A stretch of DNA of 64,000 nt. Source: Candidatus Vogelbacteria bacterium. Lineage in GTDB: Bacteria; Patescibacteriota; Minisyncoccia; Phycocordibacterales; XYD1-FULL-46-19. Below the pieces are notes generated by a model. That model was not told where the DNA came from and did no database searches. It saw nothing but the letters and a program-made list of their open reading frames with translations. The position numbers and the translations under genes are program-made. Each line of letters starts with the position of its first letter. Position 1 is the stretch's first letter. Shown one piece after another: positions 1 to 64,000 of the stretch. The stretch lies in the NCBI GenBank assembly GCA_903878275.1, contig CAIRHC010000006.1, positions 15,633-79,632 of the forward strand, given 5' to 3'.

Positions 1-7549: not shown

Positions 7550-10500
7550 ATGTTCAAGAAAATAAAGAAGTTCTTTTTCGGCTCCAAAAAAGACTTGTCG
7601 CACAAGGCGAGCTTGTTATTAGTGTTAGCCTTAGTCGTAGGCGGTTTTTTGTTTGGCTTTGGAGCTGTGTCTGCTAATGATTCAGATTCTAGCTTGAGTG
7701 TTTTAACTGTGAGTTCTGGCACACTGGTACCAGGTTTTGATTCAACTGTGTTCAATTATAATGTGGAACTACCTTTTGGAGTATCACTTGTTCCAACTGT
7801 GACGGCGACAGCTACTGATGCAAGCTCAACACCTGTTGTAACTGATGCCACCAGTATTCCTGGAACAACTAGCATAGAGGTCACAGCTTGGGATAGTTCT
7901 ACCTCTACATATCTTGTTAATTTTACCAACGCCCCTGACACAGAAAATCCAACTTTCCTAATAAATGGTACAACATCAATTTCTTCTTATAATTCTTCAA
8001 ATATTCCCTTGAATATTACTTTTGCTGATAATGATTCTGCTACAGGGACAATCAACGGAATGCCTATAACTTCTCCTTACGCAACTAGTTCCGACGGCTC
8101 CTATGTGCTTATCATATCTGATCCTTCTGGTAATGAAGCTTCAACGACTTTTTCGATTCATCTTTCTTCGATTGTGGTGAGTGGTGTGTCCGAAGGGTCT
8201 TTGTATGGTACCAGTTCTGTTCCGGTAACAATTACTTTTTCTGATAATAGTGGTACTAGTACCCTAACAGCTTTGTTGGACGGGACTCCGTTTTCGTACG
8301 GTGATTCTACTAGTGCTGACGGTCATCACACTTTGATTGTCAGTGATCCTTGGGGTAATTCTACAACTACAAATTTTACGATTGATACAACTCCGCCGGT
8401 GTTTGATCCTATTGTAGATCAATCTTTTGAAGCAGTTGCTTCGACTTCTTCATATAGCTTAACTCTCGCTACTGCTCTAGATGCTTTGAGCGCCCTTAAT
8501 CCAATTTCTTATCTGCCAAACATTTTTCCATTAGGAACAACAACCGTAACATGGACTGCGTCTGATGTCCTTGGAAATACTTCTACGGCAACTTCAAGTG
8601 TTGGAATTGTTGATACAACCGCGCCGGTTATTACTTCTCACTCTGATGTGATTGCCGAAGCTACAAGCGCTAGCGGTGCAACTGTTACTTATACCCCCCC
8701 CTCTGCCACTGATTTGGTTAGTGGAACTGTTTCTGTTGGCTGCGCCTCGTCTTCTGGCTCGCTTTTCCCAATTGGCACGACGACAGTTAATTGTCTTGCG
8801 ATCGATGATTATGCAAATTCAGCCACTTCCTCATTCGATGTGATTGTCCAAGATACTATTGCCCCGACTACTACGGCAACAGCTATTACTTCTGGCGCTT
8901 ACACTTTTGACACCTGGACCAGTAGTGATGTGACTGTCACCTTAAACGCGACCGACACGGCTTCGGGAGTTGATAAAATTTATTATTCAACCTCCACACC
9001 AGAATCTTTTGTGGAATATTCCACTCCTTTTACAATAACGACCGAAGGTACAACAACCGTTAAATTTTACGGCATTGACGTGGCAGGTAATCTCGAAGCG
9101 ACAAGTACGGTTTTAGTGAAGATTGATAAGACAGCTCCATCAAAACCATCGACCATGTCTATAAACGGTGGCGTTAGTCCATACGCTTCAAGCTCTACTG
9201 TTACTTTGGACATTAATTTGCCAACAGATGCCACCTCTGGTTTGCTGTGGATGCAAATAGCTAATCATAATTCTTATCACGCCACAGAGACACCTGCGAT
9301 GTCTAGAACCAGTTGGGTTTTATCTGCCGGCGATGGTTCAAAAGATGTGAAAGTTCGGTTTTATGACTTGGCGAACAACGTTTCTTCAACTTCTGATTTT
9401 TCTTATATTACTCTTGATACTCATGCTCCAACCGTTGCAACGACAACCATTACTCCATCCTATGTTGGAACTAGCACTTACATAACCAATACCTCTAACA
9501 TTGCAGCTGCCGTTAATGACAATAATGGCTCTATTACACCTGTTTCTGGTATTGATTCTGCTACTTGTGAATATACTCTTGATAATGGTTCCAATTGGGT
9601 TTTGGCTGATTACGATGGAACCAGATGTTACAAAGATGGTGTTTCCACTTCCGGAGCTACTCATATTGGTTTCCGAGTTAAAGATAACGCTGGTAATCAA
9701 TGGGTAGGTGTAGTTACTCCGGTTTTTGTCGATTCGACAAGCCCTTCGGTTGCAAATATTACCATCACGCCGTCTTATAGCACTTCGACCGAGACATACA
9801 TAAAAGACTTGTCCGATCTTTCGGCTTCTACAACAGACGCTGGTTCTGGTATAGACACTTGTGAATATACGATTAATAACGGCTCTAATTGGGTTTTAGC
9901 TGATTATAATCCAGCCAATTCAACTTGTTATAAAAATGGGGTGGCAACTATTGGTGCGACGTTTGTAAATTTCCGAGCTACCGACCATATCGGCAATCTG
10001 CCGGCAATTGGGACACCTGTTAGTGTAACTCTGGATGTTACCTCGCCAACCCTTGGTTCTCTTGATGTGGCAAATACTCACCATACGACCGGAGGTGTTA
10101 CTTATATCACCGTATTGTCTGATCTAATTTCTTCTGTTATTGATGGCGGTTCTGATGTCAAAAATTGTCGTTTTGGAACGGAAGTGGGAGGAATTCCGAC
10201 TTGGACAATGGCAACCTCAACTTTAAGTGGAAATTGTATTTGGACTGGTCTTGATACTTCTAATTCTGCAATTAGCAAAATTTGGGTGGAAGCGAGTGAT
10301 AATTTAGACAATGTTTCTTCGACCAGCACGATGGTTTTTCTTGATACTTCAGCTCCAACTACTACTGCTTCGGCTGGTACTTATACTTTTGGCAACTGGA
10401 CGAACCAAGACGTAAGCGTAACTTTAATCGCCGATGATGGAGCTGGGAGTGGGGTGGCAAACATTAATTATGTCGAAGATGGAGCGGCAACAACTAGCTA

Positions 10501-11173
10501 CACCGGAGTACCAGTAATCTTTAACACAGAAGGTGTTCATACTTTAGATTTTTACAGTGTTGATAATCTTGGTAATTTAGAAAGTGTTGGAACTGTTACC
10601 GTAAAAATTAACAAAACCAAACCGGTAATCACTTTAAGTGGCGATAGCGAAGTGACGCTTGAGTATGGTGCGACCTACGTTGATTCAGGTGCTTCTTCGA
10701 CCGATGATATTGCTGGTGATATTTCGGCAAATATCGTGACAGATAATCCCGTCAATACAAATACCGCTGGGGTTTATTATGTAAAATACAATGTGACTGA
10801 TTCGGCAGGGAATATGGCTGATGAAGTGTCCAGAAAAGTAACCGTAAATTCAGCTCCTCATCATGGTGGCAGCGGCTACGCCATTCCTCTTATCGGCAAA
10901 GTCCTTGGTGAAAATACTGATAAGGCTAAAGAATTGGCTCTAAAGCGAATGCAAGCTCGACGAATGGCACTTTTGCGACGACAATTGGCTTTGCTTCGAC
11001 AACAATTGCGTGATTTACAGAATCCGCCAGCACCCGAAGTAAATACCGTTCCGCTACAAGAAGAGATTACTGTACCGACAACTACCGATGAAGTTGTACC
11101 AACAACAACTGTTGATGTGACAGCCCCTCCGGTCGTAGAACCAGAGAAGAAACCATTTTGGAAGTTTTGGTAA
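7550..11173 (+). CDS. giant Ser/Thr-rich cell-surface protein with HYR-like and Ig-like (DUF5011-like, CHB_HEX_C-like) repeat domains
   Basis: N-terminal signal/TM segment (LLLVLALVVGGFLFGFGAVSA). Repeated TxTWTASDxxGNxxTATSSVxIVDTTAPV (HYR-like) and NATDTASGVDKIYYS...VKFYGIDVAGNLE modules. C-terminal DSEVTLEYGATYVDSGASSTDDIAGDIS...YYVKYNVTDSAGN (DUF5011-like), then a coiled-coil/Pro-rich tail. Confidence 0.7.
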   Translation: MFKKIKKFFFGSKKDLSHKASLLLVLALVVGGFLFGFGAVSANDSDSSLSVLTVSSGTLVPGFDSTVFNYNVELPFGVSLVPTVTATATDASSTPVVTDATSIPGTTSIEVTAWDSSTSTYLVNFTNAPDTENPTFLINGTTSISSYNSSNIPLNITFADNDSATGTINGMPITSPYATSSDGSYVLIISDPSGNEASTTFSIHLSSIVVSGVSEGSLYGTSSVPVTITFSDNSGTSTLTALLDGTPFSYGDSTSADGHHTLIVSDPWGNSTTTNFTIDTTPPVFDPIVDQSFEAVASTSSYSLTLATALDALSALNPISYLPNIFPLGTTTVTWTASDVLGNTSTATSSVGIVDTTAPVITSHSDVIAEATSASGATVTYTPPSATDLVSGTVSVGCASSSGSLFPIGTTTVNCLAIDDYANSATSSFDVIVQDTIAPTTTATAITSGAYTFDTWTSSDVTVTLNATDTASGVDKIYYSTSTPESFVEYSTPFTITTEGTTTVKFYGIDVAGNLEATSTVLVKIDKTAPSKPSTMSINGGVSPYASSSTVTLDINLPTDATSGLLWMQIANHNSYHATETPAMSRTSWVLSAGDGSKDVKVRFYDLANNVSSTSDFSYITLDTHAPTVATTTITPSYVGTSTYITNTSNIAAAVNDNNGSITPVSGIDSATCEYTLDNGSNWVLADYDGTRCYKDGVSTSGATHIGFRVKDNAGNQWVGVVTPVFVDSTSPSVANITITPSYSTSTETYIKDLSDLSASTTDAGSGIDTCEYTINNGSNWVLADYNPANSTCYKNGVATIGATFVNFRATDHIGNLPAIGTPVSVTLDVTSPTLGSLDVANTHHTTGGVTYITVLSDLISSVIDGGSDVKNCRFGTEVGGIPTWTMATSTLSGNCIWTGLDTSNSAISKIWVEASDNLDNVSSTSTMVFLDTSAPTTTASAGTYTFGNWTNQDVSVTLIADDGAGSGVANINYVEDGAATTSYTGVPVIFNTEGVHTLDFYSVDNLGNLESVGTVTVKINKTKPVITLSGDSEVTLEYGATYVDSGASSTDDIAGDISANIVTDNPVNTNTAGVYYVKYNVTDSAGNMADEVSRKVTVNSAPHHGGSGYAIPLIGKVLGENTDKAKELALKRMQARRMALLRRQLALLRQQLRDLQNPPAPEVNTVPLQEEITVPTTTDEVVPTTTVDVTAPPVVEPEKKPFWKFW

Positions 11174-11217
11174 AAAAGTTGAGCGACATATAATTTCGCA
11201 CAATTACTTATAATAAA

Positions 11218-11260
11218 AACACGTGACATTAAAATGTCGCGTGTTTTTAGGGATAGTTAA
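11218..11260 (+). terminator. intrinsic terminator after surface-protein gene
   Basis: AACACGTGACAT-TAAA-ATGTCGCGTGTT hairpin followed by a T-run. Confidence 0.5.
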
Positions 11261-11434
11261 AATTAAATTAAAAAATAAAGCGAGACATTTCTTATTTTGG
11301 GGGTTTTGAGGCTGTCGAGCCGAAAACTTCAGGATTTCTCATTAAGCTTCTAGTCCCCCTTGTGAGGACAAAAAATCTGTACCCTAAATAAGAAGATGGC
11401 GAGTGAATATTTTTTAATTTAATTTTGGCACTTC

Positions 11435-11659
11435 TTATGGTCGAAAAATTTTCTCGAGTTCGGCTTTGTGTTTGGTCAAAACTTCCATCGTTGCCGCCAT
11501 TTGATCCATTTTTTTGTTCTTCATTTTATCATCCACCTCACCAGCAATTTGCTGGAATAAAGCTGGGTTCTTATTAATCATATCCATCAGCGGTCCAAGT
11601 TGTTCTTTTGGTACGCCTTTGGATTGCAACATCTTTTTTATGAAAAATTCTTTAAACAT
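11435..11659 (-). CDS. small hypothetical protein (74 aa, Met/Lys-rich)
   Basis: Minus-strand ORF with no clear SD and no identifiable family. Confidence 0.3.
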   Translation of the reverse strand: MFKEFFIKKMLQSKGVPKEQLGPLMDMINKNPALFQQIAGEVDDKMKNKKMDQMAATMEVLTKHKAELEKIFRP

Positions 11660-11712
11660 ATTGTAAATTTAACAAATTATTGATATATTATCAAATGTTA
11701 TCTAGAAAATAT

Positions 11713-11949
11713 ATGCATTTTGTTTATGTTCTAAAAGATGATCTCGGCAAGTTTTATAAAGGGCTGACAAACAATTTGGAACGGAGGCTTAAAGAACATT
11801 GCTCTGGTAAAACAACAACGACAAGGAAGATGGTAAATCCTATTATGGTTTACCATGAAGAATATGCAGATTTTCTTACCGCCAGAAAAAGAGAATTGTA
11901 TTTCAAAAGCGCTGCGGGTAGAAGATTTTTAAAAAATAAGTTAGACTAG
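11713..11949 (+). CDS. GIY-YIG nuclease superfamily protein (YhbQ/UPF0213-like)
   Basis: MHFVYVLKDDLGKFYKGLTNNLERRLKEH is a GIY-YIG motif (YVYVL...YIG.T.NL.RR..EH). Probable start at the internal ATG 11713 of ORF 11680-11949. Confidence 0.75.
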   Translation: MHFVYVLKDDLGKFYKGLTNNLERRLKEHCSGKTTTTRKMVNPIMVYHEEYADFLTARKRELYFKSAAGRRFLKNKLD

Positions 11950-11956
11950 ATCGTGA

Positions 11957-12027
11957 GGGCCTATAGTATAGCGGTAGAACGGTTCCATGGCATGGAACAG
12001 GTCGGGGTCCGACTCCCCGTAGGTCCA
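11957..12027 (+). tRNA. tRNA-Ala (anticodon GGC)
   Basis: Acceptor GGGCCTA/TAGGTCC with G3:U70. Anticodon stem GTTCC/GGAAC, loop ATGGCAT. T-arm CGGGG-TCCGACT-CCCCG (non-canonical T-loop). Discriminator A. 71 nt. Confidence 0.7.
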
Positions 12028-12131
12028 CAATAGCTCACTGGTACCCGCCCGAACGACTGATATCGTTCAGTCGGGCGGGGAGCGCTTCCATGGCATGGAA
12101 GAGGTAAGCGGTTCGATCCCGCTATGGTCCA
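12028..12131 (+). pseudogene. tRNA-Ala-like partial copy (D-arm interrupted by 36-nt hairpin + intact anticodon/T arms + acceptor 3' strand; no matching 5' acceptor strand)
   Basis: TAGCTCACTGGTA, then perfect hairpin CCCGCCCGA...TCGGGCGGG (12044-12079), then GAGCG, CTTCC-ATGGCAT-GGAAG, AGGTA, AGCGG-TTCGATC-CCGCT, ATGGTCC-A. It shares the 15-nt palindromic core TTCCATGGCATGGAA and the 3' GGTCCACAA with the upstream tRNA, with compensatory stem changes. Confidence 0.45.
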
Positions 12132-12143
12132 CAAAAATTCTAA

Positions 12144-12815
12144 ATGAAATTTAAAGCTACTGATAATTTAAATTTGCGATCCGAGCCATCACTTACCGGT
12201 TCGGTCGTAAAAGTAATAACGGCTGGTACGATTGTCGATAGCGACGAAAATGTTTGGAAAAAAGTCACTTTGGCTGATGGCACTAAAGGTTTTTGTTCGG
12301 CGACTTATTTGCAGGCGATACCCGAACCACCGCCTGCCGTTTGGAATATTCCCATACCAAAAATTTATTTTGTTTTGTCGCAAACTTATCTAAACGAAGA
12401 TTGGAGTTTGTATCCCAAATTTGGTCACCATACCGGTGTGGATTATGGCGGTGCTGGTCAGACCAATATTCCGCTTTATGCTTGTGCCGATGGCGAAATT
12501 ATTTATCGTGAAGTTTTCAATTCTGCCTGGGGTGCTTCTCTTGGTAACCACGCGGTGCTTTATGTTCATTCAGTAGATAAATCATTTTTGTATTGTCATA
12601 TGCCAGCTGATCCGCCGACTCTTGGTCCGGTAAAAGCCGGTAATAAAATCGGTTTGATGGGTAATACCGGTAAAAGCGCCGGCGGAGCGATTCACTTACA
12701 TCTCGAAGGCTTTCACGGTCGCTTTAAAATTGCCGACCGTTCGTTCATTTCACTAGCAGATATCAAGAAAAAAACTTTCGACGCTGACAGCTTTATCCGA
12801 TCGAAAATTAAATAA
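12144..12815 (+). CDS. SH3b-domain + M23 (LytM) family peptidoglycan endopeptidase
   Basis: HTGVDY (HxxxD) and GNTGKSAGGAIHLHLEG (M23 HxH motif). N-terminal SH3b-like region. Confidence 0.75.
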   Translation: MKFKATDNLNLRSEPSLTGSVVKVITAGTIVDSDENVWKKVTLADGTKGFCSATYLQAIPEPPPAVWNIPIPKIYFVLSQTYLNEDWSLYPKFGHHTGVDYGGAGQTNIPLYACADGEIIYREVFNSAWGASLGNHAVLYVHSVDKSFLYCHMPADPPTLGPVKAGNKIGLMGNTGKSAGGAIHLHLEGFHGRFKIADRSFISLADIKKKTFDADSFIRSKIK

Positions 12816-12854
12816 TCATTTTACTTTAAGTAATTTTTTCGCTATCTTTAAATA

Positions 12855-13934
12855 ATGAATATTTCTGTGGGAATTTGCGGGTTGCCAAATGTCGGTAAAT
12901 CGACGCTTTTTAACGCACTCACACAGAAAGGGGTGCCGGCGGAAAATTATCCCTTTTGTACAATTGATCCAGCCGTCGGAATTGTGGCGGTGCCGGATGA
13001 ACGAGTGGATATACTCGCGGAATTTTCCAAGTCTGCCAAAAAAATTCCAGCGGCGATTGAATTTGTCGATATCGCCGGCTTGGTCAAAGGCGCTTCAAGC
13101 GGTGAAGGTTTGGGCAATAAATTTTTGTCACATATTCGTGAAGTCGATGCGATTGCCGAAGTGGTGCGGGTTTACGAAGATTCAAATATTACGCACGTCT
13201 CAAATAAGATTGATCCAATCGACGACATCGAAACAATAAATCTCGAATTAATTTTGGCGGATGACCAAACCGTCAGTAAAAGAATTTCAAATCTATCGCA
13301 CGATGTCAAAAGAGGTCACAAACCAGCGATGGCAGAAAATGAAATCCTGGTCAAAATTGAAGAAGTTTTGAAAAAAGGACAAATGGCAAGCGCCGTGATT
13401 TTGACCGAAGAAGAAATGAAAGTGGCGAAAGCGTTGAATTTGCTGACCTTGAAGCCGATTTTATATGTTTTAAATAAAAAAAATGGCGTGAAAACTGTTG
13501 ATTTGGCACCAGTCGAAGACTATTTAAAAAAGCTCGGTGCCAACTGGGTGATCGTCGATGCTAAAATCGAGGGCGAATTATCTGAACTCGAAAAAGGGGA
13601 TAAAGAAGAATTTAAAAAAGAGCTCGGTGTGGAAGATGATGGTATCAACGATTTGATTAAAGAAAGCTATAAAATGCTTGGCTTAATCACTTTTCTCACG
13701 ACCGGTGAAGACGAAACTCGAGCGTGGACGATCAAAAAAGATTCCACGGCGCCGGTGGCAGGCACGGCAATTCACACCGACTTTTACGACAAATTTATCA
13801 AAGCCGAAGTCATAAACTGGCAAGATTTATTAAAAGCCGGCTCTTATGGCAAAGCCCGTGAACTTGGTTTGTTAAAAACAGAAGGCAAAGATTATGTTGT
13901 GAAAGATGGTGATGTAATCGAATTTAAGATTTAG
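12855..13934 (+). CDS. ychF: ribosome-binding ATPase YchF (Obg-family GTPase with TGS domain)
   Basis: G1 GLPNVGKSTLFNALT, coiled insert and C-terminal TGS (DGDVIEFKI). Confidence 0.9.
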   Translation: MNISVGICGLPNVGKSTLFNALTQKGVPAENYPFCTIDPAVGIVAVPDERVDILAEFSKSAKKIPAAIEFVDIAGLVKGASSGEGLGNKFLSHIREVDAIAEVVRVYEDSNITHVSNKIDPIDDIETINLELILADDQTVSKRISNLSHDVKRGHKPAMAENEILVKIEEVLKKGQMASAVILTEEEMKVAKALNLLTLKPILYVLNKKNGVKTVDLAPVEDYLKKLGANWVIVDAKIEGELSELEKGDKEEFKKELGVEDDGINDLIKESYKMLGLITFLTTGEDETRAWTIKKDSTAPVAGTAIHTDFYDKFIKAEVINWQDLLKAGSYGKARELGLLKTEGKDYVVKDGDVIEFKI

Positions 13935-13998
13935 TTTTTTTAAAACTATGTTATAATTTAAACAATAAAAACAGTCTTAAAATATAACGATTAATTAA

Positions 13999-14310
13999 AT
14001 GAATTTTATAACTTACGTCCGCCAATTTCGAATTTTCAACTTTGCCATTTTTGATATCGCAGTTTCTTTTTTGGGAATGTATTTATTGTCTGGATTTTTG
14101 TCGCGAATGTTTTTAAAAATTGGTGTGGAAATTCCCGCCAGAAGCTGGATTTTGTGGGCACTGCCGATTGGTGTTCTGGCACACTTGGTTTCTGGTCAAA
14201 TGACGCCGATGACCAAAAATTTACTAGACCTAAATGGTCACTATATTTTAAAAATTGTCATCCTAGCTTTTCTGGTGGCGGGTTTTGTCGGAATTCGGCT
14301 GGTTAAATAG
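13999..14310 (+). CDS. small integral membrane protein
   Basis: 103 aa with 3-4 hydrophobic helices. Confidence 0.4.
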   Translation: MNFITYVRQFRIFNFAIFDIAVSFLGMYLLSGFLSRMFLKIGVEIPARSWILWALPIGVLAHLVSGQMTPMTKNLLDLNGHYILKIVILAFLVAGFVGIRLVK

Positions 14311-14473
14311 TAAAGCTTGGTTTTTATTTAAACGCGTGGTATAATACTTCTCAGCTGGTTCTTTGTCGTAAAAACTAAGAAAGGAGACTAATCATCTTAC
14401 GAGTAGGTCAGCTATTTTTTTTGGAAACCAAACAACCTTAAAGCCTTGATAAAGGCAAAAGAAAGGAATTCTT

Positions 14474-14911
14474 ATGATAGAATTCAATCGTTACAACGCT
14501 CTGTATGTTGGAGAAGAAATTATTCCACCAGTAGATGTGACCAAGATTGCTTGGGTTACTCGTCACTACCCAGAAGAGTTTTACTTAAAGATACTCCAGA
14601 TTATTTACAAAAACGTTGCCCTTACACATTTTCACAACGTTATTTTTAATTCCAATTGTCACTTTACAGACTTTATTAGAAAGCTAAAAGATGCGGGTTT
14701 TATCCCGTATCCAGTTGCCCCGATATTTATGATTGAGCAAGCTACAATGATGGAAGATCTCGAGTTCGGACGTTTTGTTCTTAATTATGATTTAGAAAAA
14801 AACAAAACTCTTCGTTATGTCGAAAAATGGACCAACGGACAACGTAGTGTGTTACTTACTGGTAACAAGCTACAGTTGCTAGAACAAAGAAAACAGCTAA
14901 TCGCTGTTTAG
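14474..14911 (+). CDS. hypothetical protein
   Basis: 145-aa ORF with an AAAGGAA SD upstream. Confidence 0.4.
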   Translation: MIEFNRYNALYVGEEIIPPVDVTKIAWVTRHYPEEFYLKILQIIYKNVALTHFHNVIFNSNCHFTDFIRKLKDAGFIPYPVAPIFMIEQATMMEDLEFGRFVLNYDLEKNKTLRYVEKWTNGQRSVLLTGNKLQLLEQRKQLIAV

Positions 14912-15017
14912 TCCAACCTTTTTAGTTTTTACTTTTGATTCGGGCTACTGAAAAGTAGCCCGATTTTGCCTTTTTATGAATAATTGAAATTTCTAATTTT
15001 TGTGTTAAAGTATTTAT

Positions 15018-18000
15018 ATGAAAAAGAACTCTAAAGCTGATTATTATAATCATCTAAAAATTGAGAAAAAATGGCAAAAATTTTGGGCGGACAAAAAAAT
15101 TTATAAAACTACCGACGATACGAGCAAGCCGAAATCTTATGTTCTCGATATGTTTCCTTATCCTTCGGGCGAAGGTTTGCACGTCGGTCATCCAAAAGGT
15201 TATATCGCGACCGATATCTACTCGCGCTTTAAGCGAATGAATGGCTACAATGTCTTACATCCGATGGGCTGGGACGCTTTTGGTTTGCCGGCGGAAAATT
15301 ATGCGATAAAAAATAAGGTCAATCCGGAAATTGCGGTCAAAAAAAATATTAAATATTTCAAATCACAATTAGAAAAAATCGGTTTTGATTATGATTGGAC
15401 GCACGAAATAAATACCACTGATCCAAAATATTATAAATGGACGCAGTGGATTTTTTTGCAAATGTTTAAAAAAGGTTTGGCTTACGAATCGTGGGAGCCA
15501 ATCAATTGGTGTCCTTCGTGCCAAACTGGTCTCGCCAACGAAGATGTGGAAGATGGAAAATGCGAACGTTGTGATTCGGTTGTCGTAAAAAAACCGATGC
15601 GTCAATGGGTATTAAAAATTACCGATTACGCCGATCGCTTATTGAAAGATCTTGATAATTTAAATTGGCCGGAATCAATCAAAGAATCACAGCGCAACTG
15701 GATCGGGCGAAGCGAAGGCTCGGAAATAAATTTTGATATTAATAAAAAATATAAATTTGTTTTACTTCACGGCTGGAAAAGTACTGGCAAAGATTGTTTT
15801 TTGCCGTGGCTGAAAGCAGAGTTAGAAAAAAGAGGTCACGAAGTGGTGGCACCTGATATGCCTCACCCTTTTTTGCCGGATGTGGTGGAACAGGCGCGTT
15901 TTGTTTTGGATAAAATAAAATTTGATGAAAATACGATTTTGCTTGGGCATAGTCTCGGCTCGGTGGTTTCTTTGCGTATTCTTGAACAATTAAAAACACC
16001 AATAAAAAAATTGATTTTGGTCGCTGGCCTGATGGAGCCGAAATTTAAAGACAAGGAGCGAATGATGGCGAAGTATTTGATGAGTTGGAAATTTAATTTT
16101 GATAAAATCAAAAAAAATGCTGGCGAAGTAGTTTTACTGGAAGACACAAACGATGTTTTGATTCCATCTGGCGAAGCTGATACTTTGCAAGCTCATCTTG
16201 GCGGTTCGGTTTTTAAACTCGAGGCTGAAAAATCACATTTTTGTGGCCGAGTTGAACCAACAGTGCTAGAGCATTGTACTGATCAGATTAAAATTTTTAC
16301 GACGCGAGCCGACACACTTTTTGGCGCGACTTATTTAGTTTTGGCACCAGAACATTTGTTAATTAAAAAATACGAAAATCAAATTGAAAATATTAAAGAG
16401 GTTAAAAAATATGTAGGACTAGCAAAAAAGAAAAATGAAATTGAAAGAACGGCGGAAGATAAAACCAAAACTGGTGTCGAACTAAAAGGTTTGAAAGCGA
16501 TTAATCCGACAAACGGCAAAGAAATTCCGATTTGGGTCGCCGATTATGTTTTACCCGATTATGGCACTGGTGCGATTATGGCGGTGCCAGCCCACGACTT
16601 GCGCGATTGGCAATTTGCCAAAAAATTTAATTTGCCGATTGAAACGGTTATTCATCCGACCGACACCGCTAAAACTTTGTTTATTATCGAAAGTTTGGCT
16701 GATGGTTGGGCAGAAGAATTTAAAAAAGTTGGTGCCAAAATTGAACCGTGGGAAGATTGGGGTGTGATTTTGCGTTTTCCCGCCAAAATGATTGATAAAG
16801 TTGCTTCGCTTGGTCAAAAATTACTCAAAGAGGGAAATTGGTATTTTGAAATCAACGGAGCCAAAAATCTGATTATTTTTAAGCAAGCGATTTTTGATTT
16901 AAACAAAGGTGAAAGTGAAAAGGCGAAAATTTACGGACGCAAGGTCGGCGTAGCAGAAGCGCAACTTGATTGGGACAAAAATCCTAATCCAGAATTATAC
17001 ACTGGCAAAGGCACCTTGATTTACTCGGGTATTTTTTCGGGTATCTCCAGCGAAAAAGCTATTCCCGCTATTACCAAATTTGTCCGCGGAAAAATTGCGG
17101 TCAAATATAAATTGCGTGATTGGGTTTTTTCTCGACAGCGATATTGGGGTGAGCCAATTCCAATTATTCATTGCGAAAAATGTGCCTTAAATAATCCGGC
17201 GGGGCGAGGCATTGTGTCAGTACCAGAAAAAGATCTGCCGGTAGTTTTGCCGAAAGTGAAGAGCTATGCGCCGACCGGGACCGGAGAATCGCCCCTGGCT
17301 GACATTAAAAGCTGGGTCAATGTCAAATGCCCGGTTTGTGGCGATAAAGCCAAACGAGAGACAAACACAATGCCTCAATGGGCGGGTTCATCTTGGTACT
17401 ATTTACGCTATATCGATCCGCACAATAACAAAGAATTAGCGTCTCATTCAAAATTGGATTACTGGTTAAATAATGGTGTTGATATGTATGTCGGGGGGAC
17501 CGAACACGCCACTCGCCATCTTATTTATGCGCGTTTTTGGCATAAGTTTTTGTTTGATTTGGATGTGGTCAAAGCTTCGGAACCATTTCAACAATTGAAA
17601 AATCAAGGTTTAATTCTTGGCTCTGATAGTCGTAAAATGAGTAAGCGTTGGGGTAATGTTGTTAATCCAGATGAGGTCGTCAAAAATTACGGCGCGGATA
17701 CATTACGCGTTTATGAAATGTTTATGGGACCGTTTGAGCAAAGTGCGACTTGGAGTACTGACAATATGATTGGTTCGCGTCGATTTATCGAGCGAATCTG
17801 GCGCTTGGCGAGCAAAGTCGGCAAAAAAACTGATCAGGTTAATCCCGAATTAGAAATTTTATTTAATAAAACTATCAAAAAAATTGGTGAGGATATTGAT
17901 AATTTTTCTTTCAACACCGCCATTTCGGCATTGATGATTTTGACTAATTCTCTCGAAAAAGAAGCGGGGATTAGCCCGGAAAAATGGGCGGATTTGTTGC

Positions 18001-18305
18001 GTATTCTCGCGCCATTTACACCACATTTGGCGGAAGAATTATGGCAAAAAGCGGGCTATAAAAAGTCGATTATTTTGGAACGATGGCCAGCTTATGATAG
18101 TGCCAAATTGGTTTCGGCGAAGGCGATTATTGCGGTGCAGGTCAACGGAAAAGTTCGTGGCGAAATTGAAATTTCCAACGAAATGGACGAATCAGCCGTG
18201 GTAAAAATTGCAATTGAAAATGAAATTATCAAAAAATGGTTGATCGGACAAAAAGTTAAAAAGACTGTGTATGTGAAGGGTCGATTGCTAAATTTTGTGG
18301 TGTAG
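15018..18305 (+). CDS. leuS: leucyl-tRNA synthetase carrying an inserted alpha/beta serine-hydrolase domain
   Basis: PYPSGEGLHVGH (HIGH), MGWDAFGLPAE, TTRADTLFGATYLVLAPEH and GTGAIMAVPAHDLRD (CP1 editing), KMSKRWGN (KMSKS). About 180 extra aa (KFVLLHGWKSTGKD...GHSLGS...) lie between the catalytic core and CP1. Confidence 0.9.
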   Translation: MKKNSKADYYNHLKIEKKWQKFWADKKIYKTTDDTSKPKSYVLDMFPYPSGEGLHVGHPKGYIATDIYSRFKRMNGYNVLHPMGWDAFGLPAENYAIKNKVNPEIAVKKNIKYFKSQLEKIGFDYDWTHEINTTDPKYYKWTQWIFLQMFKKGLAYESWEPINWCPSCQTGLANEDVEDGKCERCDSVVVKKPMRQWVLKITDYADRLLKDLDNLNWPESIKESQRNWIGRSEGSEINFDINKKYKFVLLHGWKSTGKDCFLPWLKAELEKRGHEVVAPDMPHPFLPDVVEQARFVLDKIKFDENTILLGHSLGSVVSLRILEQLKTPIKKLILVAGLMEPKFKDKERMMAKYLMSWKFNFDKIKKNAGEVVLLEDTNDVLIPSGEADTLQAHLGGSVFKLEAEKSHFCGRVEPTVLEHCTDQIKIFTTRADTLFGATYLVLAPEHLLIKKYENQIENIKEVKKYVGLAKKKNEIERTAEDKTKTGVELKGLKAINPTNGKEIPIWVADYVLPDYGTGAIMAVPAHDLRDWQFAKKFNLPIETVIHPTDTAKTLFIIESLADGWAEEFKKVGAKIEPWEDWGVILRFPAKMIDKVASLGQKLLKEGNWYFEINGAKNLIIFKQAIFDLNKGESEKAKIYGRKVGVAEAQLDWDKNPNPELYTGKGTLIYSGIFSGISSEKAIPAITKFVRGKIAVKYKLRDWVFSRQRYWGEPIPIIHCEKCALNNPAGRGIVSVPEKDLPVVLPKVKSYAPTGTGESPLADIKSWVNVKCPVCGDKAKRETNTMPQWAGSSWYYLRYIDPHNNKELASHSKLDYWLNNGVDMYVGGTEHATRHLIYARFWHKFLFDLDVVKASEPFQQLKNQGLILGSDSRKMSKRWGNVVNPDEVVKNYGADTLRVYEMFMGPFEQSATWSTDNMIGSRRFIERIWRLASKVGKKTDQVNPELEILFNKTIKKIGEDIDNFSFNTAISALMILTNSLEKEAGISPEKWADLLRILAPFTPHLAEELWQKAGYKKSIILERWPAYDSAKLVSAKAIIAVQVNGKVRGEIEISNEMDESAVVKIAIENEIIKKWLIGQKVKKTVYVKGRLLNFVV

Positions 18306-18317
18306 TTATCCACAGAT

Positions 18318-19394
18318 TTGACTAAACCGTTAAAAAGTGATAGAAATAACTATATGGAAATAGACGGAAACCTAAATATTAAACCAAAAGAAATTACCAA
18401 GAAGATTTTGGAGCAATTACCAGAACGAAGCCGTGACGTTTTAATTAAGCGTTATGGACTTGGCAAAAACACCACCAGAATGACCTTGGAAGCGATAGGT
18501 GGTGAATACAAAATCACTCGTGAGCGTGTTCGTCAGATCGAAAATTTCGGTTTGAGTTTAATTAAAAAATCTAAAATCTATGCTGGCAGTCAACCAGTTT
18601 TTAATCAACTTAAAAAGGTTTTAGATAATTGCGGTGGCATTGTTCACGAACAAGATTTTCTAGAATCCCTTTTCAAAAAAGATAAATCCAACCAAAATCA
18701 CCTTCATTTCTTGATGGTCATTTCTGACGCTTTTACCAAAATTCGTGAAGATGAGGAATTTCATCATCGCTGGACGACAAATCCGGAACTGGCGGAAAAA
18801 GTGCATACTTCTCTAAAAAATCTTTGCCAGAGTTTTACTTCTAGCGATCTTATTTCTGAAACAGAACTTATTAGTCGTTTTATTAAAGAATTAAAAGAGG
18901 TTACCGATGATCCAAAATTAGAAAATTTTGCCACCCGCTGGCTGGCGATTAGTAAATCATTATCCAAGAATCCGCTTGGTGAATGGGGTCTGTCTTCTTC
19001 TCCAAATGTTCGAATGCGTGGGATTCGCGATTATGCTTATCTAGTTTTGCGACAAGTAAAAGAACCGTTGCATTTCGGTGATGTCGCCAAAAAGATTTCT
19101 AAAACTTTTGGCAAAAAAGCTCATTCGGCGACTTGCCACAACGAACTGATTAAAGACAATAGATTTGTGCTGGTCGGTCGTGGTTTGTACGCTTTGACCG
19201 AGTGGGGTTATAGCAAGGGTACCGTGGTGGAAGTTATCAAGAAAATTCTAGCAGAAGGTGGCTCGCTATCTCGCGAAGATATTATTGCTCGAGTTTTGAA
19301 AGAACGAAAAGTCAAAGAAAATACCGTTTTGGTAAATTTACAAAACGGTGATTATTTCAAAAAAGATAAGGACGGGAATTATGTTTTAGCTTAA
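18318..19394 (+). CDS. sigma-70 region-4-like HTH domain protein with large C-terminal extension
   Basis: LPERSRDVLIKRYGLGKNTTRMTLEAIGGEYKITRERVRQIENFGL matches the sigma70_r4 consensus. The remaining ~270 aa are unassigned. Confidence 0.5.
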   Translation: MTKPLKSDRNNYMEIDGNLNIKPKEITKKILEQLPERSRDVLIKRYGLGKNTTRMTLEAIGGEYKITRERVRQIENFGLSLIKKSKIYAGSQPVFNQLKKVLDNCGGIVHEQDFLESLFKKDKSNQNHLHFLMVISDAFTKIREDEEFHHRWTTNPELAEKVHTSLKNLCQSFTSSDLISETELISRFIKELKEVTDDPKLENFATRWLAISKSLSKNPLGEWGLSSSPNVRMRGIRDYAYLVLRQVKEPLHFGDVAKKISKTFGKKAHSATCHNELIKDNRFVLVGRGLYALTEWGYSKGTVVEVIKKILAEGGSLSREDIIARVLKERKVKENTVLVNLQNGDYFKKDKDGNYVLA

Positions 19395-19410
19395 ATTTAA
19401 ATAGCCGATA

Positions 19411-19452
19411 AAACCGCCGAATTTTGCCCAGCAAAATTCGGCGGTTTTTTTT
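19411..19452 (+). terminator. intrinsic terminator
   Basis: AAAACCGCCGAATTTTGC-ccagc-AAAATTCGGCGGTTTTTTTTT. Confidence 0.75.
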
Positions 19453-19511
19453 TGAGCACCTTTACCTGGTTAAACTAGTTTTTTTCTAGCATTTGATTTA
19501 TTATTAAAGAG

Positions 19512-20774
19512 ATGCAACCGTCTCTTAGTGCTTTTCAAATTTTTAATCAAAACCTTGCTCAATTAGAGTGGCAATTATTTTATCTTTCGTGGTACTTGGT
19601 GTATATTGCACCATTCTTTTTAGGTTGGGGTTTGTGGAAGACTTATCTTCATCACATCAGACGTATCTATGTCAAAGGACAAAAGCGCATTTTATTAGAA
19701 ATAAAATTACCGAAAGAACTAAATAAATCACCGGCGGCAATGGAGTTGGTTACACCGGTTTTTTATCAGACTTATGTTGGAGAATTGATAGATCAGTGGG
19801 TAAAAGGAAATGTTCAAGGCTGGTTTTCCTTAGAGCTAGTTTCGAAGGGCGGGGAGATACATTTTTATTTTAATGTTCCAGAATTTTTTAAAGATCTGGT
19901 TGAAACACAAATTTATTCGCAATATCCAGAAGTTGAAGTTTACCAAGTTGAAGACTATGTCAAAGAAGTGACTTTTGGTACGCCTGGTACCGATTGGGAT
20001 ATTGCCGGTTGGGAATTTAAACTTGCTAAGGCTGATGCCTATCCCATTAAAACTTACTTCGAATATGGATTAGACAAAGATCCCAAAGAAGAATTCAAAA
20101 TTGACCCAATGACACCGATGATAGAGTTTCTTGGTTCTATCGGCGCAAATGAGCGTGTTTGGTTTCAAATAATGGTAATGGCGACAAGAGATCGTTTCCC
20201 TGTGCCGTTTAAATGGGATCAGCCTTCGACATGGACAAAGAAAAAAGATTGGAAAGATGACGTTAAAAAAGAAATAGAGAAAGTATTAAAGCGAGATAAA
20301 AAAGCCGATATGGCAGAAAGTTTTACAAAATTAATGCCCACAAGAACTGAAGCTGCTCTGGCTGAATCAATGGAAAGGTCTTTAGGTAAATTAGCTTTCG
20401 ATGTTGGAATTCGCGCTCTTTATTGTGCCAAAGGTGGAAAGGGAATTCGTCCGGCAGTTAAGGTCGGTGTTGGTAATAGTATTAAGCAATTTGGAGCTCC
20501 GGGAATGAACACTATCAAAACAGCGAGGGTGACAGGTTTTAATAATCCTTGGCAAGACTATAATAATATCAGAAAATTTCGTTTGCAAAAGAAGTTTTTT
20601 AAGTGGTACACTCTTCGTTCGTACTTTTACCCACCTGCCAGTCAACCGCCAATGATCTTAACCAGCGAAGAACTTGCCACCGTCTATCATTTTCCTGGTC
20701 AGGTTGCGACCACACCGTCTTTGGGTCGTATTCCATCCAAGCGTGGCGAACCACCAACAAATTTACCAATTTAA
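19512..20774 (+). CDS. hypothetical membrane-anchored protein
   Basis: N-terminal TM (YLSWYLVYIAPFFLGWGLW), then a 380-aa soluble region with no recognised domain. Confidence 0.45.
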   Translation: MQPSLSAFQIFNQNLAQLEWQLFYLSWYLVYIAPFFLGWGLWKTYLHHIRRIYVKGQKRILLEIKLPKELNKSPAAMELVTPVFYQTYVGELIDQWVKGNVQGWFSLELVSKGGEIHFYFNVPEFFKDLVETQIYSQYPEVEVYQVEDYVKEVTFGTPGTDWDIAGWEFKLAKADAYPIKTYFEYGLDKDPKEEFKIDPMTPMIEFLGSIGANERVWFQIMVMATRDRFPVPFKWDQPSTWTKKKDWKDDVKKEIEKVLKRDKKADMAESFTKLMPTRTEAALAESMERSLGKLAFDVGIRALYCAKGGKGIRPAVKVGVGNSIKQFGAPGMNTIKTARVTGFNNPWQDYNNIRKFRLQKKFFKWYTLRSYFYPPASQPPMILTSEELATVYHFPGQVATTPSLGRIPSKRGEPPTNLPI

Positions 20775-20786
20775 ATTTAATTTTTA

Positions 20787-21833
20787 ATGTTTAAAAAAAA
20801 ATCACTTGCCGATGATAAAATGCAAGAGCCGAGTTCCGTTCCTTCAGAAAAAAAGAAGGTTGGAAAAGTTTGCGAAGCTAAATGTAAATATTCTATTGCC
20901 GGTATTGTCTCGGTAACTTTGCTTATTTCGTTCCTGTTATTTATTTGGTTTGGTATTTTACCGCCACACAATTTTCCTGAAAATACTTTTATTCGCATTG
21001 CCAAAGGTGATACTGTGTCTTCGGTTGCAAGCAAATTGGCAGAAAAAAATGTCATCAAATCTCCATTTGTGTTTAAAGTTTTAGTGCGGGTGATGGGTGG
21101 CGATAAAAGTTTGCTGGCAGGTAGTTATTTTTTCAAACAACGCTCAACGGTGCTCACTATCGCGATGCGTTTGACTAGCCGATTTCTTGGCTATTCACCT
21201 TATCGCGTCACTATTTTTGAAGGCACTTCAAATCGGAAAATTGCAGTTATTTTAGCTAAAGCCATCCCTAATTTTAACAAAGAAGAATTTATTGAAAAAA
21301 CGCAAAATTTAGAAGGGCGCTTATTTCCCGACACTTATTTCTTCTCGCCACTCGATACACCAGCTGATATTATTTTTGAAATGAACAATAATTTTCAACA
21401 ACAAATAAATAATATTCAACCTGATATTCAGAAATCAGGTCGAAGCTTGGATGATATTTTAATTATGGCATCAATAATTGAACGAGAAACTCGGACCACA
21501 AAATCTCGTCGCGTGGTATCCGGAATATTGTGGAAGAGAATTAGCCTCGGGATGCCATTGCAAGTCGATGCCGCTTTTGAATATTATTTGACCGATAAAA
21601 ATACTTTTACTTTAACCAAAAAAGATTTGAAATCTGATTCTCCTTATAATACTTATATCAACAAAGGTTTACCGCCGACACCGATTGCCAATCCTGGTAT
21701 TGATTCTATTCAAGCCGCGATTTATCCAGAAGTTTCGCCTTATCTTTATTACTTATCTGACCGCCAAGGAAATATGCACTACGCTAAGGATTTTAAAGAG
21801 CACGTACAAAATCGCAGAATTTACGGAATCTAA
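20787..21833 (+). CDS. mltG: endolytic murein transglycosylase MltG/YceG family
   Basis: N-terminal TM, YceG-like core with MPLQVDAAFEYYL and the ...YNTYINKGLPPTPIANPG motif. Confidence 0.8.
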   Translation: MFKKKSLADDKMQEPSSVPSEKKKVGKVCEAKCKYSIAGIVSVTLLISFLLFIWFGILPPHNFPENTFIRIAKGDTVSSVASKLAEKNVIKSPFVFKVLVRVMGGDKSLLAGSYFFKQRSTVLTIAMRLTSRFLGYSPYRVTIFEGTSNRKIAVILAKAIPNFNKEEFIEKTQNLEGRLFPDTYFFSPLDTPADIIFEMNNNFQQQINNIQPDIQKSGRSLDDILIMASIIERETRTTKSRRVVSGILWKRISLGMPLQVDAAFEYYLTDKNTFTLTKKDLKSDSPYNTYINKGLPPTPIANPGIDSIQAAIYPEVSPYLYYLSDRQGNMHYAKDFKEHVQNRRIYGI

Positions 21834-21836
21834 TCT

Positions 21837-22955
21837 TTGTGTTATAACTGGTTAGTGAAAAAAGAAGCTAAAAAAGTTTTTGTCGGTATGTCGGGCGGGA
21901 TTGATTCTTCGGTATCGGCTTATTTACTTAAAAAAGCCGGCTATAATGTCACTGGCGTTTTTATCCGAGCATGGGAACCAGCCGGTTATCCGTGTTCTTG
22001 GCGAGCGGAAAGACGTGAGGCGATGCGAGTGGCAAGCTTCTTAGATATTCCGCTTTTGACAATTGATTTATCGCGCGAGTACAAAGGGCGCGTGGTGGAT
22101 TATTTACTCGCCGAATACAAAGCGGGTAAGACGCCGAACCCGGATGTGATGTGCAATAAAATGATTAAATTCGGAGTGTTTTTTGATTGGGCAATAAATA
22201 ATGGCGCGGATTTTGTCGCGACCGGTCATTATGCGCAAATCTACCAACTACAACCTACAACCTACCAACTTTTGGTTAGTAAGGACAAGGAAAAAGATCA
22301 AACCTATTTTTTGTGGGCAATTGAAAAAAATAAATTATCAAAAATTATATTTCCCGTCGGCAATTTACTAAAAAGTGAAGTACGAAAAATTGCCGAAAAA
22401 GCTGGTTTGCCAAATGCCACCAAGAAAGATAGTCAGGGTTTGTGTTTTGTCGGTCAATTTGATTTTAAAGAATTCTTAGTTAAAGAAATTGGTGAGAAAC
22501 CCGGCAATGTTTTAAATGAAAACGGCGAAATAATCGGTGAGCACCAAGGCGCCTATCTTTTTACGAATGGTGAGCGCCACGGTTTTACTACTTTTCATAA
22601 ACATCCAGACGAAAAACCATATTATGTTGTATCAAAAGACCTAGCCAAAAATACGATTACTGTCTCGCAAAACCAATATCAAGGGGAGTCCTTGATGCAG
22701 ATAGTAAAATTAGAAAAAGTAAATTGGCTTGTTGAAATTTCAGAGGTGAGTCCTCTAGGGCAAGTGAGGTCTCTCCTCGGAAATTTATTGTCGGCTCGTG
22801 TCCGTTATCGCCAAACGCTGCAAACTTGCCATATCAAAGAAGTTAATCGTCAATCGTTAATTGTTGTCTTTGATAAACCGCAAACCATTGCCTCTGGTCA
22901 ATCCTTGGTACTTTACGACAAGGAGATTTGTCTTGGTGGCGGAGTTATTGTCTAA
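21837..22955 (+). CDS. mnmA: tRNA-specific 2-thiouridylase MnmA
   Basis: PP-loop VFVGMSGGIDSSVSAYLL; catalytic Cys region ...GLCFVGQ.... Confidence 0.85.
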   Translation: MCYNWLVKKEAKKVFVGMSGGIDSSVSAYLLKKAGYNVTGVFIRAWEPAGYPCSWRAERREAMRVASFLDIPLLTIDLSREYKGRVVDYLLAEYKAGKTPNPDVMCNKMIKFGVFFDWAINNGADFVATGHYAQIYQLQPTTYQLLVSKDKEKDQTYFLWAIEKNKLSKIIFPVGNLLKSEVRKIAEKAGLPNATKKDSQGLCFVGQFDFKEFLVKEIGEKPGNVLNENGEIIGEHQGAYLFTNGERHGFTTFHKHPDEKPYYVVSKDLAKNTITVSQNQYQGESLMQIVKLEKVNWLVEISEVSPLGQVRSLLGNLLSARVRYRQTLQTCHIKEVNRQSLIVVFDKPQTIASGQSLVLYDKEICLGGGVIV

Positions 22956-23004
22956 AAGCCCCAATAAGGGGTTTTTCTGGCAAAAATATTACAAACGAAG
23001 GCAC

Positions 23005-23033
23005 TTGACAAATAACTAAATTAGGTCTATAAT
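23005..23033 (+). promoter_or_regulatory. consensus sigma70 promoter (TTGACA-17nt-TATAAT)
   Basis: TTGACA at 23005-23010, 17-nt spacer, TATAAT at 23028-23033. Predicted TSS about 23040. Confidence 0.55.
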
Positions 23034-23040
23034 ATCACCA

Positions 23041-23202
23041 GAAGCTATTTGAAAGAAAAGGTCTGTGTCCTTCTCTGGTTGAGACTGCCCCGGCAAAGAC
23101 GAGGGGATTACGCTTACCAATTCGCTGTGAATTGGAAGCAAAAAACAATTTGCCCACGGGCACGGCTAGGGCTAGTCGTAACTCTACGGAAGGAGAAAAG
23201 CC
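23041..23202 (+). promoter_or_regulatory. GC-rich structured 5' leader (candidate cis-regulatory RNA / riboswitch-like)
   Basis: About 160 nt between the promoter and the ATG. Several perfect hairpins: CCAATTC-GCTGT-GAATTGG, TGCCC-ACG-GGGCA, CCCC...GGGG. Strong SD GGAAGGAG at its 3' end. Confidence 0.3.
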
Positions 23203-23775
23203 ATGAAGACAAATACTGCGAAGCTGTTGCACCAAACCGATTTAGAGTATGGACTTCCAGTCGGGGTCGAAGACCCTATTTCGCCAAGCGTAAATCGGGC
23301 TGAAGCTCTTAAAAAAGGCTTCCGGTTTGTCATCGGGAACGATTGCGGACCGAGCATTGGCATTCGCGAAAACGGAGCTCTCGTTCACACGAGCTGCGGC
23401 TCGTACAGGGAAGAGGATGGTCTCGAGTTTTTGCGGGCAAAAGCCCAGCAAATTGTCGAAGAATTTGGTCCCGGTGCCGTGAAGTGCCGAGGAACAAGAA
23501 TACCATCCGCTTCGTGCCCGATTTGGCAGCCCGCCATCTTGGAGTGGCAACCTCGCTACGAGACCAGTTTCTGTCGGAGCTTGGTCTCTCCAGAAACACC
23601 ACTTGGTGGTGGGGATACCCCCACGGGTTGGTACGAGGTCATCGAAATGGAGTTCTCCTCTCTAGAAGAAATGGCAAAAGCCGTTTCGAGTTGGGGAAGC
23701 GACTCCGAAGCCACAACGCCCGAAACTCTGAAGATTGCAGAGCTCCAAGTCGCGAAAGCTTACGCTTATCGCTAA
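23203..23775 (+). CDS. hypothetical Cys-containing 190-aa protein encoded in GC-rich island
   Basis: Strong SD with 7-nt spacing to the ATG. The stop lies 8 nt before the terminator stem. Sampled lines are about 55-58% GC, so all six frames are open here. No family recognised. Confidence 0.5.
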   Translation: MKTNTAKLLHQTDLEYGLPVGVEDPISPSVNRAEALKKGFRFVIGNDCGPSIGIRENGALVHTSCGSYREEDGLEFLRAKAQQIVEEFGPGAVKCRGTRIPSASCPIWQPAILEWQPRYETSFCRSLVSPETPLGGGDTPTGWYEVIEMEFSSLEEMAKAVSSWGSDSEATTPETLKIAELQVAKAYAYR

Positions 23776-23783
23776 CACTTGCA

Positions 23784-23830
23784 CCCGCCCGCAACGGAAA
23801 ACCGTTGGAGGGCGGTTTTCTTTTTTTATT
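23784..23830 (+). terminator. intrinsic terminator
   Basis: CCCGCCCGCAACGG-aaaa-CCGTTGGAGGGCGG followed by TTTTCTTTTTTTATTTTT. Confidence 0.75.
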
Positions 23831-23865
23831 TTTATTTTTCAATCTTTTTTGCTAGACTATTATCA

Positions 23866-25737
23866 ATGACTTCCGAAGAAATTCGTCAGAAATTTTTAAA
23901 ATTTTTCGAAAAGTGGGGACACAAAATTGTGCCTTCGGCTTCGCTCGTGCCCAGTGAATATGGTGACGAGGGCACGCTTTTTACGACCGCTGGGATGCAA
24001 CCGATAATCCCGTATCTTTTAGGTAAAGTCCATCCTGATGGTACCAGAATTGCGGATATCCAAAAATGTGTCCGGACTGGTGATATTGATGATGTCGGTG
24101 ACAATCGTCACAATACTTTTTTTGAGATGCTGGGAAATTGGAGCCTTGGTGATTATTTTAAGACCGAATCAATTCCTTGGAGCTTTGAATTTTTAACCAA
24201 CAAAGATTATGGTCTCGGTCTTGATCCTGCGCGATTTTATGTCACTACTTTTGCCGGCACTTCGGAAATTCCACGCGATAATGAATCCGTAAAAATTTGG
24301 CAAGAGGTTTTTACAAAACACGGTATTAAAGCCGACGTCGCCAGTACAAATGAAATGATTTTAGATAATATCCGAATTATTCCGCTTGGCGCTGATGATA
24401 ACTTTTGGATTGCCGGCAATACTGGTCCATGCGGAGGCGACACAGAAATTTTTTACGATGTCCGTCCCAACGAAAATAAATTGGAAGGAAAATTTAGCGA
24501 TCTAGTTGATTCTGGACGCATTATTGAAGTTTGGAATAATGTTTTTATGGAATTCAATAAAACACCAGACGGAAAATATGAACCACTAGCGAAGAAAAAT
24601 GTTGATACGGGTATGGGTCTGGAGCGAACTACTGCCGTCGTAAACGGCAAAGATCATATCTTTGAAACCGATCTTTTCCTCCCGATTATCACTAAAATCA
24701 AAGACCTAGCTTCAAATAGTAATGGAAAAGCCGAACGAATTATCGCCGATCATCTTCGTACTGCCGTTTTTATGATTGCCGATGGTGTCGCTCCAGCCAA
24801 TACCGATCGCGGTTATATTTTGCGTCGCATTATTCGCCGGATGACCAGATATAGTGACCAAATCGGCTTGCCCAATGAAGCCAGTAAAATTATCGCGGAA
24901 ATAATTATCGATAAATACAAAGCACACTATCCAAATCTGGAAACAGAAAAAGTGAAGATTTTTGACGAATTAAAAAAAGAGGAAGATCGTTTTCGGAAAA
25001 CTCTGGCAAACGGGGTCAAAGTTTTAGACAAACAATTATCCGGCAAATTCAATACCGCTATCGATGCCACCGAAAATCTGATCAGCCCCGTTTTGACTGG
25101 TGATTTCTTTTTTAATCTTTACCAATCATATGGTTTTCCTCTGGAACTGGCGCTCGAAGAAATTAAAAATCGCGGACAAAAATTATTTAAAGAGACCGAA
25201 ACAAAACTGAAAGATGAATTTTCTGATTTAATTTCCAAGCATCAAGAAACTTCGCGGGCTGGCGCCGAACAAAAATTTAAAGGCGGTCTGGCGGGAACCG
25301 GCGAAATAGAAACTAAATATCACACCGCGACGCATTTGCTTTTGGCTTCACTCCGGCAAGTTTTGGGTGCTGATATTGTCCAAAAAGGTAGCAACATCAC
25401 CGCCGAACGTTTACGTTTTGATTTTAATTGGTCGGACAAACTTACCGACGAGCAGATCAAAAAAGTTGAAGATTTGGTCAATGAAAAAATTCAGGAAAAA
25501 ATCCCCGTCGAAATGCTCGAGCTTCCAAAAAACGAAGCTCTAAAAATCGTCACAACTTTATCTTTCGATCTATCCAAATATGGTGATATGGTAAAAGTCT
25601 ACAAAATCGGCGGGTTCAGCACTGAATTTTGTGGCGGTCCTCACGTGAAAAATACCGAAGAACTTGGTCATTTCAAAATCGCCAAAGAAGAAGCCTCTTC
25701 GGCTGGAGTGAGAAGGATTAAAGCAGTTTTAGAATAA
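23866..25737 (+). CDS. alaS: alanyl-tRNA synthetase, short form (catalytic + tRNA-recognition + editing domains; no C-Ala/DHHA1 domain)
   Basis: FTTAGMQP, ...GDYFK class-II AlaRS N-terminus; editing-domain HxxxH/CGGPH (FCGGPHV). ATG 23866 preferred over the listed TTG 23779, which would run through the terminator. Confidence 0.9.
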   Translation: MTSEEIRQKFLKFFEKWGHKIVPSASLVPSEYGDEGTLFTTAGMQPIIPYLLGKVHPDGTRIADIQKCVRTGDIDDVGDNRHNTFFEMLGNWSLGDYFKTESIPWSFEFLTNKDYGLGLDPARFYVTTFAGTSEIPRDNESVKIWQEVFTKHGIKADVASTNEMILDNIRIIPLGADDNFWIAGNTGPCGGDTEIFYDVRPNENKLEGKFSDLVDSGRIIEVWNNVFMEFNKTPDGKYEPLAKKNVDTGMGLERTTAVVNGKDHIFETDLFLPIITKIKDLASNSNGKAERIIADHLRTAVFMIADGVAPANTDRGYILRRIIRRMTRYSDQIGLPNEASKIIAEIIIDKYKAHYPNLETEKVKIFDELKKEEDRFRKTLANGVKVLDKQLSGKFNTAIDATENLISPVLTGDFFFNLYQSYGFPLELALEEIKNRGQKLFKETETKLKDEFSDLISKHQETSRAGAEQKFKGGLAGTGEIETKYHTATHLLLASLRQVLGADIVQKGSNITAERLRFDFNWSDKLTDEQIKKVEDLVNEKIQEKIPVEMLELPKNEALKIVTTLSFDLSKYGDMVKVYKIGGFSTEFCGGPHVKNTEELGHFKIAKEEASSAGVRRIKAVLE

Positions 25738-25748
25738 ACTTAATTTTT

Positions 25749-26210
25749 ATGAATAAAATAATAACTAGACAAGCTAAGTTGAGTGAGTTATCACGAGTTA
25801 GTTACATAACCAAACTTGCTTACAAAATTCCTTACAAAGAAAATGCTTTGGTTACAAAATCGCACGAACCGAAAGATCTTGCTGAACGATTCTTAAAAAA
25901 AGAATTTTTCATAATTGTTGTCATTATTGACAGTAAGATTGTCGGGGCGGTCAGATATAAGTTTGTTGAAAAAAGTAATTTATATCTTTATCAACTCGCA
26001 GTGTTAAAAACCCAAAGAAAAAAAGGGATAGGTGCTATTTTAATTAGCGAAATTGAAAAAATAGCCAAGAAAAAAGGTTGCGATAAAATAACATTAGATT
26101 GTGCCGAAGAAAAGAAATTAGCTGGTTACTATCAAAAATTTGGATTTAAAATTGATGAAATTAAAAAACATCTAGACCATCACGATGTTTATATGTCGAA
26201 AAAGGTGTAG
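25749..26210 (+). CDS. GNAT family N-acetyltransferase
   Basis: QLAVLKTQRKKGIGAILISEIEKIAKKKG matches the acetyl-CoA binding motif A. Confidence 0.75.
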   Translation: MNKIITRQAKLSELSRVSYITKLAYKIPYKENALVTKSHEPKDLAERFLKKEFFIIVVIIDSKIVGAVRYKFVEKSNLYLYQLAVLKTQRKKGIGAILISEIEKIAKKKGCDKITLDCAEEKKLAGYYQKFGFKIDEIKKHLDHHDVYMSKKV

Positions 26211-26220
26211 GCAAAAATAA

Positions 26221-26667
26221 ATGAAACAGCCATTCACAATAGGCACTTTTGGAATAATCAGAGACGAGCAAAATCGGGTGCTTCTTTGTTTGCGAACTGA
26301 TTATGATTTATGGAATTTGCCCGGCGGTTGTTTAGAAAAAGGGGAATCACCGTGGGCTGGTGCTATTCGCGAAGTAAAGGAAGAAACTGGTTTAGATGTA
26401 GAAATCATTAGACTTGTTGGTATTTATAGCAAACCAGACAAAGACGACATTGTTTTTGATTTTGAATGTAAGATAATTGGCGGAGAAATTACTTTAAATG
26501 CTGAAGCTAGGGACATTAAATGGTTTGCGCTAGAAGAAATTCCCAAAAATACTCCGCCAAAACAAGTTGAAAGAATTAAAGATTTATTCGATAATAAAGA
26601 AGAAGTGGTAATGAAGATTCAGATCGGAAAAGGTGCAATTGAATTAATAAAAGAAGGTAAATTATAA
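26221..26667 (+). CDS. NUDIX hydrolase
   Basis: Nudix box LPGGCLEKGESPWAGAIREVKEETGL. Confidence 0.8.
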   Translation: MKQPFTIGTFGIIRDEQNRVLLCLRTDYDLWNLPGGCLEKGESPWAGAIREVKEETGLDVEIIRLVGIYSKPDKDDIVFDFECKIIGGEITLNAEARDIKWFALEEIPKNTPPKQVERIKDLFDNKEEVVMKIQIGKGAIELIKEGKL

Positions 26668-26675
26668 AAATTACT

Positions 26676-27098
26676 ATGAAAAAAATAATATTAGTTTTAG
26701 GATTAGTGGTAGTCATAGGGGTTGCCGTGTTTTTTGCGGCAGGATACTTAAATAAAAGTACGCTTACGCCGAATACTTCTTGGGAAGATGCCTTTAGTAA
26801 AAAAGCTGGCGAAAAAGTGATCTTAGAAGGATTTTTAAGAGACAATACTGTTCAATATCCGACAGATATCTTTTTGCAAACTGAAAAATATAACTATCTT
26901 TCTTCCAATAACGGCTATCCGATTGAGGGCCAGATACCGCTTATTGTTTCAGATTTAATTGATTGTCCAAAAGAAAACAAGGCGCAAGTAGCAGGAACTG
27001 TTGTCCTAAGAAAAGGACCCGGGGGAATGGGTTTTCGAGACGAAGGATTTACCGATTATCATTTGATAAAAGTGGATAACTGGAATTGTCAAAAATAA
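26676..27098 (+). CDS. small secreted/membrane-anchored hypothetical protein
   Basis: N-terminal signal-anchor (IILVLGLVVVIGVAVFFAAG). Confidence 0.4.
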   Translation: MKKIILVLGLVVVIGVAVFFAAGYLNKSTLTPNTSWEDAFSKKAGEKVILEGFLRDNTVQYPTDIFLQTEKYNYLSSNNGYPIEGQIPLIVSDLIDCPKENKAQVAGTVVLRKGPGGMGFRDEGFTDYHLIKVDNWNCQK

Positions 27099-27147
27099 AT
27101 TGTATTTGAACATTTTTTTCTCATTGTGGTATAATTAGCGGAGTAAA

Positions 27148-28398
27148 ATGTTTTTTACCTCGTCTAAAGAAAAAGAGAAGGAGATTGTTGGCATTATTGA
27201 TATTGGTAGTTCGCAAATTAGCGGAACGATTTTTGAATTGTCCGATAAAACTGAAATTTCTCCGTCAAAAACAGTCCCGCCCGTTGAAGACAAGCCGATC
27301 GCCGATCGTTTGCTTTTTTCTTGTGACGAAAAAATTACTTTTTCGGAAACGCCAGATGCTAGCCGTTTTCTAAGTGCGATCAGCGAGGCTTTAAAAAAAG
27401 TAATGGTTGGTCTTAAAGCTGGCCCGAAAATTCCAACCAGATTTTTTGTCTTTTTGTCTTCACCGTTTTTTGTCTCTCAAGCCAGAGTAATAAATTATGA
27501 AGGCGCGAAGCCATTTTTGGTCAACGACATTTTAATTGAAAATTTAATCAAAACTGAAACCGATAAATTTTTAGCGACCGCTCATCAAATTTTTCCAGTC
27601 AGTGTTGGCGATAGTCACGAGATAATTGAAAACAAAATCTTGCGAGTCAAATTGAACGGCTACGAAATCAAAGAACCAATCGGCAAGACCGCGCAAAGCT
27701 TGAGCCTAAGTCAATTCATCAGTGTCGGTCCAAAAGAATTGTTGAATAAGCTGGAGCTTCTGATTCATAGCGAAAAAGCTGATGCCAAAATAAGTTTCCA
27801 TACTTTTTCTTTGACGGCGTACCAGACTTTCACTCGGCTCATTGATAAAAAATATCGTAATTTTGTACTGATTGATACCGGCGGCGAAATCACTGATCTT
27901 CTAGTGGTTGCCGACGGACTTTTGGTGGAGCATCTATCTTTTCCGAAAGGTAAAAACTATTTAATCCGCAAACTAGCTAAAAAAATGGGGACAGTTTTTG
28001 CCGAAGCCTCATCATCGCTGGAAATTTATCAAAGCGGACAGGCGAGTATCGTGCTGAAAAATCGGCTAGAATCAGCTTTGGTGGAAATCAAAAAAGACTG
28101 GCTCGGATCTTTCAAAGAAGCGCTGGCAAAAGTGACCGAAACTGTTTTTTTACCAGAAAACTTTTTTATTCTTGGCGACGACAAGTCCGATGAAATTTTT
28201 GTTGATTTTATTGAGAAAGAAAGTATGATCGAACTTTCACTAAGTCAAAATAATTTCGATGTCATATTTGTGGATAATTCGATTCTTTCTGGAAACTCTA
28301 TAGCCAAACAACGCCTACCAAACAACCTTTTTCTATTTGTAGAATCTTATTATTGTGATAAAATATATTCTAAGACAGCGTCACTCTATTTTTTGTAA
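27148..28398 (+). CDS. actin-like ATPase of the PilM/FtsA family (probable type IV pilus assembly PilM)
   Basis: N-terminal IVGIIDIGSSQISGTIFEL and FVLIDTGGEITDLLVVADG resemble the PilM/FtsA phosphate-1 and phosphate-2 motifs. Confidence 0.5.
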   Translation: MFFTSSKEKEKEIVGIIDIGSSQISGTIFELSDKTEISPSKTVPPVEDKPIADRLLFSCDEKITFSETPDASRFLSAISEALKKVMVGLKAGPKIPTRFFVFLSSPFFVSQARVINYEGAKPFLVNDILIENLIKTETDKFLATAHQIFPVSVGDSHEIIENKILRVKLNGYEIKEPIGKTAQSLSLSQFISVGPKELLNKLELLIHSEKADAKISFHTFSLTAYQTFTRLIDKKYRNFVLIDTGGEITDLLVVADGLLVEHLSFPKGKNYLIRKLAKKMGTVFAEASSSLEIYQSGQASIVLKNRLESALVEIKKDWLGSFKEALAKVTETVFLPENFFILGDDKSDEIFVDFIEKESMIELSLSQNNFDVIFVDNSILSGNSIAKQRLPNNLFLFVESYYCDKIYSKTASLYFL

Positions 28399-28424
28399 TT
28401 TATTTTTAATAATTTTTAATAACT

Positions 28425-29723
28425 ATGGAAGATATATCAAAACCCAAAAAAAGTCTTGCCGAGATATTTCCCGGTAGCCATTCTGCCAGTTCGGGAAACA
28501 AAGTTTCTCTTGGTCGTTCGAGCGTCGAAAATACCTCACTGCCATTACCGAAACCAAAAGGAAATCTCAAATTAAAATTATTTATCGCTATTTTTGTGGT
28601 GGTGGTTGTTGCCACTTCCTGCTTCGCTCTGTCTAGTTATTATGCCAGCGCAACGATAAAAATTACTCCGAATCAAGGTCAGCTATTTATAAATGGTACT
28701 TATGAAGCAACAAAAGATGGTGCTGACGGTTTAAAATTTATTTTAGCGACCAACGTTGAGAGTAGTGCCAAAATGACCGTCGATGCTACCGGCGAGGAAG
28801 ATGTAAAAACAAAAGCGGTTGGAGCTGTCACGATTTTCAACAACTTCAGTGCTGATAAGATAACCTGGGTCAAAAGTACTAGGCTCGAATCTGCCGATGG
28901 CTTGATTTACCGTCTCGACCAGACGACCACCATTCCTGGAATGACCAAAGGTACTGATGGCACGACCACGCCAGGACAGATCACCGCTGCCGTCACCGCG
29001 GACAAAATAGGTGAAGAATACAACAAGACCCAAGCCGATTTTACAATTCCAGGTCTAAAAGGTACACCAAAATTTGCTAAAATGTCGGCGACCATTGCCA
29101 CTCCGATTACCGGCGGTTTCAACGGCAAGAAAAAGAAAATTTCCGAGCTAGACAAAGCCGGAGCGATTACCGCTCTAAAAAGCCAACTTCAAACCGAATT
29201 ACTCAAAAAAATGAGGCCGATGATACCAGACACTCTGGTAATGTTTGACGACGGGATGATTATTCAATATACCGAAGACACCACCGCGATGGAAGAAAGT
29301 TTAGATAAAAACAAAGCGATTGTGGCTCTGAAAGCGACCGCGACCGGCGTTTCTTTCGACAAACAAGAATTCAGTAAATATTTTGCCAAAATCCAGCTCA
29401 AAGATTACAAAGACGAAGATGTTTCAATTGTCGATCTCGATAAATTCAAATTTACCATTCAAAACAAAGGTTCCACCACCCCAGAAAAACTAGAAAAGGT
29501 GAGTTTTAATTTAGAAGGCAAAGGGCACTTGGTCTGGAACTACGACGAAAAAGCCTTAATTTCTGACCTTCAGGCTGTAAAAGATGGTAATTATCAGTCT
29601 GTTTTTGGTAAGTTTCCGGCAATAAAAAGTGCTCTGATTGTCTTTCAGCCGCCTTGGATTAGGAGCATTTCCCAGAACCCCGACAAAACAAAAATAGAAA
29701 AAATAATAGACACCAGTAATTAA
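28425..29723 (+). CDS. membrane-anchored hypothetical protein (single N-terminal TM, beta-rich ectodomain)
   Basis: TM LKLFIAIFVVVVVATSCFALSSYYA. No domain recognised. Confidence 0.4.
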   Translation: MEDISKPKKSLAEIFPGSHSASSGNKVSLGRSSVENTSLPLPKPKGNLKLKLFIAIFVVVVVATSCFALSSYYASATIKITPNQGQLFINGTYEATKDGADGLKFILATNVESSAKMTVDATGEEDVKTKAVGAVTIFNNFSADKITWVKSTRLESADGLIYRLDQTTTIPGMTKGTDGTTTPGQITAAVTADKIGEEYNKTQADFTIPGLKGTPKFAKMSATIATPITGGFNGKKKKISELDKAGAITALKSQLQTELLKKMRPMIPDTLVMFDDGMIIQYTEDTTAMEESLDKNKAIVALKATATGVSFDKQEFSKYFAKIQLKDYKDEDVSIVDLDKFKFTIQNKGSTTPEKLEKVSFNLEGKGHLVWNYDEKALISDLQAVKDGNYQSVFGKFPAIKSALIVFQPPWIRSISQNPDKTKIEKIIDTSN

Positions 29724-29946
29724 GCTAGTAATTTACCCACCGAACGACACGTGCGGCTTGCCCCGTTGCAAACTTTGGCATTACTTTGAGGTGTTTTAAT
29801 TTTACTGGCTGTTTACTATTCAAATTGAGATAATAGTCGATAATAAACCACGCACATCCAAAGGCAAAGTAAAACAATGCCAAAGTTGACATACGGGGCT
29901 TGACTTTTAGGGTCATAATTTGTTAATATATTCAAGTCTATTTGTA

Positions 29947-30195
29947 ATGGATAAGCACAAAAAAAATAACTTAAATCCGCCCAATTTTCGAAAGGAAGAA
30001 GAGGTGGTATCTGGAGTAGTGACCGAAGCTCTTCCAAATACTTTATTTCGAGTAAAAATTAGCGAGGACAAAGAAATACTGGCTTATTTGGCCGGTAAAA
30101 TGCGTCTTCATCGAATCAGAGTAATGGTCGGCGATCGAGTTGGTCTCGTAATGGATCCTTACGGTGGCCGAGGCAGAATCAGCAAAAGATTCTAG
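29947..30195 (+). CDS. infA: translation initiation factor IF-1
   Basis: ...VVTEALPNTLFRVKISEDKEILAYLAGKMRLHRIRVMVGDRVGLVMDPYGGRGRI matches the IF-1 S1-like fold consensus. Start at the internal ATG of ORF 29920. Confidence 0.85.
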   Translation: MDKHKKNNLNPPNFRKEEEVVSGVVTEALPNTLFRVKISEDKEILAYLAGKMRLHRIRVMVGDRVGLVMDPYGGRGRISKRF

Positions 30196-30210
30196 CCCTA
30201 ATTAATTTAA

Positions 30211-30327
30211 ATGAAAATCAAATCCACAATTAAAAAAAGATGTGCTGGTTGTAAAATGGTCAAGCGACGTGGCCATCTTTATATTATTTGCAAAACAAAG
30301 CCTCGTCATAAACAAAAACAAGCTTAA
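30211..30327 (+). CDS. rpmJ: 50S ribosomal protein L36
   Basis: Unlisted 38-aa [41 protein letters not shown] (C-x2-C...C-x4-H zinc ribbon), between infA and rpsM as in the canonical order. Confidence 0.85.
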
Positions 30328-30332
30328 TTTTT

Positions 30333-30713
30333 ATGAGAATTTCTGGTATTACATTACCCAATAATAAAAGAATTGAATACGCCCTCACGGCGGTTTATGG
30401 CATTGGCATCAATCGTTCTCGAAAAATTCTAACATCAGCCGGAATTGACCACGGACGAAGAGGAGACACTTTGACCGGTGAAGAAGAAAATCAGATCCGT
30501 AAAGGTATTGAATCTTACAAAATTGAAGGTGATTTGAAACGAGAAATTTCTGGAAACATCAAAAGATTAAAGGATGTCAAATCTTATCGTGGCTCACGCC
30601 ATCTAAAAGGTTTGCCAAGCCGTGGCCAACGAACCAAAACCAATTCTCGCACTCGCCGAGGTAATGTCCGCAAGACGATGGGTTCTGGTAAGCGAAAAGT
30701 TGATAAGAAATAA
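30333..30713 (+). CDS. rpsM: 30S ribosomal protein S13
   Basis: MRISGITLPNNKRIEYALTAVYGIGINRSRKIL... matches the S13 consensus. Confidence 0.9.
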   Translation: MRISGITLPNNKRIEYALTAVYGIGINRSRKILTSAGIDHGRRGDTLTGEEENQIRKGIESYKIEGDLKREISGNIKRLKDVKSYRGSRHLKGLPSRGQRTKTNSRTRRGNVRKTMGSGKRKVDKK

Positions 30714-30719
30714 AATAAT

Positions 30720-31145
30720 ATGGGAAAGAAACGCATCATCAAAAAGGGCGGGCAAGATTCGGCTAAAGGAGCTAGTTCTTCTCGTGCCTCAAAGAAAAAA
30801 CTCGACAAGGGTATTCTTTTTGTTGAAGCCACTTACAATAATACCAAACTAATGGTCACCGATACTGAAGGCAAAGCTTATCTCTGGTCTTCGAGCGGTT
30901 CGCTCGGTTTTTCTGGCTCCAAAAAAGGGACACCATTTGCCGCTGGTAAAGTCGGTGATCTTTTGGCTGAACGAGCTCAAGCTATCGGCGTTAAAGATGT
31001 CGACGTTGTCATTAAGGGTGTCGGTGCTGGTCGCGAATCTTCGATCCGAGCTTTTTCCGCTAAAGGCATCAATATTTTATCAATCAAAGACAAAACTCCG
31101 GTTCCGTTCAACGGACCGAAGCCACCAAAACCACGTCGTGTGTAA
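30720..31145 (+). CDS. rpsK: 30S ribosomal protein S11
   Basis: ...ILFVEATYNNTKLMVTDTEGKAYLWSSSGSLGFSGSKKGTPFAA... matches the S11 consensus. Confidence 0.9.
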   Translation: MGKKRIIKKGGQDSAKGASSSRASKKKLDKGILFVEATYNNTKLMVTDTEGKAYLWSSSGSLGFSGSKKGTPFAAGKVGDLLAERAQAIGVKDVDVVIKGVGAGRESSIRAFSAKGINILSIKDKTPVPFNGPKPPKPRRV

Positions 31146-31294
31146 GATAAATCAAAATTAAAATATCAAAATGAAAAATGACACTTTAAAATTTATTAAT
31201 TCAAAAATTTCAAAAAAGTATTTTGGGATTAAATCATTTTGTATTTTTGCATTGTAATTTTGCATTTTGATTTTTACACTTTACATTAATTATC

Positions 31295-31909
31295 ATGAAA
31301 ACTGGACCAAAATTTAAAATTTGCAGACGCTTAGGTGATAAGGTTTTTGGTAAATGCCAAACAACCAAATTTGCTATTTCTGGTACCGAAAAAAAGCGCA
31401 AAACTTCCAAACATCCAAAAGGTGCTCCTTCCGAATACGCTTTGCAATTACTGGAAAAACAAAAAGCTAAATATACTTACGGTACGACCGAGAAGCAATT
31501 TCGTGGTTATGTCGACAAAGTAAAAAAAGTAAAAGGTAGCAATCACAGCGTTGATTTATACAAAAACCTAGAATCTCGTTTGGACAATATTGTCTTTCGT
31601 ATGGGTATTGCCGGCACCCGTTCGCTTGCTCGTCAATTGGTTTCTCACGGTCACATCTTGGTCAACAACCGCAAAGTCCGGGTGCCATCCGCCGCGATCA
31701 AAATTAAAGATGTCATAAAAATCCGCCCAGAAAGTCGAAATAAAGCTGTTTTTAGTGACCTGACAGACAAAGCTAAAAATTATTCCGTTCCAGAATGGCT
31801 ATCTTTTGATTTCGAAAAAAACGAAGGAGTCGTCCGGGGTATTCCTCTGATGGGTAAGTCTGAATCCATCATTGATTTTAGCTCAATTTTAGAATTTTAT
31901 AGTCGATAA
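31295..31909 (+). CDS. rpsD: 30S ribosomal protein S4
   Basis: S4 N-terminus and S4 RNA-binding domain LESRLDNIVFRMGIAGTRSLARQLVSHGHILVNNRKV. Confidence 0.9.
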   Translation: MKTGPKFKICRRLGDKVFGKCQTTKFAISGTEKKRKTSKHPKGAPSEYALQLLEKQKAKYTYGTTEKQFRGYVDKVKKVKGSNHSVDLYKNLESRLDNIVFRMGIAGTRSLARQLVSHGHILVNNRKVRVPSAAIKIKDVIKIRPESRNKAVFSDLTDKAKNYSVPEWLSFDFEKNEGVVRGIPLMGKSESIIDFSSILEFYSR

Positions 31910-31943
31910 AGGTCAATTATTTTTTATAAATAACTATTTTATT

Positions 31944-32909
31944 ATGCCTGATTTTAATATTATCTTACCTTCCAAGCCAAAAATTATCGCTGAAGAAGGA
32001 CATATGGGAGTCTACGAAATCGAGGGTCTATACCCAGGTTATGGACACACCTTAGGTAATTCGCTTCGTCGAATTATGCTCTCTTCTATTCCTGGTTTTT
32101 CTATCGTTTCGATTAAAATCGAAGACGTCAACCACGAGTTCACCACGATCAAAGGCATCAAGGAAGATGTCATCAATATCATTTTGAATCTCAAGAAAGT
32201 TCGTTTTAAGGTAGATGGCGATAAGGCTCAAATCGTAAAGATTAATGCCAAAGGTCAGAAAGAAATCAAAGCCGGCGATATCGACGTACCCGGTCAAGTC
32301 GAAGTAATGAACAAAGACCAGCACGTTGCCACTTTAACCGACAAAAATTCTTCTTTTGTGGTGGAGATCACCCTTGAAAAAGGTTTGGGTTATGTTTCAA
32401 AAGAAGTTTTACAAAAGGATAAAGTAGATGTCGGTACCATTGCTGTCGATGCTATTTTCACCCCGATCCGTAAAGCTAGTTATGAAGTTGAAAATATGCG
32501 TGTTGAAGATCGCACTGATTTCAATAAACTACGCGTTCATATTGAGACCGATGGTACTATCAGCCCACGCGAAACTTTAGAAAGAAGCATTACCGTAATG
32601 ATTCAGCAATTAAAAGCGATTGTTGGTTTCAAAGAAGAAAATGAGGAGACCTACAAAAACTTGAAAGAGGATATGAAAAATTCTGACAACGAAGAAGAAA
32701 AGTCAGCTTCAGACAAACTAAAGACCAAGATTGAAGATTTCAATTTGTCCTTCCGTACCACCAAAGCTCTGACCAACGCTGGTATCAAAACCCTCGGCGG
32801 TCTAGCCAAGAAAAAAGAGGAGGATCTTTTGAATATCAGTGGGATTGGCGACAAGGGCGTTCAAGAAATTAAAGGCATCTTGAATGATTTAGGAATTACG
32901 TTAAAGTAA
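31944..32909 (+). CDS. rpoA: DNA-directed RNA polymerase alpha subunit
   Basis: GYGHTLGNSLRRIMLSSIPG N-terminal domain; C-terminal HhH alpha-CTD (FRTTKALTNAGIKTLGGL). Confidence 0.9.
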   Translation: MPDFNIILPSKPKIIAEEGHMGVYEIEGLYPGYGHTLGNSLRRIMLSSIPGFSIVSIKIEDVNHEFTTIKGIKEDVINIILNLKKVRFKVDGDKAQIVKINAKGQKEIKAGDIDVPGQVEVMNKDQHVATLTDKNSSFVVEITLEKGLGYVSKEVLQKDKVDVGTIAVDAIFTPIRKASYEVENMRVEDRTDFNKLRVHIETDGTISPRETLERSITVMIQQLKAIVGFKEENEETYKNLKEDMKNSDNEEEKSASDKLKTKIEDFNLSFRTTKALTNAGIKTLGGLAKKKEEDLLNISGIGDKGVQEIKGILNDLGITLK

Positions 32910-32918
32910 GATAATAAT

Positions 32919-33272
32919 ATGAGACACCAAGCAAAAGGCAGAAAATTTAATCGAGAAAGAAAAGGGCGTACCGCATTGCTTCGTTCTTTGGCGTCTAATC
33001 TTATTTCTAAGGAAAAAATCAGCACGACCGAAGCCAAAGCCAAAGAAATTCGTCCATATGTTGAAAAATTGGTCACCAAAGCGATGAAAGATACCCCGAC
33101 CAATCGCCGTCTTATTTCCGAAAAATTGGGTTCGACTGTTCGCACCAATAAATTGTTCAAAGAAATTGCCCCACGATTCGTCGGTCGCGCCGGTGGTTAT
33201 ACGCGCATTACCAAACTACCAGCTCGCTTAAGTGACGCTAGTCCAATGGCAATTATTGAATTTGTTTCATAA
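32919..33272 (+). CDS. rplQ: 50S ribosomal protein L17
   Basis: MRHQAKGRKFNRERKGRTALLRSLASNLI... matches the L17 consensus. Confidence 0.9.
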   Translation: MRHQAKGRKFNRERKGRTALLRSLASNLISKEKISTTEAKAKEIRPYVEKLVTKAMKDTPTNRRLISEKLGSTVRTNKLFKEIAPRFVGRAGGYTRITKLPARLSDASPMAIIEFVS

Positions 33273-33276
33273 AAAT

Positions 33277-33642
33277 ATGGCTGAAAAAATTATCACAAAA
33301 GAATTTACCATTGATGCTACTGGCAAAGCGGTCGGGCGAGTCGCGACGTCTGTCGTAAAAATTTTACGCGGTAAAGATTCCGCCTCTTTTGAGCGAAACA
33401 TTGCACCAAAAGTTATTGTGACGGTTACCAATGCTTCGAAAATGAGTGTCACTGCCAAAAAAGCCAAGGACAAAAAATATTACAATTACAGCGGTTATCC
33501 TGGTGGTATGCGCGAGCGAAGTTTGGCACAAGTCGCTGATAAAAAAGGTTATGCCGAAGTTTTGCGTATTGCCGTCAAAGGAATGTTGCCGACCAACAAA
33601 TTACAAGCCGTGATGATGAAAAATTTAAAAATTACCGAATAA
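33277..33642 (+). CDS. rplM: 50S ribosomal protein L13
   Basis: Internal ATG of ORF 33232. ...GKAVGRVATSVVKILRGK...YYNYSGYPGG... matches the L13 consensus. Confidence 0.9.
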   Translation: MAEKIITKEFTIDATGKAVGRVATSVVKILRGKDSASFERNIAPKVIVTVTNASKMSVTAKKAKDKKYYNYSGYPGGMRERSLAQVADKKGYAEVLRIAVKGMLPTNKLQAVMMKNLKITE

Positions 33643-33646
33643 TTAT

Positions 33647-34057
33647 ATGGCAACTATTTCCAAAACAACAAAATACATTGAAGCTGTCGGTCGCCGAAAA
33701 ACGAGTGTCGCTCGTATTCGCTTGCAACCAAGCTCAAAAGGAAGCTTAAGTATCAACGAAAAAACAGCGGAGGTTTATTTTCCAACCAAAGAATTACGAA
33801 ATAAATCAACTGATCTGATTGAACAATACAAAGAAGCTGGCGCTTTCGCCATTACCGCTCATATCAAAGGCGGGGGGATCAGCTCTCAATCCGAAGCTTT
33901 CCGCCAAGCCCTGGCTCGCGCCTTAGTCAAAGCCGACGAATCCCTAAAACCAGCTATCAAAAAAGAAGGTTTACTTACCAGAGACGCCCGCGAAAAAGAA
34001 CGCCGTAAATTCGGTCTCAAAAAAGCTCGCAAATCTCCACAATGGTCTAAACGCTAG
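33647..34057 (+). CDS. rpsI: 30S ribosomal protein S9
   Basis: ...YIEAVGRRKTSVARIRLQPS...GGGISSQSEAFRQALARAL...RRKFGLKKARKSPQWSKR matches the S9 consensus. Confidence 0.9.
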   Translation: MATISKTTKYIEAVGRRKTSVARIRLQPSSKGSLSINEKTAEVYFPTKELRNKSTDLIEQYKEAGAFAITAHIKGGGISSQSEAFRQALARALVKADESLKPAIKKEGLLTRDAREKERRKFGLKKARKSPQWSKR

Positions 34058-34067
34058 ACTCAAAAAA

Positions 34068-34089
34068 CCCCGAAATTTCGGGGTTTTTT
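34068..34089 (+). terminator. intrinsic terminator ending the ribosomal/RNAP operon
   Basis: CCCCGAAA/TTTCGGGG hairpin followed by TTTTTT. Confidence 0.75.
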
Positions 34090-34142
34090 GAACAATTGAA
34101 AAATTTGACAAGGATGTTATAATATAGGTAATAAATAGCTTT

Positions 34143-34715
34143 ATGAAAGATGAAAACCTACAAAATGAGGAAGAGGATATTTTTTTTGAAGAGAATACCG
34201 AAGATCGAGCGCCAGAAGGGGCGGATTTGGTAGATAAATTCAAGAAACTTAAAACCGAACTAAAGTCTTGCCAAGCTGAAAAATCCGAATACCTCGCTGG
34301 CTGGCAACGTGCCAAAGCCGACTATTTGAATCTCAAAAAAGAGCACGAAGGCAACAGGCACGAGATTGGCAAATGGGCAAAAGAAGGAGTATTATCAGAT
34401 TTATTCACCATCGCCGATAGTTTCGAAATGGCCTTTGGCAACAAAGAAGCCTGGGAGCAAGCGCCCGAAAACTGGCGCAAAGGTATTGAGTACATTTATA
34501 ACCAACTGCAAACCATCTTTCGTGATCATGGGGTTGAAGAGATCAATCCAAAAGTTGGAGAAAAATTTAATCACGCCGAGCAAGAGCCGGTCGGCACAGT
34601 TGAAACAGAAAACGAAAATGAGGATGATGAAATTGTTGAAGTGATTAAAAAAGGTTATAAATTACACGGGAAAATTGCTCGCCCAGCGAGTGTGAAAGTT
34701 AAAAATTATAAATAA
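34143..34715 (+). CDS. grpE: nucleotide exchange factor GrpE
   Basis: Acidic N-terminus and coiled coil. ...DSFEMAFGN... and the C-terminal beta domain EVIKKGYKLHGKIARPASVKV. Confidence 0.85.
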   Translation: MKDENLQNEEEDIFFEENTEDRAPEGADLVDKFKKLKTELKSCQAEKSEYLAGWQRAKADYLNLKKEHEGNRHEIGKWAKEGVLSDLFTIADSFEMAFGNKEAWEQAPENWRKGIEYIYNQLQTIFRDHGVEEINPKVGEKFNHAEQEPVGTVETENENEDDEIVEVIKKGYKLHGKIARPASVKVKNYK

Positions 34716-34723
34716 AAAATATT

Positions 34724-35107
34724 ATGAAGAAAATTTTAATCGGTATAATAATTGTAATTCTCGTAGCAGTAGCCGGAGTAGGTTATCTAATTTGGAAAAG
34801 TGGAGACGCCTGTTCTGACCCTAACACAAAAATTTATGTAGAAAAACAATATATAGATCTGTCACGCGCAGAAATAGATAAAAATTGGATCGCGAGCATT
34901 ACTGGCTGTAGACAAACGCGAGAGATTAAAATTAATAATGTGTTTAAGAAAGTTTCAAGAAACGAATTCGACAAATTCCTTAAAAATTACAATGACCAAT
35001 GTAACAATTGTCTTGTTTCAATTGATCGTTGGGGACCAGGAATAGAGACTTATAAGGATTATGTGACAGGAAAAGTAATAAAAGGCACTTTCCCTGTTAC
35101 AAACTAA
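34724..35107 (+). CDS. small secreted/membrane-anchored hypothetical protein
   Basis: N-terminal TM (ILIGIIIVILVAVAGVGYLIW) and 4 Cys. Confidence 0.4.
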   Translation: MKKILIGIIIVILVAVAGVGYLIWKSGDACSDPNTKIYVEKQYIDLSRAEIDKNWIASITGCRQTREIKINNVFKKVSRNEFDKFLKNYNDQCNNCLVSIDRWGPGIETYKDYVTGKVIKGTFPVTN

Positions 35108-35176
35108 AAATAAATTATCAGATAATTAAATTAAGGCTAAAACATCCATCGGGATGTTCGCCCAAGTAAAAACATT

Positions 35177-37087
35177 ATGGCAAAAATTTTAGGAATTGAT
35201 TTAGGTACAACAAATTCGGCTATGGCCGTGATTGAAGGCGGTTCTCCACGAATCGTCGAAAACATTGAGGGTGCGCGCACCACTCCGTCCATCGTGGCGA
35301 TTTCTAAAGCTGGTGAAAGACTTGTCGGCCAGCTCGCCAAGCGCCAAGCGATCACCAATCCGAAAAATACTATTTTCGGGGTGAAGCGCTTGATGGGTCA
35401 CAAATTTAGTGATCCAAATATCCAAAAAGATAAAGGTTTGGTTTCGTTTACGATGGAGCAATCAACCGACGGCGGTGTCCAAGTCAAACTTGGCGACAAA
35501 ATGTCCCGCCCCGAAGAAGTTTCAGCGATGATTTTATCAAAATTAAAACACGACGCCGAAGCCAAGCTTGGTGAGAAGATTGAAGAGGCGGTCATTACGG
35601 TGCCAGCTTATTTTGACGACTCACAACGCAAAGCGACTAAAGATGCTGGCGAAATTGCCGGCTTTAAAGTCCGTCGTATTATCAACGAGCCGACAGCCGC
35701 CGCTCTCGCTTATGGTCTTGATAAAAAGAAGGATGAAAAGGTTGTCGTTTACGATTTTGGTGGCGGAACTTTCGACGTCTCGGTCCTCGAAATTATCGGC
35801 GGTGACGAAGAGCAAAGCATTTCGGTCAAATCCACCGACGGCGATTCGCATATGGGTGGCGAAGACATTGATCAAAAAATTATCAAATGGATTGGCGAAG
35901 AATTTAAAAAACAATCCGGTCTTGATATCACCAAAGATGAGCTGGCTCTTCAGCGCTTAAAAGAAGCCGCCGAAAAAGCCAAACACGAACTTTCCACGAT
36001 GAACCAAACGGAAATAAATATTCCATTCATCACTTCCGATGCTTCTGGTCCGGTTCACCTCAATATGTCGATGACTCGCGCGGCACTAGAAGATTTAGCT
36101 CGCGAATTTATCGACCAGTCAATCGAAATTACCAAACGCGCTATGACTGCCTCCGGTTTTGCGATGAGCGACATTAACGAAATTATTATGGTTGGCGGTC
36201 AGACCCGCATGCCAGCGATCCACGAAGCCGTAAAAAATCTTTTTGGCAAAGAGCCAAATCACACTATCAACCCAGACGAAGTCGTCGCTATCGGTGCCGC
36301 GATCCAAGGAGGAATTTTTGCTGGTGATGTGAAAGATGTGCTCTTGCTCGATGTTACTCCGCTCTCACTTGGTATTGAGACGATGGGCGGTGTCGCGACC
36401 AAAATTATTGAGCGCAATACTACTATCCCAACTTCGCGTTCACAAGTTTTCTCAACAGCGGCTGACAATCAAACTTCGGTAGAAATTCATATTGTCCAAG
36501 GCGAACGCGAACTCGCGGCCGACAACAAAACTCTTGGCCGATTTATCTTAGACGGCATTCCACCATCTCCACGCGGTTTGCCACAAGTGGAAGTAACCTT
36601 TGACCTTGATGCCAATGGTATCTTGTCAGTGAAGGCGAAAGATAAGGCAACAAATAAAGAGCAATCTGTCCGCATTGAAGCCAAAACCAGTCTCTCCAAA
36701 GAAGATATTGAAAGAATGAAAAAAGATGCCGAGCTTCATGCCGATGAAGATAAGAAAAAACGCGAGGTGATTGATACCAAAAATATGGCTGATCAACTTA
36801 TTTACACGGCTGAAAAAAGTTTGAAAGACGCAGAGGGTAAAATTCCTGAAGATATTAAAAGGGGTGTGGAAGATAAGGTGACAGCCTTGAAAGGTGTCAA
36901 AGATGGCGAAAATATTGAAGAAATTAAAAAAGCCACCGAAGGACTATCATCTGAAATGCAAAAAATTGGCGAAGCGATGGCAAAAAATGCTAATCCCGCT
37001 GAAGGACCCGCTTCCGCCGAAGGCTCCAGCGAGGCGAAGCCAGAAGACAATCAAGAAGGCAACGTCCGCGACGCAGAAACTAAATAA
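35177..37087 (+). CDS. dnaK: molecular chaperone DnaK (Hsp70)
   Basis: [42 protein letters not shown] are Hsp70 signatures. Confidence 0.95.
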
Positions 37088-37191
37088 AACAACCTTTTAT
37101 CGAAGTTCGACTTCGATAGAACTTGAAAAATTGTGGATAAAACAAAAGCCCGCCTCACAGAGACGAGCTCCGTTCGGCGGGCAGAAAAATT

Positions 37192-37452
37192 CTATCCTAA
37201 CGTGAATTTACTACCACCTTTAACTTCCTTGGTGGCGACAACACGGAGATTGGCTATGTCTGCCATAATCATCGCAATTTCGGTCAAATTTTTTGAGTCA
37301 AAGATTGGTATTTTGTCGTCGCCACCAGACCAACGGATACGACCGTCCACACCTACTTCACAAGATCGTTGTACGCTAATCAAGCAGTTTTCGATGTCAA
37401 CAAAAATTACATCGCCAGGCATCAAGGCCGTGGGTTTTTCGTTAAAAAACAT
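37192..37452 (-). CDS. small hypothetical protein (86 aa) encoded antisense in the dnaK-dnaJ spacer
   Basis: AAGGAGA SD 8 nt upstream of the ATG on the minus strand (MFFNEKPTALMPGDVIFVDIEN...). It overlaps the listed + ORF 37133-37600, which lacks an SD. Confidence 0.4.
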   Translation of the reverse strand: MFFNEKPTALMPGDVIFVDIENCLISVQRSCEVGVDGRIRWSGGDDKIPIFDSKNLTEIAMIMADIANLRVVATKEVKGGSKFTLG

Positions 37453-37618
37453 GAGCAATTCTCCTTATCTCAAAAGGTGGTCAACAACATTTGGCACAAT
37501 GCCAGCCGTCAATTTTTCCACTCCTAACTACCTAGCATCAGTGTTGCATATCAATTTTTATTTGTCAATCCCTAATCTTGCCCGAAAAAGCCTTATGTAG
37601 TATAGTTTAATCACTTAT

Positions 37619-38704
37619 ATGGCAAAAGACTATTACAAAACCCTGGGCGTAGATAAGAAAGCTCCAAAAGAGGAGCTGAAGAAGGCTTTTCATAAACTCG
37701 CTCACAAATATCACCCCGACAAACAAGGCGGTGACGAAGCCAAGTTTAAGGAAATCAACGAGGCCTATCAGATTCTCTCCGATGATAACAAGCGCGCGCA
37801 ATACGACCAATTCGGCGAAGCTGGAGCGAATGGTGGCTTTGGTGGGGGTCAAGGCGGACAAGGCTTTGGTGGTTTTGATTTTTCTGGTTTCCAAAATGCC
37901 GGCAATGGTGGCTTTGAATTTGACCTCGGAGACATTTTTGGCGAAATGTTTGGTGGTGGCGGTCGTGGTCGTCGTACTCAAAAAAGCGGTCAGGATATTC
38001 AAGTTGACCTGCAAATAAGTTTCAAAGAATCGATCTTTGGTACCGAGAAAAAAATTAAATTAAATAAGCAAAGTGCGTGCGAAGTCTGTGGAGGTAGTGG
38101 CGCTGAAAAAGGCACGAGCAAAAAGAAATGCACCACTTGCAATGGTCAAGGTTTTACGAATGAAACTCGTCGCTCGATTCTTGGCTCTTTTCAAACCCAA
38201 AAAGAATGTACGGCTTGTTTTGGCACCGGTGAAATTCCCGAAAAAAAATGTGCCAATTGTCGCGGTGATGGCATTGTGAAAAAAGAAGAACAAATCGCAA
38301 TCAATGTACCAGCTGGCATTACCGAAAAAGAAATGTTGCGCATGACCGGCAATGGTGAAGCGATTCCGCACGGTCAAGCTGGCGATTTGTATATTAAATT
38401 TCGCATCGAAAAAGATAAAAATTGGCTTCGCGATGGCGATAATCTGACCACGACCGTCAATATTAAGTTGACTGACGCACTTTTAGGTCTCGATTACAAT
38501 TTAGAAACTTTAGACGGTCCGCTGGTTTTAAAAATTCCCGAGGGAATTAGTTATGGCGAAATTTTACGAATAAAAAACAAAGGTGTGCCGAGCAAATCTG
38601 GTCGCCGAGGTGATGCCTTAATAAAAGTGACATTTGCCACCCCAAACCGTCTTTCCCGAAAAACCAGACAACTTATCGAAGATTTGCGAAACGAGGGAAT
38701 TTAG
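37619..38704 (+). CDS. dnaJ: molecular chaperone DnaJ
   Basis: J-domain with HPD (KYHPDKQ), G/F-rich linker, four CxxCxGxG repeats. Confidence 0.9.
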   Translation: MAKDYYKTLGVDKKAPKEELKKAFHKLAHKYHPDKQGGDEAKFKEINEAYQILSDDNKRAQYDQFGEAGANGGFGGGQGGQGFGGFDFSGFQNAGNGGFEFDLGDIFGEMFGGGGRGRRTQKSGQDIQVDLQISFKESIFGTEKKIKLNKQSACEVCGGSGAEKGTSKKKCTTCNGQGFTNETRRSILGSFQTQKECTACFGTGEIPEKKCANCRGDGIVKKEEQIAINVPAGITEKEMLRMTGNGEAIPHGQAGDLYIKFRIEKDKNWLRDGDNLTTTVNIKLTDALLGLDYNLETLDGPLVLKIPEGISYGEILRIKNKGVPSKSGRRGDALIKVTFATPNRLSRKTRQLIEDLRNEGI

Positions 38705-38732
38705 TGATATATTGAAAATAATAAATAAACTT

Positions 38733-39074
38733 ATGTCTAACAGGGTGCCAAAATTTTTGCCCGAGGATTTTGAGTTGTTGCTCCAAAAAATTGCCGAGCT
38801 CGAGACAAGGCTTATTGATTGCGGTCAAGAATTAGGCGAATCGACAGAGCAAAGCTCGGAAACTTGGCACGATAATGCGACTTATGACACGGCTCGTATG
38901 CAATTTGATATTATTGCCGAAGAACTTCAAAAATTAATTGAAACTAGAAATAGCGCCCAGATTATCACCCCACCATTTTTTAATGAAGAAATAGGTATCG
39001 GTAACGTTGTCTTGTTAAAAAATACTAAAACAGGAGAAAAACACCTATTAAAAATAACCGGGAATACAGTGTAA
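38733..39074 (+). CDS. greA: GreA/GreB-family transcription elongation factor, short form (113 aa)
   Basis: ...SETWHDNATYDTARMQFDIIAEELQKLIETRNSAQII matches the Gre N-terminal coiled-coil motif (ENAEY..AR....RI..L...L.NAQVI). The C-terminal FKBP-like part is truncated. Start at the internal ATG of ORF 38634. Confidence 0.55.
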   Translation: MSNRVPKFLPEDFELLLQKIAELETRLIDCGQELGESTEQSSETWHDNATYDTARMQFDIIAEELQKLIETRNSAQIITPPFFNEEIGIGNVVLLKNTKTGEKHLLKITGNTV

Positions 39075-39173
39075 AAAAACTTTACCGTGCTTTACCGAAG
39101 TTCGACTTCGATAAAGCTGGAATTAACCCAGAAAGACTTTGAAATACCTATGATTTTATGATAGATTTTAAGA

Positions 39174-40310
39174 ATGGAATTTCCGGTCAATAAACGAGCA
39201 AAGGTGATGCATTTTTTGTATCTCAATTTTTTAAAACCCATTCTTTTTCTTTTTGATCCAGAAGATATTCACGATCTCTTTACTGGTGTCGGGTCTTTTT
39301 TAGGACGATACGCTTTAACCAAAAATATTACAGCTTGGTTTTTTTCTTACCAGAACCCTGGGCTCGAACAAGAAATCCTCGGTATTAAGTTTAAAAACCC
39401 AATCGGTCTCGCGGCTGGTTTTGATAAAAATGGCTTAATGACTGATGTTTTACCCGCGGTCGGTTTTGGTTTCGCGGAAATTGGCTCGGTGACGGGCAAA
39501 CCTTGTACTGGTAACACCAAACCTCGGCTATGGCGTTTGCCGAATTCAAAAAGTTTAATTGTTTATTATGGTTTGAAAAATGACGGGGCAGAAAAAATTT
39601 CTCAAAGATTATCAGGTAAAAATTTTAATATTCCGATCGGTATCAGCCTCGCCAAAACCAATGACGAAAAAACCGTTACCACCGAAGCTGGTATTGCTGA
39701 TTATCTTTTTGCTTATGAAAAAATGCGAGAAGAGGAACTTGGTGATTACTACACAATAAATATCAGTTGCCCAAATGCTTTTGGTGGACAGCCATTTAAC
39801 GACCCAGCTCGTCTAGAATTATTATTAAAAAAATTCGCCGAAACCAAATTTACTAAACCAATTTTTCTAAAAATGCCTCCGGATTTGACCGAAACCGAAG
39901 TAGATCAAATTATCTCACTCGCCCGAACTTACAAAATAAGCGGTTTTATTTGTACGAACCTGACCAAAGATCGAGGCAATGAAGTTTTGAAAAATAAAAT
40001 CAAAGATATTCTGCCGACCGACAAGGGCGGTTTTAGCGGTAAGGTTGTTGCTGACTTAGCCAATAATCAAATCAAATACATTTATCAAAAAACCAAAAGT
40101 GAGTTTGTGATTATTGGTTGCGGTGGAGTTTTTAACGCCGAAGATGCTTATCAGAAAATCCGCCTTGGGGCTTCGCTAATTCAAATGATTACCGGAATGA
40201 TTTTTGAAGGACCGCAAGTGGTGAGTGAAATCAACCAAGGTTTGGCTTTCTTAATTCAAAAAGATGGTTTTAAAAATATTAGCGAAGCTGTCGGTGTCGA
40301 TAATAAATAA
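39174..40310 (+). CDS. pyrD: dihydroorotate dehydrogenase (quinone-type, class 2)
   Basis: GLAAGFDKNG, GFGFAEIGSVTGKPCTGNTKPRLWRL, GCGGV... are class-2 DHODH motifs. Confidence 0.8.
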   Translation: MEFPVNKRAKVMHFLYLNFLKPILFLFDPEDIHDLFTGVGSFLGRYALTKNITAWFFSYQNPGLEQEILGIKFKNPIGLAAGFDKNGLMTDVLPAVGFGFAEIGSVTGKPCTGNTKPRLWRLPNSKSLIVYYGLKNDGAEKISQRLSGKNFNIPIGISLAKTNDEKTVTTEAGIADYLFAYEKMREEELGDYYTINISCPNAFGGQPFNDPARLELLLKKFAETKFTKPIFLKMPPDLTETEVDQIISLARTYKISGFICTNLTKDRGNEVLKNKIKDILPTDKGGFSGKVVADLANNQIKYIYQKTKSEFVIIGCGGVFNAEDAYQKIRLGASLIQMITGMIFEGPQVVSEINQGLAFLIQKDGFKNISEAVGVDNK

Positions 40311-40318
40311 TAAATTTT

Positions 40319-42748
40319 ATGAATATGAACGATAAATATGATTTTAAAAATTCTGAACCAAACTGGCAAAAGTTTTGGGCGGAAAATAATGTCTACGGTT
40401 TCAATCCTGATTCCGACAAACCACTTTATACCATAGATACTCCGCCACCGACCGTTTCCGGCGCGATTCATCTTGGTCATATTTATTCATACACCCAAGC
40501 CGAGGTCATCGCTCGTTATCGTCGATTTCGTGGTTTTAATGTCCGCTATCCGTTTGGAATGGACAACAATGGCTTACCGACCGAACGTCTGGTTGAAAAA
40601 GAATTAAATATTAAAGGTAAAGACTCGAGCTTGAAAGATTTTACCGAAAAATGTTTAGCGACAACCGAAAAATACAAAATTGTTTACGAAGAATTGTGGC
40701 AATCGCTTGGTCTGTCGGTCGATTGGCGTTTGGAATATTCGACAATTTCCGAACCAGTCCAACTGTTAGTGCAGAAAGTTTTTAAAGATTTTTATGATCG
40801 CGGTTTGATTACGAGACAAGAAGCACCCGCCTTGTTTTGTTTTGAATGTGGCACATCAGTCGCCCAAGCCGAAGTGGAAGAAGATGAAAAAGAATCGGTT
40901 TTTTATGATTTAGCTTTTACCGACAAAGATGGGAAAACTTTAACCATCGCCACGACTAGACCAGAATTATTACCGGCCTGCTTAGCAATTTTTGTTCACC
41001 CGAATGATCTACGTTTCCGCGAATTAGTCGGCACAAATGCTACCACACCGATTGGCGATGTTGTACCAATTTTAACCGACGACAAAGTCGATATGGAAAA
41101 AGGTAGTGGGGCAGTGATGTGTTGCTCTTATGGTGACGAGACCGATGTGTATTGGGTTCGCGAGCACAAATTAAAAGAAAAATTGATTGTCGATAGAAAT
41201 GGTAAATTTAAAAAATTAGATAACGCACCAGATTTGCTGGGTTTAAATTTCGTTGATGGTCGCGCCAAGATTATTGAAAAACTAGAAACTGCCGGTAAAA
41301 TTTTAGCTAGTAAAAAAATCTCACACAATCTTGGCGTTCACGAACGCTGTGGCACACCGATTGAATATTTCACGACCGTCCAATGGTTTGTTAAAACTTT
41401 GCCGATTAAAAATGAAATTTTAGAGCAAGGTCAGAAAATAAATTGGTATCCGGCTTTTATGTACAAACGCTTTGAAGATTGGACGCTTGGTCTAAAATGG
41501 GATTGGTGCATTTCGCGCGAAAGGTTTTATGGTATTCCACTTCCAGCTTACACTTGCGACGACTGCGGTAAAATTTTTGTACCGGAAATTAAAGATAAAC
41601 CGATTGATCCACGACTTGAATCAATAGGGGATTTGACCTGCTCTTGTGGTAGCAAAAAACTTTCAGCTGACGGTAATGTGCTCGACACTTGGTTTACCTC
41701 GTCTTTAACCCCCGATATAAATAATGAATCCGATCTCAACGGAGCAATGAAAGGTAAGATGTTCCCATTATCTATGCGCCCACAAGCCCACGACATTATT
41801 CGCACTTGGGCGTTTTATACCATCGTAATGGCGTATTATCGCCACAAGGAGGTGCCTTGGCACGATCTGATGGTCTCCGGGCATATTCTCGCCAAGCAAG
41901 GGGTAAAAATCAGCAAAAAGACTGGTGGGGGCAAATATCAACCTGCCGAGCTTATCGCTGAACATTCCGCTGATGCGGTGCGCTATGTAATGTGTGGCGC
42001 CAAGCTCGGTCAAGATGCTTATTATGATGAAGCCGAAGTCGAAAAAGGTAAGAAATTGATCACCAAAATTTTCAATGCCGGCAAATTTGTTTTCAGCCAT
42101 CTTGAGGAAAATAAATTTAACAAGGAAACAAAACCGGCTGAAATTTACCCAACCGATACTTGGATTTTAGCCAAAGCCGAAAACGCAATGTCCGAAATGA
42201 TGAAGAGTCTTGATCAATATGACTTGATTATCGCTCGCCAAAGATTTGAAGAATTTTTCTGGACTGATTTTTGTGATAATTATTTAGAGCTAGTCAAAGG
42301 ACGACTTTATGGTGACAAAGAAAAGTCTGGTCACTCTTCAGCACTTTATACTTTGTATCACACTTATCTAAAAATTTTGCAAATGTTGGCGCCGTTTATG
42401 CCTCACATTACGGAAGAAATGTATCAAGCTTATTTCGCCAAACAAGAAAAAATAACCAGCCTTCATCAAATGATTTGGCTCGCGGAAAACTCCAAAGAAA
42501 AAAATAAAAATGATTTAGCTTGTTGGGAAACAACTTTGTCGTATATTTACGCGATGCGTCAAGAAAAAAACAAACTAAACTTGAGGCTGGGGGATAGTGT
42601 CGCAAAAATCATCATTTCTGGACTGGAAGAAAATAACAAAAAACTAGCGCTGGCAGCTGAAGATTTAAAAAATATTGCCAAAGCTCAAAACATCGAGTTC
42701 AAAAACCAACCCGAGACAATTTCGGTGATAATTGAGAAACAAGATTAA
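40319..42748 (+). CDS. valS: class Ia aminoacyl-tRNA synthetase, most likely valyl-tRNA synthetase (short form)
   Basis: TPPPTVSGAIHLGH (ValRS-type PPPN-TG/HIGH), CP1 editing TTRPELLPACLAIFVHPND, WCISRERFYGIPLP, KISKKTGG (KMSKS-like), DAVRYVMCG. IleRS is not excluded. Confidence 0.6.
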   Translation: MNMNDKYDFKNSEPNWQKFWAENNVYGFNPDSDKPLYTIDTPPPTVSGAIHLGHIYSYTQAEVIARYRRFRGFNVRYPFGMDNNGLPTERLVEKELNIKGKDSSLKDFTEKCLATTEKYKIVYEELWQSLGLSVDWRLEYSTISEPVQLLVQKVFKDFYDRGLITRQEAPALFCFECGTSVAQAEVEEDEKESVFYDLAFTDKDGKTLTIATTRPELLPACLAIFVHPNDLRFRELVGTNATTPIGDVVPILTDDKVDMEKGSGAVMCCSYGDETDVYWVREHKLKEKLIVDRNGKFKKLDNAPDLLGLNFVDGRAKIIEKLETAGKILASKKISHNLGVHERCGTPIEYFTTVQWFVKTLPIKNEILEQGQKINWYPAFMYKRFEDWTLGLKWDWCISRERFYGIPLPAYTCDDCGKIFVPEIKDKPIDPRLESIGDLTCSCGSKKLSADGNVLDTWFTSSLTPDINNESDLNGAMKGKMFPLSMRPQAHDIIRTWAFYTIVMAYYRHKEVPWHDLMVSGHILAKQGVKISKKTGGGKYQPAELIAEHSADAVRYVMCGAKLGQDAYYDEAEVEKGKKLITKIFNAGKFVFSHLEENKFNKETKPAEIYPTDTWILAKAENAMSEMMKSLDQYDLIIARQRFEEFFWTDFCDNYLELVKGRLYGDKEKSGHSSALYTLYHTYLKILQMLAPFMPHITEEMYQAYFAKQEKITSLHQMIWLAENSKEKNKNDLACWETTLSYIYAMRQEKNKLNLRLGDSVAKIIISGLEENNKKLALAAEDLKNIAKAQNIEFKNQPETISVIIEKQD

Positions 42749-43779
42749 TTTTTTTTAGCGAGATCTAAAACCTCGGTCAGAACCTTAATTAATTGGTTGT
42801 AGTTTTTAGCGCTTGGTACAGTTATTCTGACATATTTTTTAAGCCAAAATGGAGCATCAGGATAACGAGACAGATCTTTTACCCAAACATCTCGACTTTT
42901 TAAGTTTTCGCAAAATTCGCTAGTGTTAAAAAATTTAGCGGTCACGAAGTTGGCGTTACCTGGCAAGACGCTAATATTCCGACTTTTAAAAAACTCTATT
43001 AGTTTTTTTCTGATTTTTGCGACTTCTTCGATATAAGAAATGAGGACCTTCCCGTCTTTGTTTAGTAAATTATCGACTATTGAAATTGAAGCTTTATTTA
43101 TGTTGTAAATATCACCACGCATTTCTATTATTTTTTTTGCTAATTTCTCGTTAGTTATGATTAACCCTAATTTTAAACCACTTAAACCAACCTTGGAGAA
43201 AGAACGTAACACAATGAGATTGTTGTATTTTTTAACCAGGCTAATGACACTATACTTCTCGGAAACATAATCAGCATAAACCTCATCGATAACCACCAAA
43301 ATATTTTTTTGCTTGGCGGCTTTGATAATAATTTCAAGTTCGTTTGTGGTCGCAACAGACCCTAAAGGATTATTAGGATTAGCTAAGTAGACTAACTTTG
43401 TTTTTGACCGAAACACCGTAATAATTTTAGCGACTGGCAAAATACAATTTTCGGCATAACGGATTTTCTTAAACAAAAATTTACGATATTTTTCAAATTT
43501 ACCATAAAAAGCAAAGTTCGGAACTGGTATGACAATTTCTTCGCCGTCGTGAACAAAAAAATTAAAAATAATATCTAAAGCATGATAAGTTCCATTAACT
43601 AATACTAGATTGTTTGGAGATACAGAAAAATTTTGCGCTACCGAATTTATCAGGTTAGTGGTGTCAAAATTTCGAGCATATTGGCAAAAATTATCTGAAT
43701 TTAACCATTTTTTATGGCTAAAAAGGTTTATTTGCCCCTCGTTTAAATCTAATCTTAACTCTTTGGTGTTTTTTTGCAT
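42745..43779 (-). CDS. class I/II PLP-dependent aminotransferase (histidinol-phosphate aminotransferase-like)
   Basis: NPNNPLGS..., VIDEVYADYV, SFSKVGLSGLKLG (PLP-Lys motif). Confidence 0.75.
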   Translation of the reverse strand: MQKNTKELRLDLNEGQINLFSHKKWLNSDNFCQYARNFDTTNLINSVAQNFSVSPNNLVLVNGTYHALDIIFNFFVHDGEEIVIPVPNFAFYGKFEKYRKFLFKKIRYAENCILPVAKIITVFRSKTKLVYLANPNNPLGSVATTNELEIIIKAAKQKNILVVIDEVYADYVSEKYSVISLVKKYNNLIVLRSFSKVGLSGLKLGLIITNEKLAKKIIEMRGDIYNINKASISIVDNLLNKDGKVLISYIEEVAKIRKKLIEFFKSRNISVLPGNANFVTAKFFNTSEFCENLKSRDVWVKDLSRYPDAPFWLKKYVRITVPSAKNYNQLIKVLTEVLDLAKKN

Positions 43780-43815
43780 CGTGTTATTATATCACTAGTA
43801 AAAGGCAACTGTCTA

Positions 43816-43844
43816 TTGCGTTATTCTGTATTATATGGTATAAT
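43816..43844 (+). promoter_or_regulatory. sigma70-like promoter (TTGCGT-17-TATAAT) giving a near-leaderless transcript
   Basis: TATAAT at 43839-43844; the first plausible start codon, GTG 43852, is 7 nt downstream. Confidence 0.4.
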
Positions 43845-43851
43845 CAAAAAC

Positions 43852-45348
43852 GTGAATAATAGTAAGGATTCCGAAGCGATCAAAAAGCAATTGGCTTCGA
43901 AGAATAGCAAATTTTGGGACACCAGGAGAAAAATTGATTCTCTACGTCTTTTTCGTTTGGCTTCCAAAAATGTTTTAGCTTACCAGAAATTTCTTAAACG
44001 ACACAAAATTGATTCGACTCAAATTAAAGATTGTAAAGACTTCGCTAAAATTCCAGCAATTAGTAAAAAAAATTATCTAAGATATTATCCTTACCCAGAA
44101 CTTTTTTGGTCTGGCGAAACCGCAAAAAATGCTACTTATACCTCTACATCTGGTTCGACGGGTGAATCTTTTTATTTCCCAAGAGAATCAACTCTGGATT
44201 GGCAATCTTCGATTATTCACGAAAATTTTATCAATGGCTTCAGCAAAAAAGGAGAATCGGTTCTAGTTGTGGTAACTTTTGGAATGGGCGTCTGGATTGG
44301 GGGATTGATGACTTATCGCGCTTTCGAATATGTCCGAGACCGTAGCAACCGAAAAATCTCAATCATTACACCCGGTATAAATAAAAGTGAAATTTTTACA
44401 ACCTTGCAAAAATTATCGCCGATGTTTGACCACACCATAATTTGTGGTTATCCACCATTCGTTAAAGATGTTATTGACGAAGCGGAAACCTTAAAAATAA
44501 ATACTAAAAAATTAAATTTAAAATTTTCTTTCGCCGCCGAATCTTTTACTGAAAGTTATCGTGATTTTTTGAAAGAAAAAGTTGATCTTAAAAATAAATA
44601 TCTAGAAACAATCAGTATCTATGGTAGCGCCGATATCGGTGCTATGGCGTCGGAAACACCGCTTAGTATTCTAGTTAGAGAATTAGCGATCAAGGATAAA
44701 AAATTCTTTGAAAGTATCTTTGGGCAAATAAATAAAACGCCAACTTTAGCTCAATTTAATCCGTCTTTTATTAATTTCGAAGAAGTTGAAGGAGAGCTCT
44801 TACTCACTGGTAATAGCACGATTCCTTTGATCCGCTATGCACTTGGCGATAACGGCGGAGTTTTTACTTATGATCAGATTGTTGCCAAAGCAAAAAACTT
44901 TAATATAGATTTAGACAATTTAGTAAAAAAACTCGGCCTAAAAGATACGGTTTCCGAGTTACCGTTTGTTTATGTATACGAACGAAAAGATTTATCGACC
45001 ACTCTTTATGGATTAAATGTTTTTCCTGAATTTATAAAAGAAGCTCTCTTGCAACCAGAATTGCACAAATATTGTACTGGCAAGATGGCAATGTGTACCA
45101 AGTTTAACAAAAAACAAGACCAATTTTTAGAGATCAATGTGGAACTTAAAAAAAATGTTACCTCCAACCAAAATCTAGCTAAAAAAATTCAAAAAGTGGT
45201 TCTGTCTCATCTTCTAAAAAGAAGTTCGGAATATCGCGAATTATACAAATTTATTAAAAATCGGGCTTTGCCAAAAATTGTTTTGTGGTCAGCCGAAAAC
45301 CCCAAATATTTTCGTCCGGGTATTAAACAAAAGTGGGTAATAAAATAA
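43852..45348 (+). CDS. adenylate-forming enzyme of the phenylacetate-CoA ligase (PaaK/CapK, F390-synthetase) family
   Basis: YTSTSGSTGESFYFP (AMP-binding TSGTTG motif). Family-typical length. Confidence 0.65.
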   Translation: MNNSKDSEAIKKQLASKNSKFWDTRRKIDSLRLFRLASKNVLAYQKFLKRHKIDSTQIKDCKDFAKIPAISKKNYLRYYPYPELFWSGETAKNATYTSTSGSTGESFYFPRESTLDWQSSIIHENFINGFSKKGESVLVVVTFGMGVWIGGLMTYRAFEYVRDRSNRKISIITPGINKSEIFTTLQKLSPMFDHTIICGYPPFVKDVIDEAETLKINTKKLNLKFSFAAESFTESYRDFLKEKVDLKNKYLETISIYGSADIGAMASETPLSILVRELAIKDKKFFESIFGQINKTPTLAQFNPSFINFEEVEGELLLTGNSTIPLIRYALGDNGGVFTYDQIVAKAKNFNIDLDNLVKKLGLKDTVSELPFVYVYERKDLSTTLYGLNVFPEFIKEALLQPELHKYCTGKMAMCTKFNKKQDQFLEINVELKKNVTSNQNLAKKIQKVVLSHLLKRSSEYRELYKFIKNRALPKIVLWSAENPKYFRPGIKQKWVIK

Positions 45349-45396
45349 ACCTAAACAAATTTCCGCTTTTAGCTTTTTTACGGTAAGATTAAAATT

Positions 45397-46440
45397 ATGA
45401 AAGTAAATCTAGACAAAATGAGGCTAAAATTGGAAACGGAAGCCAACCTGTTTTTTGAGTTAGAAAAAATTGAGGATAAAATAAAATTTCTTTTACGTTT
45501 TGCCATCTTGGCACCATCAACCCACAACACCCAGCCCTGGCTTTTCAAGGTCACAGATAATTCTTGTTTAGTCTTCTTAAATCCTAAATTAAAACTAAAA
45601 TATGCCGATGCTAAAAATCGCGATATTTATATCAGCATTGGCTGTGCCATAGAAAATTTACTAATTGCTGCACAATATTATGGATTAGAGGGTAAAGTTA
45701 CTTACAAAGATTCAGAAGATAATCTCGTGGCAACCATATCGTTTAGTGAAAACATTGAAAAAAGAGAGTTGGAATCTTTAGAGAAAACAATTTTGTATCG
45801 CGTAAATTCTCGTGGTCCTTTTACTGATGAAAAAATTCCGGATATATTTCTAGAGCATCTAAACCAAATATTTTTAGAAAATCATGCTGAAAATGATATT
45901 CAAGTTCATTTTATAAAAGAAAAAAATGACGTTAAAAAAATTGCCGAGTTAACCCAGCTTGGGATGAAAATAGCTCATTCCAATAAAGATTTCCGACAAG
46001 AAATGTCTCGTTGGATAGTAAATAATTACACCAGACGCCGAGACGGTATGATCGGTTATTCGATGAATATGCCTGGACCGATTTCACTACTCGTGTCTAA
46101 AGTTGTCCGTTTTTTTAATATGGGGAAAATAATGGGCAAATTAAATTATATGAGCGTTTCATCGGCTCCCTTGATTTGTGTTTTTACCGCTCCGGACTTA
46201 AAAACTGAAACTTGGTTAAAAATCGGAAGACTCGTTGAGCGTTTAACTCTTGAGCTACAGAAAGAAAATTTCAGCACCTCAATTTATCTAGCTTCAGTAG
46301 AAATGGGAGATTTGTATAAGGAAATTCAAAATATTTTAAAAACTTCGAGTTTACCTCAATTTGTTTTTGCTTCAGGTTTTATGGATAAAACTTTTAAAAC
46401 TACGCCGAGGCACGAACTGGAAGAAAAATTATTAAATTAA
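45397..46440 (+). CDS. two-domain nitroreductase-superfamily (SagB-type dehydrogenase-like) FMN protein
   Basis: AILAPSTHNTQPWLFKV is the nitroreductase signature. 347 aa suggests a tandem nitroreductase fold. Confidence 0.65.
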   Translation: MKVNLDKMRLKLETEANLFFELEKIEDKIKFLLRFAILAPSTHNTQPWLFKVTDNSCLVFLNPKLKLKYADAKNRDIYISIGCAIENLLIAAQYYGLEGKVTYKDSEDNLVATISFSENIEKRELESLEKTILYRVNSRGPFTDEKIPDIFLEHLNQIFLENHAENDIQVHFIKEKNDVKKIAELTQLGMKIAHSNKDFRQEMSRWIVNNYTRRRDGMIGYSMNMPGPISLLVSKVVRFFNMGKIMGKLNYMSVSSAPLICVFTAPDLKTETWLKIGRLVERLTLELQKENFSTSIYLASVEMGDLYKEIQNILKTSSLPQFVFASGFMDKTFKTTPRHELEEKLLN

Positions 46441-46443
46441 ATT

Positions 46444-47550
46444 ATGGATAAAAAATTAGACAACTATTTAAAAAGTGTAACGATTGAATCTGACAGTCAG
46501 CCTGTTTTTTTTGATTTAAAAAACCAAGATGACCAACAAAAATTACTTAGTCTGTTTGAATTAAATAAAATTAAAAAAGTTATCGATAATTACGGTGAAC
46601 AGAATGGGGAACTAGCTTTAGTAAATAATCCGCCACTGATTGCTATTAAAAAAGAAAACTCTACAGTTAGCGAGGGTGTAGAAGATCCAGAAAAAGGTTT
46701 GTGGATTTATTTCCCGTGGAAAGATACTTTAGTCCATTCGCTCGACAAAGAAGATTACGAAAAATTACGTTTGTCTCGAAATAATAACCTTATTAGCCCA
46801 TCGCAACAAGAAAAAATAAAAGCTTTAAGAATCGGTCTGGCGGGATTAAATGTTGGTAATCCCGGCGCTATTTCTTTGATTCAAGAAGGCGTTCAAAAAT
46901 TGAAAATGGCAGATTTAGATATTTTATCTTTATCTAATCTTAATCGCTTCCGAGCTGGATTGCCCGATGTCGAGCTTGATAAAACAATCATTACCGCCAG
47001 GCAAATCTATGAAATAAATCCTTTTGCCGAACTAGAGTTATACAGTAAAGGCATTCAGTCAGATAATATCGACAAATTTCTGCTTGAACCTAAAATCGAT
47101 TTACTCATAGAAGAAATGGATAATTTAAAGCTCAAAATTGCGATTAGAGAAAAAGCTAAGCAATTTAAAATACCGGTGTTAATGGTGACTGGTAATGGAT
47201 CTAATATTATAATTGATATTGAACGTTATGATTTGGATGAAAATATTCCACTTCTTAATGGCTACCTAAAACCTGAAATTATTGAGCAAATAAGTAAAGT
47301 TGTTCCGACCACCGATCTGCGTGAAAAAATGTCTCTCGCTCGAGATTTTATGGGTAAAGAATATTTAGTTAAAGAATTACGCGAATCTTTTGATCGCGTC
47401 GGTATAGATTTGGCGGGTATTCCACAATTAGCTGAAGCAACTTTTTTCCGTGGAGCAACTCTTGCTTATTTTACTCGTCGTATCGCCGTGGATAAAGATA
47501 TTCCTTCCGGACGGTATCTTCTAGAAGTGGATAAACTCAAGTTAGTTTAA
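46444..47550 (+). CDS. E1-like (ThiF/MoeB-family) adenylyltransferase domain protein
   Basis: Rossmann IGLAGLNVGNPGAISLIQEGV; DLDILSLSNLNRF (E1 DxDxVxxSNLNRQ motif). Confidence 0.65.
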   Translation: MDKKLDNYLKSVTIESDSQPVFFDLKNQDDQQKLLSLFELNKIKKVIDNYGEQNGELALVNNPPLIAIKKENSTVSEGVEDPEKGLWIYFPWKDTLVHSLDKEDYEKLRLSRNNNLISPSQQEKIKALRIGLAGLNVGNPGAISLIQEGVQKLKMADLDILSLSNLNRFRAGLPDVELDKTIITARQIYEINPFAELELYSKGIQSDNIDKFLLEPKIDLLIEEMDNLKLKIAIREKAKQFKIPVLMVTGNGSNIIIDIERYDLDENIPLLNGYLKPEIIEQISKVVPTTDLREKMSLARDFMGKEYLVKELRESFDRVGIDLAGIPQLAEATFFRGATLAYFTRRIAVDKDIPSGRYLLEVDKLKLV

Positions 47551-47588
47551 ATTAGCCAAAAATCTCCCAGATCTGCTATAATATTCTT

Positions 47589-49238
47589 ATGGTGATTAGT
47601 AACGTTGATTTATTTTTGACAATTATTCCAAGTTTTTTGATAGCTTATTTAGGTATCATTATTTTATTTCACGGACGAAAAAGCGTTACTAATATTTTTT
47701 TTGCTTTAATTAGTTTTTGTACTGTTTTTTGGTCCATCGCTAATTATCTTTCAATCAGCTCTCCTGATGATCAAACTTTATTTTGGACAAGGCTAGTCCT
47801 TTTTTTCGCTGTTCCTCACGCTCTACTTTTTTTGTTATTTGTCTACAACTTTCCAGCAACTAAAATTACCAATCGAAAATTTTTGACTATTTTATTATCA
47901 ATTATGATAATAACGATGCTCGCAACGGTGTCACCCTTTGTTTTTTCTGGTATAAATTTTGTTGACGGCAAAACTATTCCCCAGACAGGAATCTTGATTC
48001 CAATTTTTGCCTTGGTTGTCCTTGGTTCTTTGTTTTCCGCTCTTTATTTAATTATTAAAAAATATTTAACCGCCAACAAAGACGATAAGGAGCACTGGCG
48101 CGTTATGCTAATCGGCACAGCATTAAGTTATATTTTTATTATCGCGACAAATTTTATTTTAGTTGTTTTTTACCAAGATACTTCTTATCTGAAATTTGGA
48201 CCATTGTTTATGCTACCGACAATTATCGGAATGGGTTATGCTATTCTGCGCTACCAGCTATTAAACGTAAAAGCTATTGCCACAGAAATTTTAACCTTGG
48301 TCATTTTGTCTATTTCTGTTGTTGAAGCTTATTTATCACAGACAAGTTTAGAATTGGCAATGAGATTAATCATTTTTGTTTTTTATGCTATTTTTGGAAT
48401 ATTAATTATTCGTAGTGTTTTAAAAGAAGTTGAACAACGCCAACACATCGAAAAATTAGCGGGTGATTTAGCTTTAACCAACAACCAATTAAAATTTGCA
48501 AACGACAAACTTAAAGAAATTGACCGACAAAAAACTGAATTTGTGTCTATTGCTTCTCACCAGCTTCGCAGCCCACTGACTGCGATTAAGGGCTATTCAT
48601 CAATGCTTCTCGAGGGATCTTTTGGTGATTTTCCCGAAAAAGCACATAATGCGGTTGAGCGAATTTCGGAATCTAGCCAAAAATTGGTTACCGTCATCGA
48701 AGACTTTTTGAATGTCACCCGCATCGAACTTGGCAAAATGAATTACGAGTTAAGCAACTTTGATATTGGTAAGTTAGCCGAACAGGTCATTGGAGAAATC
48801 AAACCAAACATCGAAAAACGTGGTTTGACCATTTCTTACGAAACCGATGGTAACGATCACACCATAAACGCCGATCCTGGTAAAATTAGTCAGGTAATTT
48901 CTAATATTATTGATAATGCTTCCAAATATACCAAAGAAGGCTGGGTAAAAGTCCGCGTTGAAAATTTGAAAAAGACCAACAAAAGCAAGTCTGATACAAT
49001 ACGAATCACCGTAAAAGATAGCGGTATCGGTATTGATAAAAAAAATATCACTCGATTGTTTGAAAAATTCATCCGTGCCGATGACGCCGGCAAAACCAAC
49101 ATCCTCGGCACCGGTCTTGGTCTTTATGTCGCCAAACAGATGGTCGAAGGACTGGGCGGTAAAATCTGGGCAGAGTCAGAAGGTCTCGACAAAGGCTCAA
49201 CTTTCATTGTCGAATTTAAACAAGCCAAAACCAAATAA
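47589..49238 (+). CDS. membrane-integral sensor histidine kinase
   Basis: About 7 N-terminal TM helices. H-box FVSIASHQLRSPLTAI, N/G boxes, GTGLGLYVAKQMVEGLGG. Confidence 0.85.
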   Translation: MVISNVDLFLTIIPSFLIAYLGIIILFHGRKSVTNIFFALISFCTVFWSIANYLSISSPDDQTLFWTRLVLFFAVPHALLFLLFVYNFPATKITNRKFLTILLSIMIITMLATVSPFVFSGINFVDGKTIPQTGILIPIFALVVLGSLFSALYLIIKKYLTANKDDKEHWRVMLIGTALSYIFIIATNFILVVFYQDTSYLKFGPLFMLPTIIGMGYAILRYQLLNVKAIATEILTLVILSISVVEAYLSQTSLELAMRLIIFVFYAIFGILIIRSVLKEVEQRQHIEKLAGDLALTNNQLKFANDKLKEIDRQKTEFVSIASHQLRSPLTAIKGYSSMLLEGSFGDFPEKAHNAVERISESSQKLVTVIEDFLNVTRIELGKMNYELSNFDIGKLAEQVIGEIKPNIEKRGLTISYETDGNDHTINADPGKISQVISNIIDNASKYTKEGWVKVRVENLKKTNKSKSDTIRITVKDSGIGIDKKNITRLFEKFIRADDAGKTNILGTGLGLYVAKQMVEGLGGKIWAESEGLDKGSTFIVEFKQAKTK

Positions 49239-49274
49239 TTTGAGCTAGTGGCTATTTTCTGCTACCATTAATAA

Positions 49275-50258
49275 ATGGAAGAAAATAACAAAAAAATATT
49301 ATTATCGGGTGTCAAACCGACCGGGCGACCACATATCGGTAATTATTTTGGGGCGATGAAACAATTTGTCGATTTGCAAGATAAATATCAGGCTTACGTT
49401 TTTATTGCTGACCTACACGCCCTCACGACATCTCGCGACCCCAAGCAACTTCGACAAGATACTCTTGATCTAGTTTTTGATTACCTCGCCATCGGACTTG
49501 ATCCAGAAAAAGTCATTTTCTTTAAGCAATCTGACATCCTAGAACACACCAACCTTGGTTGGATTTTTAACTGTCTCACGACAATGCCATATCTTGCACG
49601 TGCTCACGCCTTCAAAGATGCCGAGGTCAAAAACAAAGAGGTCAATGTCGGTCTGTTTGATTACCCGTTATTAATGGCGGCGGATATTTTGCTGTACGAT
49701 ACCGATGTCGTGCCCGTCGGGCAGGATCAAAAACAGCACGTGGAAATCGCGCGCGACACTGCCGAAAAATTTAATTTCAGTTATGGAGAGACTTTTAAAT
49801 TGCCAGTGCCTTTGATTTTGGACGATGTCAAAACCGTCATTGGTCTTGATGGTCAAAAAATGAGCAAAAGTTATGGCAACACCATTCCACTTTTTGCCGA
49901 TGAAGCCGAGATTAAAAAATTAGTTGCCACTATAAAAACCGATTCCAAAGGAGTAGAGGAGTCGAAAAATCCGGAAGAATGCAATGTTTTTGCTTTACAT
50001 AAATTGTTCACCCCAACCGAGCAACTCACTGAAATTAAAAAAAGATATATTGACGGAGGAATTGGCTACAAAGAATCGAAAGATATTTTGGCTGATAATA
50101 TGAATAAATATCTAACTCCACTCCGAGAGAAGAGAGCCGAAATCGCCAAAGACCCCGCCAAAGTAATCGAGATTCTAAAAAAAGGCGCCGAGATCGGCCG
50201 TAAAAAAGCGGAAGCCAAAATGACTGATGTCCGAGCTAAAGTGGGAATTGATTTATAA
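49275..50258 (+). CDS. trpS: tryptophanyl-tRNA synthetase
   Basis: SGVKPTGRPHIGNYFG (HIGH-like), GQDQKQH, KMSKSYGN. Confidence 0.9.
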   Translation: MEENNKKILLSGVKPTGRPHIGNYFGAMKQFVDLQDKYQAYVFIADLHALTTSRDPKQLRQDTLDLVFDYLAIGLDPEKVIFFKQSDILEHTNLGWIFNCLTTMPYLARAHAFKDAEVKNKEVNVGLFDYPLLMAADILLYDTDVVPVGQDQKQHVEIARDTAEKFNFSYGETFKLPVPLILDDVKTVIGLDGQKMSKSYGNTIPLFADEAEIKKLVATIKTDSKGVEESKNPEECNVFALHKLFTPTEQLTEIKKRYIDGGIGYKESKDILADNMNKYLTPLREKRAEIAKDPAKVIEILKKGAEIGRKKAEAKMTDVRAKVGIDL

Positions 50259-50259
50259 A

Positions 50260-50760
50260 ATGGAACAAATAGAAAAACAGGGGTTGAAGTACGCTTTAAT
50301 TTCCGGCCAACTTAATGCCAATGATTTTTTAGTAAAAATTTTTGAGATCGACCAGGCGAGCGATGAACACACGGAAGCAGTAAATAATTTGGCAACCCTT
50401 AAAGATGAAGAGGTTAGACAAAGACTCCAAGAGCCCGAAGAAATTTTTCTAAAATACTGCAAAATCTTATCTCTTACTAATTTTCATATTGGACAAATTG
50501 AGGCAATGGATCACGCAAATCCAGAAAAAGCCTTGAACTATTTCGAGGAAGCCTTGGCGCCTACCAAAAATGTCAAAGATTCAAGCTACCAAGATTGGGT
50601 TTATTATGTTTCTGGCACAATCGCTTACTTTAAAAATAATCTGGATTCTTTAAGTGATTTTATCGCAAAAATATCAGACGAGAAAAACAAAAAAGTATTA
50701 GAAAGGCTTCTGATCGGACTAACAGAAAGAGGAGAGCCTGATTACATAAAAGATTATTAA
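50260..50760 (+). CDS. hypothetical protein
   Basis: Internal ATG (MEQIEKQG) of ORF 50227, which otherwise overlaps trpS. No motif recognised. Confidence 0.4.
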   Translation: MEQIEKQGLKYALISGQLNANDFLVKIFEIDQASDEHTEAVNNLATLKDEEVRQRLQEPEEIFLKYCKILSLTNFHIGQIEAMDHANPEKALNYFEEALAPTKNVKDSSYQDWVYYVSGTIAYFKNNLDSLSDFIAKISDEKNKKVLERLLIGLTERGEPDYIKDY

Positions 50761-50768
50761 GAAACAAA

Positions 50769-51089
50769 ATGCCTTGGATTTTACCTCTCTCATTTTTAAT
50801 TCTGTTTGAAATAATTGCGGATATTTTTGCGAAAGAATGGTCTTTAAAGACCCATCTTTGGTATTTGGCTTTCGGGGCTTTAGCTTCTTATGTGATCGCC
50901 AATAGTTTTTGGCTTTTTGCCTTAAAAAACGGCTCGGGCTTAGCTCGTGGAGCAATAATTTTCTCGGTCGCCACCGCCATTATCGCCACACTTTTAGGTC
51001 TTTTTTGGTATCAAGAAAAAGTTTCAAATGTTCAAATCGCAGGCATCATCGCTGGTATCATTTCTATTATTTTGATTTTTTGGGAATAA
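50769..51089 (+). CDS. small 4-TM transporter of the DMT/SMR (EmrE/SugE-like) type
   Basis: 106 aa with four hydrophobic helices; Glu in TM1 (LFEIIADIFAKE). Confidence 0.5.
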   Translation: MPWILPLSFLILFEIIADIFAKEWSLKTHLWYLAFGALASYVIANSFWLFALKNGSGLARGAIIFSVATAIIATLLGLFWYQEKVSNVQIAGIIAGIISIILIFWE

Positions 51090-51203
51090 AATGGTATTAT
51101 TTAAACAAGCTTTTGGGCCGATTAACAACCGGATTCAAACTCAAGGCATAAGTAATAAATCAGGGTGGCACCGCGGTGAATCTTAAATATTTAGATCCAA
51201 AAA

Positions 51204-51252
51204 CCGCCCCTGCAAGTTTTTTCATTTTGAAGAACTTGCAGGGGCGGTTTTT
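51204..51252 (+). terminator. strong bidirectional intrinsic terminator
   Basis: Perfect 15-bp stem CCGCCCCTGCAAGTT/AACTTGCAGGGGCGG with A-run upstream and T-run downstream. Confidence 0.75.
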
Positions 51253-51290
51253 ATTAAAAATATTATTAGAAGAAATTAACAAACAAATTT

Positions 51291-52622
51291 ATGATAAACA
51301 GAATTAAAATAAGTGACCTAAAAGAACATACAGGTAAAGAAGTTTCAATCGCAGGCTGGGTGGATGTCCGCCGAGACCACGGCAAATTGATCTTTATTGA
51401 TTTGCGTGACGCTTCGGGCAAGGTCCAGATGGTTATCTTACCAAATCACGCCGAAGCCGGCGCCGTAGCCACCAAATTGCGCCCAGAGTGGGTGATTAAG
51501 GTGACAGGCCTGGTTAACAAGCGCCCAGACAAAATGATCAGCCCAGAGCAAGAAAATGGTGATATCGAGATTGAAGTCACAGGTATAGAAATTTTGAGCG
51601 AAGCCAAAGAATTGCCATTTGATACTGGCGCAGAACTTAATTTTGATACCTATCTTGATCACTTACCTTTGACTTTGCGAGGTGACAAGCCGAGAGCGAT
51701 TTTCCGCGTTCAAGCGCAAATAATAAAATCTTTCCGCGATTTCCTAACCGCCGAAGGTTTCACTGAAATTCAAGCACCAAAACTAATTGGCGATGACGCC
51801 GAAGGTGGTGCCAACTCTTTTAATGTTGAATACTTTGGTCACACCGCCCATCTCGCACAAAGCCCACAGCTTTACAAACAAATTATGGTCGGCATTTTTG
51901 AAAAAGTTTTTGCCGCCGGGAATGTTTATCGTGCCGAAAAACACAGCACCACACGACACTTAAACGAATACACAAGTCTAGACCTCGAAATGGGTTTTAT
52001 CACGGACCATACCGATGTGATGAATATGGAGAACAAGCTTTTGGCAAAAATTATGGCAGATTTAAAAATAAACTGCGCCAAAGAATTTGCACTACTCAAA
52101 GCTGAAATTCCTGATGTGCCCGAAAAAATTCCAGTAATGAAATTGCGAGAAGCTCAAGAAATTATGAAAAAAGAAACCGGCGAAGACAGTACTAGCGAAC
52201 CAGATCTCGAACCTCAACACGAACGCTGGCTCTGCGAATATGCCAAGAAAAAATTTAATTCTGATTTTATTTTCATTTCACATTTTCCTATTTCCAAGCG
52301 TCCATTTTACACTTACGAAGACGAAAATGATCTAGGTTACGCCAAGGGTTTCGACTTATTGTTCCGGGGTGTGGAAATTACCACCGGCGCCCAACGCATC
52401 CACAGTTATGATTCTCTCGTCGCTTCGATGGAGAAGAAAAGTCTCAAGCCGGAAAGTTTTAGTTACTATCTTCAAGCCTTCAAATATGGCATTCCTCCGC
52501 ATGGTGGTCTAGGACTTGGCTTAGAGCGCCTGACCGCCAAACTCCTCGGCATTGAAAATGTTAAAGAAGCGACTCTTTTCCCACGCGACTTAAACCGCAT
52601 TGACGTTTTGTTGTCAAAATAA
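51291..52622 (+). CDS. aspS: aspartyl-tRNA synthetase, archaeal/eukaryal type (class IIb, 443 aa; probably non-discriminating)
   Basis: N-terminal OB fold, FRVQAQIIKSFRDFL, HLAQSPQLYKQ, AEKHSTTRHLNEYTSLDLEMGF, GGLGLGLERL. Confidence 0.85.
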   Translation: MINRIKISDLKEHTGKEVSIAGWVDVRRDHGKLIFIDLRDASGKVQMVILPNHAEAGAVATKLRPEWVIKVTGLVNKRPDKMISPEQENGDIEIEVTGIEILSEAKELPFDTGAELNFDTYLDHLPLTLRGDKPRAIFRVQAQIIKSFRDFLTAEGFTEIQAPKLIGDDAEGGANSFNVEYFGHTAHLAQSPQLYKQIMVGIFEKVFAAGNVYRAEKHSTTRHLNEYTSLDLEMGFITDHTDVMNMENKLLAKIMADLKINCAKEFALLKAEIPDVPEKIPVMKLREAQEIMKKETGEDSTSEPDLEPQHERWLCEYAKKKFNSDFIFISHFPISKRPFYTYEDENDLGYAKGFDLLFRGVEITTGAQRIHSYDSLVASMEKKSLKPESFSYYLQAFKYGIPPHGGLGLGLERLTAKLLGIENVKEATLFPRDLNRIDVLLSK

Positions 52623-52672
52623 ACACTTAATTCACAGGACAAAACTTAAAAAATAAGCTAGAATTACCATAA

Positions 52673-53401
52673 ATGGATGAAATCTTTAAAGTAAAGATTG
52701 GTGATTTTGAAGGTCCACTTGATCTTTTACTCACTTTAATCGAGAAACGAAAACTGCACATTTCTGATGTCTCTTTGGCGCAGGTCACCGAAGATTATAT
52801 TGCTTTTTTGGACAACCCAGATGAGACAGCTTCGATGGGTAATTTAGCCAATTTTATCACCGTCGCTTCGACCCTGATGTTGATAAAATCTTCTGCGCTT
52901 TTACCAGGATTGACTTTGACCACCGAAGAAAAAGAAAGTATTGAAGATTTAGAAAACCGCTTGAAACATTACCAAAGAGTAAAAGAGCTAAGTCTTCACT
53001 TGCGGGACCGCTTCGGTAAACAAAAAATTTATAACCGAGAACTAACCAAAGAAACGATTATCGTTTTTTCACCGACAAACGAAATTACGAAAGAAAATTT
53101 ATGGTCCGCAATTAAAAATGTTTTGTTAGCTTTGCCGAAAAAAGAAATTTTGCCAAAAATGGTTGTCCGCAAAATAATTAGTCTTGAAGAAGTAATTGAT
53201 AATTTGACCAAGCGGATGCAGGATGCGATCAAGATGCGTTTCAGTGATTTTGTTAAAGATAAAAAAGAAAAGATAAATGTGATTGTTAGTTTTCTGGGAA
53301 TGCTCGAGCTAGTCAAAAGGGGAATGGTCGAAATTGAACAAAAAAGCCATTTTGCCGAAATAGATATGGAGACAAAAAGTGTTGGTGTGCCTCGTTATTA
53401 A
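52673..53401 (+). CDS. scpA: segregation and condensation protein A
   Basis: ...FEGPLDLLLTLIEKRKLHISDVSLAQVTEDYIAF matches the ScpA N-terminus. Confidence 0.85.
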   Translation: MDEIFKVKIGDFEGPLDLLLTLIEKRKLHISDVSLAQVTEDYIAFLDNPDETASMGNLANFITVASTLMLIKSSALLPGLTLTTEEKESIEDLENRLKHYQRVKELSLHLRDRFGKQKIYNRELTKETIIVFSPTNEITKENLWSAIKNVLLALPKKEILPKMVVRKIISLEEVIDNLTKRMQDAIKMRFSDFVKDKKEKINVIVSFLGMLELVKRGMVEIEQKSHFAEIDMETKSVGVPRY

Positions 53402-53419
53402 TTGTTATAATCTAAAACA

Positions 53420-54001
53420 ATGACACTTGAAGCCAAAATCGAAGCCTTGCTGTTTTTTCGAGCCGAACCTTGGTCGGTGGCTGGTTTGGCAAAAGCTTTA
53501 GAGGAGACCGAGCCTGACGTAACCAGCGCCATTGAAAATCTAAAAAATATTTTATTGGAAAGAGGCATTCGCTTGATTCAAAATGACAAAGAAATTGTCT
53601 TGGGCACCGCTCCTGAAGCCAGTGGCTTGATCGAAAGAATCACCAAAGAAGAACTATCAAAAGACCTAGGCAAAGCAGCAATAGAAACCTTAACTATCAT
53701 ACTTTACGAGGGTCCAATTTCTCGCGCTCAAGTTGATCATATCCGTGGCGTTAATTCTAGTTTTATCATCCGTAATTTACTCATCCGTGGTCTAGTCGAA
53801 AAAACACTCAACGAAAAAGATGCTCGCGCTTATTTATACAAACCATCGCTTGATTTACTTGAACACCTCGGCTTAACTGACATAAAAGAAATGCCGGAAT
53901 ATGAAGATATTCACAACAAAATTGCCGAATTTCAAAAACAGTTGACGGAAAAAGCAGAAGAAGAAAAAGAATTATCAGAAGATATGGATAGTTTAGAATA
54001 A
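53420..54001 (+). CDS. scpB: segregation and condensation protein B
   Basis: KIEALLFFRAEPWSVAGLAKAL... and tandem wHTH. Immediately follows scpA. Confidence 0.85.
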   Translation: MTLEAKIEALLFFRAEPWSVAGLAKALEETEPDVTSAIENLKNILLERGIRLIQNDKEIVLGTAPEASGLIERITKEELSKDLGKAAIETLTIILYEGPISRAQVDHIRGVNSSFIIRNLLIRGLVEKTLNEKDARAYLYKPSLDLLEHLGLTDIKEMPEYEDIHNKIAEFQKQLTEKAEEEKELSEDMDSLE

Positions 54002-54009
54002 AAAATAAA

Positions 54010-54951
54010 ATGACTGACAAAGATAAAATTGAAAAATCTGAAATCCTAAGAAAAGCCGGCAGTTTGTCTGTATCTTTGGCTTTGATGCTTATCGCTTTTT
54101 TATTTATTCCCCAAAAAATAAATCCGGAAACCGCCCAGCAAGCTCAAAAACAAGAAGCTCTCATAAAAGATGAATCTTTAAAAAACGCTATTTCTCAAAA
54201 ATTGGATTTAGAAGCTAAAGCTTTTCTGGCTTACGATATCGAAAATAATAAAATCTTGTTTAGCAAAAATGAAAAAATGATTTTACCTTTGGCTTCTTTG
54301 ACAAAAATAATGACTGTTCTTACTGCCAGCGGTTTGGCTTCCGATGAAACAACAATAAATATTGGCGACGCCGACGGAAGATCTACCGGGGTTCTTTCAC
54401 CCAAAGAAAAATGGAGTTTAAAAAATTTAGCTGATTTAACGCTGGTCAGTTCATCAAATTTTGGTGCCCAGTCTATCGCCAGTGCTATCACCGCCATAAC
54501 TGGTACAAATTTTGTCACCCAAATGAATCAAAACGCTCAAGCGATCGGTTTGAATAATATGTCTTTTACCAACGAGACAGGTTTAGACATTAACAATACA
54601 ATCTCCGCCAACAACGGCTCGGCACAAGACGTGGCAAATCTATTTACTTATGTTTTAAAAAACAAACCGGAAATTTTTGATGCGACCACTAAAAAAACTA
54701 TCGCCGAAACCTCTCTCGATAACCGAAATCATATCGCCGTAAACACCAACGAAATCGTCGACAAAATTCCCGGACTTATCGCTTCAAAAACCGGTTTGAC
54801 CGATACCGCTGGTGGCAATCTAGCGATTATTGCTAATCTTGGGTTACGCCGACCAATCGCTTTTGTGGTAATGGGTTCTAGTGAAAAAGGTCGTTTTACA
54901 GACACCCAAAAATTAGTCGAGGCGGTACAAGATTACTTAAATTATAACTAA
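54010..54951 (+). CDS. D-alanyl-D-alanine carboxypeptidase (low-MW PBP, peptidase S11)
   Basis: SxxK (ASLTKIMT), SxN (SSSNFG), KTG (SKTGLTD). N-terminal signal anchor. Confidence 0.75.
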   Translation: MTDKDKIEKSEILRKAGSLSVSLALMLIAFLFIPQKINPETAQQAQKQEALIKDESLKNAISQKLDLEAKAFLAYDIENNKILFSKNEKMILPLASLTKIMTVLTASGLASDETTINIGDADGRSTGVLSPKEKWSLKNLADLTLVSSSNFGAQSIASAITAITGTNFVTQMNQNAQAIGLNNMSFTNETGLDINNTISANNGSAQDVANLFTYVLKNKPEIFDATTKKTIAETSLDNRNHIAVNTNEIVDKIPGLIASKTGLTDTAGGNLAIIANLGLRRPIAFVVMGSSEKGRFTDTQKLVEAVQDYLNYN

Positions 54952-54953
54952 TT

Positions 54954-56006
54954 ATGCTTTATCTAAATATTTTTAAAGTTTTTGCTCCGAGCGCCGTTGC
55001 CTTTTTTGTTGGGATAATTATTACGCCATTTTTAACTGATTATCTTTATCGGCATAAATTATGGAAAAAGAAGGCTGGTAAGATTGCACCAGACGGCAGT
55101 GCCACACCAATTTTTGATCAACTCCACAAAGAAAAAGAGGTTGGCACGCCACGAATGGGCGGGATTATCATCTGGGCAAGTGTGCTGGTAACTACTATTT
55201 TGTTTTGGCTTTTATCTTTTGCACCGGGCTTTTCGGATAAACTAAATTTCTTAAGTCGTAATCAAACTTGGTTGCCACTTTTCACTTTAATCGCTGGATC
55301 ACTCGTCGGCTTAATCGATGATATTATGCAAGTCTCCGCTACTGGCGATTCACGCAAAGCTGGTCTGCCTTTTTACAAAAGATTAATTATCGTTATTTTA
55401 ATTGGCGCGATTGGCGCCTATTGGTTTTATTTTAAACTCGGAATGACGGCGATTGCGATTCCGTTTGTCGGTCAACTAGAAATCGGCTGGCTAATTATGC
55501 CATTATTTATTTTTGTAATGGTCGCACTTTTTTCCAGTGGTGTCATCGACGGTCTGGACGGTCTCGCTGGCGGGGTAATGGCAATTATTTTTTCAGCTTA
55601 TACGGGCATCGCTTTTTTCCAAAATCAAATTGACCTCGCCGCTTTTTGTGCAGTAATTACCGGTGGCACACTGGCATTTCTCTGGTTTAATATTCCACCG
55701 GCCCGATTTTATATGTCCGAAACTGGTATTTTAGGTTTAACCACAGTTTTGACGGTCATTGCTTTTTTGACCAACTCCGTTTTGATTTTACCAATTATCG
55801 CTCTGCCACTTGTCGCCACCGTAATTTCCGTTGTCTTACAATTAGCCTCCAAAAAACTTCGCAACGGCAAGAAAATTTTTCTCGTTGCGCCACTGCATCA
55901 TCATTTTGAAGCTATCGGCTGGCCTGCATCAAAAGTCGTAATGCGTTACTGGGTAATCGGAATTATTTTTGCCATTATTGGAATGATTTTAACTTTGATT
56001 AAATAA
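54954..56006 (+). CDS. mraY: phospho-N-acetylmuramoyl-pentapeptide transferase MraY
   Basis: Polytopic. DDIMQV, GLDGLAGG, PLHHHFE are MraY motifs. Confidence 0.9.
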   Translation: MLYLNIFKVFAPSAVAFFVGIIITPFLTDYLYRHKLWKKKAGKIAPDGSATPIFDQLHKEKEVGTPRMGGIIIWASVLVTTILFWLLSFAPGFSDKLNFLSRNQTWLPLFTLIAGSLVGLIDDIMQVSATGDSRKAGLPFYKRLIIVILIGAIGAYWFYFKLGMTAIAIPFVGQLEIGWLIMPLFIFVMVALFSSGVIDGLDGLAGGVMAIIFSAYTGIAFFQNQIDLAAFCAVITGGTLAFLWFNIPPARFYMSETGILGLTTVLTVIAFLTNSVLILPIIALPLVATVISVVLQLASKKLRNGKKIFLVAPLHHHFEAIGWPASKVVMRYWVIGIIFAIIGMILTLIK

Positions 56007-56023
56007 TTTTGTTTTATTAAAAA

Positions 56024-57127
56024 ATGATCAAACAAAAAAAAGCGGATCGAATATTATTAGGCATCGTTTTTATTTTAATTACGGTTGGCTTTTTTATTTT
56101 TGCTTCAGCCTCTCTCGGAGAAGTCGGTCGCGACGGCAACAATTTCAACACTCTCGTATTCAAACAATTAGCCATCTTACTTGTCGGCATAGTTTTAATG
56201 TCGGTCACCTCTAAATTTCCTTACAAAGATTGGCGACCTTACGCGATTGCTTTATTTGGAACCAGCCTCTTACTGACAGCTCTAGTCTTTGTCCCTAAAA
56301 TTGGCTTCTCGGCTGGCGGAGCAAAAAGATGGCTAAATCTTGGTTTTACCACTTTTCAACCGTCAGAATTTTTAAAACTTGGTATGGTTATTTATTTGGC
56401 GGCTTGGGCGACCGCTCAAAAAGATAAGCTCAAAGATTGGCGACACGGACTATTGCCATTCTTAGGATTTTTAGGCATCGCTTCAGTCTTACTATTTAAA
56501 CAACCAGATATGGGCACTTTGATGGTAATTTGTTCTTCTAGTTTAGCGGTTTTTATTTTAGCTGGCGGACCGTGGAAACATTTGATTTTAATTGGTTTGC
56601 TCGGTATTTTGGCTCTCGGCGTTGTCACTTATGTCAGACCTTACGCCCGCGACCGCATTACGACCTTTCTAAACCCCCAGCAAGACTTAAAAGGTAAGGG
56701 TTGGCAAATAAATCAATCACTGATCGCCATTGGCGCCGGAGGAGTTGTCGGACGGGGTTTTGGTCAAAGTATGCAAAAATTTACCTTTCTACCAGAACCG
56801 ATCGGTGACTCGATTTTTGCCATCGCCTCCGAAGAATTTGGCTTTGCCGGCTCAATTACCATACTTTTGTTGTTCCTAATTTTTGCTCTTTGGGGTTTAA
56901 AGGTAATGACCCAAGTTGCTGATCCTTTTGGGCGCACACTCGGAGCCAGCTTGATTATAATGATTACGGCTCAAGCTTTTATTAATATTGGGGCAATGCT
57001 CGGGGTCATTCCGCTGACCGGCGTACCGCTGGTCTTTATCAGCCACGGCGGAACAGCGATGCTCTTTGCTTTAATCGAAGTCGGTATTATACTTAACATA
57101 TCACGATTTAAGACCGAAAGGGCTTAA
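56024..57127 (+). CDS. ftsW: SEDS-family peptidoglycan polymerase FtsW/RodA
   Basis: 10-TM SEDS topology; ...FQPSEFLK... and PLTGVPLVFISHGGTAM are conserved motifs. Confidence 0.85.
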   Translation: MIKQKKADRILLGIVFILITVGFFIFASASLGEVGRDGNNFNTLVFKQLAILLVGIVLMSVTSKFPYKDWRPYAIALFGTSLLLTALVFVPKIGFSAGGAKRWLNLGFTTFQPSEFLKLGMVIYLAAWATAQKDKLKDWRHGLLPFLGFLGIASVLLFKQPDMGTLMVICSSSLAVFILAGGPWKHLILIGLLGILALGVVTYVRPYARDRITTFLNPQQDLKGKGWQINQSLIAIGAGGVVGRGFGQSMQKFTFLPEPIGDSIFAIASEEFGFAGSITILLLFLIFALWGLKVMTQVADPFGRTLGASLIIMITAQAFINIGAMLGVIPLTGVPLVFISHGGTAMLFALIEVGIILNISRFKTERA

Positions 57128-57166
57128 ATTAAGTTTTGTGTATTTAATTAAACTTACTAAACTATT

Positions 57167-58294
57167 ATGAAAATACTATTTACAGGTGGGGGAACGGGCG
57201 GTCATTTTTATCCGATTATTGCCGTTGCCCAAGAAATACGAAAATTAGCCATCGAAGAAAAAATAATCGAACCGAAACTCTTTTTTATGTCCGACAATGA
57301 ATACAACAAACAAGCCCTAATTGACAACGAAATAACTTTTGTAAAAGTAAATGCCGGAAAAGTCAGACGTTATTTTTCTATCAAAAATTTTTCTGACACT
57401 TTTAAAACAGCGAGTGGTTTAATCCAGGCTTTGTGGAAAATGTACTCAATCTATCCCGATGTCGTTTTTGGTAAAGGCGGTTTTGCTAGTGTGCCAGCTC
57501 TTTTTGCCGCGCGTATTTTACGCATTCCGGTCGTTATTCACGAATCTGATTCTTTGCCCGGACGAGCCAATTTGTGGGCAGGAAAATTTGCTCAAAAAAT
57601 TGCTCTTTCTTATCCAGAAGCCGCCAAATATTTTCCCCAAGAAAAAGTGGCAGTCACCGGCAATCCAATCCGCCGTCAAATCCTAACTCCCGCCAAATCC
57701 GGGGCTTTTGAATTTTTAAATTTCGACAAAGACGTTCCTGTCATTTTTATTGTCGGTGGTTCGCTCGGTTCCGAAAAAATTAATAATATTATTTTGGATG
57801 TTTTACCTATCCTCGTAAAAAAATATCAAATAATTCATCAGGTGGGGAAAAATAATTATGAAGAAGCCAAAAAGCGTTCAGAATATCTTCTTAAAGACGA
57901 ATCACTAGCCAGTAGGTACAAACTTTACGCTTACCTAAACGACGTTGCGATTCAGATGAGTGCCGGAGCTGCCAGCTTAATTATTTCTCGCGCTGGCTCG
58001 ACCATTTTTGAAATTGCCAATTGGGGCATACCATCGATAATTATTCCCATTCCCGAAGAAATTAGTCACGACCAAAGAAACAACGCTTTTACTTATGCTC
58101 GTTCCGGCGCTTGCGAAGTCATTGAGGAAGCCAACTTAGCCCCGTCTATTTTATTAGCCGAAATCGACAACCTGCTTGATGATAAAGAAAAATTAGAGCA
58201 AATGAAAATTAAGAGTCGAGAATTTTCTCGCCCCGATGCTGCCAACGTCATCGCTGAAGCTTTAATAAAAATTAGTCTTCAACATGAAGTCTAA
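57167..58294 (+). CDS. murG: lipid II synthase MurG
   Basis: MKILFTGGGTGGHFYPIIAV N-terminal G-loop; C-terminal GT-B motifs. Confidence 0.9.
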   Translation: MKILFTGGGTGGHFYPIIAVAQEIRKLAIEEKIIEPKLFFMSDNEYNKQALIDNEITFVKVNAGKVRRYFSIKNFSDTFKTASGLIQALWKMYSIYPDVVFGKGGFASVPALFAARILRIPVVIHESDSLPGRANLWAGKFAQKIALSYPEAAKYFPQEKVAVTGNPIRRQILTPAKSGAFEFLNFDKDVPVIFIVGGSLGSEKINNIILDVLPILVKKYQIIHQVGKNNYEEAKKRSEYLLKDESLASRYKLYAYLNDVAIQMSAGAASLIISRAGSTIFEIANWGIPSIIIPIPEEISHDQRNNAFTYARSGACEVIEEANLAPSILLAEIDNLLDDKEKLEQMKIKSREFSRPDAANVIAEALIKISLQHEV

Positions 58295-59642
58295 TCCTGA
58301 TCAAAAAATCATTACCCGGATTGCCCCCAGTCCAACCGGTCTGATGCATATCGGCACGGCGCGCACCGCTTTGTTTAATTATCTTTTTACCAGACAAAAT
58401 GGCGGTAAAATTATTTTACGTGTCGAAGACACCGACAAAGAACGCTCAACACCAGAATACGAAAAAAACATTATCGATGGTTTAGAGTGGCTCGGTCTCG
58501 ACTATGATGAATTTTTCAGACAATCCGAACGAACTGATCTTTATAAAAAATATCTCAAAGAATTAGTTGCGGGTGGTTTTGCCTACGTTTCCAAAGAAGA
58601 AATAAAAAAAGAGGGCGAACGACCAGAAGTCATCCGCTTTAAAAATCCCAACAAAAAAGTAACTTTTCAAGATTTGATTCACGGTGAAATTACAATGGAC
58701 ACTACCGATCTTGGCGACTTTGTTATTGCCAAAGATTTAGACACGCCGATTTTCCATTTAGCCAATGTTGTCGATGACAAAGAAATGGGGGTTACTCACA
58801 TTATTCGGGGCGACGATCACACATCAAATACCCCACGACAGATCTTAATACTGGAAGCGATCGGTGGATCTATTCCGGTCTATGCTCATATTCCTTTGAT
58901 TCTGTCCCCAGACAAAGCCAAATTATCCAAGAGACACGGAGCTTGGCCAGTCACCGAATACCGAGACCAAGGCTATCTAAAAGAGGCAACTATAAACTTC
59001 ATCGCTTTGCTCGGCTGGTCACCACAGACCACTACGACAGACGGAAAAGAGGGGACAAACGAAGAAATTTTTTCAATCGAAGAATTATTGAAAAGGTTTG
59101 AATTGACAAAAGTACAAAAGAAAGGCGCAGTTTTTAACGTCGAAAAATTAAATTGGATTAATAAAGAATACATTAAAAAACTATCACCGGAAATATTAGA
59201 CCAAGAATTTTCTAAACATACTGCTCCGCACATAAAAAGCTTGTCCGGTTTTAAAACGGAAATTTTAGAAAAACTCAAACCAATTTTAATTGAAAGAATT
59301 CAAACTTTTGGTCAGCTACACGAAATTTTAGAAAATGGCGAATACGACTATTTTTTTCAAACACCAGAAGTAAGTTCCGAACTTTTAAAAACTCCCGAGC
59401 ACCTAGAAAAAGTAATTGACCTACTCGAGACTCTAACCGAAGATAATTTTACGGTCGAAAAAATAAAAGAAACTATCTGGGATTTTGCGACCGAAAATGG
59501 GAGAGGAAAAGTACTCTGGCCAATGAGGGTCGCCTTGACCGGTCAAGAAAAATCACCAGATCCTTTTACAGTAGCTTCAATTCTAGGCAAGCAAGAAACT
59601 CTTCTCCGTTTAAATAATGCCAAAAAAAATAACCCCAGTTAA
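58284..59642 (+). CDS. gltX: glutamyl-tRNA synthetase
   Basis: ITRIAPSPTGLMHIGTARTALFNY (HIGH), KLSKRHG (KMSKS). Confidence 0.9.
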   Translation: MKSNPDQKIITRIAPSPTGLMHIGTARTALFNYLFTRQNGGKIILRVEDTDKERSTPEYEKNIIDGLEWLGLDYDEFFRQSERTDLYKKYLKELVAGGFAYVSKEEIKKEGERPEVIRFKNPNKKVTFQDLIHGEITMDTTDLGDFVIAKDLDTPIFHLANVVDDKEMGVTHIIRGDDHTSNTPRQILILEAIGGSIPVYAHIPLILSPDKAKLSKRHGAWPVTEYRDQGYLKEATINFIALLGWSPQTTTTDGKEGTNEEIFSIEELLKRFELTKVQKKGAVFNVEKLNWINKEYIKKLSPEILDQEFSKHTAPHIKSLSGFKTEILEKLKPILIERIQTFGQLHEILENGEYDYFFQTPEVSSELLKTPEHLEKVIDLLETLTEDNFTVEKIKETIWDFATENGRGKVLWPMRVALTGQEKSPDPFTVASILGKQETLLRLNNAKKNNPS

Positions 59643-60933
59643 CAATCAAAAGATTTTTTTGATAGGACTTTTAGTTGTCTTTTTGTTTTTTGTTTTTTCT
59701 TCTTATCATCAAGTACATGGAGCTACTGCCGACGAACTCCGAGCTAAAATTGCTCAACAAAACGAGGACTTAAAAAAACTCGACGAGCAAATTGCTAAAT
59801 ACCAAACAGCTTTAGCTAGCACAAAAAATCAATCGGCTTCTTTAAAAGGAGAAATTGCTAAAATTGATGCTACGAGGCAAAAGCTAAAAATAGAAATTGA
59901 AGCGACGATGAAGAAACTTTCTATTGCTTCTTTGACCATAAACAAACTCGGTCTCGGCATAAAAAGCAAAGAAGAAAATATTCAATCAGATCGAGATATG
60001 ATTGCTGAAACCTTGCGACAATTAAACAAGCAAGAAAGAGCTGGTTTGACCGAGATTATTTTAGGTTCCAACCAACTAACAGATTTCCTAGATTCTGCCG
60101 GCAGGTACATTAGTTTGAGCGGAAAAATTGACGAAAAAATTTCCGACCTAGTTGATAATAAAAAAAAATTAGAAGGGGAGAAAGCCCAGACCGAGGAACA
60201 GAAAAAACTCTTGAGTGGTTTTCAAGAAAAATTAGCTGACCAGAAAAAAGTAGCTGATTCGGTCCGCGTGGAAAAAGATACCCTTTTGGCTGAAACAAAA
60301 AGCAAGGAATCAAACTACCAAAAATTACTTCTTGAACAAAAAGAAAAAAAGAAACAAGTTGAAAACGAGATCAATAAAGCCGAAGCGGCACTCAAAATAG
60401 TTCTTGACCCAAGCCTCTTACCAAAAGCCGGTGATTCGGTTTTGAGTTGGCCATTGAATAAGATAATTATTACTCAATATTTTGGCAACACCGATTTTGC
60501 CACCAAAAATCCTGGCATTTATAACGGCAACGGTCATCCCGGTGTCGACTTTGGCACCCCGACCGGCAGTATCGTTAAATCAGCCGCCAACGGAAAAATT
60601 CTAGGAATAGGGAATACCGACGAGACCTGTAAGGGCGCCTCTTACGGCAAATGGGTTTTGGTCCAACACGACAATGGCCTAACCACTCTTTATGCCCACT
60701 TATCACTTATCAAAGTCTCCGAGGGTCAGGCCGTCTCCGACGGAGACACCATTGCTTACTCCGGCAACACTGGCTACTCGACCGGTCCGCACTTGCATTT
60801 TACCGTTTACGCCAGCCAAGGTGTCAAAGTCGGTTCGCTTAAAAGCCAGGTCGCTGGTTGTGGTACTTATCGGCTACCAATCGCTTCACATAATAGCTAC
60901 ATAAATCCACTGACTTATTTACCCACACCTTAG
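59617..60933 (+). CDS. M23 peptidase with N-terminal coiled-coil (EnvC-like murein hydrolase activator)
   Basis: Signal anchor, long coiled coil, HPGVDFG and GNTGYSTGPHLHFTVY M23 motifs. Confidence 0.8.
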   Translation: MPKKITPVNNQKIFLIGLLVVFLFFVFSSYHQVHGATADELRAKIAQQNEDLKKLDEQIAKYQTALASTKNQSASLKGEIAKIDATRQKLKIEIEATMKKLSIASLTINKLGLGIKSKEENIQSDRDMIAETLRQLNKQERAGLTEIILGSNQLTDFLDSAGRYISLSGKIDEKISDLVDNKKKLEGEKAQTEEQKKLLSGFQEKLADQKKVADSVRVEKDTLLAETKSKESNYQKLLLEQKEKKKQVENEINKAEAALKIVLDPSLLPKAGDSVLSWPLNKIIITQYFGNTDFATKNPGIYNGNGHPGVDFGTPTGSIVKSAANGKILGIGNTDETCKGASYGKWVLVQHDNGLTTLYAHLSLIKVSEGQAVSDGDTIAYSGNTGYSTGPHLHFTVYASQGVKVGSLKSQVAGCGTYRLPIASHNSYINPLTYLPTP

Positions 60934-60966
60934 TTTGCGCTATAATTAAATTAGCTTTAAGTTTCT

Positions 60967-61251
60967 ATGTTAAAAAATAACAAACAATCAGGGTTAGCAA
61001 AATTAATTCTCTTGATTATTGTTGCCGTTTTGATTTTAAGCTATCTTGGTATCAATATTCAAAAAATCGCCGAATCAGACACTGGTAAATCCAACTTTGC
61101 CTATTTAGGCCGGTTTCTGGGGCAATTTTGGGGCTATCTGACCTCTACATATCAAAGCACCGTAGGTCCTTTTGTCCTCAATTTTTGGAACGATGTTATC
61201 ATAAATAAGTTCTGGAGCAGTATCTCTGGACTAACCGGAAAGTTCTTTTAG
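60967..61251 (+). CDS. small membrane protein
   Basis: 94 aa with one or two TM helices. Confidence 0.4.
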   Translation: MLKNNKQSGLAKLILLIIVAVLILSYLGINIQKIAESDTGKSNFAYLGRFLGQFWGYLTSTYQSTVGPFVLNFWNDVIINKFWSSISGLTGKFF

Positions 61252-61269
61252 GATAATTTGGTACCCTCA

Positions 61270-61341
61270 AAAAAGCCTTATTTTACGTAAAATGCCTTTT
61301 TCAGCCTTTTGGCTAAAATACGTTGTAAAATAAGGCTTTTT
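61270..61341. repeat. 17-bp perfect inverted repeat (AAAAAGCCTTATTTTAC ... GTAAAATAAGGCTTTTT) with 38-nt spacer
   Basis: Read directly from the sequence; AT-rich, unlike the GC-rich terminators elsewhere. Confidence 0.6.
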
Positions 61342-61676
61342 TTGACGGTAGAGGAGTAAAAATAGCCTAAAAATGATTGACTTTTGACCCCAACTATGAT
61401 AGTCTTAGGACATATCCTATAGTAGTTATTTAGATTAAAGTTGAAAGATAGGATAGTCGATATTAAAAACTAAATAGTAATTAAACAGGCTACGTATTGC
61501 AGTGTTTATTGTAATAGGTAGTTTTTAATTGGCTTATTTTACAAAACCTACAAATCGGTCTAGCAAGCCTAATAGTAACAGCGAGCGGAGCAACAAGTGG
61601 TCCATCAATCGATTATAGTTTACCATTTCGTCAATTAGACAGTGCAACCGAAGAAGTCGTCAAAATTAGCTATAGC

Positions 61677-62036
61677 GTGGAAAAACCAAAAAATCCCGCT
61701 AGCGCCAAGATCTACGACCAAATCATCGACACTAGCAAAAAATATGGTATCTATGCTGATACCGCCCTAAAGATTGCAAAGTGTGAAAGTGGTTTCAATC
61801 AATTTGATGAAAATGGAGAAATAGTCCGAGGGATCGTTAATTCTAAAGATGTCGGGGTTTTCCAAATCAACGAAGGTTATCACTTAAATCAAAGCCAAGC
61901 GCTTGATATGGATATTCACACCACCAAAGGCAATATTGAATATGCCCTTTGGTTGATGAAAAAAGAAGGCATCAAACATTGGAATTGGAGTAAACCTTGT
62001 TGGGGCAATGAAGAAAATTTCGTCGCTCAAAAATAA
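61677..62036 (+). CDS. lysozyme-like / lytic transglycosylase (SLT) domain protein
   Basis: AKCESGFNQ...DVGVFQINEGYH resembles the SLT catalytic E-S ... GLMQI motif. GTG start; the upstream in-frame region (61515-61676) encodes a TM-like segment without a canonical start codon. Confidence 0.55.
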   Translation: MEKPKNPASAKIYDQIIDTSKKYGIYADTALKIAKCESGFNQFDENGEIVRGIVNSKDVGVFQINEGYHLNQSQALDMDIHTTKGNIEYALWLMKKEGIKHWNWSKPCWGNEENFVAQK

Positions 62037-62052
62037 ATATAAAATTAAAAAG

Positions 62053-62077
62053 ACTGCCTTACACCGGCAGTTTTTTT
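62053..62077 (+). terminator. intrinsic terminator
   Basis: ACTGCC-ttacacc-GGCAGT followed by TTTTTTT. Confidence 0.65.
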
Positions 62078-62205
62078 AATTGAATTAATTTGATCAGACC
62101 CCTACTCTTATTTTTAAAAAATTTCAAAAAATAATCGGCTCAATTTAGTTTTTGAGTGGTACGTTAGTATTACTTAAATTTAACCTGAAGCCATTTTGGA
62201 GGTTT

Positions 62206-62256
62206 ACCCTGTTAAATAAATTTGTAAACAAATTTAGCTTTGCTATTTAACAGGGT
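62206..62256. repeat. nested perfect hairpin (13-bp outer stem ACCCTGTTAAATA/TATTTAACAGGGT enclosing AAATTTGT-AAA-CAAATTT)
   Basis: Read directly from the sequence. Confidence 0.6.
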
Positions 62257-62768
62257 CAAAATTTTGCCAAATTTACGGATTTTAGCCAAATCAACAAAAT
62301 CGCTATTTTTGAGTTTTTTAATAAAAAGGGAACTAGGGATTTAATAATTTTTGGTAAAATTTTTTCAGAAAAATAGTAACATAAGTTAAGAGAGGATTTA
62401 AAATGAAAAAAATATTTTTAAAATTTACATCAAGAGAGGAGAGCGGGGCTATATCGCAAGCACCCTTGTCCGACATTTTTTAAATGATTGCAAAAAGTTC
62501 GATTTTGCAACATTAGCCCTACGGGCTATGTCGCAAAATCTATGTTGTGCGACATACTGTAAGTTATCCACAAGCCCTCCCCTCAAGCAATTCACCCAGC
62601 GAGCTTTGACAGTCTCATTAATTTATTTTTAAAAAAATTCTCCTAAAAAATCCGCGGGCTTCTCTTTTAATTATCCGGATTTTTTTGGAGAAAAAATTGT
62701 TCATTCATTTTTAACAGATCAAAAATAAGCCCCCTACCCCCTCTTCAGCTATCCACAGTTTTGGTTGG

Positions 62769-62796
62769 TTGACAAAATTTTCTAAAGTTGTATGAT
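62769..62796 (+). promoter_or_regulatory. sigma70 promoter (TTGACA-16nt-TATGAT)
   Basis: TTGACA 62769-62774, TATGAT 62791-62796, upstream of the microprotein cassette. Confidence 0.5.
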
Positions 62797-62810
62797 TATT
62801 TTTGGACATA

Positions 62811-62830
62811 GACAGTCAGTGTAGACTGTC
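62811..62830 (+). promoter_or_regulatory. perfect palindrome GACAGTC-agtgta-GACTGTC between -10 and SD (candidate operator)
   Basis: 7-bp inverted repeat with 6-nt spacer, positioned at +8 to +27 of the predicted transcript. Confidence 0.4.
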
Positions 62831-62865
62831 AGCACATCCAAAGTCAAAAAACGGAGGAATAAAAA

Positions 62866-63039
62866 ATGTGTGAATATGCTTGCCCAGTAAAAAAAGAAGT
62901 CTGTCAAAACTGCCCCGAACACGGGAAGTCCCCACGGTCACGAGGACGAACCACGGAAAAAGGACGCTCCATACAAGAAGCAGACAACCTCCTCTTATAC
63001 AGACAAAAGCAAGCACTGCTCACAACACAAAGAGTCTAG
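62866..63039 (+). CDS. Cys-rich microprotein A (57 aa, C-x3-C-x6-C-x2-C)
   Basis: Unlisted ORF MCEYACPVKKEVCQNCPEHGKSPRSRGRTTEKGRSIQEADNLLLYRQKQALLTTQRV with a GGAGG SD 9 nt upstream. Confidence 0.4.
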   Translation: MCEYACPVKKEVCQNCPEHGKSPRSRGRTTEKGRSIQEADNLLLYRQKQALLTTQRV

Positions 63040-63077
63040 TTTTCCATCTAACCCTAACAAAAAGGAGAAAAAGAAAG

Positions 63078-63197
63078 ATGGGTTGTAGTTTAGGTTGTGA
63101 TGTCCCCGCGAGCGTCTGTGACAATTGCGAGGAAAAACTTTGGCGGAGAATAAACCGTATCGATGAGAAGGAGGTTGAAAAAACTTCCGACCAATGA
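63078..63197 (+). CDS. Cys-rich microprotein B (39 aa, paralog of A, same C-x3-C-x6-C-x2-C spacing)
   Basis: MGCSLGCDVPASVCDNCEEKLWRRINRIDEKEVEKTSDQ with an AGGAGA SD about 10 nt upstream. The listed 105-aa ORF 62880-63197 is a TTG-initiated read-through of this frame. Confidence 0.4.
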   Translation: MGCSLGCDVPASVCDNCEEKLWRRINRIDEKEVEKTSDQ

Positions 63198-63220
63198 TCG
63201 GTTTAAATTTGCCGACAAAA

Positions 63221-63259
63221 ACCGGTGGACACTTGCAAGTGACCACCGGTAATTTTTTT
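63221..63259. terminator. bidirectional intrinsic terminator (30-nt near-perfect palindrome ACCGGTGG..CCACCGGT flanked by A-run and T-run)
   Basis: Read directly; followed by a second 11-bp hairpin at 63262-63294. Confidence 0.7.
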
Positions 63260-63303
63260 ACCTACCTAAGTATGCGGTCGCACACTTAGGTAGGTCACAT
63301 CAG

Positions 63304-63738
63304 CTATTCTCCAGAAACAGCACTGCAACCGCTTGCCAAAGTATAACCTTTTGCCTTAGCTTCGGCTTCGGTCAAAACTAGGCGATTTGAAGCCTTGATT
63401 GTCTTGGCACCGGGACACCATGGAAAATGATATTTTTTGCCCCGACTAGACACAATGACCGAGCCCATTTGATATTCAGGAGTTGCCACTTCCGCCACGA
63501 CATTTGTCGCCTCTTTGGTCGCAGTCGGTTCCGCGACAGAAGGAATATCGGCTTCTGCCGTGCTGGTAGCCAAAGCATTCTCGATCCGAATCGGCACTTT
63601 TGCCTCCTCTATTTTTGACAACCGCCCGAGCCCAAACGCCAAGAGCGCCACAATGACCAGCAATAGGCCGAAAAACATCTCCTTTTCGTTAGCCAAGAAA
63701 AAATCCTTTACTTTTCCGCTATTTTCTTTTATACTCAT
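63304..63738 (-). CDS. membrane-anchored protein with C-terminal Ada-like Cys4 zinc-binding motif domain
   Basis: Start at the internal ATG (MSIKENSG...). TM FFGLLLVIVALLAFGLG. C-terminal KKYHFPWCPGAKTIKASNRLVLTEAEAKAKGYTLASGCSA resembles the Ada metal-binding domain pattern (YCRPSCPA...N..F..EA.AAGFRPCKRC). Confidence 0.5.
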   Translation of the reverse strand: MSIKENSGKVKDFFLANEKEMFFGLLLVIVALLAFGLGRLSKIEEAKVPIRIENALATSTAEADIPSVAEPTATKEATNVVAEVATPEYQMGSVIVSSRGKKYHFPWCPGAKTIKASNRLVLTEAEAKAKGYTLASGCSAVSGE

Positions 63739-63779
63739 AAGGTAAAATTCATTAGATATTTTAACATTAAATAACCAAT

Positions 63780-64000
63780 ATGGCACATAGAAAAGCTGGC
63801 GGTACCGCCAAAAACTTAAGAGATTCCCAACCAAAGTACCTCGGTACAAAGCTTTATGATGGCGAAATTGCTCGAGTTGGTAGCATTATTGTCCGCCAGC
63901 GAGGCACCGTCATCAAGGCTGGCAAAAATGTCAAAGTTGGCAAAGATCACACTTTGTTCGCGGTCAAAGAAGGCAAAGTAAAATTCGGTTCAGCCAAAAA
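63780..64000 (+). CDS. rpmA: 50S ribosomal protein L27 (3' end beyond window)
   Basis: [43 protein letters not shown]... matches the L27 consensus. Confidence 0.85.

What the first reader, a model, noticed from the sequence alone, without database searches (positions are those of the whole stretch)
15747..16289. About 180-aa alpha/beta serine-hydrolase (YdeN/RBBP9-like) domain inserted into LeuRS between the catalytic core and the CP1 editing domain
LeuRS is 1095 aa against the usual about 820-860. Right after NWIGRSEGSEINFDI, where E. coli goes almost directly into TTRPDT, this ORF inserts KFVLLHGWKSTGKD...GHEVVAPD...LLGHSLGSVVSL...VVLLEDTNDVLIPS (GHSLG nucleophile elbow). It then resumes with TTRADTLFGATYLVLAPEH. 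A second hydrolase fold placed beside the editing site of a synthetase is unusual and could be a novel proofreading or deacylase module. No intein motifs are present.
Basis: partly seen in the sequence, partly recalled or inferred. Interest (0 to 1): 0.6.

Follow-up and report, generated by a model that had tools for sequence, protein, structure and literature searches.

The report
Serine hydrolase nested inside LeuRS
The leucyl-tRNA synthetase of this candidate-phyla-radiation bacterium really carries an intact small serine hydrolase inside its proofreading domain; this layout is common in that bacterial group, appears in no paper I could find, and its function is untested.

Summary
ORF 15018-18305 is an uninterrupted 1095-aa bacterial-type LeuRS. 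Residues about 247-421 form a YdeN/RBBP9-family (PF06821) alpha/beta serine hydrolase with an intact Ser312-Asp379-His407 triad. The domain sits at the tip of the first beta-hairpin of the CP1 editing domain, 6 residues before the TTRADT editing motif.

It is not a chimera. Of the 120 closest LeuRS clusters in public data (all Patescibacteria/CPR), 104 carry the domain at this site, 6 carry it downstream of CP1 and 10 lack it. The CP1 editing motifs stay intact.

The insert belongs to a distinct subfamily (Q292/D376/E413 plus an EPxFxDxxR loop). This subfamily is also nested in IleRS, ValRS, AlaRS, Fmt-like, TsaD, Der and SecA proteins. In one close relative it is a separate gene 48 nt upstream of LeuRS.

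The most likely function is an autonomous hydrolase of hydrophobic alpha-aminoacyl esters, thioesters or amides, by analogy with RBBP9. That would link it to synthetase by-products or quality control. A strictly cis second tRNA-editing site is possible but disfavoured by the variable insertion positions. No paper describing this architecture was found.

The parts
15018..18305 (+). Complete LeuRS gene (1095 aa), the host of the insertion
   Evidence: ORF list. TIGR00396 leuS_bact scores 994.6 bits against a cut-off of 548.4. T. thermophilus LeuRS 1h3n matches at E 2e-204. It is 100% identical to database protein P0018.
15756..16280 (+). Nested YdeN/RBBP9-type alpha/beta serine hydrolase domain (residues about 247-421)
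   Evidence: PF06821 40 bits, PF00561 41 bits. PDB 1uxo and 2qs9 at E about 1e-10. pLDDT 91-97 in the full-length model. Foldseek TM 0.86 to 1uxo. Boundaries set against unfused relatives.
15945..15959 (+). Nucleophile elbow G310-H-S312-L-G314 (Ser312 codon at 15951-15953)
   Evidence: Read directly from the sequence. Ser is present in 148 of 149 fused and 74 of 77 stand-alone homologues. It aligns with RBBP9 Ser75.
16143..16154 (+). Acid loop D376-T-N-D379. Asp379 aligns with RBBP9 Asp138. Asp376 is specific to the nested subfamily.
   Evidence: Position 379 is D in 94 and E in 42 of 149 fused sequences, and D in 76 of 77 stand-alone ones. Position 376 is D in 133 of 149 fused sequences but S in the classic stand-alone type.
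16236..16238 (+). Catalytic His407
   Evidence: His is present in 149 of 149 fused and 75 of 77 stand-alone homologues.
16035..16061 (+). Subfamily-specific loop E340-P-K-F-K-D345-K-E347-R348. It aligns with the RBBP9 loop that holds Glu108, the alpha-amine anchor.
   Evidence: P341, F343, D345 and R348 are conserved in fused forms, and the loop is deleted in the classic stand-alone type. The role of Glu108 is from PMC8866121.
15708..15740 (+). CP1 hairpin strand 1 (residues 231-241, RSEGSEINFDI), leading into the insert
   Evidence: AF2 secondary structure shows strand E231-241. It aligns with T. thermophilus residues up to 238.
16284..16316 (+). CP1 hairpin strand 2 and the Thr-rich editing motif (IKIF-TTRADT, residues 423-433)
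   Evidence: AF2 shows strand E423-428. It aligns with T. thermophilus R242-T252. The TTRxDT motif is kept in nearly all fused homologues.
16590..16607 (+). CP1 editing motif AHDLRD (residues 525-530; equivalents of E. coli D342 and D345)
   Evidence: Alignment with T. thermophilus LeuRS. The motif is kept in nearly all homologues.
16656..16985 (+). Second insertion in CP1 (residues about 547-656), an orphan module of unknown fold
   Evidence: There is a gap against T. thermophilus residues 363-373. No Pfam hit. No homologue outside LeuRS. No PDB hit. pLDDT 37-74. Not related to NUDIX by hhalign. Relatives carry a NUDIX domain or nothing at this site.
15180..15191 (+). HIGH signature (HVGH, residues 55-58)
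   Evidence: Read directly from the translation. Invariant in alignment A2.
17634..17648 (+). KMSKS signature (KMSKR, residues 873-877)
   Evidence: Motif scan.
14940..15011 (+). Terminator-like hairpin of the upstream gene (14940-14963) and a promoter-like site (14984-15011) just before the LeuRS start codon. The scan found no signals beyond chance within the gene.
   Evidence: Consensus scan. These are consensus matches only, and the counts are not above the shuffled background.

Best explanation
Anatomy (shown). The window's LeuRS is a normal bacterial-type synthetase. Its HIGH and KMSKS signatures and its CP1 editing motifs are intact. A complete 175-aa YdeN/RBBP9-family serine hydrolase is nested at the tip of the first CP1 beta-hairpin. 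The hydrolase has a full Ser312-Asp379-His407 triad and a confidently predicted alpha/beta fold.

Distribution (shown). This is an old, inherited architecture typical of Paceibacteria-type CPR bacteria. The insert belongs to a specialised subfamily, marked by Q292, D376, E413 and the loop E-P-x-F-x-D-x-x-R. That subfamily lives mainly nested inside housekeeping proteins that handle tRNA or aminoacyl-tRNA.

Mechanism (inferred). The domain most likely works as an autonomous catalytic module. Ser312 would attack the carbonyl of a hydrophobic alpha-aminoacyl compound that has a free alpha-amine, forming an aminoacyl-enzyme that is then hydrolysed, as in RBBP9. The residues aligned with RBBP9's side-chain cage are aliphatic or aromatic here (L338, F343, L381, I382). 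An acidic loop residue (E347 or D345) aligns with the RBBP9 amine anchor Glu108.

Likely role (inferred). The physiological role is probably tied to the host synthetase's chemistry. Candidate substrates are stray or wrong aminoacyl esters or thioesters, for example homocysteine thiolactone or aminoacyl thioesters, which class Ia synthetases produce. Another possibility is the release of hydrophobic amino acids from peptides. It is less likely to act as a second tRNA-editing pocket positioned precisely next to CP1.
For: Fold and family.

Catalytic residues under purifying selection: Ser in 148 of 149, His in 149 of 149 and the acid in 136 of 149 fused sequences. This holds although mean pairwise identity of the domain is only 43%.

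Not an artefact, and typical of the lineage: 104 of 120 closest LeuRS clusters have it at the same site, and they come from NCBI, JGI, ENA and Logan assemblies. A scan of GTDB species genomes found 21 loci. Twenty are labelled Patescibacteria; one MAG is labelled Gammaproteobacteria, possibly mis-binned.

Subfamily signature: it is shared by nested copies in every host and by about 11 stand-alone cluster representatives.

Host range: LeuRS dominates (44+ of the 150 best cluster representatives). Other hosts are IleRS (Saccharibacteria; inserted at ileS profile position about 210/211, the entry to CP1), ValRS, AlaRS, an Fmt-like protein and TsaD. So 6 of 8 host families act on tRNA or aminoacyl-tRNA.

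Autonomy of the module:
- It occurs at three or more positions in LeuRS, and the copies downstream of CP1 form their own sequence cluster.
- In L001-L003 it is a separate 185-aa gene 48 nt upstream of LeuRS. That gene's nearest relatives are nested copies at 66-75% identity.
- It is absent from the syntenic relative L027.

Chemistry by homology:
- RBBP9 forms acyl-enzyme adducts with Leu/Ile, Met, Phe, Tyr and Trp, needs a free alpha-amine, and has a cage of Y99, L103, F140 and L141 with Glu108 as amine anchor (PMC8866121).
- RBBP9 also activates the valyl ester valacyclovir (Shenoy 2020, as cited in PMC7730578).
- MetRS, ValRS, IleRS, LeuRS and LysRS edit homocysteine (PMC5370406).
- Another valacyclovir-hydrolysing alpha/beta hydrolase, BPHL, is an efficient homocysteine thiolactonase (PMC4198189).
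Against: - No activity has been measured for any member of this subfamily. B. subtilis YdeN itself has no known substrate.
- The mapping of substrate-binding residues rests on a pairwise alignment at about 24% identity in loop regions. E347 itself is not conserved across the family (E in 26 and P in 32 of 149 sequences), although D345 is.
- The hosts SecA and Der do not fit a role tied to aminoacylation.
- The classic type of this family is fused to adenylate kinase, flavokinase, a methyltransferase and NUDIX, so the family forms fusions readily.
- LeuRS in this clade also hosts NUDIX, HAD, an IS200-like domain and orphan modules. CP1 may simply tolerate insertions.
- No MetRS host was seen, although MetRS is cited as a generator of homocysteine thiolactone (abstract of PMC6378604).
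- The host census covers only the best 150 cluster representatives.
Confidence: 0.45

Rival explanations
1. Second cis-acting post-transfer editing site. The hydrolase would receive the 3' end of mischarged tRNA-Leu next to the CP1 pocket and deacylate a class of errors that CP1 handles poorly.
For: - The insert ends 6 residues before the Thr-rich editing motif.
- In Saccharibacteria IleRS the same subfamily sits at the equivalent entry to CP1.
- Ester hydrolysis of an aminoacyl group with a free alpha-amine is the chemistry of RBBP9.
- The hosts LeuRS, IleRS, ValRS and AlaRS all have editing functions, and Fmt binds the acceptor end of an aminoacyl-tRNA.
Against: - The position in LeuRS is not fixed. 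Six of the 120 best hits, and several other cluster representatives, carry the domain downstream of CP1 or after a NUDIX domain.
- It functions as a separate gene in L001 and is missing in L027.
- CP1 keeps TTRxDT and AHDxRD, so a second site would be redundant.
- The domain carries no positive charge excess; its mean net charge is -2.5.
- A pocket that accepts Leu-like side chains beside the synthetic site would risk a futile cycle.
Confidence: 0.15
2. Hitch-hiking housekeeping esterase with no mechanistic link to aminoacylation. In streamlined CPR genomes, small hydrolase genes become nested in large essential proteins that tolerate insertions. This secures their expression and retention. 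The substrate would be unrelated to aminoacyl compounds.
For: - Many kinds of guest domain occur in the same LeuRS region: NUDIX, HAD, an IS200-like Y1 domain and orphan modules. IleRS also carries an LMW-PTP/ArsC-like domain.
- This hydrolase has diverse hosts, including SecA and Der.
- The family fuses end to end with ADK, flavokinase and a methyltransferase.
- A close relative has lost it with no visible change in LeuRS.
Against: - Six of eight host families handle tRNA or aminoacyl-tRNA, which is well above what their share of a small genome would predict. This enrichment is my inference.
- The only characterised family member acts on hydrophobic aminoacyl groups, which matches the LeuRS/IleRS/ValRS hosts.
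- The domain has been retained at one site across a large clade with an invariant triad.
Confidence: 0.25
3. Non-catalytic structural or binding domain: a pseudo-enzyme used as a spacer, an interaction surface or a tRNA contact.
For: RBBP9 was first described as a protein-binding factor (background in PMC7730578). The domain evolves faster than the LeuRS core, at 43% against 64% mean pairwise identity.
Against: Ser312, His407 and the acid residue are conserved at 91-100% across 149 diverged nested copies. That level of conservation is not expected for a pseudo-enzyme.
Confidence: 0.03
4. Artefact or separate element: an assembly chimera, a frameshifted separate gene, an intein or a recent mobile insertion.
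For: In L001-L003 the homologous hydrolase is a separate gene next to LeuRS. That could suggest a mis-join in the window.
Against: - The reading frame is uninterrupted.
- The same in-frame junctions occur in more than 100 distinct clusters from independent assemblies.
- GC content is flat across the junctions at 0.37-0.40.
- There are no terminal direct or inverted repeats beyond A/T-rich chance matches.
- There is no Hint or intein Pfam hit, and the junction residues K246|F247 and T421|D422 lack the splicing nucleophiles and the HN motif.
- There are no internal promoter or terminator signals above background.
Confidence: 0.01

Closest known systems
Bacillus subtilis YdeN (PDB 1uxo), founding bacterial member of Pfam PF06821 (Ser_hydrolase)
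   Same: It has the same minimal alpha/beta hydrolase fold of about 180 aa without a cap (TM 0.86, rmsd 2.4 A). It has the same GHSxG elbow and the same Asp and His positions. phmmer gives E 1.3e-10.
   Different: YdeN is a stand-alone protein of unknown function. It has W, S and F where the nested subfamily has Q292, D376 and E413, and it lacks the EPxFxDxxR loop. Identity is about 23%.
Human RBBP9 (PDB 2qs9, 7oex), a serine aminopeptidase and valacyclovir-activating esterase
   Same: Same family and fold (TM 0.81-0.84). The triad aligns: Ser75 with Ser312 and Asp138 with Asp379. A loop carrying an acidic residue followed by Arg (E108-R109) aligns with E347-R348. The hydrophobic cage positions are also hydrophobic here.
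   Different: RBBP9 is a free eukaryotic protein that prefers aromatic residues. The cage here is aliphatic or Phe rather than Tyr or Phe. The Glu108 equivalent is not conserved across the nested family. No activity has been measured here.
LeuRS CP1 editing domain (Pfam PF13603) and the other known editing or trans-editing folds (INS/YbaK, AlaX/second additional domain, Dtd, PheRS B3/B4; listed from established knowledge)
   Same: These are hydrolytic modules attached to or working with synthetases, and they cleave aminoacyl esters. The insert lies inside CP1, next to its Thr-rich motif.
   Different: The insert has an alpha/beta-hydrolase fold with a covalent Ser nucleophile. To my knowledge none of the known editing domains has this. 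CP1 here remains intact, and the insert's position varies among relatives.
Synthetases with embedded accessory enzymes, e.g. IleRS with an N-acetyltransferase domain (NCBIfam NF040702 ileS_w_GNAT)
   Same: This is a precedent for a class Ia synthetase that carries an unrelated catalytic domain. The model is listed.
   Different: The guest fold and the site differ. The window protein scores only 74.5 bits against a cut-off of 1999 on that model, so it is not a member.
BPHL (valacyclovirase / homocysteine thiolactonase; PMC4198189)
   Same: It is an alpha/beta serine hydrolase acting on alpha-amino-acid esters and on the thiolactone produced by synthetase editing. It is a functional analogy for the clean-up model.
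   Different: No specific homology was detected in the Pfam or PDB searches. BPHL is a larger hydrolase with a cap. The analogy is a lead, not a test.

Membership tests
Pfam PF06821 Ser_hydrolase (YdeN/RBBP9 family) | Profile HMM score above the curated gathering threshold | tested here: met
   40.0 bits against a cut-off of 22 for the excised domain, and 34.8 bits in the full protein.
Pfam PF06821 Ser_hydrolase (YdeN/RBBP9 family) | Minimal alpha/beta-hydrolase fold of about 180 aa without a cap domain | tested here: met
   The AF2 domain model has pLDDT 89.1 and pTM 0.88. The best PDB matches are 1uxo (TM 0.86/0.84) and RBBP9 (TM 0.81-0.84). The next hits are at E 5e-8 with target TM of 0.59 or less.
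Pfam PF06821 Ser_hydrolase (YdeN/RBBP9 family) | Catalytic triad: Ser in a GxSxG elbow, plus Asp and His | tested here: met
   G310-H-S312-L-G314, D379 and H407. Ser312 and Asp379 align with RBBP9 Ser75 and Asp138. His407 rests on its conservation, because the RBBP9 alignment stops before His165. The residues are conserved in 148, 136 and 149 of 149 nested homologues respectively.
Pfam PF06821 Ser_hydrolase (YdeN/RBBP9 family) | RBBP9-type substrate site: a hydrophobic S1 cage and an acidic anchor for a free alpha-amine | tested here: inconclusive
   The cage equivalents L338, F343, L381 and I382 are hydrophobic. E347-R348 aligns with E108-R109. However, E347 is variable across the family, while D345 is conserved. 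The alignment is at low identity and in loop regions.
Pfam PF06821 Ser_hydrolase (YdeN/RBBP9 family) | Measured serine-hydrolase activity | not testable with these tools
   This needs activity-based probe labelling or substrate assays.
Bacterial-type leucyl-tRNA synthetase (NCBIfam TIGR00396 leuS_bact) | Equivalog HMM score above the cut-off | tested here: met
   994.6 bits against 548.4, matched in 4 stretches split by the two insertions.
Bacterial-type leucyl-tRNA synthetase (NCBIfam TIGR00396 leuS_bact) | Class I signatures HIGH and KMSKS | tested here: met
   HVGH at residues 55-58 and KMSKR at residues 873-877.
Bacterial-type leucyl-tRNA synthetase (NCBIfam TIGR00396 leuS_bact) | CP1 editing residues: the Thr-rich TTRPDT motif and the conserved Asp residues of AHDxRD | tested here: met
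   TTRADT at 428-433 and AHDLRD at 525-530, aligned with T. thermophilus T247-T252 and the HDQRD motif.
Known aminoacyl-tRNA editing domains (CP1, INS/YbaK, AlaX/SAD, Dtd, B3/B4) | Homology or fold membership of the insert in one of these families | tested here: not met
   The insert matches only alpha/beta-hydrolase families in Pfam, NCBIfam and the PDB.
Known aminoacyl-tRNA editing domains (CP1, INS/YbaK, AlaX/SAD, Dtd, B3/B4) | Deacylation of mischarged tRNA | not testable with these tools
   This needs deacylation assays with S312A and CP1-dead variants.
Inteins (Hint domain) | Hint-fold match, a Cys/Ser/Thr at the N-junction, and a C-terminal His-Asn followed by Cys/Ser/Thr | tested here: not met
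   There is no Hint or intein Pfam hit. The junctions are K246|F247 and T421|D422. Positions 419-421 are not conserved across the family.

The most novel reading that the evidence does not exclude
The nested hydrolase would be the first alpha/beta-hydrolase-fold proofreading module of the translation apparatus, with a covalent Ser nucleophile. On this reading, CPR bacteria repeatedly recruited it into LeuRS, IleRS, ValRS and AlaRS to hydrolyse wrong aminoacyl products. Those products could be mischarged tRNA, or the aminoacyl thioesters and thiolactone that these enzymes generate. The NUDIX and HAD guests in the same enzymes would then form a built-in by-product clean-up kit.
Probability: 0.3. 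Interest if true: 0.85.

Novelty: new variant of a known kind. Interest (0 to 1): 0.62.

Why it matters
Synthetase editing has been studied for decades using a small set of folds. If a conserved, catalytically intact serine hydrolase nested in the editing domain of LeuRS (and of IleRS, ValRS and AlaRS) takes part in quality control or by-product detoxification, it would add a new chemistry to translational fidelity. It could also help explain how CPR bacteria, with their very small genomes, cope without many stand-alone repair enzymes.

Even if the domain is only a passenger, the data show that CP1 of class Ia synthetases in CPR is a hot spot where whole enzymes are nested, relocated, split off and lost. 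These include the alpha/beta hydrolase, NUDIX, HAD, an LMW-PTP-like domain and an IS200-like domain. That makes it a natural system for studying domain insertion.

There is also a practical annotation point. Several of these LeuRS genes are named 'alpha/beta fold hydrolase' in NCBI records. That could make LeuRS look absent from those genomes.

The question is directly testable, because nature provides fused, split and insert-free versions in one syntenic clade.

Tried and rejected
1. Uniqueness. The first domain-only homology search returned only 17 stand-alone proteins and missed even the window's own protein. This briefly suggested a unique fusion. The full-length search and the exhaustive representative search corrected this.
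2. Chimera, frameshift or separate gene. Rejected on the continuous ORF and on more than 100 independent assemblies with the same junctions.
3. Intein. Rejected.
4. Recent mobile insertion. There are no terminal repeats and no compositional break.
5. Insertion 2 as a degenerate NUDIX domain. hhalign gives a probability of 2% or less. It has no homologues outside LeuRS and no PDB match.
6. RNA-binding surface. The nested domains are slightly acidic, so this gives no support.
7. General linkage of stand-alone YdeN-like genes to synthetase genes. The distant stand-alone homologues P0009 and P0006 are not next to LeuRS.
8. Alignment A3 was too diverse for the locus scan, so the narrower A4 was used.
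10. Inter-domain geometry from the AF2 model could not be examined, because no coordinates are exposed.
11. Literature. Searches combining LeuRS or aaRS with CPR, Patescibacteria, Parcubacteria, NUDIX or hydrolase found no description of this architecture.
12. An Rfam scan of the locus found no leader RNA or T-box.
Full report
OBSERVATION. The window holds one uninterrupted ORF, 15018-18305 (+), of 1095 aa. It is a bacterial-type LeuRS: TIGR00396 scores 994.6 bits against a cut-off of 548.4, and T. thermophilus LeuRS matches at E 2e-204. The alignment with T. thermophilus breaks twice. Query residues 244-422 have no counterpart between T. thermophilus residues 238 and 242. Query residues 547-656 have none between residues 363 and 373. 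In the other direction, T. thermophilus residues 581-636, the leucine-specific domain, have no counterpart in the query.

Alone, it scores 40.0 bits on PF06821 Ser_hydrolase (cut-off 22) and 41.3 bits on PF00561. In the PDB it matches B. subtilis YdeN (1uxo, E 1.3e-10) and human RBBP9 (2qs9, E 3e-10). In an AF2 model of the whole protein (mean pLDDT 86.6, pTM 0.79), residues 246-418 have pLDDT 91-97. They sit between two strands, 231-241 and 423-428, which form the first CP1 hairpin. A separate model of the domain (pLDDT 89, pTM 0.88) superposes on 1uxo with TM 0.86 and rmsd 2.4 A, and on RBBP9 with TM 0.81-0.84. There is a wide gap to all other hydrolases. Close relatives that lack the insert read ...SEISFSVKAKDK|SEQVKVFTTRADT. 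This places the insert at about residues 247-421, window 15756-16280. GC content is flat across the junctions. No terminal repeats flank the insert, and there are no intein features. The site is more exactly inside CP1, at PF13603 model position about 17/18, six residues before the Thr-rich editing motif TTRADT.

HOW COMMON IT IS. A first search with the domain alone returned only stand-alone proteins of about 185 aa. This was a limitation of that tool. The full-length search found the window's own protein (P0018, 100% identical) and many relatives. Of the 120 best LeuRS clusters, 104 carry the hydrolase at exactly this site, ending at TTR[PA]DT. Six carry it downstream of CP1, and 10 lack it. 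Forty-nine also have an intact Nudix box. The names given by the sources are Paceibacterota/Parcubacteria, Vogelbacteria, Taylorbacteria, Kaiserbacteria and Woesebacteria, all of which belong to Patescibacteria (CPR). One such protein has been in UniProt since the 2015 groundwater genomes (UniRef100_A0A0G0RJC7). A scan of GTDB species genomes found 21 loci, and in all of them the domain is nested in a large ORF. Twenty of the records are labelled as Patescibacteria lineages; one MAG (L020) is labelled Gammaproteobacteria and may be mis-binned. An exhaustive HMMER search of 1.84 billion cluster representatives gave 1698 hits at E<=1e-3. Among the best 150, 44 or more are LeuRS, 86 are stand-alone and 15 have other hosts. 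The CP1 motifs TTRxDT and AHDxRD are retained in nearly all fused proteins. This rules out an assembly chimera or a frameshifted separate gene.

IS IT AN ACTIVE ENZYME? I aligned 149 nested and 77 stand-alone domains. The nucleophile Ser312 (in GHSLG) is present in 148 of 149 nested and 74 of 77 stand-alone copies. His407 is present in 149 of 149 and 75 of 77. The acid at position 379 is D or E in 136 of 149 nested copies and D in 76 of 77 stand-alone copies. Where position 379 is aromatic, in the copies downstream of CP1, D376 and D378 are present instead. The mean pairwise identity of the domain among site-A proteins is only 43%, against 64% for the LeuRS core. The invariance of the triad therefore reflects selection for catalysis.

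A DISTINCT NESTED SUBFAMILY. Nested copies share Q292, D376 and E413, where YdeN, RBBP9 and the classic stand-alone proteins have W, S and F/L. They also share an extra loop, E340-P-x-F343-x-D345-x-x-R348, which is absent from the classic type. The same signature occurs in several other places:
- the LeuRS copies downstream of CP1;
- a ValRS (P0182), an AlaRS (P0206), a TsaD (P0177) and an Fmt-like protein (P0227);
- a Der/EngA GTPase (P0199) and a SecA (P0171);
- about 11 stand-alone cluster representatives.

In four Saccharibacteria genomes a domain of this kind (38-41% identical to the window's) is nested in IleRS together with an LMW-PTP/ArsC-like domain. I did not check the Q/D/E signature in these IleRS copies. 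The ileS profile resumes at position 211 right after the domain, which is again the entry to CP1. Nearest-neighbour analysis shows that the LeuRS copies downstream of CP1 form one cluster and the IleRS copies another. The stand-alone forms carrying the signature are closest to LeuRS site-A copies. Classic-type members are fused end to end to adenylate kinase, flavokinase, a methyltransferase and NUDIX.

A NATURAL EXPERIMENT. Three states occur within one syntenic clade, in which LeuRS is followed by a Sigma70_r4/HARE-HTH protein, a DUF8128-like protein, YceG and, in the window, L027 and L028, MnmA (L001 ends before these last two genes).
- (a) Fused: the window.
- (b) Split: in L001, L002 and L003, from three independent samples, a 185-aa hydrolase gene (P0001) lies 48 nt upstream of an 817-aa LeuRS. 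P0001 is 63-64% identical to the window's insert and carries the full nested-type signature.
- (c) Absent: L027 (P0068, 809 aa) has neither a nested nor a neighbouring hydrolase in the fetched 10 kb.

P0001's nearest relatives are nested copies at 66-75% identity. The split state is therefore best read as a secondary fission. The LeuRS of the split state is 85% identical to the window's in the N-terminal core but only 40% identical in CP1. Its Thr-rich motif reads YDSIPQT, while HDERD is kept. So the hydrolase can work in trans and can be lost, and it is not needed for LeuRS to exist.

WHAT IT PROBABLY DOES. The only characterised family member, RBBP9, forms an acyl-enzyme on Ser75 with Leu/Ile, Met, Phe, Tyr or Trp. 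It needs a free alpha-amine, which is held by Glu108. It holds the side chain in a cage of Y99, L103, F140 and L141. Its authors conclude that it cleaves amide, ester or thioester bonds to hydrophobic amino acids (PMC8866121). It also hydrolyses the valyl ester valacyclovir (Shenoy 2020, as cited in PMC7730578). In the HMMER alignment these positions map to L338, K342/F343, L381 and I382, all hydrophobic and conserved as such. Glu108-Arg109 maps to E347-R348 in the subfamily-specific loop. R348 and the nearby D345 are conserved, but E347 is not.

I therefore infer an alpha-aminoacyl hydrolase for hydrophobic residues. This matches the main hosts LeuRS, IleRS and ValRS. Those three synthetases, together with MetRS and LysRS, edit homocysteine (PMC5370406), which yields homocysteine thiolactone, and can form aminoacyl thioesters (from general knowledge of Jakubowski's work). 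Another alpha/beta hydrolase that cleaves valacyclovir, BPHL, is an efficient homocysteine thiolactonase (PMC4198189).

The insertion position varies, the module works in trans in L001, and it is dispensable in L027. For these reasons I favour an autonomous module acting on diffusible aminoacyl compounds, either for clean-up or for supplying amino acids from peptides. I favour this over a second tRNA-editing pocket coupled geometrically to CP1. The cis-editing idea is not excluded. The site is next to the Thr-rich motif, and the analogous site is used in IleRS. I could not measure the geometry, because model coordinates are not exposed.

The main rival is that the domain is a passenger with no mechanistic link. 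The LeuRS of this clade also hosts NUDIX (at the window's second insertion site, or upstream), HAD (P0131, L010), an IS200-like Y1 transposase domain (P0195) and orphan modules. The hydrolase also occurs in SecA and Der. Against pure hitch-hiking, 6 of 8 host families act on tRNA or aminoacyl-tRNA, and the predicted chemistry matches the hosts. All statements about function are inferences, and no assay exists for any member of the subfamily.

THE SECOND INSERTION. Residues about 547-656 (window 16656-16985) interrupt CP1 after LPIETVI. This segment has no Pfam hit, no PDB hit and no homologue outside LeuRS. It has low model confidence, with pLDDT 37-74, and no detectable relation to NUDIX. At this same site, relatives have a short linker, a NUDIX domain of about 158 aa with an intact box, or a 128-aa module that may be distantly related to the window's (pairwise hhalign E 0.003).

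KNOWN OR NEW. The architecture is present in public databases with automatic Pfam labels. Some of these LeuRS genes are even named 'alpha/beta fold hydrolase'. Seven literature searches found no description of it (searches covered the family's biochemistry). It is best classed as a new variant of a known kind: a synthetase carrying an accessory catalytic domain, of which NCBIfam's ileS_w_GNAT is a precedent. The guest fold is not among the known editing folds.

LIMITS.
- The host census covers only the best 150 cluster representatives and 21 genome loci.
- Organism names are MAG labels.
- The residue mapping to RBBP9 rests on about 24% identity.
- The relative orientation of the domains was not examined.

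Noticed in passing
window 16656-16985 (LeuRS residues about 547-656): A second, orphan insertion of about 110 aa lies inside CP1. It has no Pfam, PDB or database homologue outside LeuRS, and AF2 confidence is low. At the same site relatives carry nothing, an intact NUDIX domain, or a 128-aa module.
   Followed up: yes
window 17620-17640 region (LeuRS residues about 869-873): The leucine-specific domain (T. thermophilus residues 581-636) is absent. The chain runs almost directly from the catalytic core into KMSKR.
   Followed up: partly
L001:10001-13060 (also L002, L003): In a close relative the hydrolase is a separate 185-aa gene 48 nt upstream of an 817-aa LeuRS. That LeuRS has a core 85% identical to the window's, but its CP1 is only 40% identical and reads YDSIPQT in place of FTTRADT. 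This looks like a secondary fission, possibly coupled to remodelling of CP1.
   Followed up: partly
L027:4001-6430 (P0068): A syntenic relative has an 809-aa LeuRS with canonical CP1 and no hydrolase, either nested or nearby. The insert is therefore dispensable.
   Followed up: partly
L016, L021, L022, L023 (Saccharibacteria IleRS, 1360-1759 aa): These IleRS proteins carry an LMW-PTP/ArsC-like domain and a closely related hydrolase domain (38-41% identical to the window's) in tandem at the entry to CP1.
   Followed up: partly
P0195 (LeuRS, residues 269-374); P0131 and L010:4195-9360: An IS200-like Y1 transposase domain sits in frame at the same hairpin site of one LeuRS. Other LeuRS of up to 1722 aa carry two or three NUDIX domains plus a HAD phosphatase in addition to the hydrolase.
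   Followed up: no
P0206, P0199, P0171, P0177, P0227, P0182: The same nested hydrolase subfamily occurs inside AlaRS, the Der/EngA GTPase, SecA, TsaD, an Fmt-like formyltransferase and ValRS.
   Followed up: partly
P0030, P0073, P0105, P0117 (names listed): NCBI records name several of these LeuRS proteins 'alpha/beta fold hydrolase'. That could hide the LeuRS gene in genome annotations.
   Followed up: no
P0138, P0158 and similar: Some database proteins begin at the N-terminus of the hydrolase and continue through CP1 and the C-terminal half of LeuRS. They may be genuinely split LeuRS genes or broken gene calls. This is unresolved.
   Followed up: no
window 17184-17207 (LeuRS residues 723-730, ALNNPAGR): There is an eight-residue insertion after the HCEKC zinc-knuckle motif, relative to L001 and T. 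thermophilus LeuRS.
   Followed up: no
window 5801-11170: A large serine recombinase (Resolvase plus Recombinase domains, 519 aa) lies next to a 1207-aa surface protein with HYR and Ig-like domains. This may be a mobile or variable region upstream of the LeuRS neighbourhood.
   Followed up: no

What the first reader, a model, noticed from the sequence alone, without database searches (positions are those of the whole stretch)
23005..23830. GC-rich 0.8-kb island: consensus sigma70 promoter, 160-nt structured leader, 190-aa Cys-containing ORF and strong terminator between mnmA and alaS
Sampled lines here are about 55-58% GC against roughly 30-45% in flanking genes, so ORFs are open on both strands. 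The transcription unit is unusually well defined: a perfect TTGACA-17-TATAAT promoter, a leader full of perfect hairpins, a strong SD (GGAAGGAG), and a stop 8 nt before a GC-clamped terminator. The protein has no recognisable family. Two readings are possible: a horizontally acquired small gene under a riboswitch-like leader, or a large structured ncRNA in which the ORF is coincidental. The leader holds two ACGR-GGG-like elements (GACGAGGGGA, ACGGAAGGAGA) that loosely recall guanidine-type riboswitch loops, but this is unverified.
Basis: partly seen in the sequence, partly recalled or inferred. Interest (0 to 1): 0.65.

Follow-up and report, generated by a model that had tools for sequence, protein, structure and literature searches.

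The report
Orphan gene island with hyper-structured mRNA
A 0.9-kb GC-rich insert between two housekeeping genes of a Paceibacterota (CPR) bacterium is a self-contained, foreign protein-coding gene of a very rare, unnamed family. It is not a non-coding RNA or a recognisable riboswitch, but its mRNA is predicted to fold far more tightly than any other gene nearby.

Summary
There is a perfect TTGACA-17-TATAAT promoter (23005-23033), a 163-nt leader, SD GGAAGGAG, a 190-codon ORF (23203-23775) and a two-tier terminator (23785-23815 plus U-run). GC is 50-55% against 39.6% for the window.

The ORF is a real gene. It has remote protein homologues in unrelated contigs: P0002 (231 aa) and a 102-aa family in L094/L097/L106. 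They share P-[LF]-G-G-G-D-x-x-T-G-W-Y-x-V, and more than half of the conserved codons differ at synonymous third positions.

Relatives keep mltG-mnmA-alaS adjacent, with a gap of about 115 nt, so the cassette is an insertion.

No Pfam, NCBIfam, PHROG, PADLOC, PDB or Rfam assignment exists. The guanidine-riboswitch idea fails (14 bits against a gathering score of 63; only the SD region matches). Even so, the SD is predicted to be sequestered by an anti-SD (UCCUUCU, 23068-23074).

One result is unexplained. The coding region is 37 kcal/mol more stable than synonymous recodings (z about -6). The other 40 genes average about -0.4, and the next most extreme is -3.3.

Function is unknown. This is an ordinary orphan island with one genuinely odd RNA property.

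The parts
22958..22976 (+). Terminator-like hairpin of mnmA (GCCCC-AATAA-GGGG + TTTTT). It marks the left edge of the inserted segment.
   Evidence: Read directly from the sequence. mnmA stops at 22955.
23005..23033 (+). Sigma-70-type promoter, TTGACA-17-TATAAT (12/12). The TSS is inferred at about 23040.
   Evidence: It is the only match allowing up to 1 mismatch in the 64-kb window. Promoter function is inferred.
23040..23202 (+). 163-nt 5' leader. The closed domain 23060-23202 contains the hairpin 23112-23139.
   Evidence: Fold. Fold z is -2.4. No Rfam family matches.
23068..23074 (+). Anti-SD element UCCUUCU, predicted to pair with the SD.
   Evidence: Pair probabilities are 0.93-1.0 for 23068-23074 with 23188-23194. 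This is a prediction only.
23188..23195 (+). Shine-Dalgarno GGAAGGAG, 7 nt upstream of the ATG.
23203..23775 (+). Protein-coding gene of 190 aa (20.8 kDa, pI 5.0), member of a rare unnamed family. The N-part (residues 1-93) is shared only with P0002. The C-terminal domain (about residues 94-190) also occurs as a stand-alone 102-aa protein.
   Evidence: Homologues. Frame-specific tblastx. Codon comparison. Protein properties.
23596..23649 (+). Codons for the family signature T-P-L-G-G-G-D-T-P-T-G-W-Y-E-V-I-E-M (residues 132-149).
   Evidence: Codon alignment of five loci.
23363..23756 (+). Predicted closed, multi-branched RNA domain inside the CDS. It is closed by UUCGCGA/UCGCGAA (23363-69/23750-56) and GGAGCUCU/AGAGCUCC (23374-81/23739-46).
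   Evidence: Helix probabilities are 0.90-0.99. Excess stability is shown. There is no comparative support.
23785..23830 (+). Intrinsic terminator: outer stem CCGCCC/GGGCGG, inner stem CAACGG/CCGUUG, loop AAAA, then a U-run.
   Evidence: helix probability 0.99.

Best explanation
The island is a horizontally acquired, self-contained expression cassette: its own consensus promoter, a long leader, a strong SD, a 190-codon gene and its own terminator. It was inserted into the conserved mltG-mnmA-alaS cluster of a Paceibacterota (CPR) bacterium.

The gene encodes a small acidic cytoplasmic protein of a very rare, uncharacterised family. The family is defined by a C-terminal domain of about 95 aa carrying P-[LF]-G-G-G-D-x-x-T-G-W-Y-x-V.

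Shown here:
- It is a coding gene.
- It is an insertion with foreign base composition.
- It has no known family.
- The mRNA is predicted to be much more structured than its composition, codon usage and protein sequence require.

Inferred:
- Transcription is strong and constitutive. Translation is throttled or regulated, because the leader's anti-SD (23068-23074) pairs with the SD.
- The dense structure of the coding region most likely serves mRNA stability or expression control. It probably is not a separate ncRNA function.
- The protein's biochemical role is unknown. My best guess is an accessory protein carried by mobile elements. The stand-alone version of the domain sits in a run of small same-strand orphan genes in a high-GC contig.
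For: Coding status:
- phmmer against 1.84 billion cluster representatives finds P0002 at E = 7e-4 (32% identity over 104 aa).
- A DNA-pattern scan finds a 102-aa family, 46% identical over 50 aa. The identities extend beyond the pattern used for the scan.
- The best tblastx hit is in the ORF frame.
- In the motif block, 6-8 of the 10-14 amino-acid-identical codons differ, and only at third positions.
- dN/dS is 0.33-0.53 within the 102-aa family.
- A chance ORF of at least 190 codons has P = 0.008, and G is enriched at codon position 1 (p = 0.035).

Insertion:
- In the closest relative, L002, mnmA ends at 7083 and alaS starts at about 7198. Many other Patescibacteria also have alaS within about 30-150 nt of mnmA.
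- None of the 80 relative loci contains island-like DNA.
- GC3 is 0.54 against 0.25-0.37 in neighbouring genes.
- The same left junction occurs in three other assemblies.

RNA structure:
- Dinucleotide-shuffle z is -6.2 for the CDS.
- Synonymous-codon shuffle z is -6.0.
- In a separate run over 41 window genes it scored -5.7, the extreme outlier. The mean was -0.5 and the SD 1.3 with ORF190 included, and the next lowest was -3.3.
- SD pairing probability is about 1.0.
Against: - Only three independent lineages of the family exist in the searched collections, and all similarities are remote. Coding status rests on a block of about 50-100 aa.
- AlphaFold models are poor (pLDDT 43-48), so the fold is unknown.
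- No target-site duplication, terminal inverted repeats or integrase mark the insertion.
- The right-hand junction (the alaS side) is covered only by the window's own assembly. Three short contigs all stop inside the terminator.
- All RNA structure is thermodynamic prediction from a single sequence, with no covariation available.
- Excess structure is weaker in the homologues: P0002 CDS z = -2.9 and the 102-aa gene z = -4.2, while their neighbours reach -2.7. It may therefore not be a family trait.
Confidence: 0.75

Rival explanations
1. Dual-function RNA. The transcript encodes the protein, and its well-defined fold also has a function of its own. Candidates are the 390-nt closed domain 23363-23756 and the leader domain. 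That function could be a scaffold or decoy, a processing substrate, or a relic of a structured replicon.
For: - z is about -6 under three shuffle schemes, including ones that preserve the protein.
- Helices are highly probable (0.9-1.0), including long-range ones.
- The plus strand is about 23 kcal/mol more stable than the minus strand.
- The 102-aa homologue's gene (z = -4.2) and the 396-nt leader of P0002 (z = -7.2) are also unusually structured.
Against: - There is no Rfam family and no nucleotide-level homologue, so there is no covariation.
- The motif-region hairpin GUGGGG/CCCCAC is not conserved in the homologues.
- The two long-range helices arise from repeated 6-bp palindromes (GAGCTC, TCGCGA), which can occur by chance.
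- The P0002 CDS is only mildly structured.
Confidence: 0.15
2. Riboswitch- or ligand-controlled gene. The 163-nt leader is an aptamer, possibly guanidine-type, that opens or closes the anti-SD:SD helix.
For: - The closed leader domain has the SD sequestered.
- The top, very weak Rfam hit in the leader is Guanidine-I. ACGGAAGGAGAAAAGCC matches the consensus ACGGagGGAuAAAAGCC.
Against: - The hit scores 14.3 bits against a gathering score of 63, with E = 1.8 even when only 186 nt are searched.
- 38 of the 40 nt of the P1a/P1b/P2 region are missing, and the P3 stem is not formed.
- The matching bases are simply the SD and its A-rich spacer.
- Leader z is only -2.4.
- No mini-ykkC or guanidine-III hit appears even at E<=10.
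- The product is not a transporter or carboxylase, the gene types typical of guanidine regulons (my own knowledge).
- The homologue's leader is unrelated.
Confidence: 0.07
3. Large structured non-coding RNA in which the ORF is coincidental.
For: - It is a GC-rich island in an AT-rich genome.
- z is -6.9 for the whole transcript.
- ORFs are open in several frames.
- The protein is an orphan in 5.8 billion clusters.
Against: - Protein-level homologues exist, with near-saturated synonymous divergence in the conserved codons.
- The similarity is frame-specific.
- A strong SD sits at correct spacing.
- There is no Rfam hit.
Confidence: 0.03

Closest known systems
Horizontally acquired orphan (ORFan) gene islands in bacterial genomes
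   Same: Atypical base composition, insertion into a conserved gene neighbourhood, own promoter and terminator, and no detectable family.
   Different: - No mobility genes, tRNA attachment site or repeats flank it.
- The island is GC-rich in an AT-rich host.
- The mRNA is an extreme outlier for predicted secondary structure.
Translational-control leaders that sequester the SD (RNA thermometers, translational riboswitches, protein-bound leaders)
   Same: A pyrimidine anti-SD (UCCUUCU) upstream pairs with the SD and closes a leader domain of about 140 nt. The AUG itself is left unpaired.
   Different: - The helix is a perfect 7-bp pairing, stronger than typical thermometers (my own knowledge).
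- It matches no conserved aptamer family.
- No homologous leaders exist with which to test covariation.
Guanidine-I (ykkC) riboswitch, RF00442
   Same: A 17-nt stretch, ACGGAAGGAGAAAAGCC, resembles the conserved P3-proximal consensus.
   Different: - It lacks the P1a/P1b/P2 stack and the P3 stem.
- It scores 14.3 bits against 63.
- The similarity coincides with the ribosome-binding site.
WCX domain (PF25583) of WYL-type regulators (PafBC, DriD)
   Same: Residues 139-177 give a sub-threshold Pfam match (E = 0.013). PafBC and DriD chains appear among the insignificant Foldseek hits.
   Different: - The match is below Pfam's cut-off (16.2 against 23.9 bits).
- The other three family members give no match.
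- There is no WYL or HTH domain.
- The structural model is too poor to compare.
Obelisk RNA elements (Oblin-1)
   Same: A unit of about 1 kb with an ORF of about 200 aa embedded in highly structured RNA.
   Different: - It is DNA-encoded in a chromosome, with a promoter and a terminator.
- The fold is branched, not rod-like.
- The protein lacks Oblin-1's GYxDxG domain-A and its all-helical globule (10.1101/2024.01.20.576352).

Membership tests
Guanidine-I riboswitch (RF00442) | Covariance-model score at or above the gathering threshold (63 bits). | tested here: not met
   14.3 bits, with E = 1.8 in a 186-nt search. The hit is absent at E<=1 in a 3-kb search.
Guanidine-I riboswitch (RF00442) | P1-P1a-P1b-P2 coaxial stack plus a P3 hairpin carrying the conserved binding-site nucleotides. 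| tested here: not met
   Only 2 nt stand in place of the 40-nt internal region. The P3 pairs are flagged as non-canonical.
Guanidine-II (mini-ykkC) / Guanidine-III | Two hairpins with ACGR tetraloops (II), or the ykkC-III pseudoknot, detectable by the Rfam models. | tested here: not met
   Neither family is listed even at E<=10 in the leader. GCCCACGGGC folds as a 3-4-bp stem with a CACG loop, not an ACGR loop (read from the sequence).
Any curated structured RNA family (Rfam 15; my expectation is that this includes GOLLD, ROOL, OLE, raiA, RNase P, tmRNA and 6S) | A significant covariance-model match. | tested here: not met
   No match at E<=1 in 22000-25000. Only noise (E>1.5) appears in 23030-23840.
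WCX domain (PF25583) | A Pfam score at or above the gathering threshold, seen consistently in family members. | tested here: not met
   16.2 bits against 23.9. Only 1 of the 4 family members matches.
Obelisk / Oblin-1 | Oblin-1 domain-A (GYxDxG, basic-rich), a rod-like circular RNA, and no DNA copy. | tested here: not met
   No GYxDxG is present. The protein is acidic (pI 5.0). The element is chromosomal DNA in four assemblies. The median base-pair span is 27 nt and the fold is branched. Criteria are taken from 10.1101/2024.01.20.576352.
New 'PLGGGD-x2-TGWY' protein family (defined here) | The motif P-[LF]-G-G-G-D-x-x-T-G-W-Y-x-V inside a C-terminal domain of about 95 aa, with alignable flanks. 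| tested here: met
   Window ORF, P0002 and the L094/L097/L106 proteins.
Known anti-phage defence proteins (PADLOC) / phage protein families (PHROGs) | A profile-HMM match. | tested here: not met
   No hit at E<=10 in PADLOC. No meaningful PHROG hit.
RecA N-terminal polymerisation helix (mimic idea) | Significant similarity to the RecA N-terminal helix, residues 1-30. | tested here: not met
   Per-domain i-Evalues are 260-1000 in 3cmu. hhalign probability is 1.9%.
Mobile element (IS, transposon or integrative element) | Terminal inverted repeats or target-site duplication, and a transposase or integrase. | tested here: not met
   There are no flanking repeats, and the only gene in the insert is the 190-aa ORF.

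The most novel reading that the evidence does not exclude
The cassette is a true dual-function gene. It was acquired horizontally by a CPR bacterium, and its mRNA has been selected at synonymous sites to fold into a defined large RNA architecture: a 390-nt closed domain plus an SD-sequestering leader. That architecture has a role of its own, such as a scaffold or decoy, extreme RNase resistance, or descent from a structured replicon. Meanwhile the gene encodes the founding member of a previously unseen protein family (PLGGGD-x2-TGWY).
Probability: 0.12. Interest if true: 0.65.

Novelty: new member of a known kind. Interest (0 to 1): 0.35.

Why it matters
- It settles the coding-versus-ncRNA question for this island. 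GC-rich, hyper-structured islands in AT-rich genomes are usually taken as ncRNA candidates, and this one is a protein gene. It is therefore a useful cautionary case for ncRNA screens.
- It defines a tiny new protein family: three lineages in more than 15 billion predicted proteins plus JGI contigs.
- It flags a rare case where synonymous sites appear to be arranged for RNA structure (z about -6). If confirmed experimentally, this would be a clean natural model for how mRNA structure tunes stability or translation in CPR bacteria, whose RNA biology is almost unexplored.
- Otherwise it is one more orphan gene of unknown function.

Tried and rejected
- **Rfam:** searched at gathering and permissive thresholds over the window, the island, the leader and the homologue loci. 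Only noise came back.
- **Guanidine riboswitch:** rejected.
- **Profile libraries:** Pfam, NCBIfam, PHROGs and PADLOC gave only a sub-threshold WCX hit for one member.
- **PDB profile search:** the RecA and interferon hits are artefacts of repeated chains. The RecA N-terminal mimic idea was rejected by hhalign.
- **Homologue searches:**
  - Word-indexed search of 5.8 billion clusters with the ORF, with P0002 and with their profile found only themselves.
  - The peptide-pattern scan of JGI metagenomes found nothing, and viral contigs gave nothing.
  - Phage and plasmid tblastn found nothing. The one exception was an insignificant hit to a hypothetical protein of T4-like (Straboviridae) phages: E = 0.8, hhalign probability 4%.
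- **Island DNA against 80 mnmA-containing relatives:** no homologue.
- **Obelisk/Oblin-1 analogy:** rejected.
- **Transposon-like ends:** none.
- **Paralogues in the window:** none.
- **Sample metadata in the literature:** nothing found.
- **Other contigs carrying the island:** identical in sequence apart from one nonsynonymous SNP, so they give no comparative information.

Full report
**1. What is in the sequence.**

- The promoter TTGACA-17-TATAAT lies at 23005-23033. It is the only 12/12 match in the region, and the only match allowing up to 1 mismatch in the 64-kb window. One such match is not statistically rare, since 45 of 100 shuffles gave at least 1.
- From an inferred start near 23040, a 163-nt leader runs to the ATG at 23203. 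The SD GGAAGGAG (23188-23195) sits 7 nt upstream of it.
- The ORF is 190 codons and ends at 23775.
- Nine nucleotides later a two-tier hairpin begins: CCGCCC/GGGCGG around CAACGG/CCGUUG, 23785-23815. A U-run follows.
- GC is 0.50-0.55 in 200-nt windows. The 400-nt maximum of 0.555 is the highest in a window that averages 0.396.
- Long ORFs are open in another + frame (170 aa) and on the - strand (102 and 90 aa).
- The neighbours are MnmA and AlaRS, with MltG upstream, by NCBIfam equivalog models.
- The host is a Paceibacterota/Patescibacteria (CPR) bacterium, judged from the closest MnmA and AlaRS relatives.

**2. Coding or non-coding?**

As a protein the ORF is nearly an orphan.
- A word-indexed search of 5.8 billion clusters returned only a 99%-identical copy from the same locus.
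- Pfam gave only a sub-threshold WCX match (E = 0.013, 16.2 against 23.9 bits). NCBIfam, PHROGs and PADLOC gave nothing.

An exhaustive phmmer run against 1.84 billion cluster representatives found one remote relative.
- This is P0002, 231 aa, at E = 7e-4. It is 32% identical over 104 aa.
- The two share ...IV-x-x-FG-x-G-x-V... and E-T-P-[LF]-G-G-G-D-x-x-T-G-W-Y-x-V.

I then scanned JGI metagenome contigs with the degenerate DNA pattern for GGGDxxTGWY.
- Of the 38 hits, three contigs (L094, L097, L106) encode a 102-aa protein.
- Its similarity extends well beyond the pattern: APLGGGDPETGWYEVVTMEV against TPLGGGDTPTGWYEVIEMEF.
- It is 46% identical over 50 aa to the window protein, and 38% over 69 aa to P0002.

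Several tests point to protein-level conservation.
- Between the island and the P0002 locus, the best tblastx hit is in the ORF frame. Nucleotide similarity is negligible.
- In the 24-codon motif block, 6-8 of the 10-14 amino-acid-identical codons differ between lineages. All of those differences are at third positions, so the conservation is of the protein and not of the RNA.
- Within the 102-aa family, dN/dS is 0.33-0.53, on small counts.
- An ORF of at least 190 codons arises in only 0.8% of dinucleotide shuffles of the island. G is enriched at codon position 1 (p = 0.035).

I conclude the ORF is a real gene. The reading 'ncRNA with a coincidental ORF' is rejected.

**3. Origin.**
- In the closest relative (L002: MnmA 59% and AlaRS 67% identical), mltG, mnmA and alaS are contiguous, with a spacer of about 115 nt between mnmA and alaS.
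- Many other Patescibacteria also have alaS within about 30-150 nt of mnmA. In the window the spacer is 910 nt.
- None of the 80 mnmA loci contains island-like DNA.
- GC3 of the ORF is 0.54, against 0.25-0.37 in the neighbours.
- The cassette is therefore an insertion of foreign composition.
- It has no flanking direct or inverted repeats and no mobility gene, and no paralogue in the window.
- The same mnmA-side junction occurs in three other metagenome assemblies, identical apart from one nonsynonymous SNP. All three contigs stop inside the terminator hairpin, so the alaS-side junction is documented only by the window.

The homologue P0002 is arranged similarly.
- It is a stand-alone gene with GC about 0.49 in flanks of about 0.40.
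- It has its own terminator and a 396-nt upstream region, and it is divergent from dprA.

The 102-aa version lies in a run of small same-strand orphan genes in a high-GC contig. None of these has a Pfam or PHROG match. That context looks like a mobile element, but this is not shown.

**4. The leader.**
- No Rfam family matches at E<=1.
- When only the leader is searched at E<=10, the top hit is Guanidine-I at 14.3 bits (gathering score 63, E = 1.8).
- The alignment shows that only ACGGAAGGAGAAAAGCC, the SD and its spacer, resembles the consensus. The 40-nt P1a/P1b/P2 core is missing and P3 is not formed.
- No guanidine-II or guanidine-III hit appears.
- The leader's fold z is -2.4, which is within the range of ordinary genes.

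What the leader does show is a closed domain, 23060-23202.
- In it UCCUUCU (23068-23074) pairs with GGAAGGA (23188-23194) at probability 0.93-1.0. The AUG stays unpaired.
- This is a prediction from one sequence. It suggests translational throttling or control, but it does not identify a sensor.

**5. The unexpected part: the coding region is hyper-structured.**

| Measure | Result |
|---|---|
| Whole transcript, + strand | z = -6.9 |
| Whole transcript, - strand | z = -4.6 |
| CDS alone, dinucleotide shuffle, + strand | z = -6.2 |
| CDS alone, dinucleotide shuffle, - strand | z = -4.0 |
| 573-nt pieces of mnmA, alaS and mltG | z = +1.0 to -2.4 |
| CDS, synonymous codons permuted | native -231.6 against mean -194.3 kcal/mol, z = -6.0; none of 60 recodings came within 22 kcal/mol |
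| CDS, whole codons permuted | z = -6.8 |
| Same synonymous test on 41 genes of the window | ORF190 z = -5.7, the extreme outlier; mean -0.5, SD 1.3 (ORF190 included); next lowest -3.3 |

Permuting synonymous codons keeps both the protein and the codon usage fixed.

- The two halves of the CDS each score about -2.5. About 21 kcal/mol comes from pairing between the halves.
- The MFE has many helices at probability 0.9-1.0. Two long-range helices (23363-69/23750-56 and 23374-81/23739-46) close a 390-nt branched domain. Those two helices stem from duplicated 6-bp palindromes.
- The homologues are less extreme. The P0002 CDS scores -2.9, though its leader scores -7.2 and has three long near-perfect hairpins. 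The 102-aa gene scores -4.2, with neighbours between -0.4 and -2.7.
- The motif hairpin in the window is not conserved in the homologues.
- Excess structure is therefore clear for this gene, only suggestive for the family, and without comparative support.

I regard mRNA stability or expression control as the likeliest reason. A separate RNA function is an open minority possibility.

**6. The protein.**
- It is 20.8 kDa with pI 5.0. It is hydrophilic overall (GRAVY -0.34), and I see no signal peptide or membrane segment on reading the sequence.
- AlphaFold2 gives low-confidence alpha/beta models, with pLDDT 47.6 and 42.8. Foldseek against PDB gives nothing significant.
- The RecA N-terminal-helix look-alike (QIVEEFGPGAV) is not significant. 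Per-domain i-Evalues are at least 260 and hhalign probability is 1.9%.
- A hit to a hypothetical protein of T4-like (Straboviridae) phages is also noise.
- Oblin-1 of Obelisks is excluded on motif, charge, fold and DNA status.
- Function remains unknown. By context I guess it is an accessory protein that travels with mobile DNA.

**7. Verdict.**
It is a horizontally acquired small gene. It is not an ncRNA, and a riboswitch is not demonstrated.
- It is a new member of a familiar kind, the orphan gene island. Its one unusual and measurable property is extreme predicted mRNA structure at synonymous sites.
- Interest is moderate to low unless experiments show that the structure matters.

Noticed in passing
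window 2367-5573 (with tRNA-Ala at 7296-7372, - strand): ORF 2367-2891 carries Pol-beta thumb/palm fragments. Its GC is 0.48 and its synonymous-shuffle fold z is -3.3, the second lowest in the window. It is followed by a 762-aa Prim-Pol + PriCT-1 protein at 3285-5573. The region is locally GC-rich and lies near a tRNA-Ala(TGC), so it is probably an integrated mobile element.
   Followed up: partly
window 11957-12130: There are two tandem tRNA-Ala(GGC) calls, at 11957-12028 and 12055-12130. Rfam at gathering threshold reports only the first, and the second is seen only by ARAGORN.
   Followed up: no
L082 604-999: A 396-nt AT-rich region lies upstream of the homologue P0002 and is divergent from dprA. 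It holds three long, near-perfect hairpins (9 bp, 22 bp and 15+7 bp). Its fold z is -7.2, and no Rfam family matches.
   Followed up: partly
L001, L123, L124 (equivalent to window 23802-23812): Three independent short metagenome contigs that carry the island all terminate inside the island's terminator hairpin. The alaS-side junction is therefore supported only by the window's own assembly.
   Followed up: partly
window 23836-23868: alaS (ATG at 23866) has no recognisable SD. A -10-like TATTAT ends 3 nt before its start codon. This suggests a leaderless start or dependence on read-through from upstream.
   Followed up: no
L094 / L097 / L106 (JGI Ga0172362, Ga0172364): The high-GC contigs that carry the 102-aa stand-alone domain also hold small same-strand genes of 97, 150 and 169-206 aa. 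None of these has a Pfam or PHROG match. The exact proteins are absent from the 15-billion-protein collection.
   Followed up: partly
window 19512-20774 and 27148-28398: Two sizeable ORFs, of 420 aa and 416 aa, flank the conserved cluster and have no Pfam match.
   Followed up: no

What the first reader, a model, noticed from the sequence alone, without database searches (positions are those of the whole stretch)
43816..47550. Three-gene cluster: PaaK/CapK-type adenylating ligase, two-domain SagB-like nitroreductase and E1/ThiF-like enzyme (TOMM/RiPP-like machinery without YcaO)
Nitroreductase-fold dehydrogenase plus E1-like partner is the B/C pair of thiazole/oxazole peptide clusters. Here they are tightly linked (4-bp gap) and preceded by an acyl-adenylate-forming ligase under its own near-leaderless promoter. 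No YcaO or obvious precursor peptide is seen. This may be a novel small-molecule, peptide or cofactor tailoring pathway in a reduced genome.
Basis: partly seen in the sequence, partly recalled or inferred. Interest (0 to 1): 0.55.

Follow-up and report, generated by a model that had tools for sequence, protein, structure and literature searches.

The report
Oxazolone-type biosynthesis operon with sensor kinase
The three genes are real and belong to a five-gene operon, conserved across candidate-phyla-radiation bacteria, that most likely makes a small acyl-amino-acid-derived oxazolone ring compound and sits next to a membrane sensor kinase, which suggests these minimal bacteria produce and perhaps sense a small signalling molecule.

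Summary
The three genes exist as described: a PaaK-fold adenylating ligase (43852-45348), a tandem nitroreductase-fold flavoprotein (45397-46440) and a ThiF/E1-like enzyme (46444-47550). The TOMM/RiPP reading is the wrong family. ThiF plus flavoprotein is the split form of the ThiF-FDO "oxazolone synthase" (OxzB; TyzB/TyzC; TrzS = Rv1355c), shown in 2021-2025 to cyclise (ATP) and desaturate (FMN/O2) N-acyl amino acids, not peptides. No YcaO, SagB-type match, precursor or carrier ORF was found.

The unit is larger than reported. In 79 Patescibacteria species loci the ligase is followed by ThiF (46/46 loci with enough flank), the flavoprotein (40/46, counting fusions) and a 7TM histidine kinase (39/46), with median gaps of 0-8 nt. 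An amino-acid dehydrogenase or one of two aminotransferase types usually lies upstream, and a receiver-only response regulator is often nearby. Ligase-ThiF and ThiF-flavoprotein fusions link all three enzymes.

The N-acyltransferase of known oxazolone clusters is absent, and the uncharacterised ligase takes its place. Best reading (inferred, about 0.55): the ligase makes an N-acyl amino acid, ThiF cyclises it, the flavoprotein desaturates it, and the kinase may sense it. This is a new variant of a known kind, and I found no description of it in CPR.

The parts
42745..43779 (-). Class I/II PLP aminotransferase (HisC-like), transcribed divergently from the ligase. It is the amino acid / 2-oxo acid interconversion step of the module.
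   Evidence: Pfam Aminotran_1_2, E 2.5e-39. Best NCBIfam match is hisC, 201 bits, below the cut-off of 276. The same position next to the ligase holds a homologous aminotransferase in 7 loci, a Leu/Phe/Trp-type ELFV dehydrogenase in 35 loci and a class IV branched-chain aminotransferase in 2 loci (four loci carry one near the cluster).
43786..43815 (-). Promoter-like site for the aminotransferase (TAGACA-18-TATAAT with TG). The -10 element ends 6 nt before the ATG, so the transcript is probably leaderless.
   Evidence: This is a consensus match only; its function is inferred.
43836..43844 (+). Extended -10 element TGgTATAAT, ending 7 nt upstream of the ligase GTG start. The transcript is probably leaderless.
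   Evidence: Sequence read; distance computed. Function is inferred.
43852..45348 (+). PaaK-fold (ANL superfamily) adenylate-forming ligase of an uncharacterised Patescibacteria-wide family. Proposed to make the N-acyl amino acid substrate.
   Evidence: 498 aa, identical to P0001. No Pfam match. PaaK NCBIfam 48 bits against a cut-off of 646. AF2 model pLDDT 84.9. Best folds are PaaK 2y4o, BT_0428 and HCL, then ClxA; the amide bond synthetase McbA also matches. Invariant ANL motifs. Fused to ThiF in P0255 and P0257.
45397..46440 (+). [quoted passage not shown] Proposed desaturase.
   Evidence: NF047509 Acg family, 191 bits over residues 32-344 (cut-off 199). It also matches the FDO half of the PRK07877 and PRK14851 models. 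24% identity, E 2e-17, to the FDO half of a Jiangella Rv1355c-family protein. Closest PDB sequence is Acg 2ymv. The motif APS.HN.QPW and R135/R139 are invariant across both CPR subtypes.
46444..47550 (+). ThiF-like ATP-dependent cyclase, equivalent to the ThiF half of TrzS/Rv1355c.
   Evidence: PRK07877 (Rv1355c family), 277 bits, residues 15-364 against model positions 8-337 of 722; the next best model (ThiF) scores 69.5 bits. 30% identity, E 1e-47, over residues 30-365 to Jiangella P0323. Invariant G134, V137, G138, D157, D159, N165, N167, R168, K180 and D226, with no invariant Cys. AF2 model pLDDT 89.7; best folds are AclA 9egb, ThiF and MoeB.
47553..47582 (+). Promoter-like site (TAGCCA-18-TATAAT with TG) ending 6 nt before the kinase ATG.
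   Evidence: Consensus match only.
47589..49238 (+). Sensor histidine kinase with an N-terminal 7TM sensor region. It is the conserved last gene of the module.
   Evidence: Pfam HisKA_7TM (residues 12-227), HisKA and HATPase_c. A homologous 7TM kinase lies within 8 kb of the ligase in 39 of 46 loci with enough flank. The flavoprotein-to-kinase gap has a median of 8 nt, and 32 of 35 gaps are <= 50 nt.

Best explanation
The locus is the Patescibacteria (CPR) version of an N-acyl-oxazolone (azlactone) biosynthetic operon, coupled to a two-component sensor.

Proposed steps:
1. The upstream aminotransferase interconverts a hydrophobic or aromatic amino acid and its 2-oxo acid, supplying one of the building blocks. 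In most relatives a Leu/Phe/Trp-type dehydrogenase or a branched-chain aminotransferase does this job. (Inferred.)
2. The PaaK-fold ligase adenylates a carboxylic acid and joins it to the amino group of an amino acid, giving an N-acyl amino acid. It replaces the acyl-CoA-dependent GNAT-like acyltransferase (OxzA/TyzA/TrzA) of the known clusters. (Inferred. A CoA thioester intermediate cannot be excluded.)
3. The ThiF-like enzyme adenylates the amino-acid carboxylate. The amide oxygen attacks it, closing the 5(4H)-oxazolone ring. (By homology to TrzS, TyzB and OxzB, where this was shown biochemically.)
4. The nitroreductase-fold flavoprotein desaturates the C-alpha/C-beta bond. (By homology to TyzC and the FDO domain of TrzS.)
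5. The co-operonic 7TM histidine kinase, with a receiver-only response regulator in many relatives, senses the product or controls the operon. (Inferred from conserved linkage only.)

Shown here: the homology, the conserved catalytic residues, the conservation of the operon, and the gene fusions linking ligase, ThiF and flavoprotein.
Not shown: any substrate, any product, or the role of the kinase.
For: Family assignment:
- ThiF scores 277 bits on the Rv1355c-family model against <= 70 bits on the ThiF, MoeB and TcdA models.
- A CPR ThiF-flavoprotein fusion (L059, 733 aa) scores 450.5 bits over positions 25-712 of 722 of the same model; the cut-off is 476.
- Pairwise against a named Rv1355c-family protein, the window ThiF gives E 1e-47 and the flavoprotein E 2e-17.
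- Adenylation residues are invariant, including D226, in the position that corresponds (by motif, from my knowledge of ThiF/MoeB) to the conserved adenylation-motif Asp mutated in TrzS (D217A abolishes cyclisation) (PMC12856293).
- FMN-site motifs are invariant.

Biochemistry of the family: OxzB, TyzB/TyzC and TrzS cyclise and desaturate N-acyl amino acids (10.1101/2020.06.11.147165; PMC10404671; PMC12856293).

Co-conservation in 79 species loci:
- ThiF is adjacent in 46/46 loci with enough flank, the flavoprotein in 38/46 plus 2 fusions, and the 7TM kinase in 39/46.
- Median gaps are 0-8 nt.

Rosetta-stone fusions: ligase-ThiF (P0255 and P0257) and ThiF-flavoprotein (L059, L064, P0247).

Three non-homologous enzymes of the same reaction class occupy the slot upstream of the ligase: ELFV dehydrogenase, class I/II aminotransferase and class IV aminotransferase.

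Precedent for ANL/PaaK-fold enzymes making amides or esters directly: ClxA and McbA appear among the fold hits, and the TamA ANL domain makes N-acyl amides (PMC6677021, title and abstract as listed).

Non-CPR TrzS-like genes also sit next to signalling genes (GAF-GGDEF-EAL), as the authors noted for Mtb (PMC12856293).
Against: - There is no biochemical or metabolite evidence for any CPR member.
- The ligase family is uncharacterised, and its acceptor (amine or CoA) and its acid substrate are unknown.
- The defining acyltransferase of known oxazolone clusters is absent.
- All curated NCBIfam cut-offs are missed: 277 and 81 bits for the split proteins, and 450.5 for the fusion, against 476.
- The window's flavoprotein scores higher on the Acg/Rv3131 model (191 bits) than on the FDO half of the Rv1355c model (81 bits). 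Grigg et al. suggested that Acg-type FDO-B enzymes are not oxazolone enzymes.
- Six of 46 loci lack a flavoprotein gene near ligase-ThiF.
- Known FDOs use O2, while many CPR organisms live in anoxic water.
- The window has no response regulator within 64 kb. The kinase here has its own promoter-like site.
Confidence: 0.55

Rival explanations
1. TOMM/RiPP-like peptide maturation. The E1-like protein docks a ribosomal precursor peptide, and the nitroreductase-fold protein oxidises azolines. A missing or unrecognised cyclodehydratase does the ring closure.
For: Both protein superfamilies occur in TOMM clusters. The structural neighbours of the ThiF model include the peptide-modifying enzymes PaaA and MccB.
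Against: - No YcaO was found in the 20 largest window ORFs or as a conserved neighbour in 79 loci.
- No SagB or TOMM docking-protein NCBIfam match.
- No conserved small ORF sits near the cluster, and the intergenic gaps are only 3-48 nt.
- The ThiF retains a complete adenylation site.
- The closest characterised relatives act on small molecules (PMC12856293).
Confidence: 0.04
2. Housekeeping sulfur-carrier or cofactor enzymes. The ThiF would be a MoeB/ThiF/TcdA-type adenylyltransferase for Moco, thiamin or tRNA ct6A, next to an unrelated NAD(P)H nitroreductase and an acyl-CoA ligase.
For: JGI automatic names for homologues include 'tRNA A37 threonylcarbamoyladenosine dehydratase' and 'molybdopterin/thiamine biosynthesis adenylyltransferase'. 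TcdA, ThiF and MoeB structures are fold neighbours.
Against: - Scores on the MoeB, ThiF and TcdA models are 31-70 bits against cut-offs of 152-376, and far below the Rv1355c-family score.
- There is no invariant Cys or CxxC motif.
- No ThiS/MoaD-like ORF ending in GG is conserved nearby.
- The three enzymes are tied together by strict operonic linkage and by fusions.
Confidence: 0.03
3. An amino-acid fermentation or salvage module. The dehydrogenase or aminotransferase and a genuine arylacetate or branched-chain acyl-CoA ligase handle 2-oxo acid-derived acids, as PaaK-like ligases do next to indolepyruvate oxidoreductases in anaerobes. ThiF and the flavoprotein then make a different, non-oxazolone product from the activated acid.
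For: The ligase is closest in fold to the CoA ligases PaaK, BT_0428 and HCL. An amino-acid dehydrogenase or aminotransferase is the commonest upstream gene. Six loci have ligase and ThiF without a nearby flavoprotein.
Against: - No 2-oxoacid:ferredoxin oxidoreductase or other CoA-dependent enzyme is conserved in the neighbourhood.
- The ligase is translationally coupled to ThiF (median gap 0 nt) and is fused to it in two lineages. This argues that the ligase product is handed directly to the cyclase.
Confidence: 0.15
4. The same enzymology as the best explanation, but the product is not a signal. It would be a membrane lipid, an antimicrobial or a stress metabolite, and the kinase merely regulates the operon or is linked by synteny.
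For: The physiological role of oxazolones is unresolved even in Mycobacterium, where stress links have been proposed (PMC12856293). The window's kinase has its own promoter-like site. The neighbourhood is also syntenic for housekeeping genes (dnaK, dnaJ, trpS, aspS).
Against: The kinase keeps its position immediately after the last biosynthetic gene even when the ThiF/flavoprotein order changes or the ligase moves. Its gaps are a few nt or overlaps. Unrelated signalling proteins flank TrzS-like genes in other phyla.
Confidence: 0.2

Closest known systems
TrzA/TrzS (Rv1356c/Rv1355c) N-acyl-tryptazolone pathway of Mycobacterium and Rhodococcus
   Same: Both have a ThiF-like cyclase with the same N-terminal extension and adenylation residues, and an FDO flavoprotein. 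In some CPR lineages the two are fused in the same order as in TrzS, scoring 450.5 bits on the family model. Both sit next to signal-transduction genes.
   Different: - In the window the two halves are separate genes, in the order FDO then ThiF.
- Identity to a named Rv1355c-family homologue (Jiangella P0323; TrzS itself was not aligned) is only 24-30%.
- No TrzA-type acyltransferase is present. A PaaK-fold ligase and an amino-acid dehydrogenase or aminotransferase are present instead.
- The signalling partner is a 7TM histidine kinase rather than GGDEF/EAL proteins.
TyzA/TyzB/TyzC (Rv2336/Rv2338c/Rv2337c) N-acyl-tyrazolone pathway
   Same: ThiF and FDO are separate adjacent genes, as here. 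There is a three-enzyme logic of acylation, cyclisation and desaturation.
   Different: TyzA is an acyl-CoA-dependent acyltransferase related by fold to AHL synthases and FeeM. It is not an adenylating ligase. The Tyz cluster has no linked kinase.
OxzAB oxazolone synthetase of Pseudoalteromonas rubra
   Same: It is the founding ThiF-nitroreductase pair acting on N-acyl Tyr/Phe, so the predicted chemistry is the same.
   Different: It is a two-gene operon in Proteobacteria with the GNAT-type OxzA. It belongs to a different ThiF subcluster from TrzS.
PaaK phenylacetate-CoA ligase, and PaaK-fold ligases that couple without CoA (ClxA; the amide bond synthetase McbA is a more distant ANL relative)
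   Same: The two-domain ANL fold is shared, along with the P-loop-like TSGSTG motif and a C-terminal catalytic Lys motif.
   Different: Identity in the structural alignments is only about 15%. The PaaK model scores 48 bits against a cut-off of 646. There is an extra N-terminal helical segment of about 60 residues. The substrates are unknown.
TOMM B (SagB/McbC) and C (E1-like) proteins
   Same: The superfamilies are the same, and so is the overall logic of ATP-dependent heterocyclisation followed by FMN-dependent dehydrogenation.
   Different: There is no YcaO and no precursor peptide. There are no SagB or TOMM docking-protein model matches. The ThiF is itself the catalytically competent ATP-using enzyme.
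CqsA/CqsS-type autoinducer synthase plus multi-TM sensor kinase pairs (recalled from my own knowledge, not tested)
   Same: A small-molecule biosynthetic enzyme is encoded next to a polytopic membrane histidine kinase that could bind a hydrophobic product.
   Different: There is no homology. The resemblance is in gene organisation only.

Membership tests
N-acyl-oxazolone biosynthetic cluster (OxzAB / TyzABC / TrzAS) | ThiF-like cyclase of the TrzS/TyzB/OxzB clade with an intact adenylation site | tested here: met
   PRK07877 scores 277 bits over the whole ThiF half; the next model scores 69.5 bits. 30% identity, E 1e-47, to a named Rv1355c-family protein, including the N-terminal extension. 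D157, D159, N165, N167, R168, K180 and D226 are invariant.
N-acyl-oxazolone biosynthetic cluster (OxzAB / TyzABC / TrzAS) | FDO-type nitroreductase-superfamily flavoprotein adjacent to or fused with the ThiF | tested here: met
   The gap in the window is 3 nt. The flavoprotein is adjacent in 38/46 loci and fused in L059, L064 and P0247. Acg-family model 191 bits. E 2e-17 to the FDO half of P0323.
N-acyl-oxazolone biosynthetic cluster (OxzAB / TyzABC / TrzAS) | Adjacent GNAT/AHL-synthase-like N-acyltransferase (OxzA/TyzA/TrzA) | tested here: not met
   Two candidate acyltransferases were used as queries. One is the gene upstream of the Jiangella TrzS-like gene, taken as TrzA-like from its position only, since it has no Pfam or NCBIfam match. 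The other is the L087 GNAT. Neither has a homologue at phmmer E <= 10 among 4026 ORFs of 85 CPR loci plus the window. No conserved neighbour other than the ligase could supply the acylation step.
N-acyl-oxazolone biosynthetic cluster (OxzAB / TyzABC / TrzAS) | Curated equivalog score for the Rv1355c family (NCBIfam PRK07877, 476 bits) | tested here: not met
   Window ThiF 277 bits and flavoprotein 81 bits. The CPR fusion L059 scores 450.5 bits. These are close relatives, not equivalogs.
N-acyl-oxazolone biosynthetic cluster (OxzAB / TyzABC / TrzAS) | ATP-dependent cyclisation and O2/FMN-dependent desaturation of an N-acyl amino acid to an oxazolone | not testable with these tools
   This needs enzyme assays or LC-MS of a heterologous host.
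TOMM (thiazole/oxazole-modified microcin) B/C/D machinery | YcaO cyclodehydratase in the cluster | tested here: not met
   No YcaO Pfam match in the cluster genes or the 20 largest window ORFs. No extra conserved gene in 79 loci. The rest of the genome was not searched.
TOMM (thiazole/oxazole-modified microcin) B/C/D machinery | SagB-type dehydrogenase (TIGR03605) and TOMM docking/E1-like protein (TIGR03603) | tested here: not met
   Neither model appears among the NCBIfam matches at E <= 0.01.
TOMM (thiazole/oxazole-modified microcin) B/C/D machinery | Cys/Ser/Thr-rich precursor peptide gene nearby | tested here: not met
   Gaps inside the cluster are 3-48 nt. No conserved small ORF lies within 3 kb of the cluster in the related loci; the only conserved 'small ORFs' turned out to be 16S rRNA.
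MoeB/ThiF sulfur-carrier adenylyltransferases | Equivalog-level similarity, a catalytic or Zn-binding Cys, and a partner ThiS/MoaD | tested here: not met
   31-70 bits against cut-offs of 152-376. No invariant Cys. No conserved GG-ending small ORF.
PaaK phenylacetate-CoA ligase | Equivalog score (TIGR02155, 646 bits) and a paa catabolic context | tested here: not met
   48 bits. The fold is shared. The context is never a paa operon.

The most novel reading that the evidence does not exclude
The operon is a self-contained chemical signalling circuit of CPR bacteria. A CoA-independent, PaaK-fold N-acyl-amino-acid synthetase feeds an oxazolone synthase. The hydrophobic oxazolone, or its acyl-amino-acid precursor, is the ligand of the co-encoded 7TM histidine kinase, which signals through a CheY-like receiver. 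This would be the first autoinducer- or host-sensing-type system defined in Patescibacteria. It would also point to a signalling role for oxazolones in general, matching the GGDEF/EAL neighbours in Actinobacteria.
Probability: 0.2. Interest if true: 0.8.

Novelty: new variant of a known kind. Interest (0 to 1): 0.6.

Why it matters
CPR/Patescibacteria have tiny genomes with almost no recognised secondary metabolism or chemical signalling. Here a five- to six-gene module is retained in hundreds of species across several CPR classes.

If the module makes an oxazolone or N-acyl amino acid, four things follow:
1. A very recently discovered metabolite class extends from Proteobacteria and Actinobacteria into the CPR.
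2. A new, possibly CoA-independent route to N-acyl amino acids is defined, using an uncharacterised ligase family that has no Pfam model.
3. Oxazolone synthesis becomes linked to a dedicated sensor kinase. This makes the open question of what oxazolones are for directly testable.
4. A conserved and tractable handle becomes available for studying how episymbiotic CPR cells sense each other or their hosts.

Tried and rejected
- TOMM/RiPP reading: rejected. There is no YcaO, no SagB or docking-protein model match and no precursor.
- MoeB/ThiF/TcdA housekeeping reading: rejected on scores, the lack of conserved Cys and the lack of a carrier ORF.
- Search for an OxzA/TrzA-type acyltransferase in CPR loci: nothing found.
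- Search for a response regulator in the window, using an HMM built from the regulators of related loci: none found.
- Conserved small ORFs downstream of the kinase in six loci looked like a candidate peptide or RNA, but they are the 16S rRNA gene.
- Rfam scan of the window: only tRNAs, and no riboswitch near the cluster.
- Promoter scan: the number of sites does not exceed that in shuffles. The leaderless promoters therefore rest on position and perfect -10 boxes only.
- Organism identification: failed.
- Literature on AclA (9egb), the closest solved ThiF-like structure: not found in the library. Its function could not be used.
- Low GC of the five-gene block (0.32-0.36): considered as a sign of horizontal transfer, but other genes in the window are equally AT-rich, so this is inconclusive.
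- Whether the window's flavoprotein is FDO-A or FDO-B: unresolved. The HMM score favours the Acg model, while pairwise BLAST favours the TrzS-like FDO half over Acg 2ymv.

Full report
WHAT IS IN THE SEQUENCE

The three ORFs named in the finding are present on the + strand.
- The ligase ORF opens mechanically at TTG 43774. The start supported by homologues is GTG 43852, giving a 498-aa product identical over its full length to database protein P0001.
- The nitroreductase-fold gene is 45397-46440 (347 aa).
- The ThiF-like gene is 46444-47550 (368 aa). It follows the nitroreductase-fold gene after 3 nt.

Two flanking genes turn out to belong to the same unit:
- A divergently transcribed class I/II aminotransferase, 42745-43779 on the - strand.
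- A histidine kinase, 47589-49238, with an N-terminal HisKA_7TM sensor region.

The aminotransferase, the ligase and the kinase each have a perfect TATAAT ending 6-7 nt before the start codon, and each -10 box is preceded by TG at the extended -10 position. Shine-Dalgarno-like motifs precede only 3 of 50 genes in the window. However, promoter-like sites in the region as a whole are not enriched over shuffled sequence.

WHAT THE PROTEINS ARE

Ligase:
- It has no Pfam match and only a weak PaaK match: 48 bits against a cut-off of 646.
- An AlphaFold model built on 24 homologues (pLDDT 84.9) has PaaK, BT_0428 and 2-hydroxyisobutyryl-CoA ligase as its best solved folds (E about 1e-19 to 1e-15). 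The next hits are the PaaK-fold coupling enzyme ClxA and, more distantly, acetyl-CoA synthetases and the amide bond synthetase McbA.
- Its family keeps ANL-type motifs invariant: TSGSTG, YG.AD.G, RY..GD.GG and a C-terminal GIKQKW.

Flavoprotein:
- It matches the Acg/Rv3131 FMN-oxidoreductase model over nearly its whole length: 191 bits against a cut-off of 199.
- It also matches the C-terminal half of the 'Rv1355c family' model.

ThiF-like protein:
- It matches the N-terminal half of that same Rv1355c model: 277 bits, residues 15-364 against model positions 8-337 of 722.
- ThiF, MoeB, TcdA and other E1-like models reach only 23-70 bits.
- No SagB or TOMM docking-protein model appears.

THE KEY TO THE PAIR

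Rv1355c is TrzS, a ThiF-FDO fusion. In 2025 it was shown to carry out ATP-dependent cyclisation and O2-dependent desaturation of N-acyl-tryptophan, giving an N-acyl tryptazolone (PMC12856293). The separate enzymes TyzB (ThiF) and TyzC (FDO), and the fused OxzB of Pseudoalteromonas rubra, do the same with N-acyl Tyr/Phe (PMC10404671; 10.1101/2020.06.11.147165). [quoted passage not shown]

Evidence that the window pair is related to these enzymes:
- The window ThiF aligns with a named Rv1355c-family protein from Jiangella at 30% identity over residues 30-365 (E 1e-47). The alignment includes the N-terminal extension (W..YPW..TLV), which lies outside the core that aligns with solved ThiF and MoeB structures.
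- The flavoprotein aligns with the FDO half of the same protein (24% identity, E 2e-17).
- In the CPR ThiF family the adenylation residues are invariant: G134, V137, G138, D157, D159, N165, N167, R168, K180 and D226. There is no invariant Cys. D226 lies in the EEMDN motif. From my knowledge of ThiF and MoeB, and from the alignment, it corresponds to the conserved adenylation-motif Asp that was mutated in TrzS, where D217A abolishes cyclisation.
- The flavoprotein family has two subtypes that are only about 20% identical. Both share the motif APS..N.QPW, E86, N87, R135 and R139.

CONSERVATION AND TRUE EXTENT

The ligase family is large and highly conserved in Patescibacteria. The protein search returned 1995 hits, and the top 120 are all >= 49% identical. 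A pattern scan of one genome per GTDB species confirmed 270 loci, and I fetched 80 of them. By record title nearly all are Patescibacteria MAGs; two carry a 'Gammaproteobacteria' label.

I called ORFs and searched them with profiles built from the window proteins. Among the 46 loci with enough flanking sequence:
- A ThiF homologue lies near the ligase in 46.
- The flavoprotein lies nearby in 38, and two further loci carry ThiF-flavoprotein fusions.
- A 7TM kinase homologue lies nearby in 39.

Junction gaps are operon-like:
- ligase to ThiF: median 0 nt, with 57 of 58 gaps <= 50 nt
- ThiF to flavoprotein: median 6 nt
- flavoprotein to kinase: median 8 nt
- dehydrogenase to ligase: median 5 nt

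The gene immediately upstream of the ligase belongs to one of three unrelated families that catalyse the same class of reaction:
- An ELFV-family dehydrogenase in 35 loci. Its best NCBIfam match is the tryptophan dehydrogenase ScyB, 312-328 bits, so it belongs to the Leu/Phe/Trp branch rather than the glutamate dehydrogenases.
- A HisC-like aminotransferase in 7 loci, as in the window.
- A class IV branched-chain aminotransferase in 2 loci (four loci carry one near the cluster).

A receiver-only response regulator is present in 20 of 79 loci, often directly flanking the operon. An MsbA-like ABC exporter is present in 12.

Gene fusions tie the enzymes together:
- ThiF-flavoprotein fusions occur in Magasanikbacteria and Doudnabacteria. 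L059 scores 450.5 bits on the Rv1355c model over positions 25-712.
- Ligase-ThiF fusions occur in one Liptonbacteria genome and one unnamed metagenomic contig (P0255 and P0257: 43% and 40% identity to the window ligase, E 2e-133 and 8e-128). Both sit in the canonical context of regulator, dehydrogenase, ligase-ThiF, flavoprotein (and, where the contig reaches that far, the 7TM kinase).

WHAT IS ABSENT

- No YcaO appears in the cluster or in the 20 largest ORFs of the window. None appears as a conserved neighbour either.
- No conserved small ORF, Cys/Ser/Thr-rich peptide or GG-ending carrier lies near the cluster. The only conserved 'small ORFs' were the 16S rRNA gene.
- The GNAT/AHL-synthase-like acyltransferase that defines all characterised oxazolone clusters is also absent. 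Two candidate acyltransferases were used as queries: the gene upstream of the Jiangella TrzS-like gene (TrzA-like by position only) and a GNAT next to another fusion. Neither has a detectable homologue among 4026 ORFs of the CPR loci and the window.

MOST LIKELY MECHANISM

The ligase occupies the slot of the missing acyltransferase and is physically fused to the cyclase in some lineages. The simplest reading is therefore that the ligase produces the cyclase's substrate, an N-acyl amino acid, by adenylating an acid and coupling it to an amino acid. ANL enzymes that make amides or esters directly are well precedented (ClxA and McbA; the TamA ANL domain, PMC6677021, title and abstract only).

The remaining steps would be:
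- The dehydrogenase or aminotransferase supplies either the amino acid or an amino-acid-derived (2-oxo) acid. Which one is not resolved.
- ThiF then closes the oxazolone ring.
- The flavoprotein introduces the C-alpha/C-beta double bond.

The last two steps rest on homology to enzymes whose activity was shown biochemically. The ligase step and the substrate identities are inference.

The kinase is the most intriguing part. It keeps its position after the last biosynthetic gene whatever the internal order. Unrelated signalling proteins (GAF-GGDEF-EAL) flank TrzS-like genes in Jiangella and in a metagenomic relative, as the authors noted for Mtb (PMC12856293). They also pointed out the resemblance of acyl-oxazolones to acyl-homoserine lactones. 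A synthase-plus-receptor circuit is therefore a reasonable hypothesis, but it is untested.

CAVEATS

- All curated family cut-offs are missed.
- The window's flavoprotein scores better on the Acg model than on the TrzS FDO half. Pairwise, however, it is closer to a TrzS-like FDO (70.9 bits) than to Acg 2ymv (32 bits).
- Six loci have ligase and ThiF without a nearby flavoprotein.
- Known FDOs use O2.
- The window has no response regulator within 64 kb.
- The organism could not be named. The closest relatives are Paceibacteria- and Vogelbacteria-type MAGs.

NOVELTY

The library holds no paper that connects oxazolones, ThiF-FDO pairs or this ligase family with Patescibacteria. The oxazolone papers describe only acyltransferase-containing clusters in Proteobacteria and Actinomycetota. 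I therefore rate this a new variant of a known kind. The cyclase/oxidase core is known. What is new is its combination with an uncharacterised PaaK-fold ligase, an amino-acid dehydrogenase or aminotransferase and a 7TM sensor kinase, conserved across the CPR.

Noticed in passing
window 15018-18305 (+): The leucyl-tRNA synthetase is unusually long (1095 aa). It carries an alpha/beta-hydrolase / Ser_hydrolase-like segment at residues about 247-402, between the catalytic core and the editing domain (PF00561 and PF06821, 34.8 bits each).
   Followed up: no
window 3285-7372: A Prim-Pol/PriCT_1 protein (3285-5573) and a large serine recombinase (5801-7360) lie next to tRNA-Ala(TGC) at 7296-7372 (-). 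The GC content is higher here (about 0.46 against about 0.39). This looks like an integrated mobile element at a tRNA gene.
   Followed up: no
window 43786-43791 (-), 43839-43844 (+), 47577-47582 (+), and genome-wide: Perfect TATAAT boxes end 6-7 nt before the start codons of three adjacent genes. Shine-Dalgarno-like motifs precede only 3 of 50 genes. The genome appears to rely largely on leaderless or SD-independent initiation.
   Followed up: partly
window 42745-49238: All five genes of the module have a GC content of 0.32-0.36, against 0.40-0.41 for the flanking synthetase genes. Other genes in the window are equally AT-rich, so horizontal acquisition is not established.
   Followed up: partly
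window 11957-12130 (+): There are two tandem tRNA-Ala(GGC) genes. Only the first reaches the Rfam gathering score.
   Followed up: no
L001 8608-10419 (= L029): A GmrSD-type (DUF262/DUF1524) nuclease gene is inserted between the ThiF and flavoprotein genes of the operon in one genome.
   Followed up: no
L049 2682-10229; L071: L049 carries two ligase-ThiF pairs, one of them divergent (243 bits), with a radical SAM gene between them. L071 is an inverted duplication (DnaJ, ligase, ThiF, then ligase and DnaJ reversed), probably an assembly artefact.
   Followed up: no
L086 7130-9364; L088 8074-11270: TrzS-like ThiF-FDO fusions outside the CPR are immediately followed by GAF-GGDEF-EAL proteins (Jiangella and a metagenomic relative with a 980-aa fusion). 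This link between oxazolone synthases and signal transduction recurs in more than one lineage.
   Followed up: partly
window 19512-20774, 27148-28398, 28425-29723 (+): Three ORFs of 416-432 aa have no Pfam family at E <= 1e-5.
   Followed up: no
related loci (13 loci for trpS, 10 for aspS; e.g. L056, L083); window 35177-38704, 49275-52622: The oxazolone-type module sits in a syntenic housekeeping neighbourhood shared by many CPR genomes: grpE, dnaK, dnaJ and pyrD upstream, trpS and aspS downstream.
   Followed up: partly

What the first reader, a model, noticed from the sequence alone, without database searches (positions are those of the whole stretch)
62769..63262. Self-contained cassette: strong promoter, palindromic operator, two paralogous Cys-rich microproteins (57 and 39 aa, C-x3-C-x6-C-x2-C) and a bidirectional terminator
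Neither ORF is in the automated track as a unit. Both have strong SDs. They share the motif VC(Q/D)NC(P/E)E and identical Cys spacing, so they are tandem paralogs. They are driven by TTGACA-16-TATGAT, with a perfect 7-6-7 palindrome (GACAGTCagtgtaGACTGTC) overlapping the transcript start, and closed by a 30-nt palindromic terminator. Candidates include zinc-ribbon regulators, metal-binding peptides, toxin/immunity-like peptides or RiPP precursors. A lysozyme-like gene and M23 peptidases lie nearby.
Basis: seen in the sequence. Interest (0 to 1): 0.6.

Follow-up and report, generated by a model that had tools for sequence, protein, structure and literature searches.

The report
Conserved orphan four-cysteine microprotein gene pair
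A tiny self-contained gene unit in an uncultured Parcubacteria/Vogelbacteria-like genome really does encode two related four-cysteine mini-proteins; the same unit, with one copy, is kept in two related genomes, so it is a genuine but narrowly distributed new small-protein family of unknown function, most likely metal-binding.

Summary
The promoter and palindrome are not beyond chance on their own; conservation makes the unit credible. No relative turned up in protein, viral or phage searches, nor among 27 genomic loci fetched around gltX. Anchoring on the neighbouring gene recovered two syntenic loci (neighbour protein 70-72% identical), L031 and L029/L030. They have the same promoter, a 5'-UTR stem-loop, an SD-like motif, a 59-61 aa ORF starting MC-x3-C-x-V-x3-VC-x2-C, and a terminator. 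In the 17-codon motif block all 14 invariant nucleotide columns lie at codon positions 1-2 and none at position 3 (p≈0.001). Cys and Val codons vary synonymously, so selection acts on the protein. The competing 105-aa frame is closed in both orthologous loci. ORF1 is the conserved gene; ORF2 is a window-specific, shorter, acidic paralog. The "operator" keeps pairing through compensatory and G·U changes, which fits an RNA stem-loop better than a DNA operator. No known family matches. The best reading is a fast-evolving Cys4 (probably Zn) knuckle with a charged tail; its function is untested. A conserved dif-like site lies 240 bp upstream.

The parts
62769..62796 (+). Sigma-70-type promoter: TTGACA, 16-nt spacer, TATGAT
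   Evidence: It matches 11/12 consensus positions. The -35 hexamer, the 16-nt spacer and the flanking bases are conserved in L031 (TTGACA-16-TATGAT) and in L029/L030 (TTGACA-16-TACCAT). Activity has not been tested.
62811..62830 (+).
   Evidence: All 21 pair cells across three loci form standard pairs. Two of the seven pairs covary, each with three pair types including G·U. RNAalifold predicts the same helix independently on four sequences. A strain SNP between L029 and L030 keeps the pairing as G·U.
62853..62857 (+). SD-like GGAGG, 8 nt upstream of the ORF1 ATG
   Evidence: Read from the sequence. Orthologs have AAGGAG 9 nt upstream (L031) and GGGAG 9 nt upstream (L029). Such motifs are rare in this genome: 1 of 40 long genes has one.
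62866..63039 (+). ORF1: 57-aa basic microprotein (pI 9.3), MCEYACPVKKEVCQNCPE followed by a K/R-rich tail. This is the conserved member of the family.
   Evidence: Orthologs of 59 aa (L031) and 61 aa (L029/L030) occupy the same syntenic position with identical Cys spacing. Conservation has codon periodicity, p = 0.0011. The 61-aa ortholog is an independently called gene on a Logan contig.
63063..63067 (+). SD-like AGGAG, 10 nt upstream of the ORF2 ATG
   Evidence: Read from the sequence. It is one of only 7 SD-plus-ATG sites in the window.
63078..63197 (+). ORF2: 39-aa acidic paralog (pI 4.6), MGCSLGCDVPASVCDNCEE followed by a short predicted helix. It is specific to the window lineage.
   Evidence: It is 42% identical to ORF1 over 31 aa, E = 7e-5. 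It shares the invariant C, C, V, V, C, C residues with the orthologs. AlphaFold2 single-sequence pLDDT is 77.5, with a short hairpin and a helix at residues 11-25. L029 and L031 have no ORF2 counterpart.
63221..63259 (+). Intrinsic terminator: 30-nt near-palindrome followed by T7, preceded by A5
   Evidence: It folds at -26.3 kcal/mol, z = -5.3, with 0 of 200 shuffles folding as well. L029 and L031 have terminator hairpins of unrelated sequence at the same place.

Best explanation
This is an independently transcribed small-protein gene unit belonging to a narrow clade of Vogelbacteria-like Parcubacteria.

Inferred expression. A conserved sigma-70-type promoter makes an mRNA of about 450 nt. 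The mRNA begins a few bases before a conserved 5' stem-loop, which probably stabilises the transcript or regulates it. It ends at an intrinsic terminator. Two cistrons are translated from SD-like sites: ORF1 (57 aa, basic) and its shorter acidic duplicate ORF2 (39 aa).

Shown. The 16-17 N-terminal residues of each peptide carry four invariant cysteines in the pattern M-C-x3-C-x-V-x3-V-C-x2-C-x-E/D. These are held by purifying selection while the rest of the protein evolves fast. The unit, the ORF and the motif are all conserved in related genomes, and the 5' stem is maintained by covariation.

Inferred function. The four cysteines most likely chelate one metal ion, probably Zn(II). That would fold a minimal knuckle-plus-helix module, and the flexible Gly-rich linker and K/R/E-rich tail would then contact a partner such as nucleic acid, the ribosome or another protein. 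Transcription, translation, metal binding and the partner are all untested.
For: Conservation of the unit. Using the neighbouring gene as anchor, two syntenic loci were recovered: L029/L030 (Candidatus Vogelbacteria, neighbour protein 72% identical) and L031 (70%). At the same position, convergent with that neighbour gene, both carry the same -35 hexamer and 16-nt spacer, a 5' stem-loop, an SD-like motif, an ORF of 59-61 aa starting MC and a terminator.

Coding signature. In the 17-codon motif block of the four sequences, all 14 invariant nucleotide columns are at codon positions 1 or 2 and none at position 3, p = 0.0011. Every Cys codon alternates between TGT and TGC. One invariant Val uses all four codons (GTA, GTG, GTT, GTC). 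Pairwise differences are 11-13 of 17 at position 3 against 5-9 at positions 1 and 2.

Open frame kept. ORF length (57, 59, 61 aa) is retained although protein identity is only 22-38%. The overlapping 105-aa frame is closed in the orthologs.

Motif rarity. The spacing occurs only at these two ORFs in the whole window.

Translation signals. SD-like motifs sit 8-10 nt upstream in all four family members, in a genome where they are otherwise nearly absent.

Structure. AlphaFold2 places C14 and C17 of ORF2 near the N-terminal end of the predicted helix 11-25, with C3 and C7 in the preceding hairpin (pLDDT 77.5).

Sequence leads. The only weak similarities are to zinc knuckles of small Cys-containing ribosomal proteins: bL28 at E = 0.006 for the family profile and bL32 at E = 0.64 for L029 alone.

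Independent gene call. The 61-aa ortholog was called as a gene on a Logan contig.
Against: - Codon usage of both ORFs falls below the 5th percentile of real genes in this window.
- There is no expression or proteomic evidence.
- The family has only four sequences from three lineages.
- No homolog was found in any protein, structure or family library.
- The unit is absent once the neighbour protein drops to 57% identity or less. The positional analogue in L015 encodes a different, basic 54-aa ORF without the Cys4 motif.
- About half of Parcubacteria lack the anti-SD sequence (PMC9297842). The 16S rRNA gene is not in the window, so the SD-like motifs may not act as true SDs.
- The ORF1 structure model is of low confidence (pLDDT 62.5).
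- C-x3-C is an unusual first zinc knuckle, and predicted Cys4 microproteins do not always bind zinc (PMC11241148).
Confidence: 0.6

Rival explanations
1. The functional product is the RNA, either a small RNA or a purely regulatory transcript, and the ORFs are incidental.
For: The promoter and 5' stem-loop region is the best conserved part of the unit, with mean column identity 76%. Protein identity is much lower, 22-38%. Codon usage is atypical. The positional analogue in L015 keeps a promoter, hairpin and terminator but encodes a different ORF.
Against: Conservation in the motif block has period 3: 0 of 14 invariant columns lie at codon position 3, p = 0.0011. Cys and Val codons are swapped synonymously. 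An open frame of 57-61 codons starting with MC is retained in all lineages despite near-saturated divergence. No Rfam family matches.
Confidence: 0.1
2. The peptides are precursors of modified or disulfide-crosslinked exported peptides, either RiPPs or bacteriocin/toxin-like. The conserved cysteines would form thioethers, thiazoles or disulfides rather than bind a metal.
For: A conserved Cys framework with fast-evolving intervening residues is typical of such peptides (the generalisation is from my own knowledge). The unit is strongly expressed and self-contained. A low-GC island 15 kb upstream (43.8-47.5 kb) encodes a PaaK-like ligase, an FMN oxidoreductase and a ThiF-like enzyme.
Against: No radical-SAM, YcaO, lanthipeptide-type or transporter gene lies within about 5 kb in the window or in L029. 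The cysteines start at residue 2-3, so there is neither a leader nor a signal peptide. The peptides are very hydrophilic (GRAVY -0.8 to -1.0). No NCBIfam precursor model hits. The ThiF and oxidoreductase genes match the Rv1355c and Acg families, not TOMM enzymes.
Confidence: 0.1
3. The 7-6-7 palindrome is a DNA operator for a dimeric repressor, rather than an RNA stem-loop.
For: It is a perfect palindrome at about +7 to +27, a classic roadblock position. L031 also has a perfect palindrome, 9-6-9, at the same place.
Against: L029 and L030 keep pairing only through G·U wobbles, two in L029 and three in L030. At the DNA level these break the symmetry. The half-site sequence itself changes between genomes (GACAGTC, GACTATC, GACTGTC). 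No second copy of the site exists in the window. No regulator gene is adjacent. With three or four sequences the covariation is not statistically decisive: 118 of 500 shuffles do as well.
Confidence: 0.2
4. The real product is the 105-aa TTG-initiated frame (62880-63197), or an antisense ORF (83 aa, 62995-63246 on the minus strand).
For: The 105-aa frame is open in the window and contains ORF2 in frame.
Against: The equivalent frame has 6 stops in L031 and 5 in L029. Its N-terminal 66 codons score -0.45 for coding. It has no SD or family match. The exact sequence is absent from the protein collection. The antisense ORF runs through the terminator and has no promoter.
Confidence: 0.02

Closest known systems
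One-domain zinc-finger µ-proteins of Haloferax/Halobacterium (C(P)XCG proteins, e.g. HVO_0758, Brz) and the cyanobacterial four-Cys small protein NblD
   Same: All are stand-alone proteins under 70 aa whose only recognisable feature is four cysteines in two short knuckles. They are often unannotated, and they act by binding partners rather than by catalysis (PMC11241148, PMC10716476, PMC2253796, PMC7865187).
   Different: The motif here is C-x3-C-x6-C-x2-C at the extreme N-terminus. It is not two C(P)XCG knuckles separated by 10 or more residues. There is no detectable sequence homology, the host is a bacterial CPR lineage, and zinc binding is untested. Several predicted archaeal members do not bind zinc.
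Cys-containing (C+) forms of the small ribosomal proteins bL28 and bL32
   Same: These give the only sequence similarity found, and it is weak: a 'VC-x2-C-G/E-x-G' knuckle followed by a Gly-rich loop and a basic segment. The family profile matches mycobacterial bL28 at E = 0.006 over 25 residues, and L029 alone matches bL32 at E = 0.64. Size (57-61 aa) and basic charge are similar. The unit lies next to rpmA and rplI.
   Different: No hit to the Pfam L28 or L32 models. The bL28 signature after the knuckle (VSHS...R...PN in the chains aligned) is absent. The second Cys pair is N-terminal here rather than C-terminal. The family evolves far faster than ribosomal proteins and is confined to a few genomes.
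Treble-clef and zinc-knuckle mini-domains in general
   Same: The predicted layout for ORF2 is two ligands in a short hairpin and two at or near the N-terminal end of the predicted helix 11-25.

Membership tests
C(P)XCG zinc-finger µ-proteins (Haloferax type) | Protein shorter than 70 aa | tested here: met
   The four peptides are 57, 39, 59 and 61 aa.
C(P)XCG zinc-finger µ-proteins (Haloferax type) | Two C(P)XCG motifs | tested here: not met
   The first pair is C-x3-C. The second is C-x2-C followed by P/A/G/E, with a G after it only in L029 (CRACG).
C(P)XCG zinc-finger µ-proteins (Haloferax type) | Stoichiometric zinc binding | not testable with these tools
   This needs purified peptide and metal analysis.
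Zinc ribbon (two C-x2-C knuckles on beta-hairpins) | Two C-x2-C (C-x2-4-C) knuckles separated by a beta-hairpin-forming spacer, and an HMM match | tested here: not met
   The spacing is C-x3-C-x6-C-x2-C. No Pfam or NCBIfam zinc-ribbon model reaches its cut-off; the best are a YgiT finger at 15.4 bits against a 20.2 cut-off and an Mcm10 zinc motif at 16.3 against 26.8. The model shows a hairpin plus a helix.
Ribosomal protein bL28 / bL32 | Match to the family HMM at the gathering score | tested here: not met
   Pfam found nothing at E ≤ 1 for any of the four peptides. There is only a 25-residue local similarity to PDB bL28 chains, E = 0.006 for the profile and 0.8 for a single sequence.
RiPP precursor (ranthipeptide/SCIFF, TOMM, lanthipeptide) | A maturase gene (radical SAM, YcaO or LanM-type) adjacent | tested here: not met
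   The neighbours in the window are murG, gltX, an M23 peptidase, a 94-aa gene and an SLT-like gene upstream, with the 'sunset' gene and rpmA downstream. In L029, rplI and an S41 protease follow rpmA.
RiPP precursor (ranthipeptide/SCIFF, TOMM, lanthipeptide) | N-terminal leader followed by a Cys-rich C-terminal core, with a match to a precursor model | tested here: not met
   The cysteines are at residues 2-17. No NCBIfam precursor model hits.
Type I toxin / small membrane peptide | Hydrophobic transmembrane segment | tested here: not met
   GRAVY is -0.79 to -1.01 and there is no hydrophobic stretch.
Rho-independent terminator | GC-rich hairpin followed by a U-run | tested here: met
   The stem at 63221-63250 is followed by T7. 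It folds at -26.3 kcal/mol, z = -5.3.
Chromosomal dif site (adjacent element at 62528-62555, not part of the cassette) | 28-bp site with two 11-bp arms and a 6-bp centre, single copy, at the GC-skew switch | tested here: met
   The site reads ATGTCGCAAAA-TCTATG-TTGTGCGACAT. It is unique in the window, with 0.01 expected by chance. It is conserved at the syntenic spot in seven other loci, weakly in L016. GC skew is more negative to the right of the site than to the left in all eight loci.
Chromosomal dif site (adjacent element at 62528-62555, not part of the cassette) | A cognate Xer recombinase in the genome, and recombination activity | not tested
   Only part of the window's ORFs were scanned, and none was a tyrosine recombinase. 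The rest of the genome is not available.

The most novel reading that the evidence does not exclude
The ORF1-type protein is a lineage-specific, fast-evolving zinc-knuckle protein that associates with the ribosome or with rRNA. It would be a replacement or add-on in a group whose ribosomes have lost small proteins such as bL28, bL32 and bL33 in a lineage-specific way (PMC9297842). It would be expressed from one of the very few SD-led mRNAs in an otherwise SD-less genome. ORF2 would be an acidic, tail-less competitor or regulator of it.
Probability: 0.08. Interest if true: 0.7.

Novelty: new member of a known kind. Interest (0 to 1): 0.42.

Why it matters
Small Cys4 proteins are a recognised but poorly charted class, and none has been described in CPR bacteria in the literature I searched. 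This family is invisible to homology searches and was found only through synteny. It shows clear protein-level selection. It comes with an unusually complete and conserved set of expression signals in a genome that otherwise lacks Shine-Dalgarno sites. That makes it a clean test case for three questions: whether such lineages still use SD-dependent initiation, what 5' stem-loops do in CPR mRNAs, and what minimal metal-binding peptides do in ultra-small symbionts. The scope is narrow, three lineages so far, and the function is unknown, so the immediate impact is modest.

Tried and rejected
Searches that found nothing.
- Exact look-ups of ORF1, ORF2, the 105-aa frame, the SLT-like protein, GltX and the 100%-identical sunset protein P0002 found no record. 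The source contig could not be retrieved.
- Word-indexed searches of 5.8 billion proteins with ORF1 and ORF2 found no candidate.
- An HMMER profile of ORF1 plus ORF2 against 1.84 billion representatives gave one hit I judge spurious, to a 1235-aa protein matched in six stretches.
- A tblastn-type scan with ORF1 found nothing in genome contigs. In metagenome contigs it gave only one spurious high-GC match without the Cys motif (L001).
- Viral contigs gave nothing. A degenerate motif scan there gave six chance hits in junk frames. Phage blastn gave nothing.
- Pfam, PHROGs, NCBIfam, PADLOC and PDB sequence searches gave nothing significant.
- Rfam gave nothing in the region.

Ideas considered and dropped.
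- oriC. Prompted by a TTATCCACA box, but DnaA boxes are not enriched, and gene orientation and GC skew indicate a terminus instead.
- Cys-sensing leader peptide. There is no downstream gene before the terminator.
- Lipoprotein. 'SLGC' is not a lipobox in register and there is no signal peptide.
- TOMM-type RiPP cluster at 43-47 kb. There is no YcaO, and the enzymes match the Rv1355c and Acg families.
- bL28 membership. There is only a 25-residue knuckle similarity.
Full report
**1. Observation**

Reading 62400-64000 confirms every element at the stated coordinates.
- Promoter: TTGACA (62769-62774), 16-nt spacer, TATGAT (62791-62796). It matches 11/12 consensus positions and is the best promoter-like site in 61.5-64 kb.
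- Palindrome: perfect GACAGTC-N6-GACTGTC at 62811-62830, unique in the window.
- ORF1: 62866-63039, 57 aa, MCEYACPVKKEVCQNCPE..., with GGAGG 8 nt upstream.
- ORF2: 63078-63197, 39 aa, MGCSLGCDVPASVCDNCEE..., with AGGAG 10 nt upstream.
- Terminator: 30-nt near-palindrome at 63221-63250 followed by T7. It folds at -26.3 kcal/mol, z = -5.3.

The spacing C-x3-C-x6-C-x2-C occurs exactly twice in a six-frame translation of the whole 64 kb, and both hits are these ORFs. It occurs five times, in junk frames, in about 480 kb of unrelated loci. ORF1 against ORF2 gives BLASTP E = 7e-5.

Taken alone, the promoter and palindrome are not beyond chance. There are five promoter matches of 11/12 or better against 3.5 expected, and 80 perfect 7-nt inverted repeats against about 43 expected. 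The ORFs also have poor codon-usage scores, -0.18 and -0.03 against 0.33 ± 0.135 for genes of this window.

**2. Is it conserved?**

Direct searches with the peptides found nothing.
- No Pfam, PHROG, NCBIfam, PADLOC or PDB match.
- No word-sharing candidate among 5.8 billion proteins.
- One spurious hit among 1.84 billion representatives.
- Nothing in GTDB species genomes, viral contigs or phages.
- One spurious high-GC match in metagenome contigs.

Anchoring on gltX fetched 27 loci. The nearest are Paceibacterota, Vogelbacteria or Zambryskibacteria MAGs (several labelled Saccharibacteria in their records) with only 48-59% GltX identity. Synteny is widely kept: mraY-ftsW-murG-gltX-M23-p94-SLT-...-'sunset' gene (minus strand)-rpmA. 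None of these loci carries the Cys ORFs.

The decisive step used the immediately adjacent gene as anchor. This is a membrane-anchored protein with an Ada-like 'sunset' C-terminal domain. Its closest relatives are 70-72% identical and lie on L029/L030 and L031.
- L029 is Candidatus Vogelbacteria, GCA_026395015.1. L030 is an independent Logan sample of the same type.
- L031 is from JGI sample 3300014204.

Both loci have a unit at the same position, convergent with the sunset gene. It consists of:
- GTTGACAAAAT...AGTTGTA(TG/CC)AT, that is the same -35 hexamer and a 16-nt spacer;
- a stem-loop;
- an SD-like motif (AAGGAG 9 nt upstream, or GGGAG 9 nt upstream);
- an ORF: MCEMQCKVPLSVCLICAEGGGSGKTP... 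(59 aa) or MCNMNCRVSRDVCRACGDGNGG... (61 aa);
- a terminator.

The 61-aa form is a called gene on a Logan contig. Each of these loci has one Cys ORF, not two. Loci whose sunset protein is 57% identical or less lack the unit.

**3. Coding or not?**

Aligning the 17-codon motif block of the four sequences gives 14 invariant nucleotide columns. Seven are at codon position 1, seven at position 2 and none at position 3 (hypergeometric p = 0.0011).
- Each of the four Cys codons alternates between TGT and TGC.
- The invariant Val codons read GTA/GTG/GTT/GTC and GTC/GTA/GTA/GTC.
- Pairwise differences are 11-13 of 17 at position 3, against 5-9 at positions 1 and 2.

Outside the seven invariant residues the sequences are near saturation, with protein identity 22-38%. 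Even so, an open frame of 57-61 codons starting MC is kept. The frame equivalent to the window's 105-aa TTG ORF has 6 stops in L031 and 5 in L029, so that rival is excluded. I conclude that selection acts on a translated peptide and specifically on M, C, C, V, V, C, C and an acidic residue. Poor codon usage remains a caveat, but it is not surprising for a short, Cys-, Lys- and Arg-rich, fast-evolving gene.

**4. The 'operator'**

Across the window, L031 and L029 the seven stem pairs are all standard pairs (21 of 21 cells). Sliding the partner by one to three columns drops pairing to 21-48%. Two pairs each show three types, A-U/U-A/U·G and A-U/G-C/G·U.

RNAalifold on four sequences predicts the same helix. 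The only two non-coding SNPs between the near-identical L029 and L030 fall in this hairpin: one changes A-U to G·U and the other is in the loop.

G·U pairs are meaningful only in the sense-strand RNA, and at the DNA level L029 and L030 are no longer symmetric. With so few sequences the statistics are weak, since 118 of 500 shuffles do as well. On balance I read the element as a 5'-UTR stem-loop starting about 7 nt after the predicted start site, either a stabiliser or a regulatory hairpin. I keep a DNA operator as a rival at about 0.2.

**5. SD context**

Of 40 long genes in the window, one has a 5-mer SD. Leaders are A/T-rich and depleted in G, and several have a TATAAT box 5-15 nt before the ATG, which suggests leaderless or short-leader mRNAs. 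Only seven (GGAGG or AGGAG)-N4-11-ATG sites exist on both strands, and two of them serve ORF1 and ORF2. All four family members have such a motif 8-10 nt upstream.

Tsurumaki et al. report that about half of Parcubacteria lack the anti-SD motif (PMC9297842). The 16S rRNA gene is not in the window, so whether these motifs work as true SDs is open. Their conserved position suggests that they matter.

**6. What the protein may do**

ORF1-type members have three parts: the Cys4 block, a Gly-rich linker (EHGKSP, EGGGSGKTP, DGNGGA) and a basic tail. Overall pI is 9.3-10.0, with a shared ERKGR-x-IQE-like patch. ORF2 is truncated and acidic, pI 4.6.

AlphaFold2, run on single sequences, gives ORF2 a pLDDT of 77.5 with a short hairpin (C3, C7) and a helix at residues 11-25, with C14 and C17 near its N-terminal end. 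ORF1 is of low confidence, pLDDT 62.5, with a C-terminal helix. Foldseek against PDB found no neighbour.

The family profile's best PDB hits are zinc knuckles of small ribosomal proteins: mycobacterial bL28 at E = 0.006 over 25 residues, and for L029 alone bL32 at E = 0.64. I treat these as leads for 'zinc knuckle plus basic tail', not as membership, because the Pfam L28 and L32 models do not match.

No maturase, transporter or regulator gene is adjacent in any of the loci. The peptides are hydrophilic and have neither a leader nor a signal peptide. RiPP, toxin and lipoprotein readings are therefore disfavoured.

My committed model is a Zn(II)-organised (Cys4) mini-domain presenting a charged tail to a partner. 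Probabilities:
- About 0.8 that the peptides are real.
- About 0.5-0.6 that they bind metal.
- About 0.25 or less for any specific partner class.

**7. Comparison and novelty**

Functionally the closest analogues are the one-domain zinc-finger µ-proteins of haloarchaea and similar four-Cys small proteins (PMC11241148, PMC10716476, PMC2253796, PMC7865187). The defining C(P)XCG motifs are not present, so this is not a member of that family. It is a new, orphan family of the same general kind, so far restricted to three related CPR lineages, with a tandem duplicate in the window genome.

**8. Surroundings**

About 240 bp upstream lies a 28-bp site with 11-6-11 architecture, ATGTCGCAAAA-TCTATG-TTGTGCGACAT (62528-62555).
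- It is unique in the window.
- It is conserved, with 0-5 mismatches, at the syntenic position in L003, L005, L009, L015, L018 and L029, and weakly in L016.
- GC skew is more negative to the right of the site than to the left in all eight loci, and in most it changes sign there.
- Gene orientation flips there as well.

This is the expected signature of a chromosomal dif site at the replication terminus. The content between this site and the sunset gene varies among genomes. It is nothing in L009, a different small basic ORF unit in L015, about 1.1 kb carrying unrelated ORFs in L018, and the Cys cassette here. That fits a variable terminus-proximal slot. I found no evidence that the cassette itself is a mobile element.

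Noticed in passing
window 62528-62555 (also L015 13850-13877, L018 18056-18083, L029 3442-3415 on the minus strand, L003 11401, L005 20313, L009 13052): A conserved 28-bp site with 11-6-11 architecture, ATGTCGCAAAA-TCTATG-TTGTGCGACAT. It is unique in the window and sits where the GC skew drops and gene orientation switches in all eight loci. It is a probable chromosomal dif (Xer) site at the replication terminus. A TTATCCACA box and a CCCTCCCC tract follow it.
   Followed up: partly
window 62100-62800: About 650 bp of non-coding DNA is 81% identical to L029, whereas the adjacent 'sunset' protein is only 72% identical at the amino-acid level. It contains nested palindromes (62203-62259, ACCCTGTTAAATA...TATTTAACAGGGT, with an inner AAATTTGT-AA-ACAAATTT). 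It also holds two further dif-like or degenerate palindromes at 62448-62476 and 62489-62513. Its function is unknown; possibilities include Xer accessory sequences, a non-coding RNA or protein-binding sites.
   Followed up: partly
whole window (gene starts listed): The genome essentially lacks Shine-Dalgarno sites: 1 of 40 long genes has one. Leaders are A/T-rich and G-depleted, and several genes have a TATAAT box 5-15 nt before the ATG, suggesting leaderless or very short-leader mRNAs. This is consistent with the reported loss of the anti-SD sequence in part of the Parcubacteria (PMC9297842).
   Followed up: partly
L015 13930-14260: This is the positional analogue of the cassette in the nearest GTDB genome. 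It has TTGACA-17-TATACT, a different 5' hairpin (CCTGAAC/GTTCAGG), a purine-rich leader, a 54-aa very basic ORF (MSRKKKRKDSPVPQK..., annotated in NCBI) and a terminator. It has no Cys4 motif.
   Followed up: partly
window 63260-63295: A second stem-loop (17-nt arms, 94% complementary; about -27 kcal/mol, z = -7.9) lies between the cassette terminator and the end of the sunset gene. It has no U-run on either strand, so it is not a canonical terminator. Its loop region (GGTCGCACA) loosely resembles a dif arm.
   Followed up: no
window 42000-48000: A low-GC island (GC 0.334-0.338, against 0.40 for the window). It encodes a PaaK-like adenylate-forming ligase (43774-45348), an Acg-family FMN oxidoreductase (45397-46440), a ThiF-like protein matching the N-terminal part of Rv1355c (46444-47550) and a 7TM histidine kinase (47589-49238). 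No YcaO or radical-SAM gene is present.
   Followed up: partly
window 23005-23775: The only perfect 12/12 promoter match in the window (TTGACA-17-TATAAT at 23005). It precedes a leader of about 170 nt and the only long gene with a canonical SD (GGAAGGAG, ATG at 23203). That gene encodes 190 aa and has no Pfam match.
   Followed up: no
L029 3956-4180 (minus strand): An extra 74-aa gene, with its own promoter-like site and a strong SD (GGAAGAGGAGG), is inserted between the SLT-like gene and the conserved non-coding region in L029. It is absent from the window and has no Pfam match.
   Followed up: no
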